Shown here: positions 1 through 40,371 of the stretch, one piece after another | How positions within the stretch are numbered: position 1 is the first letter of the stretch | Layout: every line of letters starts with the position of its first letter | Assembly (NCBI GenBank): GCA_964480575.1 | Contig: CAYZPE010000001.1 | Coordinates: 1 to 40,371, forward strand | Direction: 5' to 3' | Length of the DNA stretch: 40,371 nt | From: an uncultured Candidatus Saccharibacteria bacterium | GTDB lineage: Bacteria; Patescibacteriota; Minisyncoccia; Phycocordibacterales; CAYZPE01 | The notes under the pieces: model-generated | The model's input: the letters and a program-made list of their open reading frames with translations, nothing else | Told to the model about the DNA's origin: nothing | Databases searched by the model: none | Made by a program: the position numbers and the translations under genes

Positions 1-2
1 AG

Positions 3-947
3 TATAAGCTCAATTTAACTATTGCTCATCAGTACATTGAGCAAATGGAAGAAGAGGTAAGAGATGCTGTGTTCGGTAACGTAGGTACTATGATTTCGTT
101 TCGAGTCGGTGCACTTGATTCAGAGCTTTTAGAAAAAGAATTCGCACCAGTTTTTATAGCTGAAGATATGGTGAATCTTGGTTTGTATCAGATGTATTTG
201 AAACTCATGATTGACGGTATGTCCTCATCTCCATTTTCTGCACGAACTTTGCCACCAATCAAAGCGCCCGAAGTGTCTCTTAAGGAGGATGTTATTAGAA
301 TTTCGCGTGAACAGTTTGCAACACCTCGAAATGTAGTTGAAAAAAATATTGCTGATTGGTACACTCCTGACGTTAAGACAAAAACAACACCAGCTATAAC
401 CACCAAAGATATTGCTGGCGTAGAAAAGAAAAGCTTTGTCCCGAAAGAGTTTAAAGCTCCTCCAAAAAAAGAGGCATATCCGTCCTCTGTATCGACACCG
501 ACTCCGTTAGTGCCTATATCTCCTAAAAATCCTTTCAAGGATCTTGTGGTTAAGCTGGATGGAAAGGTTGTTCAAAAGGAATCACCTCAGGTTGATAAGG
601 GAGTTGAAGAAAAAGTAAGGCCGCAAGAAGTAAGGGTTGCAGAAGAAAAAGATAGTTTTGTTTCTCTTGAGTCACTTCGAAAGGATAAAAGACCGCAGAC
701 AAACAAAGGGCCGTCTCTAAAAAATCTCTCTGACTTAAAAGCCACACTCGCATTGGTTTTAAAGAAATCTGAACAAAATCCTCAAGAAAGAAAACCTGAA
801 CCTCCTAAGCCACGACCTGCAGAAGAATCACAAAGTCAAAAAAAAGATCCTGTGAGTCCGCCTCGAGAGCAAGTAGGGACCAAACCTCCTCAAAACACAA
901 ACGAGATTCCTGAAGATGTCCTTAAAAAAATGCTCGATGTGAAATAA
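3..947 (+). CDS. Type IV secretion coupling-protein-like (VirD4/TraG/TraD family) ATPase, C-terminal part; the 5' end lies outside the window
   Basis: The frame is open from nt 3 (YKLNLTIAHQYIEQM...), so the ATG at 45 is internal. LNLTIAHQY...VFGNVGTMISFRVG matches the conserved C-terminal core of TraG/VirD4-type NTPases as I recall it. The last ~190 aa are a K/P/E/S-rich low-complexity tail. Confidence 0.6.
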   Translation, partial: YKLNLTIAHQYIEQMEEEVRDAVFGNVGTMISFRVGALDSELLEKEFAPVFIAEDMVNLGLYQMYLKLMIDGMSSSPFSARTLPPIKAPEVSLKEDVIRISREQFATPRNVVEKNIADWYTPDVKTKTTPAITTKDIAGVEKKSFVPKEFKAPPKKEAYPSSVSTPTPLVPISPKNPFKDLVVKLDGKVVQKESPQVDKGVEEKVRPQEVRVAEEKDSFVSLESLRKDKRPQTNKGPSLKNLSDLKATLALVLKKSEQNPQERKPEPPKPRPAEESQSQKKDPVSPPREQVGTKPPQNTNEIPEDVLKKMLDVK

Positions 948-949
948 AT

Positions 950-2353
950 ATGAGAAGTATTATTGTTTCTTTCTTCATTTTCTTAGTTCCAACACTGGCA
1001 GGTGCTGAAGTTTCAAGTTTTGTTTTTACATCAGCATCGGCGCTTCCACTAAACGAAAGGCACACAATAACTGTTCAATCTCAAAATGGTTCTAGTGAAA
1101 AAGAGAACGTTACAAGTACGACCTGTCTTGAAATTCGTACCACATCATCCGCAGGAAAATTATTTGGTAGTTCAAACGGCACTGATCCTGTATCAGTGCT
1201 TGTTTTGACGATGAATAAAAGCTCCGCCAATAGGAATTTTTATTACGAGGATGGTACAGCAGGATCTTACATCTTTAGTCTAAAGGCAGCGTATCGTCCG
1301 GAAGAAGAAAAAAGAACTTGTTCCAATTGGCCGCTTTCTGAGTGGGGAAGTGCTTGGAGCGCGAGTCAAAATTATACAGTTGGAACGAGTGGTGGAAGTA
1401 GTAATACTGGTACAGAAAACTCCTCAGGATCAACTGGTGGCACTGCAGGCGGTTCTTCTTCTGAAGAGTTATCACAGAACTCGGGAAGTCAGATAGGAAG
1501 TGGTATTGTCTTGTCGCCAGAACCTCAAGTTTTAGCAGAGATAAAAGCTCCTAAAACAGTAATTGTAGGCGCTCAGTTTTCTGTATCGGGTGAAGGGTAT
1601 GGATTAGAAAAAAAGCCTCTTGAAAAAGCGCGGTTTGTTTGGAATTTTGGAGATGGTACAACAAAAGAAGGAGTTTCTGTGGGGCATACTTATAGAAATA
1701 TTGGTCAGTACGCACTCATTCTCGATGTGTCATCGGGTAAGTTTACTGGATCTGCGAGGCAGGCTGTGTCTGTAGTAAAAAGCCCGCTTTCTATTTCGAA
1801 AGTTTCTCCGGGTACAGAGGGTTTTATTGAAATAAAAAATGAATCAACAAACGAGCTCGATCTCTCAGGGTGGATTGTGGATGTGTCTCAACATAGATTT
1901 GGAATACCTCGAAATACATTTATTCTTTCAAAAGGCACTTTGGTTTTGGATTCGGTCGCATTAGGTTTCGCGATTGATGGTTCTGTATCCTTACTTTATC
2001 CGAATGGTTCGCCCGCAGTATTATTTGAAGAGGTGAAACCGGTAGTAAAAAAATCAGCTCCGGTTGTCGTCAGTACACCAAAAAATTCTTCTGTGGCACA
2101 ATCAGTCCCAGCAGAGTCTTCAAAGAAAATTACTGTTGCACCTCGACAAAATACAGCTCTTGCGGCCGAGGCGTTGAGTAGCGGAGATGTTATTTCTCAA
2201 GTTTCTTTAGACGAAATTTCCACAGATAGCATCTCATCAAATAGCTGGTGGTTTATTGCTTTTATTGCTTTAATTGTTATTGCTTCAGGTTCGGTATTTT
2301 TCATCCAGAAACCAAAGCCTAATATGGCGGATGAATTTACAATTGAAGAATGA
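950..2353 (+). CDS. Secreted, C-terminally membrane-anchored surface protein with a PKD domain and a lamin-tail (LTD) domain
   Basis: N-terminal signal peptide (MRSIIVSFFIFLVPTLAGA). G/S/T-rich linker. PKD signature FVWNFGDGTTKEGVSVGHTYRNIGQYALILDV. LTD-like FIEIKNESTNELDLSGWIV. S-rich linker, then the TM helix WWFIAFIALIVIASGSVFFI. Starts 2 nt after the upstream stop. Confidence 0.75.
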   Translation: MRSIIVSFFIFLVPTLAGAEVSSFVFTSASALPLNERHTITVQSQNGSSEKENVTSTTCLEIRTTSSAGKLFGSSNGTDPVSVLVLTMNKSSANRNFYYEDGTAGSYIFSLKAAYRPEEEKRTCSNWPLSEWGSAWSASQNYTVGTSGGSSNTGTENSSGSTGGTAGGSSSEELSQNSGSQIGSGIVLSPEPQVLAEIKAPKTVIVGAQFSVSGEGYGLEKKPLEKARFVWNFGDGTTKEGVSVGHTYRNIGQYALILDVSSGKFTGSARQAVSVVKSPLSISKVSPGTEGFIEIKNESTNELDLSGWIVDVSQHRFGIPRNTFILSKGTLVLDSVALGFAIDGSVSLLYPNGSPAVLFEEVKPVVKKSAPVVVSTPKNSSVAQSVPAESSKKITVAPRQNTALAAEALSSGDVISQVSLDEISTDSISSNSWWFIAFIALIVIASGSVFFIQKPKPNMADEFTIEE

Positions 2354-2354
2354 T

Positions 2355-3539
2355 ATGGAGAAGAAAAGAATACTTACATTTTCACTAAATTTTAGACCTT
2401 TTATTGGAGGTGCAGAAGTGGCGCTGGAGGAAATTACGAAAAAACTGTCTTCGTATGAATTTGATATTGTGACTTTGAGACTAGATAAGTCTCTTCCAAA
2501 AGAAGAAGTTGCTGGTAATATTCACATTTATCGAGTTGGTTATGTTGGATTTACTCCACTTAAATCACGGTTCCGCATACCTTTTATTATTAAACTAAAT
2601 AAATTCCTCTTCCCTCTATTTGGTTTTTTCAAAGCTGTTTCCTTACAGCGTAAAAGAAAGTATTCGGCTATATGGGTAATTGTTGCTGGTTTTGCTGGTT
2701 TTGCGGCGCTCTTCTTTAAAATAATGCACCCAAAAATTCCTTACGTGCTCACTCTTCAAGAAGGTGATTCTATTCCAGATATTCGTCGAAGGGCACGTCT
2801 TATCTATCCTTTGTGGCGATTTATTTTTCTTAAGGCAGATATTATTCAGGCGATTTCGAGCTATCTCACACAGCTTCCTCATGGTCTTGGATATATCAAA
2901 GAAGTGGTTGTTGTGCCAAATGGCGTTGATTTAAATTCTTTTGTAAAACGAGAAAACTTTGAATTTGCCGAGAAAGTAAAAAACACAACTCTTATTACGA
3001 CATCACGCCTTGTTCCAAAAAATGGTGTCGCAGATATTATTAAATCGCTCGAGTATCTTCCGAAAGAGGTTTCGCTAAAGATTGTAGGCGACGGACCTCT
3101 CCGAGAATCACTTGAGATGCTCGTAAAAGAAAAAGGATTAGAGAGTAGGGTGAGTTTTCTGGGCTTCTTGCTTCCACAGGATCTTCCAAAACTTCTTTCC
3201 GAAGCAGATATTTTTGTCCGACCATCACTTTCTGAAGGTTTTGGAAATTCATTTATTGAGGCGATGGCGATGGGGCTTCCTGTAATAGCGACACCTGTCG
3301 GGGGAATTACCGATTTTCTTTATGATGCAGATGTAAATCCTGAAAAAGAACCGACAGGACTATATGCGGAAGTTCAAAATCCAAAAAGTATTGCAGAAAA
3401 AGTAACGCTTATTATGAATGACTTTGAACTTAAAAATCGTATAGTAACAAACGCAGGAAGGATGGTTCGAGAAAGATATGATTGGAATATCGTTGCGCAG
3501 AATATGGATCAGAAGGTGTTTAAAGTGGTGATAAAATAG
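2355..3539 (+). CDS. Glycosyltransferase family 4 (GT-B)
   Basis: C-terminal GT4 motif PSLSEGFGNSFIEAMAMGLPVIATPVGG. I place the start at ATG 2355 (MEKKRILTF), just after the upstream stop at 2351-2353. The track start at 2274 overlaps the previous gene. Confidence 0.85.
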   Translation: MEKKRILTFSLNFRPFIGGAEVALEEITKKLSSYEFDIVTLRLDKSLPKEEVAGNIHIYRVGYVGFTPLKSRFRIPFIIKLNKFLFPLFGFFKAVSLQRKRKYSAIWVIVAGFAGFAALFFKIMHPKIPYVLTLQEGDSIPDIRRRARLIYPLWRFIFLKADIIQAISSYLTQLPHGLGYIKEVVVVPNGVDLNSFVKRENFEFAEKVKNTTLITTSRLVPKNGVADIIKSLEYLPKEVSLKIVGDGPLRESLEMLVKEKGLESRVSFLGFLLPQDLPKLLSEADIFVRPSLSEGFGNSFIEAMAMGLPVIATPVGGITDFLYDADVNPEKEPTGLYAEVQNPKSIAEKVTLIMNDFELKNRIVTNAGRMVRERYDWNIVAQNMDQKVFKVVIK

Positions 3540-3544
3540 ATTAG

Positions 3545-4552
3545 ATGAATATACTTATTACAACAGGGATTTATCCCCCACACATAGGTGGTCCAGCACA
3601 ATATGCAAAAAACTTGAAAGAAGCTCTTGAAAAAGCGGGGCATTCTGTCCCTGTTGCTACTTACGGTATTGAACGTCGCCTACCAACAGGAATACGTCAT
3701 TTATTTTACTTTTTTAAAATTTTACCAAAGGTTATAAAGGCAGATTTTATCATTGCTCTCGATATGTTTAGTGTAGGACTCCCCTCTGTTTTAGCGGCAA
3801 AATTGCTTCGAAAGAAAATTATCATTCGTACAGGAGGGGATTTTCTGTGGGAGTCGTATGTTGAGCGAACGGGTGATCTTGTTCTTCTTAAAAATTTTTA
3901 TACGACAAAACAAAATCACTTTAACAAAAAAGACAAAATAATTTTCAAGCTTACGAGATGGACTCTGAGAAATGCTTCAGCTCTTGTTTTTAGTACAAAG
4001 TGGCAGATGGATATTTTTATGGATCCGTATCAGTTGCAGAATGTACCTATTAGTATTATTGAAAATTTCTACGGAGAAAAAATTCCTGATGAAAAACCTG
4101 CGTCCAAGATTTTTATTTCCGGCACACGCCCCCTTAAGTGGAAAAATACAGCTTTACTGAAAAATGCTTTTGTTAACGCGAAATCTCTACATCTAGATAT
4201 TGTTCTCGATGACGTTAATGCGCCGTACGGTTTGTTTATGGATAACATGAAGCGGGCTTATGCGGTTGTTCTCATGTCTTTGGGTGATATTAGTCCAAAT
4301 ATGGTTATGGATGCTTTACGTTTCGGGAAGCCAGTTATTGTAACCCAGGAGATAGGGATAAAAGATCGTGTAAAGGATGCTGTATTGCTTGTGGATCCGC
4401 AAAATGAATCAGCTGTAACTAATGCGATTGTTGCGATGTGTGATTCAAACACTTGGTCTCTCTACAAAAAAAAGGCACAAGATTTTAATTTTGTTCACAC
4501 GTGGGAGGAAGTTGCGGTTGAATTTATTAAGGTCTATAAGACACTCGCATGA
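3545..4552 (+). CDS. Glycosyltransferase, GT-B fold (GT4-like)
   Basis: N-terminus MNILITTGIYPPHIGGPAQYAKNL is typical of GT4-type enzymes. C-terminal Rossmann-like half. Sits in a run of GT genes. Confidence 0.6.
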   Translation: MNILITTGIYPPHIGGPAQYAKNLKEALEKAGHSVPVATYGIERRLPTGIRHLFYFFKILPKVIKADFIIALDMFSVGLPSVLAAKLLRKKIIIRTGGDFLWESYVERTGDLVLLKNFYTTKQNHFNKKDKIIFKLTRWTLRNASALVFSTKWQMDIFMDPYQLQNVPISIIENFYGEKIPDEKPASKIFISGTRPLKWKNTALLKNAFVNAKSLHLDIVLDDVNAPYGLFMDNMKRAYAVVLMSLGDISPNMVMDALRFGKPVIVTQEIGIKDRVKDAVLLVDPQNESAVTNAIVAMCDSNTWSLYKKKAQDFNFVHTWEEVAVEFIKVYKTLA

Positions 4553-5673
4553 AAGTTATAAGTATTGGATCAGATAGAAATATTTTCAAAGAGTCTCCTG
4601 TAAGAGATCGGGTTTTAAAACAATCAGAATTTTTTGAAGAGCTTCATATGATTGTTTTTTCAAGTATTTTCAAACATCGAGGATTACAAAAATTCCAGCT
4701 TGGAAACAAGGTGTGGGTGTACCCAACACGCTCATGGAGTAGGGTTTTCTATATCAGAGACGCAATAAAGCTGGGTAAAAAAATTATCGGAAATACATCA
4801 GTAAATACTATTTTAACAACTCAGGATCCTTTTGAGTCAGGGCAAGTCGGTCTTAAGCTTAAAGAGCTTTACAAAATTCCACTTCAGATTCAGGTCCATA
4901 CAGATTTTTTGAGTCCTTACTTTGCTCATACATTCTTGAATAAAATTCGAGTAAAAATAGCAGAAAAAATTATTCCACAAGCAGACAAAATTCGCGTAGT
5001 GAGCAAGAGAATTAAAGACTCTCTTGTTAAGCGTTTTAAGCTCCTTCCTGAAAAAATTAGTGTCTTGCCCGTTTATGTTGATATAGAGAAAATAGTAAAC
5101 AGTCCGATTAAAACTGATCTGCACAAAAAGTATCCGCAGTTTAATTTTATTATTCTTATGGCATCGCGACTGACTCTCGAGAAAAATATTCCACTTGCAA
5201 TCAAATCTTTTTGTACAGTACTCAAGGTTTTTCCCAAAGCAGGTCTCATTATTGTAGGTTCAGGGCACAAAGCAAAAGATCTTAAATCTCTTACACGAAA
5301 TCTTAATATCGAAAAATCAGTTATTTTTGAAGAATGGCAAAATGATCTTGCTTCGTATTACAAAACTGCAAACTTGTATCTCCTTACCTCATTTTACGAA
5401 GGTTTCAGCATGACTCTTGTAGAGGCAGCAGCAGCAGGATGTCCTATCGTAACTTCTGATATTGGTATTGCTGGGGATATTTTACTTGATGAAGAGCATA
5501 TAGCAGTTTGTACGGTTCAAACTGAAAGTTGTTTTACTGAAAAAATAATCGATATTATTTCTAATAATCACAGGAGAGAAATCATGAAGCAAAACGCAAG
5601 AGCAAAAGTACTCGAGACTTTAAACTGGAATAAAGATCAGTATATGAAGGAGTATGTTGAACTTTTAGGGTAG
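4549..5673 (+). CDS. Glycosyltransferase family 4 (GT-B)
   Basis: TSFYEGFSMTLVEAAAAGCPIVTSDIG (E-x7-E region). ATGA start/stop overlap with the upstream gene. Confidence 0.85.
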   Translation: MKVISIGSDRNIFKESPVRDRVLKQSEFFEELHMIVFSSIFKHRGLQKFQLGNKVWVYPTRSWSRVFYIRDAIKLGKKIIGNTSVNTILTTQDPFESGQVGLKLKELYKIPLQIQVHTDFLSPYFAHTFLNKIRVKIAEKIIPQADKIRVVSKRIKDSLVKRFKLLPEKISVLPVYVDIEKIVNSPIKTDLHKKYPQFNFIILMASRLTLEKNIPLAIKSFCTVLKVFPKAGLIIVGSGHKAKDLKSLTRNLNIEKSVIFEEWQNDLASYYKTANLYLLTSFYEGFSMTLVEAAAAGCPIVTSDIGIAGDILLDEEHIAVCTVQTESCFTEKIIDIISNNHRREIMKQNARAKVLETLNWNKDQYMKEYVELLG

Positions 5674-5722
5674 GAGGTGAGTCTTTATTTAAAGTCTAAA
5701 TTGCGCTACAATCCTTTTGTTT

Positions 5723-6742
5723 ATGGCCTTACAAAAGCGCCTTTTATTTATCACTCAAAAGATTCATCAAAATGATGATGATCTTGCTTTTGTTATTCTC
5801 TGGGTTAAGCAATTCATTCGGGAAGGATTTGATGTGCAGGTGATCTGCCTTGAAAAAAGAGATTTCGACGACTCGTTCCCTGTCTACTCTCTTGGGAAGG
5901 AAGTGGGTTATGGTAAATTTCGTCGGGTGTTTAGGTTTCTTAAATTCATTTGTACTCTCAAATATGATCGCGTCTTTGTTCATATGAACCCGGAGTATTT
6001 TACACTTGGCGGTTGGTACTGGTTTTTGACCCGCAAGCCAATGTATTTATGGTATACGCATTACGCAATGCATATGCATATGCGTATCGCAGGATGGCTT
6101 TCTACTCGAATGTTTGCTGCCACGAAGCAGAGTCTACCTCAGTATGCAGGAAGTCCTAAAAAAATTATTCCAGGACATGGAATTGATATGAATTTTTGGA
6201 CGAAGGATATGAAGCCGGAACGAATTTTGTCTGAGTATAATCTTATTTCAGTTCACAGGATTTGCCGATCAAAAAGATCTGAAATTGCAATTGAGGCACT
6301 TCTTTATTTACCTTCGGAATACAATCTAACTTTGTTTGGTCGTGATGTTGAGAAAGATTATTATGCGGAACTCCAGGAGTTGGTAAAAAAACATCATCTC
6401 GAAAGTAGGGTTACATTTGCGGGACCAGTACCCATGCACAAACTCAGGGACATATATGGGAAATACAGACTAATGGTTAATATGGCTCCCGAAACGATTG
6501 ATAAAACCGTACTTGAAGGGATGGTTTTCGGGGTGTATCCTATTACAACCAAAGGCAATTCTTTAGCTGTGGGACTTCCGGCCTATCCCGAAGATGATAG
6601 ACCAGAGACTGTAGCGAAATTTATTTTGGAAAAGAAATGGCAGTCTTATGATAGGGCGTATCTAAATAATATTGTTCAGAAGAAACACAGTTTGGAGGCT
6701 TTGGTAAGAAATATGGCGGTATACATAGGTTCTGGTGAATAA
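5723..6742 (+). CDS. Glycosyltransferase, GT-B fold (GT4-like)
   Basis: C-terminal half reads LFGRDVEKDYYAELQELVKKHHLESRVTFAGPV...DKTVLEGMVFGVYPI, the GT4 donor-binding architecture. First ATG at 5723 (the track start at 5717 is a TTG). Confidence 0.6.
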   Translation: MALQKRLLFITQKIHQNDDDLAFVILWVKQFIREGFDVQVICLEKRDFDDSFPVYSLGKEVGYGKFRRVFRFLKFICTLKYDRVFVHMNPEYFTLGGWYWFLTRKPMYLWYTHYAMHMHMRIAGWLSTRMFAATKQSLPQYAGSPKKIIPGHGIDMNFWTKDMKPERILSEYNLISVHRICRSKRSEIAIEALLYLPSEYNLTLFGRDVEKDYYAELQELVKKHHLESRVTFAGPVPMHKLRDIYGKYRLMVNMAPETIDKTVLEGMVFGVYPITTKGNSLAVGLPAYPEDDRPETVAKFILEKKWQSYDRAYLNNIVQKKHSLEALVRNMAVYIGSGE

Positions 6743-6743
6743 A

Positions 6744-7799
6744 ATGGTTATCAAAAGAAAGAAAATTGTACTAGTAGGTGGAGCTCGTCCTAACTTCATG
6801 AAAATTGCTCCGCTGTATCATGAGCTAAAAAAGCGGCTTGTTAATGTTTTTCTCATAAATACTGGTCAGCATTTTGATAAAGCAATGGCACTACAGTTTT
6901 TTAGGGAATTTAAAATTAGACCTCATATTTCACTTAATCCATCTCGAGAATCGGTATCCAAGCAGATGCTCGATATTATGTCGGGTCTCGAGCAAATTTT
7001 TACAGCCGAGCGCCCCGATATGGTTGTTGTATTTGGAGATGTGAATTCAACACTTTCTGCGGGTTTGGTTGCACACAAAATGGGAATCTTTCTTGTTCAT
7101 GTTGAGGCGGGTCTACGATCTTTTAATAAGCAGATGCCTGAAGAAGCAAATCGCAGGATGGTTGATCATATATCAGATATTCTTTTTGTGACTGAAGAAA
7201 GTGGTTTAAAAAATCTTTCACGGGAACGTGTGCTCGGTAAGGTGCATTTTGTCGGTAATATCATGATGGATACCTTGTCTCTTTTTCTTCCAAAAATAAA
7301 ACCTAAAAAAGACAAATTTTATTTCTTAACGATGCATCGTGGAGAAAATGTTGATAATAAAGATGTGTTTCATCAAATTTTAACAGCCCTTGAAGTGATT
7401 TCGAAAGATGCCTTGATTTACTTACCGCTTCATCCTCGTACTGAAAAAAAAGCACATGAGTTCGGGTTTCTAGAAAGGATTAAAGCTTTGTGCAGGGTTT
7501 TGCCGCCTCTGTCATATCAAGATACTCTTTCATATCAAAAACATGCAAAACTAGTTTTGACAGATTCTGGTGGGGTGCAGGAAGAGACAAGTTTTCTCGG
7601 TACACCTTGTATTACTCTTCGTACAGAAACTGAACGACCAATTACGGTAACTCATGGTACAAACATGATTGGTGGTGTGACAACTAAGAGTATTCTCAGG
7701 GCGTATTCAAGACACTCTCTCGTGAAAAAGAAAATGAAGGTTAAATTTTGGGATGGGAAGGCTTCGAAAAGAATCGCCGATATTCTGTTAAACTTATAG
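6744..7799 (+). CDS. wecB: UDP-N-acetylglucosamine 2-epimerase, non-hydrolysing
   Basis: GGARPNFMKIAPL, NTGQHFD, FGDVNSTLS, HVEAGLRSFNKQMPEEANRR and DSGGVQEETSFLGTPCITLRTETERP are all collinear with WecB/MnaA. ATG 6744 follows the upstream stop at 6740-6742. Confidence 0.85.
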   Translation: MVIKRKKIVLVGGARPNFMKIAPLYHELKKRLVNVFLINTGQHFDKAMALQFFREFKIRPHISLNPSRESVSKQMLDIMSGLEQIFTAERPDMVVVFGDVNSTLSAGLVAHKMGIFLVHVEAGLRSFNKQMPEEANRRMVDHISDILFVTEESGLKNLSRERVLGKVHFVGNIMMDTLSLFLPKIKPKKDKFYFLTMHRGENVDNKDVFHQILTALEVISKDALIYLPLHPRTEKKAHEFGFLERIKALCRVLPPLSYQDTLSYQKHAKLVLTDSGGVQEETSFLGTPCITLRTETERPITVTHGTNMIGGVTTKSILRAYSRHSLVKKKMKVKFWDGKASKRIADILLNL

Positions 7800-7801
7800 A
7801 T

Positions 7802-9664
7802 ATGTGTGGAATACACGGATTTAATTTTGAGGATGAGGGTTTAATTCATAAGATGATTCAAAAGACTGCGTATCGCGGACCTGATGACAGTGGTTTTCAT
7901 GTGAAAAGTGGATGGTCTTTGGGACACAACAGGCTTTCAATTATTGATCTTTCAAAGGCGGGTCACCAGCCTATGCATACCACAGATGGAAAGTTTTCAA
8001 TTGTTTTTAACGGGGAAATTTACAATTTTGAAGAAATAAAAAAGGAGCTTTTAAATTTAGGATATCGCTTTAACTCTAAAACCGATACCGAGGTTATTCT
8101 ATATGCATTTAAAGAATGGGGTCGGATCTGTGTTAAAAAGTTTAATGGCATGTTTGCTTTTGCAATTATTGATAATACGAATGGTGAACTTTTTATTGCC
8201 CGTGATCATATTGGGATAAAACCACTATATTATTATTACAAGGATGGACGTTTTATATTTTCATCAGAAGCAAAAGCTCTTTTTCTACATGATATTTCAA
8301 AAGAAATTTCACGTGATTCTCTTAATGTTTATTTCAGATTTCTTTACGTACCTGCACCTTTTACAATATGGAAACATGTAAAGAAACTTGAACCAGGGCA
8401 TTCAATACAGGTCAAGAATGGACAAGTAAAAATTGAGCGATTTTGGAATTATTCATCTCAGGGTCTTTTGTCGGATAAAAACGAGATCCTTTTTCGTACA
8501 AAAAATCTTATTAAAGATTCGGTAAAGCTTCAGCTTGTAGCAGATCGTCCTGTTGGGATATATCTTTCTGGCGGAATAGACTCGACAATTATAACTGGCG
8601 TTGCTAGTTCACTATCACCTCACATTCAAACCTTCTCTGTTGGATTTGAGGAAACCGAAGAGGAAGATAAATACAACAACGACATGAAAGTTGCGAGAGA
8701 GACTGCAAAATACTTCGGCACAACACACAATGAATATCGGTTAAAAGCAGAAGATGTGATTACCGGATATCCTCGATCGATCTATCATATGGATGAGCCT
8801 ATTTCTAACCATGTTCAGACAGTTAACATGCTTCTTGCAGAAAGAGTTAAAGAGAAAGTGACTGTGGTTTTAGGAGGAGATGGAGGGGATGAGCTCTTTG
8901 GGGGGTATGAGCGTTATTACTACAGTAGTTTGATTGATTACTTTCAAAAATTACCCAAGGTTTTTCAAAAAAGTGTTTTACTTTTTGCTAAAGAAGATTG
9001 GCAGAGAAAATTACAAACCTTACCTGGTATAGACAGATATCTGGAGTTTTTTTCCCAAAAAGAAGAGTCTATAGGTGCTTTTTTAAAAAAGGAATATAAC
9101 GATCCTCTTTCTGCTAGAAGCATGTTTCAACATCTTTATTTTGATAATACGAATGCAGGGGATTTTACTCGTGAGTTTATGCGAACGGATGTTTGCTCCT
9201 GGCTCCCAAGCGAATCTTTGGCACGTTCAGATAAAATGTCTATGGCGGTGGGAGTTGAACAAAGGGTACCATTTCTCGACATTAGACTTGTTGAGTTAGC
9301 AGATAAAATTCCAGTCCATATGAAATTAGGTAGTAAAGGACTAGGTATGTTTTCTATTGGCAGAAAGTATGAAGGCAAAATGATTCTTAAAGAGGCTATG
9401 AAAGAATATGTACCTGACTTTGTACTGAAACAGCCAAAGTGGGGTTGGTTTTCTCCAGCGGCCAAATGGCTTCGAGGACCAATGAAATCTTTTGCAGAGG
9501 AAGTACTTTCTCCTTCGTACAATAAGGGCACCAAAGAGATGTTTGATTTTAATGTAATTGAGCAGATTCTAAGAGATCATATATCAAAAAAGAAATATGC
9601 ACTTAATACACTCTGGTCTCTCATCACGTTTCAGGTTTGGTATAGACAATTTATGGAAAAATAA
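7802..9664 (+). CDS. Asparagine synthase family glutamine amidotransferase (AsnB-like), copy 1
   Basis: Starts MCGIHGF (Cys2 Ntn nucleophile). HNRLSIIDLS..GHQP. PP-loop YLSGGIDST. The track start at 7748 overlaps wecB and would bury the nucleophile. Confidence 0.85.
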   Translation: MCGIHGFNFEDEGLIHKMIQKTAYRGPDDSGFHVKSGWSLGHNRLSIIDLSKAGHQPMHTTDGKFSIVFNGEIYNFEEIKKELLNLGYRFNSKTDTEVILYAFKEWGRICVKKFNGMFAFAIIDNTNGELFIARDHIGIKPLYYYYKDGRFIFSSEAKALFLHDISKEISRDSLNVYFRFLYVPAPFTIWKHVKKLEPGHSIQVKNGQVKIERFWNYSSQGLLSDKNEILFRTKNLIKDSVKLQLVADRPVGIYLSGGIDSTIITGVASSLSPHIQTFSVGFEETEEEDKYNNDMKVARETAKYFGTTHNEYRLKAEDVITGYPRSIYHMDEPISNHVQTVNMLLAERVKEKVTVVLGGDGGDELFGGYERYYYSSLIDYFQKLPKVFQKSVLLFAKEDWQRKLQTLPGIDRYLEFFSQKEESIGAFLKKEYNDPLSARSMFQHLYFDNTNAGDFTREFMRTDVCSWLPSESLARSDKMSMAVGVEQRVPFLDIRLVELADKIPVHMKLGSKGLGMFSIGRKYEGKMILKEAMKEYVPDFVLKQPKWGWFSPAAKWLRGPMKSFAEEVLSPSYNKGTKEMFDFNVIEQILRDHISKKKYALNTLWSLITFQVWYRQFMEK

Positions 9665-9681
9665 GATACAGTTAGTATTCA

Positions 9682-10548
9682 ATGAAAAAAATGTTTCAAG
9701 AAAAAACTAGTGGGGAACTCACTAAAAAGGTTGAGGATTGGTGGAACGCAAATCCTTTCACTTACCTTATGGATAATAAAGATATTCAAGCCGATTGGGC
9801 TTTTTTTAGAAATATTGATAGGAAGATAATTAAATGGATGCCATGGGCACAAAAAGGTTATCCTCTTCTTTCTTCTGTTGTAAACTACTCCTCTCTTAAG
9901 GGTAAAAAGGTGCTTGATATAGCTGTTGGCACTGGCTGGAGTACTGAGCAGTTTGTGCGTACAGGGGCAGAGGTGACCGCTATTGATCTAACTTCTCAGG
10001 CAGTTGAGCTTACCAAAAAAAGACTTGAACTATATGGACTTCATGCTAAGGCTGTACAAGTTTCTGATGCACAAAATCTCCCATTTAAAGATGAAAGTTT
10101 TGACTATGTTCTAGCTTTTGGTTGTTTAATGCATATGCCTAATACGGAAAAAGCAATTAATGAAATATATCGAGTTCTCAAAACAGGAGGCAAGTCGAGC
10201 GCCATGATGTACTACAAACACTCACTCCACTTCTGGTACTACATTTTTTTTGGAAAAGGAATACTAAAGGGCAAGCTTTTTAAGTATTCTCCACAAGAAT
10301 TATCTAATCGTTATACAGACGGTGCATATGAAGAAGGGAATCAACTTACTAAATTTTATAGTAAAAAAGAAATTAAAAAAATGTTTGGGAAGTTTTCTAA
10401 AATTAATGTACGCATTTTTGACGATACAACATGTATAGATCATTTCCCGCACAGGTATTTGCCACTAGGAAGTTTTCTTCCGACACGACTTAAGAAATGG
10501 CTTACCACAAAAGTTGGCCAAACACTTTGGATTGATGTTCAGAAGTAA
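9682..10548 (+). CDS. Class I SAM-dependent methyltransferase
   Basis: Motif I VLDIAVGTGWST. FDYVLAFGCLMHMPN...VLKTGGK (Methyltransf_11-like). Confidence 0.8.
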   Translation: MKKMFQEKTSGELTKKVEDWWNANPFTYLMDNKDIQADWAFFRNIDRKIIKWMPWAQKGYPLLSSVVNYSSLKGKKVLDIAVGTGWSTEQFVRTGAEVTAIDLTSQAVELTKKRLELYGLHAKAVQVSDAQNLPFKDESFDYVLAFGCLMHMPNTEKAINEIYRVLKTGGKSSAMMYYKHSLHFWYYIFFGKGILKGKLFKYSPQELSNRYTDGAYEEGNQLTKFYSKKEIKKMFGKFSKINVRIFDDTTCIDHFPHRYLPLGSFLPTRLKKWLTTKVGQTLWIDVQK

Positions 10549-10549
10549 G

Positions 10550-11332
10550 CTACTTCTTTTTGCATAAAACATAATGCATTTCACGCATGGAAGAGAAGGG
10601 TGATCCAAGAAGGGTAATTAGGGCACGGAAATTTTTTCTCCAATCACGAAGGTTTTTGAATTTAGTCAGCATATTTTTGGTATGTGTTTCCAATACCTCA
10701 AAACCACTTTTTTCGCACATGTAGATAAGTTCCTTTATGGTATATTCGCGCCAGTGTCCTGTGAATGATTCTCCTTCGTTAAAAAATTCTTCAATTGGCC
10801 AGTAGGGAGTTTTGCCAAAAATAAATCGAATACGCTTAATTAAAGTTGTAAGGTTAGGTGTAGTGATCAGTAGGTATCCTTGTGGGGTGAGTAAATTATT
10901 GCATTGTCTAAGGAAAGCCCTTGGATCTTTGAGATGTTCAATGGTTGCTTCGTTTATGATTACATCAATATTAGTAATTTTTTTTATAACGTTGGTATCA
11001 AAAATATCTGCATTGTGAACTGTAAGAGATTGTTTATTCCATAATTTCTGTAAATTCGAAATGTTTTGAATACCAAACATTACATTGTCTCCTTCAGGAA
11101 AAATATAACGATCAAGTCCTTCGGCCTCGACGTTCAATTTTCTGAGCGTTAAAGGTAAGAGTGCAATACCAGTTCCAACATCGAGCACTTTTCTGTGTGT
11201 TAGATTTGGAATAGTCGAGAGTAGTTCAAGTGAGAAAAGATATCTATCAAAATCAACTTTATATTTGTGTGAGAATGGAAAAAGTGCCTCGTATGAATCT
11301 CTGAGTGCCTTTTTTAAAATCGCCTGTTTCAC
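10550..11332 (-). CDS. Class I SAM-dependent methyltransferase; the only minus-strand gene in the locus
   Basis: VLDVGTGIALL (motif I). IDVIINEATIEHLKDPRAFL...LTPQGYLLITTPN. Confidence 0.8.
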   Translation of the reverse strand: MKQAILKKALRDSYEALFPFSHKYKVDFDRYLFSLELLSTIPNLTHRKVLDVGTGIALLPLTLRKLNVEAEGLDRYIFPEGDNVMFGIQNISNLQKLWNKQSLTVHNADIFDTNVIKKITNIDVIINEATIEHLKDPRAFLRQCNNLLTPQGYLLITTPNLTTLIKRIRFIFGKTPYWPIEEFFNEGESFTGHWREYTIKELIYMCEKSGFEVLETHTKNMLTKFKNLRDWRKNFRALITLLGSPFSSMREMHYVLCKKK

Positions 11333-11383
11333 AGTAGAGAAGTATATTATTTTTTAGGGTGTTCTGCTAGACTACAAAACATA

Positions 11384-12190
11384 ATGACAGCTCAAAAAAT
11401 TTCTTGTACAGTACAGGTCTTAACGCTTAATTCTGGATCAACACTTAAGAAATGTCTTGAAAGTGTAAAAGATTTTGATGATATTGTAGTGCTTGATGGA
11501 GGTAGTACTGATGACACAGTGATGATTGCCGAGTCTTATGGCGCACGAATCTTTCCTCAAAATGATGCCCAAGGACTTGATGAAAAGATTAAAAATTTTT
11601 CAGATGTGAGAAATAAGGGCTTGTCTGTAGCGAAATATTCATGGGTCTTGGTACTTGATAGCGATGAATACATTTCACAAGAGCTTGCTACTGAGATTCG
11701 AGAAATAATTCTAAGGGGATTAGACAACACACACTTCATCTTTAGATTACCAAGAAAATTTGTATATCAGGGGGAGGTCATTGAGAGATCGATAAGTTAT
11801 CCAAGCTATCAGTATCGTTTTTTTTATACTCCTTGCACATTAGGTTTTTACAAACCAGTACATGAAAGTATCAAACTAAAGCCTGGGCAAGTTTTGGGTA
11901 CTCTTATTAATCATGAATATGTACCCCTTGATCCAATGTCTGTAGTACGAAAAAAGACAGGTCATTATCTTAGGATTCAACAGGACGCACTGAAAAATTT
12001 AAGTTTTAGAAGATTAAGGAAGGGTCTGTGGTCAAATGCAATTAAGGTCCTTAAATTTTCGCTTAAATATATGCTGTTGGTGTTTAAGAGAGGTAAGAGA
12101 ATGCCTTTCGGTTACGAATATGAGACTATGATGTATCATGTAAGTCTTTCAGCAAGACTTATTCAGAATTACGTTAAACGATTTCTATAA
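11384..12190 (+). CDS. Glycosyltransferase family 2
   Basis: VQVLTLNSGSTLKKCLESVKDFDDIVVLDGGSTDDT and VLVLDSDE (DxD region) are typical of the GT2 GT-A fold. Confidence 0.8.
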   Translation: MTAQKISCTVQVLTLNSGSTLKKCLESVKDFDDIVVLDGGSTDDTVMIAESYGARIFPQNDAQGLDEKIKNFSDVRNKGLSVAKYSWVLVLDSDEYISQELATEIREIILRGLDNTHFIFRLPRKFVYQGEVIERSISYPSYQYRFFYTPCTLGFYKPVHESIKLKPGQVLGTLINHEYVPLDPMSVVRKKTGHYLRIQQDALKNLSFRRLRKGLWSNAIKVLKFSLKYMLLVFKRGKRMPFGYEYETMMYHVSLSARLIQNYVKRFL

Positions 12191-12191
12191 C

Positions 12192-12806
12192 ATGAGACCT
12201 TGGGATCTTTTTTTTAAAGAAAAAATAACAAAGATTTTTACTAATAAAAAATCTGTTATTGATATTGGAGGAGGTCTTCGAGTAATTAAAGAGAAAAATA
12301 ATCGTTATGATCCAAAGCGAGAATGGGTTCGTCCTCTTATTGAAAAAGTTCAATATAAAATTCTTGATCCTGTTTCTGATTACAACCCTGATATTGTAGG
12401 GGATATACATGATCTACCTTTTAAAGATAATTCTCAGGATGCGATCGTTTGTATCGCAGTTCTAGAGCATGTTGAAAATCCGATTAAAGCCTGTGAAGAA
12501 ATGCATCGAGTTTTAAAGCCTGGTGGCTACTGCTTTGTTTATGTTCCGTTTCTTTTTTACTATCATGCAGAAAAAGGATACTACGGAGATTTTTGGAGAT
12601 TCACGCCAGATTCTTTAAGGTACATATGTCGAAATTTTTCTTCAATTGAGATTCAAAGTGTGCGAGGTGCGCTAGAAACCTGGATTTATTTAAGTCCTTT
12701 GGGTAGGTTGCCGCTTTTGTCTTCAATTGCCTATTTTTTTGACCGTTTGTTAGGAAAGCTTACAAGTAAACAAGTGAGCGGCTTCAATGTTTTCTTGATT
12801 AAATAG
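12192..12806 (+). CDS. Class I SAM-dependent methyltransferase
   Basis: VIDIGGG...DAIVCIAVLEHVENPIKACEEMHRVLKPGGYCFV. Confidence 0.8.
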   Translation: MRPWDLFFKEKITKIFTNKKSVIDIGGGLRVIKEKNNRYDPKREWVRPLIEKVQYKILDPVSDYNPDIVGDIHDLPFKDNSQDAIVCIAVLEHVENPIKACEEMHRVLKPGGYCFVYVPFLFYYHAEKGYYGDFWRFTPDSLRYICRNFSSIEIQSVRGALETWIYLSPLGRLPLLSSIAYFFDRLLGKLTSKQVSGFNVFLIK

Positions 12807-12807
12807 T

Positions 12808-13950
12808 ATGAAAATTCTCTATATTGCAAATTCACGCATTCCAACTGAAAAGGCGCACGGTCTTCAGATTATGAAGATGAGTGAAGCTTTTTTGCTCCAA
12901 GGTCATAAAGTTTCTCTTCTTATTCCACGAAGGGAGAACTCAATTAAAGATTCTCCTCAAGTATATTATTCTCTTAAAAAAGTTCCTGATATTGTGTATG
13001 TACCAAATGTTGTTGGATTTTTGGAAAAATATTTTCACCATACTTACTTTTTTATTCAAAGATTTATTTTCGGTATCACTGCATGTCTGTATGCATTAAA
13101 AAGTGATGCTGATATTATTTTTTCTCGAGAAATAAGTATCTGTTTCCTCTTGTCGATTGTAGGTAAAAAAGTAGTTTTTGAAGATCATGAGCCCAAAAAA
13201 AGACTGCGATTTATGTACACATTTTTTATTCAAAAAATTTGGAAGAAGATAATTGTACCTCATGCTCTGGCTGATTTATATGCTGCGCATGGCGTCCGAA
13301 AAGATACTTATATTATTGCGCCAAACGGAGTTGACTTAGATCAATTTAAAAATATCCTACCTAACCGAAATGTATGGAAAGAATTAGGAATAGATCCTGA
13401 TCAAAAAATTGTTTTATATATAGGTCATTTTTATGCGTGGAAAGGTGTATACACACTTCTAGATGCTTTCGATAGGGTTACAAACGCAGTGCTTGTTTTG
13501 ATTGGTGGGACAGTGCCTGACAGAGAAAAAATTGAAGCTTATATTAATGAGAAAAATATTTCGCAAACATATGTGTATCCCCACATGGTACATGACAAGG
13601 TGATTGCATTCCTCAAGTCAGCTGATGTTCTTGTTTTACCTAACACAGGGAAAGAAGAGAGGTCTTTAATGTATACAACACCACTTAAGCTCTTTGAGTA
13701 CATGGCTTCTCTTGTGCCTATTGTTGCAAGTGATATTCCAAGTTTCAATCCGTATATAAAAGATAATAAATCAGCGCTGCTGTATAAGTCCGACGATTCA
13801 TTTGATCTTTCTCGTAGGTTAAATGAGATTATTGTAGATGAAATAAAAGCTAAAAAAATAGCAACAGATGCTTATCTGCGTGTGGAAGAGTATACATGGG
13901 AAAAAAGAGCTCGAAATATACTTAATTTTATTTCAGTGAAAACTGAATAA
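12808..13950 (+). CDS. Glycosyltransferase family 4 (GT-B)
   Basis: MKILYIANSRIPTEKAHGLQIMKMSEAF N-terminus. C-terminal TPLKLFEYMASLVPIVASDIP. Confidence 0.8.
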   Translation: MKILYIANSRIPTEKAHGLQIMKMSEAFLLQGHKVSLLIPRRENSIKDSPQVYYSLKKVPDIVYVPNVVGFLEKYFHHTYFFIQRFIFGITACLYALKSDADIIFSREISICFLLSIVGKKVVFEDHEPKKRLRFMYTFFIQKIWKKIIVPHALADLYAAHGVRKDTYIIAPNGVDLDQFKNILPNRNVWKELGIDPDQKIVLYIGHFYAWKGVYTLLDAFDRVTNAVLVLIGGTVPDREKIEAYINEKNISQTYVYPHMVHDKVIAFLKSADVLVLPNTGKEERSLMYTTPLKLFEYMASLVPIVASDIPSFNPYIKDNKSALLYKSDDSFDLSRRLNEIIVDEIKAKKIATDAYLRVEEYTWEKRARNILNFISVKTE

Positions 13951-14004
13951 GTACCTTTAGTTTTTATGATAAAATGAACGTCTTCAGAAATTAATCAATT
14001 TACT

Positions 14005-14922
14005 ATGCAACAGAAAATAAAAAAAACAATTAGAACACTCAGGAATAAAAGGCATTTTATATGGAATAACATTCTGACTAAAATTGCTTACGGACTAGGT
14101 CGCTTCTCGTATCCTTCTTCAAAAAAAATAGGAACACGAAAAATATCAACGATCGGTATTGTGAGGATAGATAATGGAAAAAATCAGCTTGGGATAAATC
14201 TTCCACCTAATTACAAAGATCTTATTGAAAAAATTTCAAGTGAGGCGGGGAGGAGGATGCTCTTAACAGAAAATTGTCAGTTGCGTTCAGCAGATGAAGA
14301 GCTTTCAAAAAAACTTTCTGATGTAAAAAAAATGCCAGTTAAGGTTGAAGATATTGCTGAGATTAAACAAGGTCTTGTTGGGCACATACGTCTTAAAAAA
14401 ACTCTTGATTTGCCAGGTCTTCAAGAATTAGTCTCTTTTATTATTCCTCAAATTGAACAATCTATATATCATTCTCCAGTTATCGTTGAAAAAGCAATTG
14501 TATATAGAAACCTTGCTTCGAAGCTTCCAGAATATTCATCGGTTCTCTGGCACTCAGACAATCACTTTGAGGGTGTTATCAAGATAATGATTTACTTAAG
14601 TGATGTTACTGAAACACAAGCTCCTTTTGAGTACCTTCGACACAAATTAACAGGTGAAGCAATTCATATCAAACCACAAATGCCTCAGTTTTATCCTAAT
14701 GGTCGTGTCCCGGCTTCGGTTATTGAAAAGTATAAAGATGAAGGGTATGAGGCTGTGAAAATAGTTGGAAAAAAAGGAACAATGTTTGTTTTTGACGATA
14801 AAACAATACATAAAGGTAATTATGCTCAAAATGGACATCGAGATGCAATGGTTTTGCAACTCAAACCTGCAATTAAAGCACCCTCTGTCTACATAAATTC
14901 TCGCTGGACCTCTTCATCTTAG
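14005..14922 (+). CDS. PhyH-like Fe(II)/2-oxoglutarate dioxygenase, paralog 1
   Basis: HxD in LWHSDNH, distal His in KTIHKGN, then Arg in GHRDAMVL. Collinear with the ORF at 19301-20215. Confidence 0.65.
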   Translation: MQQKIKKTIRTLRNKRHFIWNNILTKIAYGLGRFSYPSSKKIGTRKISTIGIVRIDNGKNQLGINLPPNYKDLIEKISSEAGRRMLLTENCQLRSADEELSKKLSDVKKMPVKVEDIAEIKQGLVGHIRLKKTLDLPGLQELVSFIIPQIEQSIYHSPVIVEKAIVYRNLASKLPEYSSVLWHSDNHFEGVIKIMIYLSDVTETQAPFEYLRHKLTGEAIHIKPQMPQFYPNGRVPASVIEKYKDEGYEAVKIVGKKGTMFVFDDKTIHKGNYAQNGHRDAMVLQLKPAIKAPSVYINSRWTSSS

Positions 14923-14996
14923 CTTTTCTACTCAACATAAGGTACTGTCTTTAAAGTAGACATTTTGACAGCATTGTTGTAAATTAATTCCATTCT

Positions 14997-15788
14997 ATGA
15001 ATAAAAGGCTAACAATTAAGGAATTAAGGGCTTTGTGCCAAGCTACTGCGCCAAATCCTGCCCGAGAGAGCTTTGCAGGTCGTTTTTCACGTATTTTTTC
15101 GATATACGTTACGCGAATACTTATCCCTACAACAATCAGTCCTAATCAAATTACAGTACTAAGTGTTGTAACTTTTTTTATTGGAATCTACTTTTTCTTT
15201 CTCGGGACCGTTGTGATGAATGTTGTAGGTGCTCTGGTTATCTTTTTTTCAATTGTTCTTGATGGTTGTGATGGTGAGGTTGCGCGTTATAAAAAAAACG
15301 GAAGTGTTGCAGGAACTTTATATGTTGAACCGGTAAGTCATGATATTCAATATGGTTTAATGTTTCCTCTCCTTGGACTCGCTCTGTACCTTAATGGGGC
15401 TCCGCAATATTTTATTATTCTTGGATTTCTAGCAAGTCTTTTCAAGCTCTGGTATCGTTTGATTGAGGCTCGATTTTGGACTCTTGCAAATAATAATGCA
15501 ACAGAACAAAAGATTGATGAAATAAAAAAAGAGTATAAAGAAAAATCTTTACCTGTTCGATTTGTATATTGGATCAATAAAGAAATTTTTAGCTCAACTG
15601 GAGTCTTCCTCGTGATTTTAATTTTGGGAATCCTCAATCGGATAGACATATATCTCTGGATATATGTTGTTGGTTATGGTCTGTTCTTCTCTGCTCTTTT
15701 TACAAAGCACATCATAAAGATATCTAGTAAAAAAAAAGCCAACATATTAAAATCCCACGAATTGCAGTTGTCCTTGCGGCAGGTATAG
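14997..15788 (+). CDS. CDP-alcohol phosphatidyltransferase family membrane protein
   Basis: SPNQITVLS..., core motif LDGCDGEVARYKKNGSVAGTLYVEPVSHD (DGxxAR...G...D-type, distal part divergent), multiple hydrophobic helices. The last ~17 aa after the A9 run (ANILKSHELQLSLRQV) overlap the next reading frame and look non-native. Confidence 0.8.
   Translation: MNKRLTIKELRALCQATAPNPARESFAGRFSRIFSIYVTRILIPTTISPNQITVLSVVTFFIGIYFFFLGTVVMNVVGALVIFFSIVLDGCDGEVARYKKNGSVAGTLYVEPVSHDIQYGLMFPLLGLALYLNGAPQYFIILGFLASLFKLWYRLIEARFWTLANNNATEQKIDEIKKEYKEKSLPVRFVYWINKEIFSSTGVFLVILILGILNRIDIYLWIYVVGYGLFFSALFTKHIIKISSKKKANILKSHELQLSLRQV
15729..15737 (+). other. A9 homopolymer at the junction of the phosphotransferase frame and the nucleotidyltransferase-cyclase frame (candidate slippery site or homopolymer miscall)
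   Basis: agt aaa aaa aaa gcc in the upstream frame. A -1 shift, or one extra A, reads straight into the downstream frame (...ISSKKKSQHIKIPRIAVVLAAG...). Confidence 0.9.
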
Positions 15789-17629
15789 GAGCTCGTCTTG
15801 ATCGACCAGATAGCCCAAAACCACTCATAAAGGTTGGTAACAAGTCTTTAATAATAAGAACTATCGAACAGCTTCAAGAAGTTGGGGTTTCTCACATACA
15901 TGTGGTCGTAGGTCATAGAGGTGAAGAGGTTAAGAAAGATTTAACTGGTAATCCGGCCGTAACAGCAACTCTTGAATATATCTATGAAGAGGATGTAACT
16001 AAGGCGGGTATAATAAAAACTCTCAATCAATTATCACTCACACTGGCAGAGCCCTTTTTTTTGGCAATGGCTGATCTTGTGATTGAGAAAAATCCTTACC
16101 TTATATTTAATGAGATTCCTTTTTTGGAGTCGTCTCTGTACACTCTTGTTGATAGAAGAAAGGAGACTAATGTAGCGAGTGGGGCACTTTCTCAGGTTCA
16201 TATTTCAAGAGATGGAACCGTCACTGCTGTTGGAAGATCTCTTTCGGAATACAGCGCTCTTGAGGTCGGTATTTACTACATTACGATCAAGGCTCTTAGA
16301 AATTTGTTACATTTACAAGGAGGAAGTAGTTTACCAAGCTTGGATGGTTTACTTAATATGCTTGCAGGAATAAAGTTGCTCCGTCCAGTTTTTCTTGAGG
16401 AAGGAGAATGGTTTGATGTGAATACGCCAGCAACACATATTAAAGCCGAACTATTTGCTCGAGCAAAGAATTCTTCAGTATTTCTTCCAGCTCGAAAAAA
16501 GAATTTAAAGCTACCAGCACTTGCAACCTCTTTTACTCGCCCAAAGAAACTTTCAACAGATATTTTTATTGAAGCAGGTCTTCTGGATCGCTTAGCTGAG
16601 ACAAAAATAATTCCAGATTCTTATGCTGATGCGGTGCACTTTCTTCTGACAGATACGGTCGTTGATCTTCTTCATGCAGAGAGAGTTCTTCGAGGACTCC
16701 ATGTTTCTGGATATAATGTCCAAAAAATAGTTGTTCCCGCCGGAGAGATCTCAAAGAGTTTATCAGAATATTCCCGCATTGCTGATGAGGTCTTGAGTTT
16801 AGGTATGGATAAAAGATCCATTCTGATCAGTCTTGGTGGGGGTGTTGTAAATAATATCGCAGGCTTTCTTGCTTCAACTCTCTATCGGGGAATTGGTCTC
16901 ATTCACATACCCACAACCACCATGGCTCAGGTTGATGCAGCAATAGACTTTAAGCAAGGAATAAATTCAAGTAAAGGTAAAAATTTATTTGGTAGTTATT
17001 ACCCCGCAACATCTATCATTATTGATCCTCAGGTTTTATCAACTCTGGATGAAAGAAATCTTTTTAATGGCATAAGTGAATCAATCAAGCATGCTCTAAC
17101 TCAAGATTCTGATTTCCTCGAATATCTTCTAAAGGAGAGAAATAATATCAAGGACGTTAAGGTGCTTGAGTGTATTGTACGAAAAACAATCAATCTCAAG
17201 GTCCCACTTTTGAATGGTGATGTAAATAATGATTTTAACGAGATGATCCCGCAGTATGGTCACAGTATTGGTCATGCGGTTGAAAGGCTCTCCTCATATG
17301 ATTTACTTCATGGTGAAGCGATTGCAATAGGGATGTGTCTTTCAGCTGAAATAGCGCTCCTTCTTGGAATTTGTACCCAAGAAGTTGTGGATCTTCATTA
17401 TCGAGCATTTGAAATCTACGATCTTCCAGTTACAGTACCTTCCTATATGAGTTCTGTCGATGTGGTATCTGCAATACGTTTTGATAAGCATCACGTTGAA
17501 AAGCCTTTCATGGCTTTTGTTAAAGATGTTGGAATAATGTTTAGCGAAAATGGCCAGTACGGCATACCAGTTGATTACGGTATTCTTAAACGAGCTATAG
17601 AAATAAACAAGAAAAGACATGAAAAATAA
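15731..17629 (+). CDS. Fusion protein: LicC/IPCT-like nucleotidyltransferase domain plus a 3-dehydroquinate-synthase-like sugar phosphate cyclase domain (start codon unresolved)
   Basis: The frame opens at 15731 after the stops at 15725 and 15728. N-terminal IAVVLAAGIGARLDRPDSPKPL...WFDVNTP. C-terminal GGGVVNNIAGF, IHIPTTTMAQVDAAIDFKQGIN, GKNLFGSYYP, SESIKHAL, GHSIGHAVE and HGEAIAIGM are collinear with DHQS. There is no ATG/GTG/TTG in frame before GTG 15902, and that start would delete the NTP-binding glycine loop. Confidence 0.8.
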   Translation, partial: KKSQHIKIPRIAVVLAAGIGARLDRPDSPKPLIKVGNKSLIIRTIEQLQEVGVSHIHVVVGHRGEEVKKDLTGNPAVTATLEYIYEEDVTKAGIIKTLNQLSLTLAEPFFLAMADLVIEKNPYLIFNEIPFLESSLYTLVDRRKETNVASGALSQVHISRDGTVTAVGRSLSEYSALEVGIYYITIKALRNLLHLQGGSSLPSLDGLLNMLAGIKLLRPVFLEEGEWFDVNTPATHIKAELFARAKNSSVFLPARKKNLKLPALATSFTRPKKLSTDIFIEAGLLDRLAETKIIPDSYADAVHFLLTDTVVDLLHAERVLRGLHVSGYNVQKIVVPAGEISKSLSEYSRIADEVLSLGMDKRSILISLGGGVVNNIAGFLASTLYRGIGLIHIPTTTMAQVDAAIDFKQGINSSKGKNLFGSYYPATSIIIDPQVLSTLDERNLFNGISESIKHALTQDSDFLEYLLKERNNIKDVKVLECIVRKTINLKVPLLNGDVNNDFNEMIPQYGHSIGHAVERLSSYDLLHGEAIAIGMCLSAEIALLLGICTQEVVDLHYRAFEIYDLPVTVPSYMSSVDVVSAIRFDKHHVEKPFMAFVKDVGIMFSENGQYGIPVDYGILKRAIEINKKRHEK

Positions 17630-18377
17630 GGGTAAGAAAAAGATACTTGTAACAGGTGCAAGTCGTGGTATAGGAAAAGCTCTTGTTAAAAAGTTACTCG
17701 AGGATGGTTTTGATATTATTGCTATTGCTCGCAATAAAAAAGGACTTATTGCACTAGAAAAAGAATACGCAAAATTTGGTACTGTGAAGGGAATTACTCT
17801 CGACCTATCTAATGAAGAGGCTGTTAAAAAATTTACACAAAAATGGAAAGAGTCGCTGTACGGAATTATTAATAATGCGGGAATTTGTAAGACTGAGCGC
17901 TTAGATGAAAATAATGATGTGTGGGAGGAAGTAATTAAAACCAATCTTGCAGGGCCGTATTTTCTTACTAAAGGACTTTTGGCGCATATTGAGTCTCCAG
18001 GGCGGATTGTAAATATTTCCTCACAATTAGGTCGTGAAGGTAGGGCTAGTTATAGTGCGTACTGCGCCTCTAAGTTTGGCATCATTGGCCTTACTAAATG
18101 TTGGGCAAAGGAGTTGGGGGTTAAAAATATTACGGTGAATGCAATTTGCCCAGGTTGGGTAGATACTGAAATGTCGCGCATTGATTTGGCACGAATTGCA
18201 AAAGAGAAAGGAAAGTCGATCGAAGATTTTTATAAAGAAATTTGTGCTCCTCTAGAGCTTAAGCGTTTTACCACACCAAAAGAGGTCGCTGAGCTTGTTT
18301 CTTTTCTAGTCTCAGAGAAGTCCTCTGGTATTACTGGTCGTGACATGCTTTTGAATACAGTTTGGAATCAAGAATAA
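17619..18377 (+). CDS. Short-chain dehydrogenase/reductase (SDR)
   Basis: VTGASRGIGKAL, NNAG, SSQLG...YSAYCASK (catalytic S/YxxxK). Overlaps the upstream gene by 11 nt. Confidence 0.9.
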   Translation: MKNKGKKKILVTGASRGIGKALVKKLLEDGFDIIAIARNKKGLIALEKEYAKFGTVKGITLDLSNEEAVKKFTQKWKESLYGIINNAGICKTERLDENNDVWEEVIKTNLAGPYFLTKGLLAHIESPGRIVNISSQLGREGRASYSAYCASKFGIIGLTKCWAKELGVKNITVNAICPGWVDTEMSRIDLARIAKEKGKSIEDFYKEICAPLELKRFTTPKEVAELVSFLVSEKSSGITGRDMLLNTVWNQE

Positions 18378-19279
18378 TGACACAAGTAGATATTAAAAAA
18401 CATCTTTTACATACATACGGTCTCAAGGTTAAACGTCTTGTGGTTATGAGGGGTGGTGTAATGAATGATAATTATAAAATATCATCAGACAAAGGAGAAT
18501 TTATTTTTCGTATATATAATAGAACCTCTTTTGAAACTGTACACTTTGAATTCGATGTTTTGAGTCATTTGGAATCTTTAAATTTTTTTTCTCCTCACAT
18601 ACATATTTCTCTGTCTGGTAGAGGGGTGGTTCTTTTTAAAAAAAAGCCATCAGTTTTATATACCTACATAAAAGGTGAATCTATTAAAAAAATTACAAAA
18701 AACTTACTTGGAAAGATTGGCAGAGCCATTGGTAGATTTCACACTCTCGTTGCCGATTTTGATATAAAAGTTCATAAAGAAAGTTGGGAACCTCATTTTC
18801 TAATACGTTTAGTTGAGGTGGGCGAAGATCTATTTACACGCAAAGGATTTCCTGACGCAAAGGATCTTTTTGATTTTCTGAGAGAAGAAATGGGAAAATT
18901 TAGTTTTCCAAACTTACCTTCAGGGGTTACTCATCAGGATATTAAACCAGAGAATATACTAGTGCACAAAGGTCAAATAACAGGCTTTATAGACTTCGAT
19001 AATAGTTTTTACGGTGCATATGTTCACGATATTACAACAACTGCAATTTGGACCTGTTTTACTAAATATAAGCTCGACAAAGTAAAATTAAACGCTCTTC
19101 TTTGTGGTTATGAAAAGGAACGTAAACTTACATCTCTTGAAAAGAAAGTTTTTAATGACGCTTTAAAATGGAGATTGCTTCGAGAAATGTTTATAGGCCC
19201 TTATGTAACTGTAAAAAAAACACCAAAAACTCAGGAACGATTAACATATTTCAAAAAGCTCTATAGTAATTTTTTGTAA
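18377..19279 (+). CDS. APH/choline-kinase-fold small-molecule kinase
   Basis: THQDIKPENILV (HxDxxxxN) and FIDFDNS (DFD). ATG 18377 shares one nt with the upstream TAA (TAATG). The track start at 18362 is a TTG. Confidence 0.75.
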   Translation: MTQVDIKKHLLHTYGLKVKRLVVMRGGVMNDNYKISSDKGEFIFRIYNRTSFETVHFEFDVLSHLESLNFFSPHIHISLSGRGVVLFKKKPSVLYTYIKGESIKKITKNLLGKIGRAIGRFHTLVADFDIKVHKESWEPHFLIRLVEVGEDLFTRKGFPDAKDLFDFLREEMGKFSFPNLPSGVTHQDIKPENILVHKGQITGFIDFDNSFYGAYVHDITTTAIWTCFTKYKLDKVKLNALLCGYEKERKLTSLEKKVFNDALKWRLLREMFIGPYVTVKKTPKTQERLTYFKKLYSNFL

Positions 19280-19300
19280 ATCTTATAGTAGAATACTGTT

Positions 19301-20215
19301 ATGTTTGAAAAGCTTAAACATCTGTATAAGTTGTATGTAAAAAGACCTATTGCGAGTATTGAATTTACGAGGCCTGTTTGGCTTTTCTTGAATAGAAAAG
19401 CCCAGTCTCTTTTCGATAAGAATAAACCTGAATTAAATCAGGTTCAAAAAAGGGTGGTTACTGAATTAGAAAAAGATGGTATTTCCATTACTCATTTTGA
19501 TGAATTGTTTAAAGATAAGCCAGAGATTTACTTAGACATGTTGAGGAATTTAGATAGTCTAGTTTCCAATGCAAAACAAGACCCTAAAAAAGATCATTTT
19601 AAAGCAATGTGGGACACAAGGTCTTTTTACCTAGATCCAAATAGTAGTTTTGTAAAATTTGCTCTTTCTCCACAAGTTATTGATGTCGCAAACACATATA
19701 TGAAAATGTGGACAAGACTCCTGCTTGCTAATGGTTATGTTTCAGAAGTTGTTCCACAGACAGAAACTCGGATTAAAACTCAAAATTGGCATAGAGATGC
19801 TCATGATGTTCAACTTGTTTCTGTTTTTATTTATTTAACAGATGTTAATTCACCTCGTGACGGGGCTTTTTCATATGTGAGAGGGAGCCATCCACTTGGT
19901 AAATTTAAATCACTTTTTAAACAACCAAAACCTCATTCACTTAAAAAATTCCCCAAAGAAGATGAAGTTAGTAAAAGCATACAGGAAGAAGATGTTGTCT
20001 GGTGTTTAGGAAAGAAAGGAACGATTATTTTTAGTGATGGAACAGGGATTCATCGAGGTGGATACTGCACCGAAAACAAAAGAGTAATGATTCTTACTGC
20101 CTATACTTCAGATCACCGTTTTACTAAAACACTTAGACTATCGTATCCAGAAAATAAAGAAGTTTTTAAATTAAAATTATCTCCTCAGGCTAGGTACACT
20201 GCCGGTCTGAGTTAG
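19301..20215 (+). CDS. PhyH-like Fe(II)/2-oxoglutarate dioxygenase, paralog 2
   Basis: NWHRDAHD (HxD), GTGIHRGG (distal His), NKRVMIL (Arg). Collinear with 14005-14922. Confidence 0.65.
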   Translation: MFEKLKHLYKLYVKRPIASIEFTRPVWLFLNRKAQSLFDKNKPELNQVQKRVVTELEKDGISITHFDELFKDKPEIYLDMLRNLDSLVSNAKQDPKKDHFKAMWDTRSFYLDPNSSFVKFALSPQVIDVANTYMKMWTRLLLANGYVSEVVPQTETRIKTQNWHRDAHDVQLVSVFIYLTDVNSPRDGAFSYVRGSHPLGKFKSLFKQPKPHSLKKFPKEDEVSKSIQEEDVVWCLGKKGTIIFSDGTGIHRGGYCTENKRVMILTAYTSDHRFTKTLRLSYPENKEVFKLKLSPQARYTAGLS

Positions 20216-20220
20216 TATCA

Positions 20221-20259
20221 CAGAACGTTTTTCTTGACATGTCATGTCAAAACGTTCTG
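20221..20259. terminator. Imperfect 39-nt palindrome: candidate terminator of the upstream genes and/or operator-promoter of the NUDIX cassette
   Basis: Outer arms CAGAACGTT (20221-20229) and AACGTTCTG (20251-20259). Inner arms TTGACATG (20234-20241) and CATGTCAA (20243-20250). TTGACA is present on both strands. Followed by T-rich ttctttg and a strong SD (GGGGAGG) before ATG 20280. Confidence 0.4.
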
Positions 20260-20279
20260 TTCTTTGAGGGGAGGTTTAT

Positions 20280-20819
20280 ATGACCGCAAAGTATTGCGAT
20301 TGGATTCCTGGTACATTTGGCCTGAAACATCCAGCAGTGCTCGTGACAGCTGATGCGCTCATTTATCAGGTTCTGGAAGGTGGTCGAATTCAGATTTTGA
20401 TCGGTACCAGAAAATCTCCCAGTCGATGGGAAGCTGGTCTTCGGATACTCACCTTTGGTGGCTTCGTTGATCCGAATGACGGGTCTATCTATGAGACCGT
20501 CAAGCGTGAAGTGATGCGCGAGGAACTCAGGGATATTGCTCTTGCTATCGACTTTGAAAGACCCTTTTTTACTGGTCCGTGCAAAGTCAGGCATCAGTGG
20601 CACAGTTATCAGCGATCGATTTCAAGCGGTGAACAGGTTCAGGATGTGCCGGTCGTCACGGCAAATTTTCTGGCACGCTATGTTGGCGGTGAGCTCAGAG
20701 ACAGTGATGAGGTCACCGCTCCTCACTGGGTTTATCTTGAAGATCTTGAAGGTGACTTTGCCTTCGATCATGCACTGGTGCTTGAGCACTTTCTGCCCCG
20801 TATTGTTTTTCAGGCGTAG
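20280..20819 (+). CDS. NUDIX-family hydrolase (divergent Nudix box), compositionally foreign
   Basis: LTFGGFVDPNDGSIYETVKREVMREEL resembles GX5EX7REUXEEXGU with a one-residue insertion and substitutions. Hand count gives 267 G+C in 540 nt (49%). Strong SD 6-7 nt upstream. Confidence 0.55.
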   Translation: MTAKYCDWIPGTFGLKHPAVLVTADALIYQVLEGGRIQILIGTRKSPSRWEAGLRILTFGGFVDPNDGSIYETVKREVMREELRDIALAIDFERPFFTGPCKVRHQWHSYQRSISSGEQVQDVPVVTANFLARYVGGELRDSDEVTAPHWVYLEDLEGDFAFDHALVLEHFLPRIVFQA

Positions 20820-20847
20820 ACAATGTGCGTATATACACATAAGTCAA

Positions 20848-20879
20848 AATCGTTGATGGCTACCATCAGCGATTTTTTT
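20848..20879 (+). terminator. Rho-independent terminator after the NUDIX gene
   Basis: 12-bp stem AATCGTTGATGG / CCATCAGCGATT (one G-U pair), 3-nt loop CTA, then a T run through 20879. Confidence 0.6.
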
Positions 20880-20901
20880 ATACTATGGTATAGTCTTTGC
20901 T

Positions 20902-21627
20902 ATGAGTAATAACTACCTGCAAGGTCTTATTTTAGCTGCAGGGATAGGTAAGAGATTGGGCAACCTTCAAGGTGTAATTTCAAAACCACTTCTCCCGGTT
21001 GCGGGAAAAACCCTCATTGAATATATGATGGGATTCTGTCGCTCTCTTGGGGTTATTGATCTGATTGTGGTCGGAGGTTTTAAATATGATGAGCTTGAAA
21101 AAGTTGTGCAAAAAGCAGACCCAGAAGCTGTATTAGCGAGAAATGATCGATTTGAACTTCAGAATATTTTAAGTTTTAAGGCAGGTTTAGATAAAGCAAC
21201 AGATGAGGATTTGTTTGTTTGTAATGCAGATTATATCTTTATGGATCATACAGCAGAGGCTGTGAAAGCTGACATGAATAAACTGTGTGTCTATGCAAGT
21301 TATGACATAGAAGGAGATGTTATTGATGTTATGAAGGTTAAGGTTACTGAAAAGGAAGACCTGATAGAAATGTCAAAACAATTAGTTGAGTTTGACTCTA
21401 TGTATACTGGTATGTTTTTTATTCCAAAGAAAGACATCTCAGTAGTAAGATCTGTTACAGATGAAATAATACAAAATACTGATCTAACCAAGGTAACAGT
21501 TGAATTACTTTTTAAGGCTCTCCTAGAAAAGGGTCATACTATTCGGGTAGCTGATGTCGGTAAGCCTGACTGGTTTGAAATAGACACACCTGAGGAATGG
21601 GAAATAGCAAAGAAAGCTCTTGAATAA
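20902..21627 (+). CDS. LicC/IPCT-like sugar- or alcohol-phosphate nucleotidyltransferase
   Basis: GLILAAGIGKRLG...SKPLLPV glycine-rich loop, FVCNADYIF, C-terminal DWFEIDTPEEW. Same architecture as the N-terminal domain of 15731-17629. Confidence 0.8.
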   Translation: MSNNYLQGLILAAGIGKRLGNLQGVISKPLLPVAGKTLIEYMMGFCRSLGVIDLIVVGGFKYDELEKVVQKADPEAVLARNDRFELQNILSFKAGLDKATDEDLFVCNADYIFMDHTAEAVKADMNKLCVYASYDIEGDVIDVMKVKVTEKEDLIEMSKQLVEFDSMYTGMFFIPKKDISVVRSVTDEIIQNTDLTKVTVELLFKALLEKGHTIRVADVGKPDWFEIDTPEEWEIAKKALE

Positions 21628-21630
21628 GAT

Positions 21631-22989
21631 ATGAACTTAAAGCGAAAAATAGCTGAAAGTGTTCTGTATGTGTCATTGGGAAATATTCTCATAAAGCTTT
21701 TTTCAATTGTCGGGTATGTTTTAATTCTCCGAAAACTCTCACTTCATGATTACGGCGTATTTACTCTTCTTGTTTCTTTTGTAGGCCCAGCTGCCGCTAT
21801 AGCTTTTTTTAGCTTTGATCGGATTTTTGTCAGTCAATTTTCAAAAGCTCGTGGACTTCAAAATATTGCTCGAATGAAGGGTTTGTTTAAAGAGTATTAC
21901 AGACTAGGAACAATCCTCATTGTGCTTATGTTTGCAATTGTTTACGGATTTCGTTTGCTATTTGGAAATTTTTACGAAGCTTACATATTTCAGTATATGT
22001 GGCCGATTTCACTCTTTATTTTTTCTCAACTGATGATGAATATGGTCTCAGTGTTTCTTGAAAGTAATGAAGAGTTTAAGAAGATTTCAACTATGGAAAT
22101 TTTTGAGTCATTTATGAGATCAATTCTTGTTATGGGTGCTTTTCTTACTCTTCCTTTCTCTGTAACTCTTGTGTTGCTTGTGTATACCCTAGCAAAATTT
22201 AGTGCTATTGCCTTAGGTATTTTGTCGTTTATTAAAATTGAACGCACTCTTTTCAAAAATGACACAGAACCGGAGAGAGGTGTTTTGTGGGGAATATTTA
22301 AGTCTTTTGGTAAGTGGGAAATTGGAAGTAATATTTTTGAGAAAATACTTCAGCCAGTCAAGCTTCTTTTGATGAGATTTTTCGTTGGTATTGAGGCAGT
22401 TGCGGTATATGATTTTGCCGGTAATGTATATGCGTTTATGTACAGCCTTTTCCCTGTTAAAAGAATTATTTTTCCTATCGTTTCAAGATTTAAAAATGAC
22501 AGAGAAAAAATCAATCTTATTATTGCTAAGGCACAAAAATACAGTTTTCTTATGTATGCGACTCTTTATGTTGCTGTTCTGCTCACGACTCCGTTTGTGT
22601 TAAAAATTGCTTTTCCTCAATACGCACAATATTCTTTTGTGATATTTCTTTTTGCCCTTCATTTTATTGTTGATATTTACAAACTTGGTCAGAGTTCGCT
22701 TCTTTATGCATATAACCAGCAAAAATTTATGTTTACTGCATTACCAGTCTTTCTTGTGATTCAAGTAACTTTTGATGTTCTGTTCATAAAACTTTTTGGA
22801 ATCATCGGCTCAGTTCTTTCCTGGCATCTCTATAGTTTGTGTAATGGTTTTATTGTAAATCGTCATTTGGCAAAAAAAGTTAAGTTTCATCAGACAACAA
22901 TACGTGAATTTATAAGCTTCGATGAATATGATAAAGTTGTTCTTTCTGGTATAACATCCCGAATTAGGTCATATCTGCCGAAGTTTTAA
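21631..22989 (+). CDS. wzx: Wzx-like oligosaccharide flippase (MOP superfamily)
   Basis: 452 aa and highly hydrophobic, with roughly 12-14 predicted helices. The N-terminus (SVLYVSLGNILIKLFSIVGYVLILRKLSLHDYGVF) is typical of the Polysacc_synt family. Confidence 0.7.
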   Translation: MNLKRKIAESVLYVSLGNILIKLFSIVGYVLILRKLSLHDYGVFTLLVSFVGPAAAIAFFSFDRIFVSQFSKARGLQNIARMKGLFKEYYRLGTILIVLMFAIVYGFRLLFGNFYEAYIFQYMWPISLFIFSQLMMNMVSVFLESNEEFKKISTMEIFESFMRSILVMGAFLTLPFSVTLVLLVYTLAKFSAIALGILSFIKIERTLFKNDTEPERGVLWGIFKSFGKWEIGSNIFEKILQPVKLLLMRFFVGIEAVAVYDFAGNVYAFMYSLFPVKRIIFPIVSRFKNDREKINLIIAKAQKYSFLMYATLYVAVLLTTPFVLKIAFPQYAQYSFVIFLFALHFIVDIYKLGQSSLLYAYNQQKFMFTALPVFLVIQVTFDVLFIKLFGIIGSVLSWHLYSLCNGFIVNRHLAKKVKFHQTTIREFISFDEYDKVVLSGITSRIRSYLPKF

Positions 22990-23002
22990 TTTTGTATAAA
23001 GT

Positions 23003-23878
23003 ATGAGGCATATGGTATGTACTCTCTGCGGACAGCAATTCGAGAAAGAAATATATAAAAACTCTCTTATGAGGGTTGTTATATGTACGCGGTGTGGTTT
23101 TTCATATCTTAATCCTCGAATGAGTAGTGAGGAGTACACGGACTATTATAAAAATGAATATCAGGCTAAACGCCACCTTCTCAACGGCTATGAAAGGGCA
23201 ATAGAGCGTCTTATAAAAAAAGGAAGTTATGAGCAGAAAAAGAAACACTTACCTATTTTCAAAGACATAATAAGTAAAAAGACTCGTGTTCTTGAAATTG
23301 GATCAGGTTGGGGAACCTTACTCAAGGTATTGCAGGATGCGTATGGGTGTTCTGTGCAGGGTCTGGAGATATCTTCTTTAGCGGTACAGGTTGCGAAAAA
23401 TTACTATAAACTACCTATTGTTGAGTCAACACTCGAAGCGTATGTTTCGAGTAAGAAACCAGAAGAAAAATACGATCTTATTATTATGCATCATGTGTTG
23501 GAGCATTTTCTCGATCCTCGTATGATTTTGAATACTCTCCAAACATTTCTTTCTAAGGAGGGCCTTGTTTATATCGCTCTCCCTGATCTTGAGAATCCTG
23601 ATGAAGCTATAGAAAAATTTTTCAGAATAGACCACTGTTCGTATTTTTATCCAGAAACACTCTCTGTATTGCTCCAACAGTGTGGTTATAAGATAGTAAG
23701 GTTTACTCGAGGACCAACTGACATGAAGTTTGTTGTGGCAAAACTAGATTCAGTACTCCCAGAGGTTGTGGTTCCGAAAACGAACTTGGGTCAGGTGGTA
23801 AGGCGTATTCAGTACAGGAGGGTTTTTGAAGGAATAAAGGAAAAGATTAAAATCACTCTAGGTTTATTTAAACGTTAA
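23003..23878 (+). CDS. Class I SAM-dependent methyltransferase with an N-terminal zinc ribbon
   Basis: CTLCG...CTRCG, then VLEIGSGWGTL (motif I) and DLIIMHHVLEHFLDP. Confidence 0.75.
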   Translation: MRHMVCTLCGQQFEKEIYKNSLMRVVICTRCGFSYLNPRMSSEEYTDYYKNEYQAKRHLLNGYERAIERLIKKGSYEQKKKHLPIFKDIISKKTRVLEIGSGWGTLLKVLQDAYGCSVQGLEISSLAVQVAKNYYKLPIVESTLEAYVSSKKPEEKYDLIIMHHVLEHFLDPRMILNTLQTFLSKEGLVYIALPDLENPDEAIEKFFRIDHCSYFYPETLSVLLQQCGYKIVRFTRGPTDMKFVVAKLDSVLPEVVVPKTNLGQVVRRIQYRRVFEGIKEKIKITLGLFKR

Positions 23879-23879
23879 T

Positions 23880-25631
23880 ATGTGTGGAATTTTAGGTATA
23901 AAAGGGAATGTTGGAGAAAGGGATCTTTTTGAACATGCACGAGATACTCTGAAGAAGCGTGGGCCTGATGATGCAGGTACATACTTTTCTAAAGAAGAGG
24001 GGATTGCTTTAGGGCACAGACGTCTCTCTATAATAGATCTTTCAAGTGCTGGGCATCAGCCATTTGTCTCAGAGGATCAAAGATACGTACTTGTTTTCAA
24101 TGGTGAGATTTATAATTATGTAGAAATAAAACAAGAATTAAAATCTTCATACGTATTTAAAACAAAAACAGATACTGAAGTTCTTCTAGCTGCTTATGTG
24201 GTGTGGGGTGACGAGTGTCTTGAAAAACTGAATGGTATGTTTGCGTTTGCTATCTGGGATAAAAAAACAGAAACTCTTTTTTGCGCGCGTGACCGATTTG
24301 GTGAAAAACCCTTTTTTTATAGTTATGAAGAGGGGCGATTTCTGTTTGCATCGGAAATTAAAGCGCTTTTAGCGCTTAGTGTTTCCAGAAAACCAAATGA
24401 AAAGATAATTTTTGATTATCTTTATCATGGTTTGTATGATCACACTAACGAAACATTTTTCGAAAAGATCTACTCACTACCAGGAGGGCATTATCTTAAA
24501 ATTAAAGGTGAAAGTTTCCAAATTAAGAGGTATTTTGATATCGCAAAATCTAGAGCTGAGAATCAAAATCTGACACATGAGCAAATTAAACAAAAATTTA
24601 ATTATCTTCTTGAGGAGTCTATAAGGCTTCGTTTTAGAAGTGATGTGCCTGTTGGAATTAACTTATCGAGCGGTCTTGATTCAAATGTTATTTATTATTA
24701 CTCATATCTTGTAAATCGCCTTTACCCAAATTCTTTTTCAATGTGTTTACCAAGTGAGGAATTTGATGAATGCGGAATAATAAAAGATTTTTTAACGCCT
24801 GATCAGAAGCTGCACTGGAACACTTCAAGTATTTCTCCAGAAGAAGTTTTCCCATTAGCAGAAAAGATGAACCGTATACAGGACCAGCCGTTTGGAGGGA
24901 TCCCCACTATTGCATACGCAAAATTAAATGAAAAAGCACATGACGCAAAAACTATTGTATTACTTGAAGGGCAGGGCCTCGATGAGATTCTTGCAGGATA
25001 TAAGTATTATAAACTTGAGCATGAGAAGGATCTCTCGGGATTAAAAACAGAAGATTCATCACTTGATTATAGTCAGGATATGACTAAGCTTGTGTTCCCG
25101 GAAGTTTTAAATGAAGATTTTGTGCAGAAAAATCAGCATAAAATTTCTTTCGAAACCCCATTTGATTCACATCTTTTAAATGCTCAGTATAGAGATTTGT
25201 TCTATACCAAACTTCCTCGTGTTTTAAGGTTTAATGATCATGTTACAATGGCTTATGGAAGAGAGCTTCGCTTGCCTTATCTTGATCATAGAATAGTTGA
25301 GTTCTGTTTCTGGTTACCTGTTTCTTATAAAATGAGTACAGAAGGTCAGAAGGTCTTGATGCGTGAGCTTGTAGAAGGGCTTCTTCCTCCAGCGATTTAT
25401 AATACGCAAAAAAAATCCTTCGGCGCTGTGCAAACAGAGTGGTTCAGGAAATTTTTAAAAAAGGAAGTTCTAGAAGTGGTCAATTCTGCGTCCTTCAGAA
25501 GTCGAGGTTATTGGGATATTCCAAAACTCACAGAAAAAATTGAAGAATTTTATGCAGGAAAAGGTGAGAATTCATTTTTTATTTGGCAATGTATAAATCT
25601 TGAAATGTGGTTTAGAAATTATATTGATTAA
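23880..25631 (+). CDS. Asparagine synthase family glutamine amidotransferase (AsnB-like), copy 2
   Basis: MCGILGI (Cys2). HRRLSIIDLSSAGHQP. PP-loop variant NLSSGLDSN. Collinear with copy 1. Confidence 0.85.
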   Translation: MCGILGIKGNVGERDLFEHARDTLKKRGPDDAGTYFSKEEGIALGHRRLSIIDLSSAGHQPFVSEDQRYVLVFNGEIYNYVEIKQELKSSYVFKTKTDTEVLLAAYVVWGDECLEKLNGMFAFAIWDKKTETLFCARDRFGEKPFFYSYEEGRFLFASEIKALLALSVSRKPNEKIIFDYLYHGLYDHTNETFFEKIYSLPGGHYLKIKGESFQIKRYFDIAKSRAENQNLTHEQIKQKFNYLLEESIRLRFRSDVPVGINLSSGLDSNVIYYYSYLVNRLYPNSFSMCLPSEEFDECGIIKDFLTPDQKLHWNTSSISPEEVFPLAEKMNRIQDQPFGGIPTIAYAKLNEKAHDAKTIVLLEGQGLDEILAGYKYYKLEHEKDLSGLKTEDSSLDYSQDMTKLVFPEVLNEDFVQKNQHKISFETPFDSHLLNAQYRDLFYTKLPRVLRFNDHVTMAYGRELRLPYLDHRIVEFCFWLPVSYKMSTEGQKVLMRELVEGLLPPAIYNTQKKSFGAVQTEWFRKFLKKEVLEVVNSASFRSRGYWDIPKLTEKIEEFYAGKGENSFFIWQCINLEMWFRNYID

Positions 25632-25632
25632 C

Positions 25633-26442
25633 ATGCCGCATCAAACATTCGATAGTAAATGGAAAAATATTTCTGAAAAGAAAAAGGACGAAGAGTTTAG
25701 TATTTTTGTACCTCCCGGAAAAAAACCAAAAACTCAGCGACAATTTAATCTTTTTAATTACCATGAATTTATTAAGGGAGTTATTAAAGGTAGGGGCTAT
25801 AAAGACGCAATTGAAATCGGATGCGGAAGGGGAACTATAGCTCTGTATCTTAGGATATATGAAAAACTCTCTCTTGTTTGTAATGATAACGAAGAGAGTG
25901 CGATAAATTTAGCAAAAAATAATTTCACGTACTTTAATGCTGATGCGAAATTTGTTGTCTCAGATGCATCGAACTTAGGATTACCAGATGAAAGTCTTGA
26001 TATGAGTGTGTCAATTGGCTTACTTGAGCACTTGCCGAACTATGACGCAATTTTGAAAGAGCAGTTTCGAGTACTGAAATCTGGTGGAGTAATGATCTCT
26101 CTTAATATTCCAAAGAAGAATTCAGTTCAAATTTTAAACAATCTGTATAGAGCTGTCTATCGTTTTTTTAAACCGTCATATCCTCTGAAACCTGACTATT
26201 ATAGAAACAGTGACATGCCTGCAGATTATATAAAGAATGCCCTGTCTGTGGGTTTTAAAGATGTATATACGGTCAATGTAAATCCATTTCCTCTTTTTAC
26301 ACCTCTCCATCCAGTGCTCGAAAGAGTAATGACTCCTTTGTATCGTACTATTCTTTTTTTGCGCCGAATATATTTGCCCTATCCATTTAAAACGAGTTAT
26401 AGTTTATCGCAAGCCCACTTTTTAGTTGGGTTTAAAAAATAA
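25633..26442 (+). CDS. Class I SAM-dependent methyltransferase
   Basis: AIEIGCGRGTIALYL, LDMSVSIGLLEHLPN, VLKSGGVMI. ATG 25633 follows the asnB-like stop at 25629-25631. Confidence 0.75.
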   Translation: MPHQTFDSKWKNISEKKKDEEFSIFVPPGKKPKTQRQFNLFNYHEFIKGVIKGRGYKDAIEIGCGRGTIALYLRIYEKLSLVCNDNEESAINLAKNNFTYFNADAKFVVSDASNLGLPDESLDMSVSIGLLEHLPNYDAILKEQFRVLKSGGVMISLNIPKKNSVQILNNLYRAVYRFFKPSYPLKPDYYRNSDMPADYIKNALSVGFKDVYTVNVNPFPLFTPLHPVLERVMTPLYRTILFLRRIYLPYPFKTSYSLSQAHFLVGFKK

Positions 26443-26444
26443 TC

Positions 26445-27209
26445 ATGGGAACAGTTGAAAATAAAACAGGAGCAATATACGGTAATCTTTTTAATGCGTA
26501 TTCTGAAAAACAATTTGATGAATCAGTTGAATTATTTTTTATGCGCCAGCAAAAATGGGGTATGGATCTTATGTGGTGGAAAGATAAGGTGTGTTTAGAT
26601 GCGGGCTGTGGCGGCGGGAGGTTTGTTGTCGCTATGGCAAAGCTTGGGGCAAAGATGGTGCATGGAATTGATATTAGTGTTGATGCTATTAATGCAGGTA
26701 AAGAGCGATCATTGATTCGCAAGCTCACTAGTACTAAATTTCAAGTAGCTTCAGTCCTCAAGCTTCCATTTCAAGACATTACCTTTGATTACGTAGTTTC
26801 AAGCGGTGTTATTCATCACACCCCAAACCCAAAACAAGCTTTTAATGAGCTGGTGAGAGTTCTTAAACCTGGAGGTAAGCTTTTTCTCTCTGTCTACGGT
26901 AGAGGAGGTTTGAAATGGTTTTTAAATGATTTATTTAGATATACCGTTTGCAAAATAATTCCATTTAAAGTTATGGAAAAGATATTTGCTTGGTGTGGTG
27001 TTCCAGCAAATAAAAGATATAACACGCTTGATAATCTGTATGTTCCGTATTGTTACCGCTATACCGAAAAAGAAATTCGCGAGTGGTTAATTACTGCGGG
27101 ATTTGAAAATCTTACACGGCTCAAGTTTGAAAGATATGATTATGAAAGCATTCTTTCCCGAATTATTCATGGAGAAGGTTGGATACAAATGTATGCGGAC
27201 AAAAAATAA
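26445..27209 (+). CDS. Class I SAM-dependent methyltransferase
   Basis: CLDAGCGGGRFVVAMAKLGA, FDYVVSSGVIHHTPNP, VLKPGGKLFLSVYG. Confidence 0.8.
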   Translation: MGTVENKTGAIYGNLFNAYSEKQFDESVELFFMRQQKWGMDLMWWKDKVCLDAGCGGGRFVVAMAKLGAKMVHGIDISVDAINAGKERSLIRKLTSTKFQVASVLKLPFQDITFDYVVSSGVIHHTPNPKQAFNELVRVLKPGGKLFLSVYGRGGLKWFLNDLFRYTVCKIIPFKVMEKIFAWCGVPANKRYNTLDNLYVPYCYRYTEKEIREWLITAGFENLTRLKFERYDYESILSRIIHGEGWIQMYADKK

Positions 27210-28605
27210 CTTAAAAACAGTATTTATTGCTATCTCTCGTGGTTTTATTGTTAGAAATATACTGAGGAGTGGGGTTTTAGATAAGCTTAAAGAGAAAAAT
27301 TACAAAATTGTGATTTTTTTTCCGTACGGTAAAGATGAAAATGAGAAGTTGGCATTAGTAAAAGAATTTTCTAATGAGAATGTAATAGTTGAATTTTTAC
27401 CTCCCGACACAGATCTTGATTTCAGAGGCATCAAAGGCTTCTTCTATCGCATATTTAAAAGTATTGCGCCATATTTAGTTTATTCTCATTCGACATGGAC
27501 ATATAGTCGCATTGGTAATATGCGAAAAATGAACCGTAGTATCTTCTGGTCTTATCTTGAAAAATATACTTACGGAGTACTTTCACATGTTCACTTTCTG
27601 AAACATATTGCGAGATTTATTGAAATGAGAATTTTTTACGAGCCAAAATATGCTCAATATTTTAAAAAGTATAACCCAAACGTTGTGTTTGCTGCCTCTG
27701 TTGTTTCAAAGCAAGATATCCAATTTATGAAAGATGCAAAACGTTTTGGTGTTAAGACTGTAAGTATGCCGAAGGGGTGGGATAATATTTCTAAAATGCT
27801 CTATCGTGTTGCTCCTGATGTTCTTGTTGTTCAAAATGAAATTATGAAAGATGATGCAATTCATATACAGAGGTTGCACGAATCTCATGTTAAGGTGTGT
27901 GGCTTTCCTCAGTTTGATTGGTACAGACATCCAGAGATTCTCATGAGTCGAGAAAACCTCTTTAGTCTTTTGGGTCTGGATTCAAAAAAAAGACTCTTGT
28001 TTTTTGGTTCAGAAGGTGTGTGGGCACCGAACGATGACACGATTGCTGCAACCCTCAGTAGTCTTGTAGCAGGTTCACAAGGGCTAGTAAAAGAATGTGC
28101 GGTTCTTATACGTCCACATTTTTCTGATGTACACAATAAAAGGTTTGATAAATTCAAGGGATTACCAAATGTTAGAGTTGATGAAAATTTTACTCTCTCT
28201 AATTATTTTAATGACAACTGGAACCCGAGTTTGGAAGAAACTAAATTGTTTGTAAACTGCTTGTATCATTCAGATGTAATGATTACTGTGGCATCAACCC
28301 TTGTTCTTGATGCTGTAGCGTACGATAAGCCTTCGATAGGAATTGCTTACGGAGTCTTGTATAATCCCAAGACGGGCAAGGATGTCTCAGAGGAGCTTTA
28401 TGAAACTGATCATTTTCACGCCGTAATGGTTACTGGAGCGGTTGACCTTGTACGTACTGAAAAAGAACTTGTTGAATCGATTAATAATGCCCTAGTAAAT
28501 CCTGAAAAGAAAAAAAACGAGAGGGAAAATTTGCTTAAAAATTTGTGTTACAGGGTTGATGGAAATTCATCAAAACGGATTGTGGATGTTATAGACTCAG
28601 TTTGA
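27193..28605 (+). CDS. GT-B-fold transferase, TagF / capsule-phosphotransferase-like, paralog 1 (donor unknown)
   Basis: Collinear paralog of 29362-30759 (ISRG..RN.L, K.WDN.SK, G.PQFD.Y, FFGSEG, RPH[FY], LDAVA[YF]DKP). The C-terminal half resembles my recollection of TagF-type CDP-glycerol glycerophosphotransferases. I place the start at ATG 27193 (MRTKNNLKTVFIAISRG), overlapping the upstream gene by 17 nt. Confidence 0.45.
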   Translation: MRTKNNLKTVFIAISRGFIVRNILRSGVLDKLKEKNYKIVIFFPYGKDENEKLALVKEFSNENVIVEFLPPDTDLDFRGIKGFFYRIFKSIAPYLVYSHSTWTYSRIGNMRKMNRSIFWSYLEKYTYGVLSHVHFLKHIARFIEMRIFYEPKYAQYFKKYNPNVVFAASVVSKQDIQFMKDAKRFGVKTVSMPKGWDNISKMLYRVAPDVLVVQNEIMKDDAIHIQRLHESHVKVCGFPQFDWYRHPEILMSRENLFSLLGLDSKKRLLFFGSEGVWAPNDDTIAATLSSLVAGSQGLVKECAVLIRPHFSDVHNKRFDKFKGLPNVRVDENFTLSNYFNDNWNPSLEETKLFVNCLYHSDVMITVASTLVLDAVAYDKPSIGIAYGVLYNPKTGKDVSEELYETDHFHAVMVTGAVDLVRTEKELVESINNALVNPEKKKNERENLLKNLCYRVDGNSSKRIVDVIDSV

Positions 28606-28609
28606 AAAC

Positions 28610-29302
28610 ATGGGATTAGGCTACTTTACTCCAAAAGAAATACTAGAAAATAAAGACCTCATTAAGGACGCTCTTCTTAATGAGTCAAGTTATTTTATAC
28701 GCTCAGGCATCTTAGGTAGTCTTCTTGTGAAGAATATTCCTCATGAAAGTCAGATTTTAGAAATAGGTTCTGGTGGTGGACAATTTGGAAAATTTTTGTT
28801 GGATAGGGGATATAAAAATCTTACTCTTTCAGATATTGATGATTATATTATGCCTGAGGTTAAGGCACGAACTTCTTTTTTTATGGCAGATATTTCGTTT
28901 ACGAAACTACCTCTACATGACAGTTTGATTGATCTCGTTCTGGCAATAACGATCTTTGAGCATTTGGAAAATCCTTTTTTTGCGATTCAGGAAATTACAC
29001 GGGTACTTAGAAAGAATGGAAAACTTATTATAGCGATCCCTTATATTTTTTCACTCAGATCTAAGTTCAAGTTTTTCTTAAGAGGTGATCTGAGTGGATA
29101 TACTGAAACAAATAATCATGTATCACTTTTTACGCGAGCGCTTTTTAAAAAAGTTTTTCTAAAACATTATATAATTAAGGAAACTTATTATAGTCCAGGT
29201 TTTATAAAAGTTTTAGGTAAAAAAATTAAATTCCCTCTATTTCTCGGGTTTTTAAACAAATACTTTGGTAATGATGTTATGTATATTCTTGAGAAGAAAT
29301 AA
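28610..29302 (+). CDS. Class I SAM-dependent methyltransferase
   Basis: ILEIGSGGGQFGKFL, LVLAITIFEHLENP, VLRKNGKLIIAIP. Confidence 0.75.
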   Translation: MGLGYFTPKEILENKDLIKDALLNESSYFIRSGILGSLLVKNIPHESQILEIGSGGGQFGKFLLDRGYKNLTLSDIDDYIMPEVKARTSFFMADISFTKLPLHDSLIDLVLAITIFEHLENPFFAIQEITRVLRKNGKLIIAIPYIFSLRSKFKFFLRGDLSGYTETNNHVSLFTRALFKKVFLKHYIIKETYYSPGFIKVLGKKIKFPLFLGFLNKYFGNDVMYILEKK

Positions 29303-29306
29303 CTCC

Positions 29307-29335
29307 TTGCGAGCTCCTCTTGCCAGGGCTATACT
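29307..29335 (+). promoter_or_regulatory. Candidate sigma70-like promoter (TTGCGA-17 nt-TATACT)
   Basis: TTGCGA at 29307-29312, a 17-nt spacer, TATACT at 29330-29335, 26 nt upstream of ATG 29362, in one of the few real intergenic gaps. Pattern match only. Confidence 0.3.
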
Positions 29336-29361
29336 ATCTTTCTGCTTTGGAAGACTAATAC

Positions 29362-30759
29362 ATGAAAAAAATATTCCTTACAATTTCAAGGGGTAGCCTT
29401 GCTCGAAATCTTCTTCAGAATGATTTCTATAAAATAGTACGTGAAAAGTATAAGATTGTGCTTGTGACGCCAGCAGCTCATGATTCTCGTTTTACAAGTG
29501 AGTTTTCACATCCGAATGTTTCATTTGTGTCTTTTGTTGAACTTGAACATTCTCCACTTGACCGTTTTTTCTTTTTTTTCTATAAAAATCTCATTTATAA
29601 CAATACGATTGATCAGAAAAACCATTGGGGAGTAATCGGGAGCACTTCCGAAGATCGTCCCTCGATCTATCTTTACTACCTGAAGAAGTTTGTGTTCGGT
29701 GGTCTGAGTAAGCTTTCCTTTCTAAGGACACTACTTCGGTTTTTGGACAATGCCTTTTTGCAAAAAAAAGAGGTCAATTTTTTTAGTGAGCTTGTAAGGC
29801 TTCATAAGCCCGATTTGGTTATTGTCTCAAATATAAGTAGTGATAGTGAAACTGCACTTGTTAAAGCTGCCCGTAAAAATAGAATACCTACTGTGGGTAT
29901 GACTAAAAGTTGGGATAATTTAAGTAAGCATGGTTTTCGTGCAAAAGTTGATCTTTTGGCTGTGTGGAGTAAGTTCATGAAAGATGAAGCTCTGATCTTT
30001 CAAGATTACAAAGAGAGCGAGGTTGTTGTGACGGGTATTCCTCAGTTTGATATCTACGCAGACAAGAAAAGGATATGGTCACGAGAAAAATTTTGTAGTT
30101 TGTATGGGCTCGATCCGCAAAGAAAAATTATCTTCTTTGGATCAGAGGGTAAGAAGTTTCCAACTGATGGTGATATCGCTGAAATCATTCATGGTGATAT
30201 TATTCACAATAAATTCATAGATCCATCACAGTTACTTGTGAGGCCTCATTATGGCTATAAAAAAGATGAACAGAAATTTAAGAGTCTTTTTGGAAAAAAA
30301 CATGCATCTATCGATCTTTTTAATAATCCGTCACTCGTGTTTCGTGATGAATGGGATTATTCGCAAGATTTTATAGATCGTTTTGCAAACTGCCTTTTCC
30401 ATGCGGATATTACAATAAACACATGTTCAACTCTTAGTCTCGATGCGGTCGCGTTCGATAAACCAATTATAAATATTGCTTTTGATGGCCATTTTAAGCA
30501 GCCTTATGAACACTCTCTTGTTCGATGGTACGAGACGGACTACTACAGGCATCTTCTCAAAACAAAAGCAGTAACTCTTGTCTATTCAAAGGAAGAACTG
30601 AAAGATAAAATAAATGAGTATTTAAAAAATCCATCAATAAAAGCAGAGGATAGGGTACGTCTTCGTGAAGAATTTTGTGGTAGCTTAGATGGAAAGGTAG
30701 GAGAATTTTTTGCGTCTATGGTTCATAGACTCTTGAATAAAAGTGGTGAGAAAGTATAA
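29362..30759 (+). CDS. GT-B-fold transferase, TagF / capsule-phosphotransferase-like, paralog 2 (donor unknown)
   Basis: Shares the motifs listed for 27193-28605 along its whole length (by eye roughly 30% identity). Confidence 0.45.
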   Translation: MKKIFLTISRGSLARNLLQNDFYKIVREKYKIVLVTPAAHDSRFTSEFSHPNVSFVSFVELEHSPLDRFFFFFYKNLIYNNTIDQKNHWGVIGSTSEDRPSIYLYYLKKFVFGGLSKLSFLRTLLRFLDNAFLQKKEVNFFSELVRLHKPDLVIVSNISSDSETALVKAARKNRIPTVGMTKSWDNLSKHGFRAKVDLLAVWSKFMKDEALIFQDYKESEVVVTGIPQFDIYADKKRIWSREKFCSLYGLDPQRKIIFFGSEGKKFPTDGDIAEIIHGDIIHNKFIDPSQLLVRPHYGYKKDEQKFKSLFGKKHASIDLFNNPSLVFRDEWDYSQDFIDRFANCLFHADITINTCSTLSLDAVAFDKPIINIAFDGHFKQPYEHSLVRWYETDYYRHLLKTKAVTLVYSKEELKDKINEYLKNPSIKAEDRVRLREEFCGSLDGKVGEFFASMVHRLLNKSGEKV

Positions 30760-31888
30760 TACCACTGCTTTGAAACCAATAAAAAAAGGCCATATTTCTA
30801 TTCCTAATTCAGATATTAAGATCGGGAATGATCATGTTTTTGTTATTGCAGAAATCGGGAAGAACTTTATCCAAAGTAAAGAAGAAGTGTCTATGGATGA
30901 ATATCTTTCTAATGCTAAAAAACTTATTGATGCGGCAGTGAAGGCCGGTGCGGATGCGGTGAAGTTTCAAACTCATGAAGTTGAAGATGAGCAGGCGGTA
31001 ATATCGATTACCTCGCCACATTTTAAAGGAATAGATCGTCATACTTGGGTCTCGTGGAATACTCGTATAACACCTCTCGAGTTCTGGAAGGAATTAAAAA
31101 ACTATGCTGATGCAAAAGATATTTTATTTTTTTCGACTCCAATGAGCCGTAAGGCTGCTATAAAACTTGAGTCACTCGATGTTCCTTTTTGGAAAATTGG
31201 ATCAGGTGATGTTGAGGACTATGTATTACTGGATTATATAGCTGAAACAAAGAAGCCTGTCATAATTTCTACTGGTATGGTTGGAAAAAAAGAATTAGAG
31301 CGCGTTGTTGTTTATTTACAAAAAAGAAGTGTCCCTCTAGTCGTTCTCTATTGTGTAAGTAAGTATCCATGTTCTCCAAAGGATTTTAATTTGGCATCAA
31401 TCGAGTATTTGAAGGAAAAATATCCCGATATAGTAGTGGGTTTTTCTGATCATAATGTTTCAAGTCATGAAGTTGATCTGGCTGCTGTAAAGCTTGGTGC
31501 TCGGGTCATTGAGAAGCATTTTTCATTTGATCGTAATTTCTGGGGATCTGATCATAAGGCATCAATTACTCCTCCAGAGATGGAAGCGATGATAAAAGAT
31601 TTGCGTAAAGGTAAGTACGAATCAGTTGACCATACAAAGTTTTACGGAAACAAAAGAAAAGACTTTGAAGGGGCAAAGAATCAGTTTCGAGAGTATTTTA
31701 AAAAGACTTTGGTTGCATCAGTCGATGCTAAAAAAGGAGACATTATAACCAAGGATATGATTTACGCATTACGCCCACAAAAACACCTTAAGGGCTTACC
31801 TTCAAATCATTATCACAAGATTATTGGAAAAAAAATCAAAAAAGATATTAAAAAATATGAGCCAATCAACAAAAAACACATAGCGTAG
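30743..31888 (+). CDS. neuB: NeuB-family nonulosonic acid (N-acetylneuraminate-type) synthase with a C-terminal SAF domain
   Basis: IKIGNDHVFVIAEIGKNF, AGADAVKFQTH, FFSTPMS, WKIGSGD, KPVIISTGM, FSDH, EKHFS and GSDHKAS, then SAF-like AKKGDIITKDMIYALRP. The only in-frame canonical start before the conserved core is GTG 30743, so the start is uncertain. Confidence 0.8.
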   Translation: MVRKYNTTALKPIKKGHISIPNSDIKIGNDHVFVIAEIGKNFIQSKEEVSMDEYLSNAKKLIDAAVKAGADAVKFQTHEVEDEQAVISITSPHFKGIDRHTWVSWNTRITPLEFWKELKNYADAKDILFFSTPMSRKAAIKLESLDVPFWKIGSGDVEDYVLLDYIAETKKPVIISTGMVGKKELERVVVYLQKRSVPLVVLYCVSKYPCSPKDFNLASIEYLKEKYPDIVVGFSDHNVSSHEVDLAAVKLGARVIEKHFSFDRNFWGSDHKASITPPEMEAMIKDLRKGKYESVDHTKFYGNKRKDFEGAKNQFREYFKKTLVASVDAKKGDIITKDMIYALRPQKHLKGLPSNHYHKIIGKKIKKDIKKYEPINKKHIA

Positions 31889-31925
31889 ACAGAGGTTCAG
31901 AATAATGTAATAATTCTTTTCCTAT

Positions 31926-33098
31926 ATGCTTAAGGTATCGAAACGAAAAATCTGCTTCATTATAACGTCTGGTATTCACTACAGCCGGAGCAAGCTCATA
32001 CTTCAAGAGCTTAAAATGCGTAAAGATGTTGAATTACAGATTGTGGTTGCAGCTTCAGCTATCTTGTCTACATACAGCGATGTACTTTCTCTTATGAAAA
32101 AAGACGGTTTTCATTGTAATGCTAAAATCACTATGGTTTTGGAAGGTGGTAGTCCTGTTGCAATGGCGAAAACTACAGGTATCGGAATTACTGAATTTGC
32201 AACAGCCTTTGAAAACCTTTCTCCAGATATTGTTGTTGTCCGTGGTGACCGTTATGAGGTTCTTGCTCCGGCAGTCGCGGCAGCATATTTAAACATTGCG
32301 ATAGCTCATATTGAGGGAGGTGACGTTACAGGAAATATTGATGAAAGCGTTCGACATGCAATAACCAAACTTTCACATATTCATTTCACAACAAATGAAG
32401 ATTCAAAAAAAAGAGTAATACGGATGGGTGAGAATCCTAAATATGTGTTTGATGTTGGTGGTCCAGAAATTGAATTTGTTGCGCGTAATCATTTCAAGGC
32501 TTCAAATAAACTAATAAATTATCTTGGTGTTGGAGACATGATTGATATTAATAATCCATTTATTATGGTTATGCAGCATCCGGTCACGAGTGAGCAGGCT
32601 AAAAATAGACAGCATATCGAAGAAACACTCTACGGTGTATGCGATTTGAACCTCCCTGTGATTTGGTTTTGGCCAAATGTTGATGCTGGAACGGATGAGA
32701 CCTCAAAAGGTATTCGAATTTTTCGAGAAAAGCACAGTCCTTCTCATATGCGTTTTATAAAGCATATTCCGCCAGAAGAGTTTGTGGGGCTTTTGAAGAG
32801 ATCTGCCTGTCTTGTGGGTAATTCATCTTCAGGTATCAAAGAGTGTTCATTTCTAGGTGTGCCAGTTGTAAATATTGGTAGTAGGCAGAATCGTAGATTA
32901 CGAGCGGATAATGTAATCGACACAGATTATAACAGGAACGAAATAAAAAAAGCTGTCCAAAAACAAATAAAACACGGGCCGTATAAATCAAGTCATATTT
33001 ACTATAAAAAGAATACAAGTAAAAAAATAAGCCAAATACTTGCTTCTGTTGATCTGTACACTCAAAAGTTTTTTCACGACGATTACATAGTAAAATAG
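31926..33098 (+). CDS. neuC: UDP-N-acetylglucosamine 2-epimerase, hydrolysing (NeuC type)
   Basis: VVVRGDRYEVLAPAVAAAYLNIAIAHIEGGDVTGNIDESVRHAITKLSHIHFT is the NeuC-type signature. GNSSSGIKECSFLGVPVVNIGSRQ. Confidence 0.85.
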   Translation: MLKVSKRKICFIITSGIHYSRSKLILQELKMRKDVELQIVVAASAILSTYSDVLSLMKKDGFHCNAKITMVLEGGSPVAMAKTTGIGITEFATAFENLSPDIVVVRGDRYEVLAPAVAAAYLNIAIAHIEGGDVTGNIDESVRHAITKLSHIHFTTNEDSKKRVIRMGENPKYVFDVGGPEIEFVARNHFKASNKLINYLGVGDMIDINNPFIMVMQHPVTSEQAKNRQHIEETLYGVCDLNLPVIWFWPNVDAGTDETSKGIRIFREKHSPSHMRFIKHIPPEEFVGLLKRSACLVGNSSSGIKECSFLGVPVVNIGSRQNRRLRADNVIDTDYNRNEIKKAVQKQIKHGPYKSSHIYYKKNTSKKISQILASVDLYTQKFFHDDYIVK

Positions 33099-33102
33099 AC
33101 TT

Positions 33103-33813
33103 ATGTATAAACAGAGTAAAATTTTGGGAATCATTACTGCTCGGGGTGGCTCTAAGGGAATTCCTGGAAAAAATATTAAACCCCTACGAGGGAAACCTCT
33201 TATTGCGTATACAATTGAAGCTGCAAAGCAGAGTAAATTTCTGACGCGAACAATCGTTTCCACTGATTATGAAAATATCGCTGAAGTTTCAAGAAAGTTC
33301 GGTGCTGACGTGCCCTTTTTGAGGCCGGCAGAAATCGCACAAGATAAAAGTACTTCGATTGACGTGATTAAACACGCTCTCTCATGGCTTAAGGAAAATC
33401 AGAACGAAGAATACGGTTACGTGATGATTCTTCAGCCAACTTCTCCGCTACGAGAGGCGATAGATATTGATGAGTGTATAAAAATTGCTGTCGAAAAAGA
33501 TGCGGACTCAGTTATGAGTATGAAGGAGCTTGATGACTTCTCTCCAAAAAAACTTAAAAAAATTCAAAATGGTCTAATTCTTCCTTATTTTGAAGATGAA
33601 GGGTCACAATCAGCACAACGCCAGAGTTTAGATAAAATGCATAAACGCAATTGTGCAATATATCTCACTAAGATTTCTTGTGTCTTGAATGGTGATCTTT
33701 TTGGAAAAAAGTCTTATGCTTATATAATGCCCGAGGATAGATCTGTAGATATAAATCAACCGATTGATTTTGAAATGGCAGAATTTTGGCTGAAAAAACT
33801 ACATAACAAATAA
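33103..33813 (+). CDS. neuA: N-acylneuraminate (nonulosonate) cytidylyltransferase
   Basis: LGIITARGGSKGIPGKNIKPLRGKPLIAYTI and ILQPTSPLR are typical of CMP-sialic acid synthetases. Confidence 0.85.
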   Translation: MYKQSKILGIITARGGSKGIPGKNIKPLRGKPLIAYTIEAAKQSKFLTRTIVSTDYENIAEVSRKFGADVPFLRPAEIAQDKSTSIDVIKHALSWLKENQNEEYGYVMILQPTSPLREAIDIDECIKIAVEKDADSVMSMKELDDFSPKKLKKIQNGLILPYFEDEGSQSAQRQSLDKMHKRNCAIYLTKISCVLNGDLFGKKSYAYIMPEDRSVDINQPIDFEMAEFWLKKLHNK

Positions 33814-33852
33814 TGTGGAAAACGTTGGGCGGTTTGTGGGTAACGAAATTAT

Positions 33853-34815
33853 ATGAGACCTAAAATTTTAAATGTAATTGGTGAGAAGTTTACAGCTGAA
33901 GCAAAAGAAATTTTGAATGTAGTTGCCGATGTTGATTATGTCACCCCAACCGAAGAAAAGCTTACAGAAATAATTTCTCGGTACGATGCCATACTTCTTG
34001 GTCTTGAAGTAAAAATAGATAAAAAGGTTTTAGATAATGCTCCTCAATTAAAATATATTGCAACTGCGACAACAGGTCTCGATCATATTGATACAGTTTA
34101 TGCAGAGTCGAAAGGAATTGAAGTTTTGAGTTTGAAAGGGGAGAATGCATTTCTCAATACAATTACAGGAACCGCAGAGCTTGCGTGTGGCCTCATGATC
34201 TCTTTGCTCCGTCTAATTCCATATGCGGTTGAAGATGTAAAAAAAGGCAATTGGAGTAGGGAGTCATTTCGAGGTAAAAGTCTGTATGGAAAAACACTGG
34301 GTATTGTCGGATTAGGTCGTTTAGGCAAGATGATGGCCCGATATGGAAAAGCTTTTGGAATGAATGTTTTGTTCGCTGACCCTCATGTTCCTGCGGGAAA
34401 TTTTCCTGAATATGAAAAAGTAGATTTTGAGAGACTTATTTCTTCGAGTGATATTGTGTCAATTCATGTTCATCTCGATTCCGCAACAGAAAATATGTTC
34501 AATACCCTTGTGTTTAAAAAGATGAAAAAAACTAGTTATCTCATAAATACATCACGGGGAAAAATAGTGAACGAGCAGGATCTCCTTGCTGCGCTCGAAG
34601 AGAATGGTATTGCAGGGTATGCGACGGATGTGTTATCTGGAGAATTGTCATTTAGATCACATATTCCAAATAATGAACTGCTTTTAGAGTATGCTCGCGA
34701 TCACAGAAATGTACTCATTGTTCCGCATATTGGTGGTATGACCGAGGAGTCACGAAGTGCCACTGATATTTTTATTGCTCAAAAATTAAAGAAACACTTA
34801 AGTAAAATTACTTAA
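33853..34815 (+). CDS. D-isomer-specific 2-hydroxyacid dehydrogenase (PGDH/GyaR-like)
   Basis: GKTLGIVGLGRLGKMMARYGKAFGMNVLFADP (NAD fold), NTSRGKIV (catalytic Arg), ATDVL..E, VPHIGGMT (catalytic His). Confidence 0.85.
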   Translation: MRPKILNVIGEKFTAEAKEILNVVADVDYVTPTEEKLTEIISRYDAILLGLEVKIDKKVLDNAPQLKYIATATTGLDHIDTVYAESKGIEVLSLKGENAFLNTITGTAELACGLMISLLRLIPYAVEDVKKGNWSRESFRGKSLYGKTLGIVGLGRLGKMMARYGKAFGMNVLFADPHVPAGNFPEYEKVDFERLISSSDIVSIHVHLDSATENMFNTLVFKKMKKTSYLINTSRGKIVNEQDLLAALEENGIAGYATDVLSGELSFRSHIPNNELLLEYARDHRNVLIVPHIGGMTEESRSATDIFIAQKLKKHLSKIT

Positions 34816-34820
34816 ATCGT

Positions 34821-34850
34821 TTGAGTTAAAACAGGCTCTCGTGCTATATT
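34821..34850 (+). promoter_or_regulatory. Candidate sigma70-like promoter (TTGAGT-18 nt-TATATT)
   Basis: TTGAGT at 34821-34826, TATATT at 34845-34850, 24 nt upstream of ATG 34875. Pattern match only. Confidence 0.25.
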
Positions 34851-34874
34851 TGTGGGTATTGTTTTAAATATTCT

Positions 34875-37040
34875 ATGAATAATCCACTTAAATATATTGT
34901 TTTAACGGGTGTTTTTGGTCTCACTCTTCTTCCGTTTATTATTTCCGATAACCTCTTTTTTCCTTTTATTACCGCCAAAGGGTTTATGTTTAAGATTGTT
35001 GTAGAGTTAATTTTTGCCGCATGGCTTATTTTATGTCTCAAGGACTCATCCTATAGACCAAAACGCACTCCATTAATAATTTCATTTGCTATTTTCCTAG
35101 TAGTTATTGCTGGTGCGAACCTTTTAGGAGAGAATCCTTCGAAAAGTTTTTGGAGTAATTATGAGCGTATGGAAGGCTGGGTTTTACTGCTTCATCTTTT
35201 TGCTTATATGCTTGTTGCTGCTACTGCTCTCAAAACTGAAAAACTATGGAGATATTTTTGGAATACAAGTCTTGGTGCAAGCACTATTGTTTGCTTTATG
35301 GGAGTACTTCAGCTTTTTGGAGTGATGAATATAAATCAGGGTGATGTTCGTCTTGATGCAAATATTGGAAACGCAACATATCTTGCGGTGTACCTTCTCT
35401 TCCATATTTTTATTGCCCTTTTCTTTTATGTACGCGAACGTGAAAAGAGTGGTTTTTCTTGGTTGTATATTCTTGTTGCTTTTTTCAATGGAATTATTCT
35501 TTACCACACTGCAACTCGAGGCGCACTTCTGGGTCTGTTAGTTGGTCTGCTGGTTACCAGTATTTTGATTGCTATTTTTGAAAAAGAACGAAAGCTTTTA
35601 CGAAAATCGGCAGTTGGAATACTCGCCACGATCTTAGTTCTCACGGGAGGGTTTTTACTGCTGAAGGATACAGCATTTCTTAAAGAGAGTCCTGTGCTCT
35701 CAAGATTTAATCCACAAGCCTTACAAGGCACCGCTAGTACACGCTTTTTAGTTTGGAATATTGCGATTGAAGGTTTTAAGGAACGTCCGCTTTTGGGTTG
35801 GGGACAGGAAAATTTCAATTATGTATTTAATAAGTACTACGATCCGCAAATGCATAACGAAGAGCAATGGTTCGATCGTTCTCATAGTGTTATTTTCGAC
35901 TGGCTTATTGCAGGTGGAATTCTAGGTTTGATAGCGTATCTGCTACTTCTGGGCTCTGCAGTTTATGCTGTATGGAAAGGGAATTTCTCAGTAACTGAGA
36001 AAGCAATTCTAGTAGGTCTTATTGGTGCGTACGTATTTCAAAACCTGTTCGTTTTCGATAATATTTTGAGTTATTTCTTGTTTGTTTCACTTCTTGCATT
36101 TCTATCTTCAAATAGAGACACAGCACCTGAAATAGTAAATCTTGAAGGGGTGTCTGCAAAGGATTCATCACCACTTGGAATTGCCCTAGTAATTATTCTG
36201 CTTCTGTATGGTGGGTATGTTGTAAACTTTAAAGCGTATGCTGCAAATCGTACTCTTATTAAAGGTTTTTTTGCTGTTCAAATAAAAGATCTTAGAGCTG
36301 CAGAGGTTCATTTTGAGAAAGCTCTTGCTTATAACTCTTTGGGTACGGCAGAAATTCGTGAACAAGTTGCACAGACTGCCATGTCTCTTGCTCAATCGCC
36401 AGATGTGCCTGTAAAAACGAAAGAAACTTTTTTTGCTCTAGGAAAGAAAGCTTTAGAAGATCAGATAAGTGAAACTCCAGATGATGTTCGTCACTATGTT
36501 ATTTTCAGTTCTTTTCTCAATGCATTTGGAATGATTGACGAGTCGATTGTAGTTTTGGAAAAAGCATCTCTACTTTCTCCAAAAAAGCAGATTATACTTT
36601 TTGCATTAGGTACGGATTATTATTACAAAAAAGAGTATGAAAAGATGTACGAGCTGTTTAAAAAAGCTTATGATCTTGCTCCTGAGTTTGTCGAAGTTAA
36701 ATTGATATATGCATTCTCTGCAATAATCTCAAAGAGAGATTCTGTTGCAGAAGATGTTTTGGCAGAAGTTCCAAAAACAACAGTCGCAATGGACAATCGT
36801 CTCATTACGGCTTATCAAGAAAGAGGGTCGTTTACAAAAATTCTCGAACTTTTAAAGCTCAGAGTTTCTTATGAGCCGACTAATTATCGACATCATTATT
36901 CTTTGGCGGCTACGTATGTTGCTATGGGGGAAAGAATTAAGGCGATTACAGAGCTTGAGGAAGCAATTAAGTTAAATCCAGCAATAACAGCTGAGGCGGA
37001 AGGGTATATAAAGGAAATTAAAGCAGGCAGGAATCCGTAG
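34875..37040 (+). CDS. O-antigen ligase / Wzy_C-domain polytopic membrane protein with a C-terminal TPR-repeat domain
   Basis: About 12 N-terminal TM helices. The loop YHTATRGALLGLLVGL is typical of the Wzy_C (WaaL/PglL/Wzy) family. The C-terminal ~300 aa carry TPR-like repeats (AEVHFEKALAYNS, YELFKKAYDLAPEF, ATYVAMGERIKAITELEEAIKLNP). Confidence 0.75.
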   Translation: MNNPLKYIVLTGVFGLTLLPFIISDNLFFPFITAKGFMFKIVVELIFAAWLILCLKDSSYRPKRTPLIISFAIFLVVIAGANLLGENPSKSFWSNYERMEGWVLLLHLFAYMLVAATALKTEKLWRYFWNTSLGASTIVCFMGVLQLFGVMNINQGDVRLDANIGNATYLAVYLLFHIFIALFFYVREREKSGFSWLYILVAFFNGIILYHTATRGALLGLLVGLLVTSILIAIFEKERKLLRKSAVGILATILVLTGGFLLLKDTAFLKESPVLSRFNPQALQGTASTRFLVWNIAIEGFKERPLLGWGQENFNYVFNKYYDPQMHNEEQWFDRSHSVIFDWLIAGGILGLIAYLLLLGSAVYAVWKGNFSVTEKAILVGLIGAYVFQNLFVFDNILSYFLFVSLLAFLSSNRDTAPEIVNLEGVSAKDSSPLGIALVIILLLYGGYVVNFKAYAANRTLIKGFFAVQIKDLRAAEVHFEKALAYNSLGTAEIREQVAQTAMSLAQSPDVPVKTKETFFALGKKALEDQISETPDDVRHYVIFSSFLNAFGMIDESIVVLEKASLLSPKKQIILFALGTDYYYKKEYEKMYELFKKAYDLAPEFVEVKLIYAFSAIISKRDSVAEDVLAEVPKTTVAMDNRLITAYQERGSFTKILELLKLRVSYEPTNYRHHYSLAATYVAMGERIKAITELEEAIKLNPAITAEAEGYIKEIKAGRNP

Positions 37041-37119
37041 TTGCCTTATGTTGCGTAGTAGGATATACTTTATCTTGTGAGTGCTAATCAAGTGTTAGCC
37101 TACAAATGAATGTCTGTGT

Positions 37120-37143
37120 AAGGCCCCGCTCCGGCGGGGCTTT
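37120..37143 (+). terminator. GC-rich hairpin, likely intrinsic terminator of the glycan locus
   Basis: AAGGCCCCGC tccg GCGGGGCTTT: a 7-bp GC core extendable to 10 bp, with the short T tract inside the stem end. It lies 80 nt after the stop at 37040 in otherwise AT-rich DNA. Confidence 0.5.
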
Positions 37144-37198
37144 GCATGTATGGTGGTTTATCTAAAAGCCCTTGTCGGGTATGATAGATATATTGCCT

Positions 37199-37268
37199 CG
37201 AAAGATAGCCAACGGACGCACTCACAATAGACATTTATTTGGAGCTAGCCTCCGTTGGCTATCTTTCG
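37199..37268 (+). promoter_or_regulatory. Perfect 18-bp inverted repeat with a 34-nt spacer in the murB leader
   Basis: CGAAAGATAGCCAACGGA (37199-37216) and TCCGTTGGCTATCTTTCG (37251-37268). The right arm ends 9 nt before the murB ATG at 37278. No T tail follows. Confidence 0.5.
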
Positions 37269-37277
37269 GTACAAGCT

Positions 37278-38306
37278 ATGAAATTACAAGAACAGGTTTC
37301 GCTTTCTTCTTTCACAACATTTGGTACTGGAGGCAAGGCCCGTTACTTTATTGAGGTAAAAAATAATGAAGAGTTGATAGAAGCAATTTCTTTTGTAAAA
37401 AAGGAAGGGCTTTCTTTTTTTATACTTGGAGAAGGTTCAAATCTTCTTATTTCAGATGAAGGTTTCCAGGGTGTGGTCATTAAGGTTTCTATAGCAGGAA
37501 TTACATTTGAAAAAAAAGACGAAAAAACTTTGGTTCGGGCAGGAGCGGGAGAAAAGTGGGACTCGTTTGTAGAAAAGACTGTGGAGAAAAATCTTCATGG
37601 TCTTGAAAATCTTTCACTTATTCCAGGAACTGTCGGTGCTGCACCTGTTCAAAATATCGGAGCCTATGGAGCAGAAGCTAAAGACACTATTGTGAGTGTG
37701 TGCGTCTTGGATCTGCAATCACTTGAATTTAAAAATATATCTAATGCAGAATGTCAGTTTGGGTATCGTGACAGTATTTTTAAAAAAGAAGGAGGTAAAA
37801 ATTTTATTGTTACAGAAGTGGAATTTCTTCTCGAGGAAAACGGAAAGGTGAATAGTACGTATAAAGATGTAAAAGATTTTTTTGCTAACAAACAAATTAA
37901 GTATCCCTCTCTTAAAGAAGTTCGAGAGGTGGTTTGTGCAATACGGAAAAACAAGTTACCTGATCCAGACGTACTCGGTACTGCTGGCTCATTTTTTAAA
38001 AATCCCGTTATATCAAAAGAGCACCTCAATTCACTGCAGGAGAAGTATCACTTACTTCCTTTTTATGAAGGTTCTGCTGGGCTGTATAAAATTCCTGCGG
38101 CATGGATTCTGGATAATGTGTTGCATCTTAAGGGTTTTCGAGAGGGGAATGTGGGTTTATACGAAAGGCAGCCGTTAGCACTTGTAAATCTTGGAGGTGC
38201 GACTTCATCTGAAATAAAAAATTTCTCAGATCTGATTATAAAAAAGTTTTTTGATGTAACGGGCATCATTTTAGAAAGAGAAGTTTTGCTTATAGGTGCA
38301 TTTTAA
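37278..38306 (+). CDS. murB: UDP-N-acetylenolpyruvoylglucosamine reductase
   Basis: SLSSFTTFGTGGKARYF, ILGEGSNLL, LENLSLIPGTVGAAPVQNIGAYG and GSFFKNP are collinear with MurB. Start at ATG 37278 (MKLQEQ). The track TTG start at 37239 lies inside the inverted repeat. Confidence 0.9.
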   Translation: MKLQEQVSLSSFTTFGTGGKARYFIEVKNNEELIEAISFVKKEGLSFFILGEGSNLLISDEGFQGVVIKVSIAGITFEKKDEKTLVRAGAGEKWDSFVEKTVEKNLHGLENLSLIPGTVGAAPVQNIGAYGAEAKDTIVSVCVLDLQSLEFKNISNAECQFGYRDSIFKKEGGKNFIVTEVEFLLEENGKVNSTYKDVKDFFANKQIKYPSLKEVREVVCAIRKNKLPDPDVLGTAGSFFKNPVISKEHLNSLQEKYHLLPFYEGSAGLYKIPAAWILDNVLHLKGFREGNVGLYERQPLALVNLGGATSSEIKNFSDLIIKKFFDVTGIILEREVLLIGAF

Positions 38307-38543
38307 AATTTTTCTTCACGGAAATTTAATTTTAGTATGGTTCAGTTGTCCACATATTTGAGTAAAAAAATATTGTATCGCTACTCAAAGAGAGCATAAT
38401 TAAAACATACGCAACGCATTCCAAAATTTTTTCACTCTTTCAAATTTTTTCTTTAGAAAAAACTGAGAGACTATAAAAAGTTTTAGGAGGGTCGAGCAGG
38501 TTGTGAATATTATTCCTATTTTAAAAACAGTTCACGAACTCTT

Positions 38544-38636
38544 ATGAAGAAAAAAAAGGTAGCTAAGCGAAAAGTTGCAAAGAAGACTACTAAGCGAAAA
38601 GTTGCAAAGAAGACTACAAAGAAGCGCCGAAAATAA
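38544..38636 (+). CDS. 30-aa lysine/arginine-rich peptide (MKKKKVAKRKVAKKTTKRKVAKKTTKKRRK), histone-H1-like basic repeat
   Basis: ATG..TAA ORF below the track's size cutoff. Contains a 27-nt tandem duplication. A very strong terminator hairpin starts 8 nt after the stop. No SD of its own, but the ATG overlaps the TGA of a possible SD-led micro-ORF. Confidence 0.5.
   Translation: MKKKKVAKRKVAKKTTKRKVAKKTTKKRRK
38565..38618 (+). repeat. Tandem 27-nt direct repeat (2 copies, 26/27 identical) inside the small basic ORF
   Basis: aagcgaaaagttgcaaagaagactac[t/a] occurs twice in succession, encoding KRKVAKKTT twice. Confidence 0.9.
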
Positions 38637-38643
38637 ATTACAT

Positions 38644-38683
38644 AAAACCCGTCCCTTACTACATTTAGTAAGGGACGGGTTTT
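38644..38683 (+). terminator. Rho-independent terminator (perfect 18-bp stem, 4-nt loop)
   Basis: AAAACCCGTCCCTTACTA catt TAGTAAGGGACGGGTTTT. The A tract and T tract lie at the stem base. Confidence 0.75.
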
Positions 38684-38724
38684 GCGTAATGTGCTAGAAT
38701 ACGTCTACTTTTTAAATAAATTTT

Positions 38725-40371
38725 ATGTTTTTGTCAAAATTGTTCGGCGATAATAATACACGCATCTTAAAGACTTTAAAGCCTCTAGTTGGGGCTGTTA
38801 ATGCTTTCGAATCTAAAATTTCTGCCCTGACAGACCTTGAACTTAAGCAAAAAACTACAGAATTTAAGGAGGCGTTAAAAACTGGGAAAAACCTTGATGA
38901 TATTTTACCGGAAGCATTTGCTGTAGTACGTGAAGCGGCAAAGCGAACCTTGGGTCAGAGGCATTTTGATGTACAGCTTATGGGAGGCATGATCATGCAC
39001 CGCGGTGGTATTGCTGAAATGAAAACGGGAGAAGGTAAAACTCTTGTTGCAACACTTCCTGCATATTTAAATGCACTTGAAGGAAAGGGTGTTCATGTGG
39101 TGACGGTAAACGATTATCTTTCTCGTCGTGATGCTGTGTGGATGGGTCAAATCCATTCTTTCCTCGGACTTTCCGTTGGGGTACTTAATCATGCTGAGTC
39201 GTATTTGTATGATCCAGAGCACAAAGATCTTGATCGAGAGCGTGATGAGCTCGGATCGTATAAGGTTGTTCATGATTTTCTTCGACCAGCAACACGTCGT
39301 GAAGTCTATGATGCAGATATTACGTATGGCACAAACACTGAGTTTGGATTTGATTATCTCCGCGACAATCTTGAATATGAATTTGTAAAAATTCGCCAGA
39401 AGGATCATAATTTTGCAATTGTTGATGAAATTGATTCAATTCTTATTGATGAGGCTCGTACACCTCTTATTATTTCTGCGCCAACAACTGAGTCAGAAGA
39501 TTTGTATCGTACTTTTGCACACATAGCTCTAAAAATGAATGAAAATGAGCATTATACTGTTGATGAAAAGCATAAAACGATTTCTCTCACAGATCAGGGT
39601 ATTGGTATGGCAGAGAAATTGCTCGGCGTAGAGAATATGTATACTGAAAAAGGTATCAAATATGTGCATCATTTGGAGACTGCTGTGCGCGCAAAAGCAA
39701 ACTATAAACGCGACACTGAATATGTGGTAAAGGATGGGGAGGTTATTATTGTTGATTCTTCAACGGGTCGTCTTCAGCCAGGCCGACGTTGGTCTGAAGG
39801 ACTTCATCAGGCAATAGAAGCAAAGGAAGGTGTAATAGTGCAAAAAGAATCACGTACCTTTGCTTCAATTACGTACCAAAACTATTTCCGCATGTACAAG
39901 AAGCTTTCTGGTATGACGGGAACAGCAGCAACTTCAGCAGAAGAATTTTTCAAGGTGTACAGACTTGAAACATTCGAGGTTCCGACAAATAAACCAATTG
40001 CAAGAGCTGATCGTAATGATTTGATTTTTCAAACAGAAACAGGAAAATTTAAAGCACTTGCCAAGACAATTAAAGAGCTACAAAAGAAAGGTCAGCCAGT
40101 TCTTATTGGTACGGTTTCGATTGAGAAAAATGAAATGCTTTCAAACTATCTTCGTCGCGACGGTGTTGTGCACGAGCTTTTGAATGCAAAAAATCACGAA
40201 AGAGAAGGAGAAATTATTGCTCAGGCAGGACGAAAGGGTGCGGTAACGATTGCAACCAATATGGCAGGCCGTGGTGTGGATATTAAGCTTGGGGGAATTC
40301 CTGCAACTCCAGAACAGGTTGATGAGGTGAGAAAGCTCGGAGGTCTTTATGTGATTGGTACTGAACGCCAT
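38725..40371 (+). CDS. secA: Preprotein translocase ATPase SecA, N-terminal 549 codons; the 3' end lies outside the window
   Basis: [16 protein letters not shown]..., [108 protein letters not shown] and ending VIGTERH. The frame is open to the last base, and the track does not list it because no stop is reached. Confidence 0.95.

Follow-up and report, generated by a model that had tools for sequence, protein, structure and literature searches.

The region spanning positions 14005 to 21627 of the window (the whole 40,371-nucleotide stretch of DNA analyzed here) appears, on balance, to be an operon-like cassette that makes and uses a nucleotide-activated cyclitol phosphate (Table 1). At its center lies a gene that fuses an IPCT/LicC-like nucleotidyltransferase (NT) to a sugar-phosphate cyclase of the 3-dehydroquinate synthase (DHQS) fold. 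In the pathway we propose, the NAD+/metal-dependent cyclase domain would convert a hexose-6-phosphate (glucose-6-phosphate or an epimer) to a deoxy-inosose with release of phosphate, and the FabG-like SDR would form a cyclitol of the deoxy-inositol type by reducing its ring ketone. The APH-fold kinase would then rephosphorylate this cyclitol, and the IPCT-like N-terminal domain would couple it with an NTP, probably CTP, to yield a CDP-cyclitol. Finally, as suggested by gene adjacency and the analogy with IPCT/DIPPS, the membrane phosphotransferase might move the cyclitol phosphate to a hydroxyl acceptor, for which a glycan, a lipid and another cyclitol phosphate are candidates, in the setting of a Wzx/Wzy-type surface-glycan locus. 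A second nucleotidyltransferase (NT2), a Nudix protein and two PhyH-like proteins would be accessory, with possible roles in making a second CDP-alcohol, in hydrolysis or proofreading of the NDP intermediate, and in ring hydroxylation.

Table 1. Features of the cassette and its surroundings, in coordinates of the window
Feature	Position	Strand	Evidence or remark
PhyH-like 2OG/Fe(II) dioxygenase 1	14005..14922	+	Pfam PhyH 26.8 bits, cut-off 22; HxD in WHSDNH
DIPPS/AF2299-type membrane CDP-alcohol phosphotransferase	14997..15788	+	Pfam CDP-OH_P_transf 28.4 bits, cut-off 22
A9 run in 3' end of phosphotransferase gene	15729..15737	+	Sequence
NT–cyclase ORF as first read	15731-17629	+	IPCT/LicC-like nucleotidyltransferase fused to complete DHQS-fold domain
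ATATTA, mutated form of ancestral ATATGA stop/start overlap	15744..15749	+	Comparison with relatives
IPCT/LicC-like NT domain of fusion	15746..16450	+	NTP_transf_3; start uncertain (either ATT 15746 or passage from the frame upstream)
Sugar-phosphate-cyclase (DHQS-fold) domain of fusion	16559..17629	+	DHQ_synthase and DHQS_C; DOIS-like active-site signature
Classical FabG-like SDR ketoreductase	17619..18377	+	adh_short 167 bits
APH-fold small-molecule kinase, proposed cyclitol kinase	18377..19279	+	APH 96 bits (ORF 18362-19279)
PhyH-like dioxygenase 2	19301..20215	+	PhyH 31.6 bits, cut-off 22; HxD in WHRDAHD
Divergent Nudix-fold protein	20280..20819	+	Pfam NUDIX matches of homologs
Second IPCT/LicC-like nucleotidyltransferase (NT2)	20902..21627	+	NTP_transf_3 51 bits
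Wzx-type flippase, context gene	21631..22989	+	Polysacc_synt 36.5 bits; MOP flippase
TagF/BFO_1060-like GT-B protein	27103-28605	+	Glyphos_transf 27.9 and 21.3 bits for the two of the pair
TagF/BFO_1060-like GT-B protein	29362-30759	+	Second of the pair within 27103..30759

The NT–cyclase fusion and its reading frame

The preliminary description of this region had proposed the fusion from the sequence motifs of a single ORF. All of the motifs it quoted are found in the translation, and Pfam recovered both domains, with 42.5 bits for NTP_transf_3 at residues 12-117, 118 bits for DHQ_synthase and 88.6 bits for DHQS_C. [quoted passage not shown] Only the IPCT structures 2xme and 4mnd are collinear with the entire NT domain, whose GxGxR motif, Lys25, Asp110 and WxD..TP do not vary among 15 fusions.

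Position 15731 is just the first codon past two in-frame stops, and the frame that begins there has no ATG, GTG or TTG ahead of the GTG at 15902. The public gene call (P0001, 575 aa) starts at this GTG, so the GxGxRL motif is lost from it. In all 14 other relatives examined, an ATG is found 4–9 codons ahead of the AV(I/V)LAAG motif; in the L002 counterpart (...AAA ATA TGA) it overlaps the stop of the preceding gene, while the window and L081, a 76%-identical relative, have ATT in its place. By this comparison, one G-to-T change in the lineage of the window, at position 15748, removed both the stop of the upstream gene (TGA to TTA) and the start codon of the fusion (ATG to ATT). The A9 run just upstream, which L081 shares along with the frame layout, might be where a -1 ribosomal shift joins the phosphotransferase gene to the NT–cyclase frame; alternatively, one A inserted in the mRNA might bring about the same joining.

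The phosphotransferase itself, in which the previously noted DGCDGEVAR is located, has AF2299 (4o6m, 2.5e-12) and IPCT/DIPPS (4mnd) as its best PDB matches. Its best NCBIfam matches are archaetidylinositol-phosphate synthase, DIPPS and PIP synthase, none of which reaches its cut-off, and its closest relatives all act on inositol phosphate or CDP-alcohols. The family is marked by the motif DGxDGExxR...YxEPVSHDxQY, in which the family-specific EPVSHD stands in place of the missing canonical Gx3Dx3D half. The C-termini of its homologs fall between about three residues before and three after the KISSKKK of the window protein; hence, the functional enzyme probably ends near 15737-15749, with the last ~13–16 codons being read-through.

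The active site of the cyclase

The PDB matches of the cyclase domain comprise DHQS (155 bits, 2.8e-44), DOIS (150 bits, 8e-43), ValA (114 bits, 7e-32) and DDGS (78 bits, 1e-20). Every metal, NAD-chemistry and phosphate residue of DHQS is kept in it, the retained set being R130, D146, K152, N162, E194, K197, K250, H271, H275, H287 and K356 in A. nidulans DHQS numbering, and the residues for phosphate binding, phosphate elimination and aldol chemistry are invariant in 65 family members. As anticipated in the preliminary description, the Arg and Asn that contact DAHP are substituted: DHQS 6lk2 indeed has RALLNLGH where the window has EMIPQYGH, so that the DAHP-carboxylate-binding Arg264 is replaced by Glu and Asn268 by Gln. 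Position 264 is Gly or Ala, once Ser, in the other members, and Arg in none of the 65. Five sites match the DOIS BtrC rather than DHQS, namely [F/H/L/I]-K-Q (G-K-T in DHQS), Y-Y (F-Y/H in DHQS), Tyr269, the lack of Arg at 264, and GGGxxxN (GGGxxxD in DHQS); the position of the DOIS Glu243 is occupied by Gln. The conserved catalytic residues and this DOIS-like pocket are the basis for the proposed first step.

The same evidence bears on the possibility that the cyclase uses sedoheptulose-7-phosphate, in the manner of EEVS/EVS, to form a C7-cyclitol, with reduction, phosphorylation and nucleotidylation of this product to follow along the lines of the valienol branch. EVS enzymes are DHQS-like in sequence but take sedoheptulose-7-phosphate (PMC5133447); therefore, similarity to DHQS or DOIS leaves the substrate unfixed. 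Further, the order of cyclase, kinase and NT is identical to that of the validamycin and acarbose C7N pathways (PMC9200736), and ValA clearly matches in structure (TM 0.86). We nevertheless regard a C7 product as unlikely: ValA and DDGS score well under DOIS and DHQS, the five discriminating sites agree with a hexose-6-phosphate enzyme, and no pseudoglycosyltransferase or C7N-type tailoring genes were seen in the window. A hexose-6-phosphate remains our favored substrate.

Phyletic patterns and gene neighborhoods

Our literature search, like the preliminary description, came upon no account of an NT–cyclase fusion or its pathway. However, the fusion is no one-off: it occurs in more than 100 protein clusters from Patescibacteria, Myxococcota and Bradymonadia, making up the majority of the 120 best clusters and 52 of 70 genome loci, with its homologs labeled "3-dehydroquinate synthase" or "NTP transferase domain-containing protein" in the databases. 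The gene set is widespread yet unstudied.

The SDR gene overlaps the 3' end of the fusion by 11 nt, and its product is closest to FabG and ketoreductases in the PDB. Four clusters (P0005, P0008, P0013 and P0019) are NT–cyclase–SDR triple fusions, and in 57 of the 70 family loci the cyclase has an SDR of the same subfamily no more than 10 kb away. Of the 52 fused loci, 38 have a kinase at most 10 kb from the fusion, with the APH fold in Patescibacteria-type loci and PfkB in 35 Myxococcota/Bradymonadia loci. The APH kinase of the window most likely starts at ATG 18377 (300 aa, like its relatives) rather than TTG 18362; its nearest named family, type II homoserine kinase, scores below the cut-off. 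It belongs to a small subfamily with just 46 relatives found, at least 14 of them on contigs equal in length to one with an NT–cyclase match. The triple fusions, the switch of the adjacent kinase from APH to PfkB between phyla, and this apparent sharing of contigs all support the order of cyclase, SDR, kinase and NT put forward earlier, and we propose that the APH kinase is dedicated to the cassette, with a cyclitol as its substrate.

The neighborhood, with its genes overlapping at junctions, is conserved in many relatives. The order of CDP-alcohol phosphotransferase, NT–cyclase, SDR, APH and NT2 is retained in L001, L002, L083/84 and L086, and, as far as the APH kinase, where the contigs end, in L004 and L081. 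Three Patescibacteria-type loci (L009, L021 and L042) have the phosphotransferase, NT–cyclase, APH and NT2 with no SDR within 10 kb, while a Pfam scan of the flanking ORFs of L069, which has full flanks, found no kinase and sequence clustering found no APH or PfkB homolog in L047. In proteobacterial relatives, O-antigen-like loci contain the cyclase together with the SDR but neither a kinase nor an NT; therefore, the cyclitol may be usable in another way.

Pfam upheld all the genes listed in the preliminary description, which had missed the Nudix gene. Homologs of the latter adjoin the NT–cyclase in L003, L006 and L041 (1e-24 to 1e-31), with Pfam NUDIX scores of 28.8 bits in L003 and 21.3 bits in L041. 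The gene has a GC fraction of 0.44 against about 0.35, and the window has no clear Shine-Dalgarno site other than the GGAGG 5' of it. NT2, with 4jd0 (1.3e-13), LicC 1jyk and IPCT 2xme as best PDB matches, is like the fusion NT in being collinear with inositol-1-phosphate cytidylyltransferase, and in relatives its gene directly follows that of the kinase (L001, L002, L005, L008, L009, L021, L042, L083 and L086). The cassette hence has two active-looking NTs, where the proposed pathway requires one. Both PhyH scores are just over the cut-off. Homologs of dioxygenase 1, for which no PDB relative was found by sequence, lie just 5' of the phosphotransferase gene in L002, L004 and L081, and those of dioxygenase 2 occur only in L081/L082 and L013. 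From this confinement to close relatives, the two are accessory rather than core components, and their suggested role in ring tailoring is a guess.

Downstream in the window, a methyltransferase gene separates two genes for TagF/BFO_1060-like GT-B proteins, which match the BFO_1060 family at about 62 bits, below the cut-off. Homologs of these accompany the cassette in L001, L002, L008, L021, L041, L083/84 and L086, and their donor could be CDP-alcohols or CMP-nonulosonate. More generally, all Patescibacteria-type cassettes are found among glycosyltransferases, Wzx, a Wzy/ligase-like protein, methyltransferases and nonulosonate genes. This placement amid surface-glycan genes, in the window and every such relative, counts against the idea that two cyclitol phosphates are joined into a soluble osmolyte, a phosphodiester analogous to di-myo-inositol phosphate, with no surface-glycan decoration. 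The NT domains and phosphotransferase are indeed nearest to IPCT and DIPPS/AF2299, and the three-gene module of Myxococcota and Bradymonadia, among which many are marine, sits outside glycan loci; but no phosphotransferase homolog was found near the Myxococcota loci, and we deem an osmolyte slightly less likely still than a C7 product.

Placement of the cyclase family

In a neighbor-joining tree, the cyclase family is monophyletic and outside DHQS in 99 of 100 bootstraps. This separation is with respect to DHQS, the tree having been built without the EEVS, EVS, DDGS, aminoDHQS and EboD sequences.

The combination of a DHQS-superfamily enzyme, a kinase and a LicC-like NT resembles the CDP-alditol pathways of capsule loci. 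Together with weak Fe-ADH_2 matches, this likeness could be read as indicating an NAD-dependent dehydrogenase or phospholyase acting on an acyclic polyol phosphate, after the pattern of glycerol-1-phosphate dehydrogenase or of CDP-2-glycerol-type pathways, with an ordinary CDP-alditol as the cassette product. We consider this improbable, given that the two DHQS models score 118 and 89 bits against 16.5 for Fe-ADH_2 and 24.8 for G1PDH, and that the phosphate-elimination and aldol residues of DHQS are invariant in the 65 members. The same scores led us to reject the glycerol-1-phosphate dehydrogenase/Fe-ADH branch, which the preliminary description had named as a placement that would count against its reading. 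An ordinary AroB of the shikimate pathway, fused to an NT by chance, is least credible of all: though aroB is the best-scoring named family in NCBIfam and homologs bear the DHQS label, the score of 253.8 bits falls short of the equivalog cut-off (305), both Arg264 and Asn268 have given way to other residues across a family that forms its own clade, no aro genes occur among the scanned ORFs of the window, and an SDR and a kinase accompany the cyclase at the above frequencies. On these sequence features the fusion cyclase is not AroB, in line with the initial doubt about a shikimate role.

Relationship to known systems

Parts of the proposed cyclitol phosphate pathway are mirrored in several known systems. 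In di-myo-inositol-phosphate synthesis, IPCT and DIPPS are often fused (PDB 2xme, 4mnd); comparably, an IPCT-like NT here adjoins a DIPPS/AF2299-like transferase, the partners are fusion-prone, and a cyclitol phosphate would be activated as a CDP-alcohol and then transferred. However, the window NT is fused to the cyclase and not the transferase, the transferase motif is variant, and all scores are far below equivalog cut-offs. Moreover, myo-inositol-phosphate synthase keeps the phosphate, whereas a DHQS-fold cyclase loses it, and therefore a kinase would be required here. BtrC (PDB 2d2x, 2gru), the DOIS of 2-deoxystreptamine aminoglycosides, has the same fold and catalytic set, sharing I/L/F/H-K-Q, Y-Y-P, Tyr269, GGGxxxN and a non-Arg 264 with the window cyclase; yet the latter is 35% identical to it, belongs to a separate clade and has Gln for its Glu243. 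Aminotransferase and aminoglycoside genes are absent here, and the proposed route is via SDR, kinase and NT rather than transamination.

The validamycin/acarbose systems (ValA/AcbC, cyclitol kinases, ValB/AcbR) likewise proceed from a cyclase through redox tailoring and a kinase to an NT that yields an NDP-C7-cyclitol. In contrast to the window, their cyclases are of the EEVS type, use sedoheptulose-7-phosphate and show lower similarity to the window cyclase, their NTs are sugar-1-phosphate (GlgC-like) enzymes, and their products are secondary metabolites joined by pseudoglycosyltransferases, outside surface-glycan loci with CDP-alcohol phosphotransferases. EboD, compared by description, is a recent case of a "mis-annotated DHQS" that turned out to be a hexose-6-phosphate cyclase forming a new C6 cyclitol; its partners include a UbiA prenyltransferase and a TatD-like hydrolase, and it lacks an NT, SDR or kinase module. 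Lastly, in the CDP-glycerol, CDP-ribitol and CDP-2-glycerol pathways of teichoic acids and capsules, a cytidylyltransferase similarly activates a small alcohol phosphate for transfer onto a cell-surface polymer; there, the alcohol is acyclic and dehydrogenase-derived, whereas in the window it would come from a carbocycle-forming cyclase.

Gene content of the locus

The window (40,371 bases, ~36% GC) carries nearly all of its genes on the + strand. Besides the features tabulated below, it codes for five GT4 proteins, two UDP-GlcNAc 2-epimerases, two AsnB-like enzymes and ~8 methyltransferases. The preliminary description had read one long frame as a nucleotidyltransferase (NT) domain joined to a domain of the DHQS fold. 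Every motif that it quoted was found in the translation of this frame, and Pfam recovered NTP_transf_3 together with both halves of 3-dehydroquinate synthase. All the neighboring genes it had named were likewise confirmed by Pfam, but it had overlooked a divergent Nudix-fold gene (orf179).

Features of the locus, with the evidence or setting of each
Feature	Position	Strand	Evidence or setting
PKD + lamin-tail-domain protein	950-2353		5' edge of glycan locus
PhyH dioxygenase	14005-14922		Pfam, weak yet above threshold
CDP-alcohol phosphotransferase	14997-15788		Pfam PF01066
NT-cyclase fusion	15731-17629	+	Pfam: NTP_transf_3 N-terminal; DHQ_synthase (118.1 bits) and DHQS_C (88.6 bits) C-terminal
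Classical SDR	17619-18377		Pfam
APH-fold kinase	18362/18377-19279		Pfam
PhyH dioxygenase	19301-20215		Pfam, weak yet above threshold
Divergent Nudix-fold gene (orf179)	20280-20819		Homologs elsewhere reach Pfam NUDIX threshold
Second NTP_transf_3 protein (NT2)	20902-21627		Pfam
Wzx flippase	21631-22989		Pfam
TagF/BFO_1060-like GT-B protein, first	27103-28605
TagF/BFO_1060-like GT-B protein, second	29362-30759
NeuB	30743-31888		Nonulosonate set
NeuC-like epimerase	31926-33098		Nonulosonate set
CMP-sugar synthetase	33103-33813		Nonulosonate set
Wzy/O-antigen-ligase-like protein with TPR repeats	34875-37040

The protein with PKD and lamin-tail domains is presumably secreted or surface-located. 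Shine-Dalgarno-like sequences are missing upstream of nearly every gene of the window (34 gene starts), and many genes overlap, by 1-17 nt; together, these features suggest that translation in this organism is coupled or does not depend on SD sequences.

Affinities of the cyclase domain

Both Pfam domains, which exceed their gathering scores, the fold and the metal- and phosphate-binding residues place the C-terminal domain of the fusion in the sugar phosphate cyclase superfamily, and cyclase activity is predicted for it on this basis. We aligned the active sites of 65 cyclase domains of its family (the NT-cyclase proteins and their unfused relatives) with 10 bona fide DHQS and two DOIS, namely the hexose-6-phosphate cyclase BtrC (PDB 2d2x) and a Marinicrinis homolog (L080). 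The metal ligands E194, H271 and H287 (A. nidulans DHQS numbering) are kept in the window and in 65/65 members of the family. Also kept are K152, N162, H275, K356 and R130 (phosphate-binding), as well as K197, K250 and D146, with K356Q in one locus (L060) as the sole exception to the conserved catalytic set among the 65.

Five sites are DOIS-like rather than DHQS-like in the alignment to BtrC and the column table: x-K-Q versus G-K-T, Y-Y(-P) versus F-Y/H, Tyr269, a non-Arg residue at 264, and GGGxxxN versus GGGxxxD. While these pocket residues match, two lines of evidence speak against membership in DOIS. First, the position of BtrC Glu243 (Asn268 of DHQS), which is Glu in both BtrC and L080, is Gln in the window and in 63/65 members, and Met in the other two. 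Second, the DOIS pair forms a branch separate from the family in 100/100 bootstraps.

The NCBIfam aroB model (TIGR01357) scores the domain at 253.8 bits, below its equivalog cut-off of 305, and no other curated NCBIfam family claims it. In DHQS, Arg264 and Asn268 contact DAHP, with Arg264 binding its carboxylate. Arg264 occurs in 0/65 family members versus 10/10 of the DHQS sequences compared; the window has Glu here, and other members Gly or Ala, with Ser in one. The earlier reading that the Arg and Asn of AroB are substituted is thus borne out, by Glu and Gln, respectively. The family is moreover monophyletic and apart from the 10 DHQS sequences in 99/100 bootstraps, instead of clustering inside AroB. 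Taken together, the sequence evidence indicates that the cyclase domain is not AroB. The glycerol-1-phosphate dehydrogenase/Fe-ADH branch, raised earlier as a further possibility, can be dismissed, as its models score the domain at <=25 bits.

Of the phylogeny proposed in the preliminary description, the comparison with DHQS and DOIS has been made and the family stands apart from both; our neighbor-joining tree (100 bootstraps) covers only the three groups DHQS, DOIS and the family, and therefore does not show the sister group of the family. By identity, the window cyclase is about equidistant from DHQS (37%) and DOIS (35%), and its similarity to the sedoheptulose-7-phosphate cyclases is lower (ValA, 114 bits; DDGS, 78 bits). 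A structure prediction, likewise proposed earlier, was obtained with good confidence for the whole fusion with AlphaFold (pLDDT 85). In Foldseek searches with this model, DHQS, DOIS and ValA all match the C-terminal domain at TM 0.86-0.89, a match that confirms the predicted DHQS fold and does not separate the three.

The nucleotidyltransferase domain and the phosphotransferase

In the fused NT, G13, G15 and R17 (GxGxR), the catalytic K25, the Mg-binding D110, and W222, D224, T227 and P228 (the C-terminal WxD..TP) are invariant across 15 fusions. Residues 7-228 align to IPCT structures (2xme and 4mnd), and collinearity over the full length is seen only with inositol-1-phosphate cytidylyltransferases. 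By motifs and collinearity, the domain can be assigned to the IPCT/LicC type (NTP_transf_3), below the level of the IPCT equivalog (NF041135, cut-off 580), on which the fused NT scores 54.9 bits and NT2 69.2 bits.

The phosphotransferase scores 28.4 bits on its Pfam model (cut-off 22) and is most closely related to AF2299, DIPPS, and the archaetidylinositol-phosphate and PIP synthases. Of the signature, it has the D-x2-D-G-x2-A-R half, and 12 independent homologs share its DGCDGEVAR. In the subfamily formed by the window protein and these homologs, an invariant YxEPVSHDxQY stands in place of the canonical Gx3Dx3D half, with acidic residues present at a different spacing; because of this replacement, the chemistry may differ in detail.

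Recurrence of the fusion and its neighborhood

Protein searches returned more than 100 clusters of NT-cyclase proteins of 600-650 aa and 38-76% identity, with Parcubacteria/Patescibacteria, Bradymonas, Lujinxingia, Persicimonas and Myxococcales among the named sources. In four of the clusters (P0005; P0008, L086 10001-12727; P0013; P0019; 720-910 aa), the protein continues C-terminally into the SDR, its third domain. P0008 ends, in its SDR part, with the same ...GITGRDMLLNTVWNQE that closes the separate SDR of the window. No in-frame phosphotransferase-NT-cyclase fusion was found among the best 120 protein matches or in 80 loci, and the search for the APH kinase fused to NT2 or the cyclase found only single-domain proteins.

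A genome scan with one genome per species yielded 149 relatives. Among the best 80, which were analysed, 70 belong to the family, and in 52 of these 70 loci the NT is fused to the cyclase. A kinase gene adjoins the fusion in 38 of the 52 fused loci, the exceptions being mostly contig ends. The APH kinase subfamily itself is small, with 46 relatives, of which at least 14 are apparently on contigs with NT-cyclase matches.

We compared the window proteins with ORFs from the six-frame translation of every locus, and grouped the flanking ones by clustering. The neighborhood, whose recurrence the preliminary description had wished to see surveyed, is found across several phyla in three arrangements. 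In the first, the Patescibacteria type, a cassette in the order phosphotransferase, NT-cyclase, SDR, APH kinase, NT2 is kept in L001, L002, L083/84 and L086. This order is kept as far as the APH kinase, where the contigs end, in L004 and L081/82; in L005 all genes are present and rearranged. L009, L021 and L042 keep the order without the SDR (none within 10 kb), and the ketone may be handled differently in these three. Genes of the Patescibacteria-type cassettes overlap at their junctions, and the cassettes lie amid GT4 glycosyltransferases, methyltransferases, AsnB-like amidotransferases and Wzx. L009, L021 and L042 thereby make up a second type of Patescibacteria locus, whose cyclases read L-K-Q or F-K-Q and in which position 264 is occupied by Ala, Gly or Ser.

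In the second arrangement, found in Myxococcota and Bradymonadia, the NT-cyclase and SDR are kept, and in 35 loci a kinase of the PfkB family takes the third place; no CDP-alcohol phosphotransferase was found near the NT-cyclase units of these loci. In Bradymonas sediminis (L085 10001-13688), NT-cyclase, SDR and PfkB make up a tight unit that is not part of a glycan locus. Such units occur in cultured predatory and marine bacteria, again outside glycan loci.

In the third, an unfused cyclase (44-50% identical) and an SDR of the same subfamily are found in O-antigen-like loci with a Wzm/Wzt ABC transporter, many GT4 genes, and RgpF, DUF5672 or UDP-GlcNAc 2-epimerase. The unfused cyclases group with the window-type fused enzymes in 98/100 bootstraps. 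Annotated examples are Rhodopseudomonas palustris BisB18 (L048, NC_007925 4649225-4670346) and Paraburkholderia atlantica (L039), and the same flanking gene clusters surround the cyclase in Burkholderia diffusa, Trinickia symbiotica (L046), Sulfurovum and others; further loci are L036, L044, L045, L050, L054, L055 and L057. The proteobacterial loci of this kind contain neither the kinase nor the NT.

The junction of the phosphotransferase and fusion genes

The NT-cyclase frame opens at 15731, straight after TAG TAA, and has no ATG, GTG or TTG before 15902; the intervening 57 codons encode the conserved NT motif. An ATG lies 4-9 codons ahead of this motif in 14/14 other relatives examined. In relatives, the phosphotransferase gene runs into the start of the fusion gene, as in L002 (about 9985-10000), where the two share a classic ATATGA stop/start overlap. 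In its stretch 15725-15790, the window has ATATTA in place of this overlap, with G-to-T at 15748. Comparison of the sequences indicates that this single change abolished the phosphotransferase stop and the fusion ATG together, and the lost stop would explain why the phosphotransferase ends in a tail of 16 residues that its homologs do not share.

The same change, with an A9 run 9 nt upstream, is present in an independently assembled relative of 76% identity (L081, 9410-9520). As this relative shares both the A9 run and the frames, a sequencing error at the run is ruled out, and the arrangement appears to have persisted under selection. Translation may begin at ATT 15746, or the NT-cyclase frame may be entered at A9, by a -1 ribosomal shift or by transcriptional slippage that inserts one A into the mRNA; entry at A9 by either means would give a three-part phosphotransferase-NT-cyclase protein. 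The missing Shine-Dalgarno sequence is uninformative here, since nearly all genes of the window are without one. Public gene calls of the fusion, among them the 575-aa call P0001, begin at a GTG or ATG inside the gene, which cuts the NT domain short.

Accessory genes

The Nudix gene has a GC content of 0.44, compared to ~0.35 in its neighbors, and the only clear Shine-Dalgarno motif of the window (GGAGG), which suggests that it was acquired separately. In L003, L006 and L041, homologs of it adjoin the NT-cyclase gene; the NUDIX gene adjoining the phosphotransferase gene of L009 has no detectable homology to orf179. PDB sequence searches with both PhyH proteins and the Nudix-like ORF returned nothing usable. 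The PhyH genes recur in close relatives only, so a role for them in ring tailoring is conjecture.

The two TagF/BFO_1060-like proteins could act on CDP-alcohols or on CMP-nonulosonates. Their Glyphos_transf scores are 27.9 and 21.3 bits (cut-off 22.1), and in at least seven loci the cyclitol cassette is accompanied by homologs of the two. However, the case for them as users of a CDP-cyclitol is weakened by the best NCBIfam match of both, the BFO_1060 glycosyltransferase family (~62 bits, below its cut-off), and by the nonulosonate genes that they adjoin.

A proposed cyclitol-phosphate pathway

DHQS-type cyclases expel the phosphate of their substrate, so a kinase must act before the product can be activated with a nucleotide, and the locus does encode one. 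We accordingly propose a scheme in which the cyclase domain would turn hexose-6-phosphate into a deoxy-inosose, the SDR, which resembles FabG-type ketoreductases, would reduce the ketone, and the APH kinase (PfkB in Myxococcota) would phosphorylate the cyclitol. The fused IPCT-like NT would then make CDP-cyclitol, from which the membrane CDP-alcohol phosphotransferase would transfer cyclitol phosphate. With every chemical step predicted from sequence, we consider the five-step scheme as a whole slightly favored. The strongest evidence that cyclase, reductase, kinase and NT act in one pathway is their recurrence, along with the swapping of the kinase between unrelated folds and the fusion of the partners in varied combinations.

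Not everything fits: the SDR is absent in three loci, and kinase and NT are absent in the proteobacterial loci. NT2 also fits poorly, being a second NT where the scheme needs only one; it looks catalytically active from its sequence, is conserved, and in relatives always directly follows the kinase gene.

Carbocyclic LPS sugars include caryose and bradyrhizose. The unfused cyclase and SDR of the proteobacterial O-antigen loci may be the missing enzymes for such sugars; the genes for bradyrhizose have been reported as unknown (PMC4743980).

We further advance, tentatively and as somewhat doubtful, the wider proposal that a new cyclase clade, usually fused to an NT and sometimes to an SDR, supplies a CDP-activated, deoxy-inositol-type phosphate for bacterial cell-surface polymers. 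If true, this would be a "cyclitol-phosphate" counterpart, in candidate-phyla-radiation bacteria, of glycerol- and ribitol-phosphate decoration. CDP-cyclitol would be a new class of activated building block in bacterial glycobiology, and a first functional handle would be gained on a surface-polymer cassette that is conserved in Patescibacteria, a group still largely uncultured. Recognition of the clade would also set right the common but mistaken label "3-dehydroquinate synthase", which bears on the scoring of shikimate completeness in reduced genomes. The hypothesis would be open to direct test in cultured carriers, among them Bradymonas sediminis, Lujinxingia, Rhodopseudomonas palustris BisB18, Paraburkholderia atlantica and Trinickia symbiotica.

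Comparison with known systems

Known DHQS-fold cyclases belong to the shikimate pathway or to a few secondary-metabolite routes, i.e., those of aminoglycosides, C7N cyclitols, mycosporines and the ebo cluster. Our literature search found no description of the cassette, nor of a DHQS-fold cyclase in a surface-glycan locus, in agreement with what the preliminary description had supposed. It had also held the fusion to be undescribed: no paper on it was found, but in the databases it is a large family and not a one-off. A 2026 review of cyclitol biosynthesis lists DHQS, aminoDHQS, DOIS, EEVS, EVS, DDGS and EboD and does not mention an NT-cyclase fusion. The enzyme families and the logic of a kinase followed by an NT are already known, whereas their combination, the cyclase clade and its cell-envelope setting are new.

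Follow-up and report, generated by a model that had tools for sequence, protein, structure and literature searches.

In the 40,371-nucleotide stretch of DNA from an uncultured Candidatus Saccharibacteria bacterium that was analysed here (the window), a gene for a nucleotidyltransferase-cyclase with no canonical start codon lies directly downstream of, and in the -1 frame relative to, a gene for a CDP-alcohol-phosphotransferase-like membrane protein. Our preferred interpretation, to which we assign a probability of about one half, is that slippage on a run of nine adenines (A9) near the end of the upstream gene, by RNA polymerase more likely than by the ribosome, yields a fusion protein of 877 amino acids (aa). 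We infer both that such slippage occurs and that most of the downstream enzyme arises through it; initiation at an AUU codon may add a minor share.

The upstream open reading frame (ORF; 14997..15788, + strand) encodes 263 aa, and in its frame (the 0 frame) the A9 tract (15729..15737, +), which is exactly nine bases long and is the run of about nine or more A's in the coding strand that a slippage site calls for, is read as AGT AAA AAA AAA GCC and specifies KKK. The downstream frame is open from 15731 onwards, following a TAA (15728..15730, +) that closes it directly 5' of the A run and sets the 5' limit for a productive shift, and it ends at 17629; it is intact over 632 codons both in the window and in a diverged relative, L001, which has the same TAA before its A run. 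When every in-frame codon from 15731 to 15901 was reread, no ATG, GTG or TTG was found, which, together with the position of the A9 tract, bears out the original prediction for this locus; the only near-cognate codons before GTG 15902 are ATT 15746, which lies eight bases downstream of the tract, ATC 15752 and ATT 15761. The insertion of a single A into the mRNA and a -1 ribosomal shift would have one and the same outcome, viz. a continuous protein with the junction ...SSKKKSQHIKIPRIAVV..., whose computed length of 877 aa agrees with the earlier estimate of ~875 aa. Five -1-frame codons, AAA AAA AGC CAA CAT (15731..15745, +; AAA AAA AGT CAA TTT in L001), would form the fusion linker (K)KSQH if the frame is shifted, and would be untranslated in the -1 frame if translation begins at AUU. 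The arrangement of a start-less -1-frame ORF, a -1-frame stop immediately 5' and a slippery A_AAA_AAA leading into the -1 phase is that of known slippage cassettes: this heptamer is of the X_XXY_YYZ form that is required for -1 ribosomal frameshifting and is in phase with the 0 frame, and one added base reaches a functional ORF that is without its own initiation codon, save for the near-cognate ATT.

The upstream ORF terminates at TAG 15786-15788, 16 residues past KKK. Its residues 1-247 are homologous to the orthologous proteins, and residues 248-263 (ANILKSHELQLSLRQV) constitute a non-homologous tail, which is 16 aa long in the window and 30 aa in L001. The protein scores 28.4 bits against Pfam PF01066 (cut-off 22) and its PDB sequence match is 4O6M. 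Its AlphaFold model (pLDDT 74.9) has a TM-score of 0.60-0.63 against AF2299 with a probability of 1.0, and this model shows an even number of transmembrane (TM) helices, six, with a K-rich tail after them, an arrangement shared with AF2299. Within the D-x2-D-G-x2-A-R motif, the residues D89, D92, G93 and R97 are invariant in alignment A1. Based upon its score, its modelled six-TM fold and this motif, the protein can be placed in the PF01066 family; its CDP-alcohol transferase activity is putative, because G..EPVSHD takes the place of GxxxDxxxD in the second half of the CDP-OH-PT motif.

The downstream gene, when read from ATT (15746..17629, +), specifies 627 aa followed by a stop codon, with an IPCT-like NTP-transferase preceding a DHQS-like sugar-phosphate-cyclase domain. 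Pfam PF12804 and PF00483 match residues 12-117 and PF01761 and PF24621 match residues 333-587, and the PDB matches of the protein are 3CLH and 2D2X (DHQS, DOIS) and 4MND (IPCT). The scores against NCBIfam aroB (TIGR01357; 253.7 bits) and TIGR04425, an AroB-related cyclising phospholyase (185 bits), are below the respective cut-offs of 305 (equivalog) and 400, and these profile matches indicate a sugar-phosphate cyclase of the DHQS superfamily that does not reach the family cut-off for 3-dehydroquinate synthase. Positions 1-3 of the NTP-transferase profiles of Pfam and NCBIfam fall on residue 11-12 of the open frame (IAVVLAAG), and therefore a start at GTG (15902..15904, +), the first canonical in-frame start and the one chosen by gene callers (575-aa product, P0003), would remove the nucleotide-binding glycine loop, as was originally predicted. 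GTG 15902 is not the true N-terminus of the downstream enzyme, and the orthologues of this protein are 604-646 aa in length, with which the 627 aa from ATT fall in line.

The sequence ATTA at 15746..15749 (+) is what is left of an ATGA in which stop and start overlapped. Changing T15748 to G alone creates both an ATG at 15746-15748 in the -1 frame, which is the start position of the orthologues, and a TGA at 15747-15749 in the 0 frame, where the orthologous upstream proteins end, and no indel is needed. In alignment A1, the orthologous upstream proteins extend 8-11 aa past the conserved K of the 'LF.K' motif, and the restored window stop lies 13 aa past it; the Met of the downstream orthologues aligns with ATT 15746 in the pattern M-x4-6-AVILAAG, and a genuine ATGA overlap is present in one orthologue, L027. 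The junction was compared in five assemblies from three populations, viz. the window, L033 (Logan SRR6448207) and L034 (JGI 3300020596, a strain variant), and two runs, L001 and L002, of the diverged relative, which has 76% protein identity. All four of the other assemblies share ATTA with the window, and ATTA in combination with A9 is confined to the window and this one relative. ATTA is derived from ATGA by one base, which accounts both for the absent start and for the junk at the end of the upstream protein: a single change did away with the stop of the one gene and the start of the other. The original prediction missed this relationship. The ancestral state would have been a translationally coupled pair in which the CDP-alcohol-phosphotransferase-like gene ended in ...KKKANI-TGA and overlapped at ATGA with the ATG of the NTP-transferase/cyclase, and a single G-to-T change would have converted ATGA to ATTA. 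The examination of orthologous loci that had been suggested, for either one fused ORF or a separate gene, revealed about 60 separate, unfused genes that begin with ATG. Although a firm A9 together with orthologues having their own ATG, the outcome that had been named as refuting slippage, is literally what was observed, slippage is not thereby refuted, because the lineage of the window has lost this ATG.

Synonymous sites are saturated between the window and the 76%-identity relative, and the ATTA state has been maintained in these two lineages, with the downstream enzyme still under purifying selection. For the whole downstream gene pN is 0.157 and pS is 0.726, and the start-less N-terminus (15746-15901, 52 codons to GTG) is under purifying selection (pN 0.10, pS 0.60) and is therefore translated. 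The A9 tract and the codons ATT, ATC and ATT are kept in all five assemblies. Excess synonymous conservation was observed for the last 16 codons of the conserved upstream part, A9 included (15690..15737, +), where codon identity is 13/16, counting the three AAA codons of A9, versus 0.50 locus-wide (P = 0.011); the 13 codons that precede A9, taken alone, are identical in 10 cases (P = 0.046), and no such excess is seen in the 15 codons that follow ATT. A 71-nt segment centred on 15732 has 91.5% nucleotide identity compared with 72.6% overall, which places it in the top 0.25% of such segments, and the junction ranks second in conservation among stretches of the 8-kb locus, this conservation being that between two lineages, because only one diverged relative carries the junction.

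In-frame tracts of this kind are strongly avoided in the 609-kb genome, where the longest homopolymer is nine (seven A9, two T9, two C9, and none of 10 or more). Based upon codon usage alone, KKK would be encoded by A9 with a probability of about 0.29, and only 3 of 99 KKK tripeptides are encoded as AAA-AAA-AAA versus 28.8 expected; AAA-AAA-AAG is also depleted (6 versus 14.7 expected) and AAA-AAG-AAA is in excess (34 versus 14.7 expected). Of the remaining two in-frame A9 tracts, one is located at codon 1 of its ORF and the other at codon 17. No match to a MutS domain was detected in the genome, which is 98.6% complete; tract length should therefore drift unless it is selected, yet it is nine in all five assemblies. 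The retention of A9 in these assemblies from two deeply diverged lineages stands against a tenfold avoidance in the genome, with one diverged relative available for the comparison and with the avoidance perhaps simply relaxed here, because frameshifts at the extreme C-terminus of the upstream protein are harmless. Among 558 crude ORFs, the downstream gene is the only internal gene that has an open frame back to the upstream gene and lacks a canonical start over a stretch of 35 codons or more, and no genome-wide sign of frameshifted genes was seen.

Slippage of RNA polymerase is efficient at runs of nine A or T, amounting to about 50% in Thermus dnaX and 25-30% in Shigella spa13 (PMC5009743), although these efficiencies, like those for AUU initiation given below, come from model bacteria. 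At the A9 tract of the window, the more likely mechanism would be the insertion of an extra A by RNA polymerase (A10 mRNA), and the less likely one a -1 slip of the ribosome on A_AAA_AAA. For a fraction of the product ...SSKKK would then be followed by SQHIKIPRIAVVLAAG..., resulting in one membrane-anchored protein of 877 aa (about 98 kDa) that would hold the transferase, nucleotidyltransferase and cyclase domains, and the unshifted product would be the 263-aa transferase with its junk tail. The polymerase is favoured as the slipping machine because the genome encodes both tRNA-Lys(UUU) and tRNA-Lys(CUU) and because no stimulatory RNA structure was found. The folds 3' of A9 are no better than those of shuffled sequences (z = +1.6 for 15738-15800 and +0.1 for 15738-15840), the values for the same region in L001 are -0.3 and +0.25, and no structure is common to both. 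Further, no upstream GGAGG-like (SD-like) stimulator is visible in the sequence and a search of Rfam gave no match; the stimulatory element expected of -1 ribosomal frameshifting was not found. The region 15700-15800 is unusually unstructured (z = +2.3) and folds worse than all 200 shuffles.

A close parallel is the dnaX gene (tau/gamma) of Thermus thermophilus, where RNA polymerase adds A's at a nine-nt coding A/T run and products in two frames result, RNA structure is not needed, and, as in the genome of the window, separate tRNA-Lys species for AAA and AAG are present. However, Thermus dnaX yields its long product without a shift and a truncated one by slippage, whereas in the window slippage would extend the protein and fuse two enzymes; also, slippage is experimentally proven in Thermus, whereas for the window it is proposed. 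In Citrobacter rodentium tssM1, a poly-A run similarly lies just ahead of a stop codon and about 20-25% of the product continues into the next frame by slippage at A11, and in Thermotoga pgk-tim a frameshift fuses two enzymes at the 3' end of the first gene (PMC4256274), as is proposed here. The window differs from these cases in having A9 rather than A11, in its partners (a membrane transferase and a nucleotidyltransferase-cyclase) and in its origin by a substitution in an ATGA overlap, not by an indel. The -1 frameshifting of E. coli dnaX and of IS elements (A_AAA_AAG) likewise involves an in-phase heptamer in an overlap with a start-less -1-frame ORF, but the window has no downstream hairpin or pseudoknot and no visible SD-like stimulator, and the last base of its heptamer is A and not G.

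A fusion of these domains is structurally plausible in view of the six modelled TM helices, the K-rich tail and the existence of natural fusions of the same order. Although the original prediction knew of fused forms only in the opposite order (IPCT/DIPPS), this is superseded by two 508-aa proteins from uncultured bacteria, P0126 and P0127, which are in-frame fusions with a window-like N-to-C order, where a CDP-OH-PT-like domain (40-41% identical to that of the window) is followed by an NTP-transferase across a similar K-rich linker of 20-24 aa (...YISKLSMTKKKNFTSVVLAAG). In contrast to the window, these are encoded by one continuous ORF in which KKK is AAA AAG AAA, an internal ATG is kept and no cyclase domain is present, and their NTP-transferase is a different paralogue that can be aligned to that of the window over only about 60 residues. 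In comparison with Archaeoglobus fulgidus IPCT/DIPPS (4MND) and AF2299 (4O6M), the NTP-transferase of the window matches IPCT and its membrane part matches DIPPS, and by analogy the chemistry is probably similar, with a cyclitol phosphate activated with CTP and then transferred; however, the window has these domains in the reverse order and carries an additional DHQS-like cyclase, and the two ORFs score 54.9 and 31.2 bits against the IPCT/DIPPS family NF041135, far below its cut-off of 580. We tentatively consider, at somewhat less than even odds, that A9 is a selected, lineage-specific recoding device and that slippage of RNA polymerase on the tract became the sole effective route to the nucleotidyltransferase-cyclase once the ATGA-to-ATTA change had abolished its independent translation. 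Such a device would provide a fixed ratio of free membrane transferase to the 877-aa trifunctional membrane-anchored enzyme, which would make a cyclitol phosphate, activate it and transfer it, all at the membrane. Under constructive neutral evolution, prior slippage noise would have rendered the start codon dispensable.

Initiation at AUU 15746 (or AUC 15752), a mutated ancestral start, is the main rival reading, to which we give about one chance in three. The downstream gene would then produce a separate 627-aa enzyme and A9 would merely encode the KKK tail of the upstream protein, perhaps also assisting initiation as a leader that is A-rich and free of structure, in a genome in which SD motifs seem rare. 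ATT 15746 is aligned with the Met of the orthologues (MKIPRIAVVLAAG vs MKTKKAVILAAG and similar), the length of the product matches theirs, and the near-cognate codon at this position has been kept in each assembly. Although the original prediction was correct that none of the near-cognate codons has an SD, this is uninformative and no obstacle to initiation, since 33 of the 34 other candidate gene starts in the window also have no SD-like motif by eye, the exception being the gene at 20280. The AUU starts of E. coli infC and pcnB are proven (bioRxiv 10.1101/063800), and, in a parallel with these genes, the ATT of the window is found at the ancestral ATG position and is conserved in relatives. 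However, infC uses its AUU for the autoregulation of IF3, a purpose that has no evident counterpart in an enzyme of a glycan pathway; the infC start in the genome of the window is itself ambiguous, the candidate being a TTG six codons ahead of the domain. In E. coli AUU initiation has about 1-2% of the efficiency of AUG (range 0.02-3%; same source), and, unlike infC and pcnB, the AUU of the window lies within a translated ORF, as the upstream stop was lost, by which 30S loading is hindered. Reversions to ATG that require one step (T15748G; also at 15752 and 15761) were not taken across a divergence that saturated synonymous sites. An AUU start also fails to explain why a tenfold-avoided tract is fixed at nine in a genome without a MutS match and why synonymous sites are conserved in excess on the upstream side of ATT, the A run included, and not on both flanks, and no other internal gene of the genome has a comparable missing start. 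Slippage has points against it as well: ATT 15746 is conserved exactly at the ATG of the orthologues and initiation there needs no extra assumption, the about 60 other orthologues are all unfused, the unstructured 15700 to 15800 region, which is as expected of an initiation region, suits such a site, and an in-frame A10 (fused) variant was not found in a 5.8-billion-protein collection. In the literature we found no description of programmed slippage in Patescibacteria.

DNA-level phase variation, in which cells with A10 would be fused and active (ON) and cells with A9 would have little or no product (OFF), so as to switch a surface-glycan decoration, is improbable. With its glycosyltransferases and its TagF-like, flippase-like and nonulosonate-synthesis genes, the locus belongs to the surface glycan or teichoic-acid-like clusters, MutS was not found, and the two C9 tracts, which are anomalous in a genome without C7 or C8, have the look of contingency loci. 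However, A9 is the consensus in all five assemblies from three populations with no length variant at the assembly level, the protein collection holds no fused (A10) product, and if A9 is OFF, purifying selection must act via a minority state in both lineages. An assembly or sequencing error, with a true A10 and one gene in place of two, is very unlikely in spite of the error-prone nature of homopolymers and of nine being the longest run of the assembly, as A9 is agreed upon by five assemblies from different pipelines and samples, frameshifted genes are not seen elsewhere in the genome, and the restoration of ATG and TGA by one substitution, i.e., the frame relation of an untouched ATGA overlap, holds with A9 and is lost with A10. 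That the downstream gene is a recent, decaying pseudogene that lost its start, for which the absent canonical start and the shortened gene calls might speak, is equally hard to credit with 632 codons open in both lineages, dN far below dS in the whole gene and in its start-less part, and a start-less state that predates the saturating synonymous divergence. Thus, from the four outcomes listed in the original prediction, fusion by slippage and AUU/AUC initiation survive, whereas assembly error is very unlikely and phase variation in the DNA is not supported.

Annotation pipelines predict only 575 or 524 aa for this enzyme; because the nucleotide-binding loop is thereby deleted, pathways reconstructed from these genomes are wrong at the NTP-transferase step. 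The pathway concerned, comprising a cyclase, an SDR, a kinase, an NTP-transferase and a CDP-alcohol transferase, is an uncharacterised route of cyclitol-phosphate decoration that is widespread in Patescibacteria. If translation begins at AUU, the gene would represent a rare conserved non-canonical start beyond infC and pcnB, in a host in which SD motifs are seemingly rare. If slippage takes place, a metabolic, membrane-anchored three-domain fusion would join the short list of cellular genes that are fused by transcriptional slippage, along an evolutionary path, ATGA to ATTA, that is readable base by base, and a reduced genome without a MutS match would have lost a start codon and grown dependent on the infidelity of its polymerase.

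At this junction the upstream ORF (14997–15788, + strand; 263 aa, next stop TAG at 15786), encoding a protein resembling CDP-alcohol phosphotransferases (CDP-OH-PT), reads a run of nine A (A9, 15729–15737, + strand) as three lysine codons in the context ...ATA TCT AGT AAA AAA AAA GCC AAC ATA TTA AAA TCC.... In the -1 frame a TAA (15728–15730, + strand) directly precedes the open frame of an NTP-transferase/DHQS-like cyclase, which extends for 632 codons to 17629 on the same strand. Direct reading of the window bore out the original prediction of an A9 run and of no canonical start before GTG 15902: codons 15731–15901 of the downstream frame include zero ATG, GTG or TTG, and the only near-cognates are ATT 15746, ATC 15752 and ATT 15761. 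As residue 11–12 (IAVVLAAG) corresponds to profile positions 1–3 of several nucleotidyltransferase models in Pfam and NCBIfam, a start at GTG 15902 would delete the nucleotide-binding glycine loop (G-loop), as had been anticipated, and this codon was ruled out by the domain truncation together with dN/dS. Reinitiation after the upstream TAG at 15786 was also rejected: the stop is not conserved (it lies 14 codons later in L001, a locus of the closest relative) and the sole nearby in-frame codon, ATA, would cost the G-loop. No promoter or terminator was found on the + strand inside 14986–16000. A genome scan for missing starts revealed no other internal gene of this kind, the four remaining flags being genes cut by contig ends.

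The protein search covered 5.8 billion proteins, and about 120 homologues were among the matches listed. Their hosts are mostly uncultured metagenome bacteria, including Parcubacteria/Patescibacteria, the more distant ones being Bradymonadales/Myxococcota. All inspected homologues begin with M-x(4-8)-[AG]V[IV]LA[AG]G and are either stand-alone (604–646 aa) or the same protein fused at its C-terminus to the product of the next gene, an SDR. Such NTP-transferase/cyclase–SDR proteins (P0007, P0010 and P0021) measure 862–908 aa. The inspected orthologues have a start of their own and are not fused to the CDP-OH-PT-like gene. Where that gene lies upstream, the two meet in a real ATGA overlap at the orthologous locus L027, as TAA, two bases and ATG at L030, across a 52-nt spacer at L031 and in a 17-nt overlap at L003. 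Two proteins considered as further start-less orthologues, P0030 and P0057, proved to be gene-caller truncations, a proper ATG preceding the G-loop at both loci (L027:2358 and L028:2975); a truncated database entry of this family is thus no sign that a start is missing.

The start-less A9 junction recurs only in the closest relative, P0004 (76% identical; L001 and L002, from two runs), whose locus has AGT-A9-GTC, the same -1-frame TAA and KKSQFIKIPRIAVVLAAG, with no canonical start over 112 codons. Cluster look-ups added two assemblies from the same species as the window, both with A9; L033 (Logan SRR6448207) is identical to the window and L034 (JGI 3300020596) differs by 3 SNPs in 150 nt. The genomes of 60 relatives contained no close orthologue, and scanning JGI metagenome contigs for the exact pattern (A8–A11 with ATT or ATG, near-identical records left out) gave 0 matches. 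Conservation of the junction is a comparison of two diverged lineages, with one diverged relative in the collections searched.

These observations describe a real, conserved, start-less gene junction, and its one-base origin is readable. Positions 15746–15749 are ATTA, of which ATT (15746–15748) lies in the -1 frame and TTA (15747–15749) in the 0 frame; a change of T15748 to G alone would create ATG and TGA together. The restored ATG coincides with the start position of the orthologues (MKIPRIAVVLAAG vs MKTKKAVILAAG), and the restored TGA falls near the orthologous upstream C-termini, 13 residues past the conserved K of 'LF.K' compared with 8–11 in the orthologues (alignment A1, of upstream-protein orthologues). 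A single G-to-T change in a canonical stop/start overlap thus accounts for the absent start, for the upstream frame running on into a non-homologous tail and for the unequal lengths of that tail (16 aa in the window vs 30 aa in L001), since where the 0 frame next meets a stop is a matter of chance. Compared with L001, the window is saturated at synonymous sites (pS 0.60–0.75), whereas pN is 0.157 over the full downstream gene, 0.10 over codons 15746–15901 and 0.086 over the upstream gene. Due to this low pN, the substitution pattern indicates that the start-less part is translated in both lineages and that the ATTA state is old. The substitutions between A9 and ATT (one synonymous and two non-synonymous in either frame) are uninformative on the frame read.

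We consider slippage on A9, leading to a fusion of the two proteins, to be the main expression route with a probability of about one half. Either one A added to the mRNA or a -1 slip of the ribosome on A_AAA_AAA would give ...SSKKK-SQHIKIPRIAVV..., an 877-aa fusion with the predicted junction peptide ...IIKISSKKKSQHIKIPRIAVVL, and loss of one A would give ...SKKKPTY-stop, a near-ancestral upstream protein. The earlier estimate that a -1 shift or an added A would join the frames into about 875 aa agrees with this computed length, although the slippage itself has to be weighed beside an AUU start. RNA polymerase slips efficiently at 9 A or T, at about 50% in Thermus dnaX and 25–30% in Shigella spa13 (PMC5009743), and slippage at the A11 of tssM1 is 20–25% (PMC4256274). 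An Rfam search over the window gave no match. Since six folds of segments from the window and L001 revealed no stable or shared stimulatory structure, no SD-like element is visible 5' of the A run, and tRNA-Lys(UUU) and tRNA-Lys(CUU) are both encoded in the genome, the agent, if slippage occurs, is likelier to be RNA polymerase than the ribosome.

It is possible, if doubtful, that the main route is instead AUU/AUC initiation, in which AUU 15746 would yield a 627-aa protein of orthologue length with the predicted N-terminal peptide (f)MKIPRIAVVL. ATT 15746 occupies the place of the ancestral start and is conserved, and the RNA of 15700–15800 is less structured than 200/200 shuffles. Additionally, A9 falls at the far C-terminal end of the upstream protein, where slippery runs may be less strongly selected against, and the chance of KKK being coded as A9 would then be about 0.29. 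The original prediction correctly found no SD at ATT or ATC, but this is uninformative, since just one of the 34 other starts printed as candidates for the window has such a motif. By eye, this SD-like motif belongs to a GC-rich gene at 20280, after GAGGGGAGG. In the infC gene (IF3; G000:C34:1907-1945 and 1967-2024 in this genome), neither ATG nor GTG occurs in the interval from a terminator-like hairpin to the N-domain, the candidate starts being TTG 2006, ATA 1997 and ATT 1973; with its start ambiguous, infC was set aside as an indicator of AUU use. Initiation at AUU is 1–2% of that at AUG, with a range of 0.02–3% (10.1101/063800), and the published efficiencies from model bacteria favour slippage ten-fold or more. 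Each of the two candidate mechanisms is a known kind of non-standard decoding, slippage on A9 being the favoured one; the two routes are not mutually exclusive and may operate together.

Codon usage, tract length and local conservation also bear on the choice between the routes. In a crude set of 558 ORFs, on which the genome-wide gene statistics rest, KKK is coded as AAA-AAA-AAA in 3/99 tripeptides vs 28.8 expected from codon usage, AAA-AAG-AAA being over-represented (34 vs 14.7) and AAA-AAA-AAG depleted (6 vs 14.7). Long A stretches in lysine runs are systematically interrupted throughout the genome. As the remaining two in-frame A9 sit near the beginning of their ORFs (codons 1 and 17), the junction A9 is the sole one deep inside a reading frame. 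The genome (98.6% complete) has no match to the MutS domain (PF00488), so that tract length is expected to drift; despite this, it is nine in 5/5 assemblies. Between the window and L001, a 71-nt stretch centred on 15732 has 91.5% identity vs 72.6% over 8 kb (top 0.25%). The highest peak in this comparison (94% over 71 nt) is at about 12210–12280, at the 5' end of a methyltransferase gene (12192–12806). Among conserved residues, the last 16 upstream codons, including the three AAA of A9, are identical in 13/16 cases vs 0.50 locus-wide (P = 0.011), as are 10/13 of the codons before A9 by themselves (P = 0.046); the 15 codons past ATT show no excess of codon identity (8/14).

DNA-level phase variation of the tract, a switch that had been listed among the outcomes, is improbable: it would suit a glycan locus in a genome that gave no MutS match and has two odd C9 tracts at other sites, but all five assemblies have A9 and none is a length variant. 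The C9 tracts (G000:C13:1113-1121 and G000:C11:8135-8143, outside the window) occur in a genome of 39.8% GC with no C/G run of 7 or 8. One codes GGG(G) within a 533-codon frame for a secreted protein whose end is a discoidin/fucolectin-like NPWWQVDL motif; the other precedes a lipoprotein-like gene by about 100 nt, and both are candidate phase-variable contingency tracts. An assembly error hiding a true A10, also envisaged originally, is very unlikely, because five assemblies agree on A9 and, judged from the sequence, A9 phases both genes just as an intact ATGA overlap does, with no indel needed, a relation that A10 would break; that the downstream gene is a decaying pseudogene is scarcely credible in view of the purifying selection upon it.

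The upstream protein can be assigned, weakly but genuinely, to the CDP-alcohol phosphotransferases (PF01066, 28.4 bits); AlphaFold models it (pLDDT 74.9) with six TM helices, and the model superposes on AF2299 (4O6M) at a TM-score of 0.60–0.63. Its subfamily (alignment A1; window 15261–15341, residues 89–115) keeps D-G-x-D-G-x2-A-R and has G..(Y)xEPVSHD in place of the canonical G-x3-D-x3-D half-motif, H115 being invariant in 9/9 sequences. With six helices, the N-terminus, the active site and the K-rich C-terminus would all lie on one side, and fusion of the membrane domain to an NTP-transferase appears structurally reasonable from the model. Natural one-ORF fusions with the same domain order are found in P0126 and P0127 (508 aa), whose membrane domain is 40–41% identical to that of the window, whose linker is ...YISKLSMTKKKNFTSVVLAAG and whose nucleotidyltransferase is a paralogue. 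A search with the 877-aa fusion, limited to residues 1–247, brought up no cyclase-bearing orthologue in fused form, only these paralogue fusions and TagF-like N-terminal fusions. In the latter (P0123–P0125, 706–713 aa) a TagF-like glycerophosphotransferase domain is N-terminal to the CDP-OH-PT-like domain. Both junction halves match IPCT/DIPPS (4MND), in which the domain order is reversed relative to the window.

Beyond the NTP-transferase, the downstream protein has a DHQS-superfamily cyclase domain (aroB, 253.7 bits, under the 305-bit equivalog cut-off). None of the domains reaches its equivalog cut-off. The neighbouring genes encode two PhyH-like dioxygenases, an SDR, an APH-family kinase, a second NTP-transferase, TagF-like transferases and a flippase-like protein. 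The pathway is likely one in which a sugar phosphate is cyclised, reduced, phosphorylated and NTP-activated, the cyclitol phosphate then being transferred to a membrane or glycan acceptor. In the ancestor, a KKK tail coded as A9 may already have given some fused product through polymerase slippage, a background that would have made the ATG dispensable, so that ATGA could change to ATTA and be fixed in a small population. Afterwards the A9 tract would have become necessary and hence been kept, and such dependence on the tract, a case of constructive neutral evolution, would account for there being no single-step reversion to ATG.
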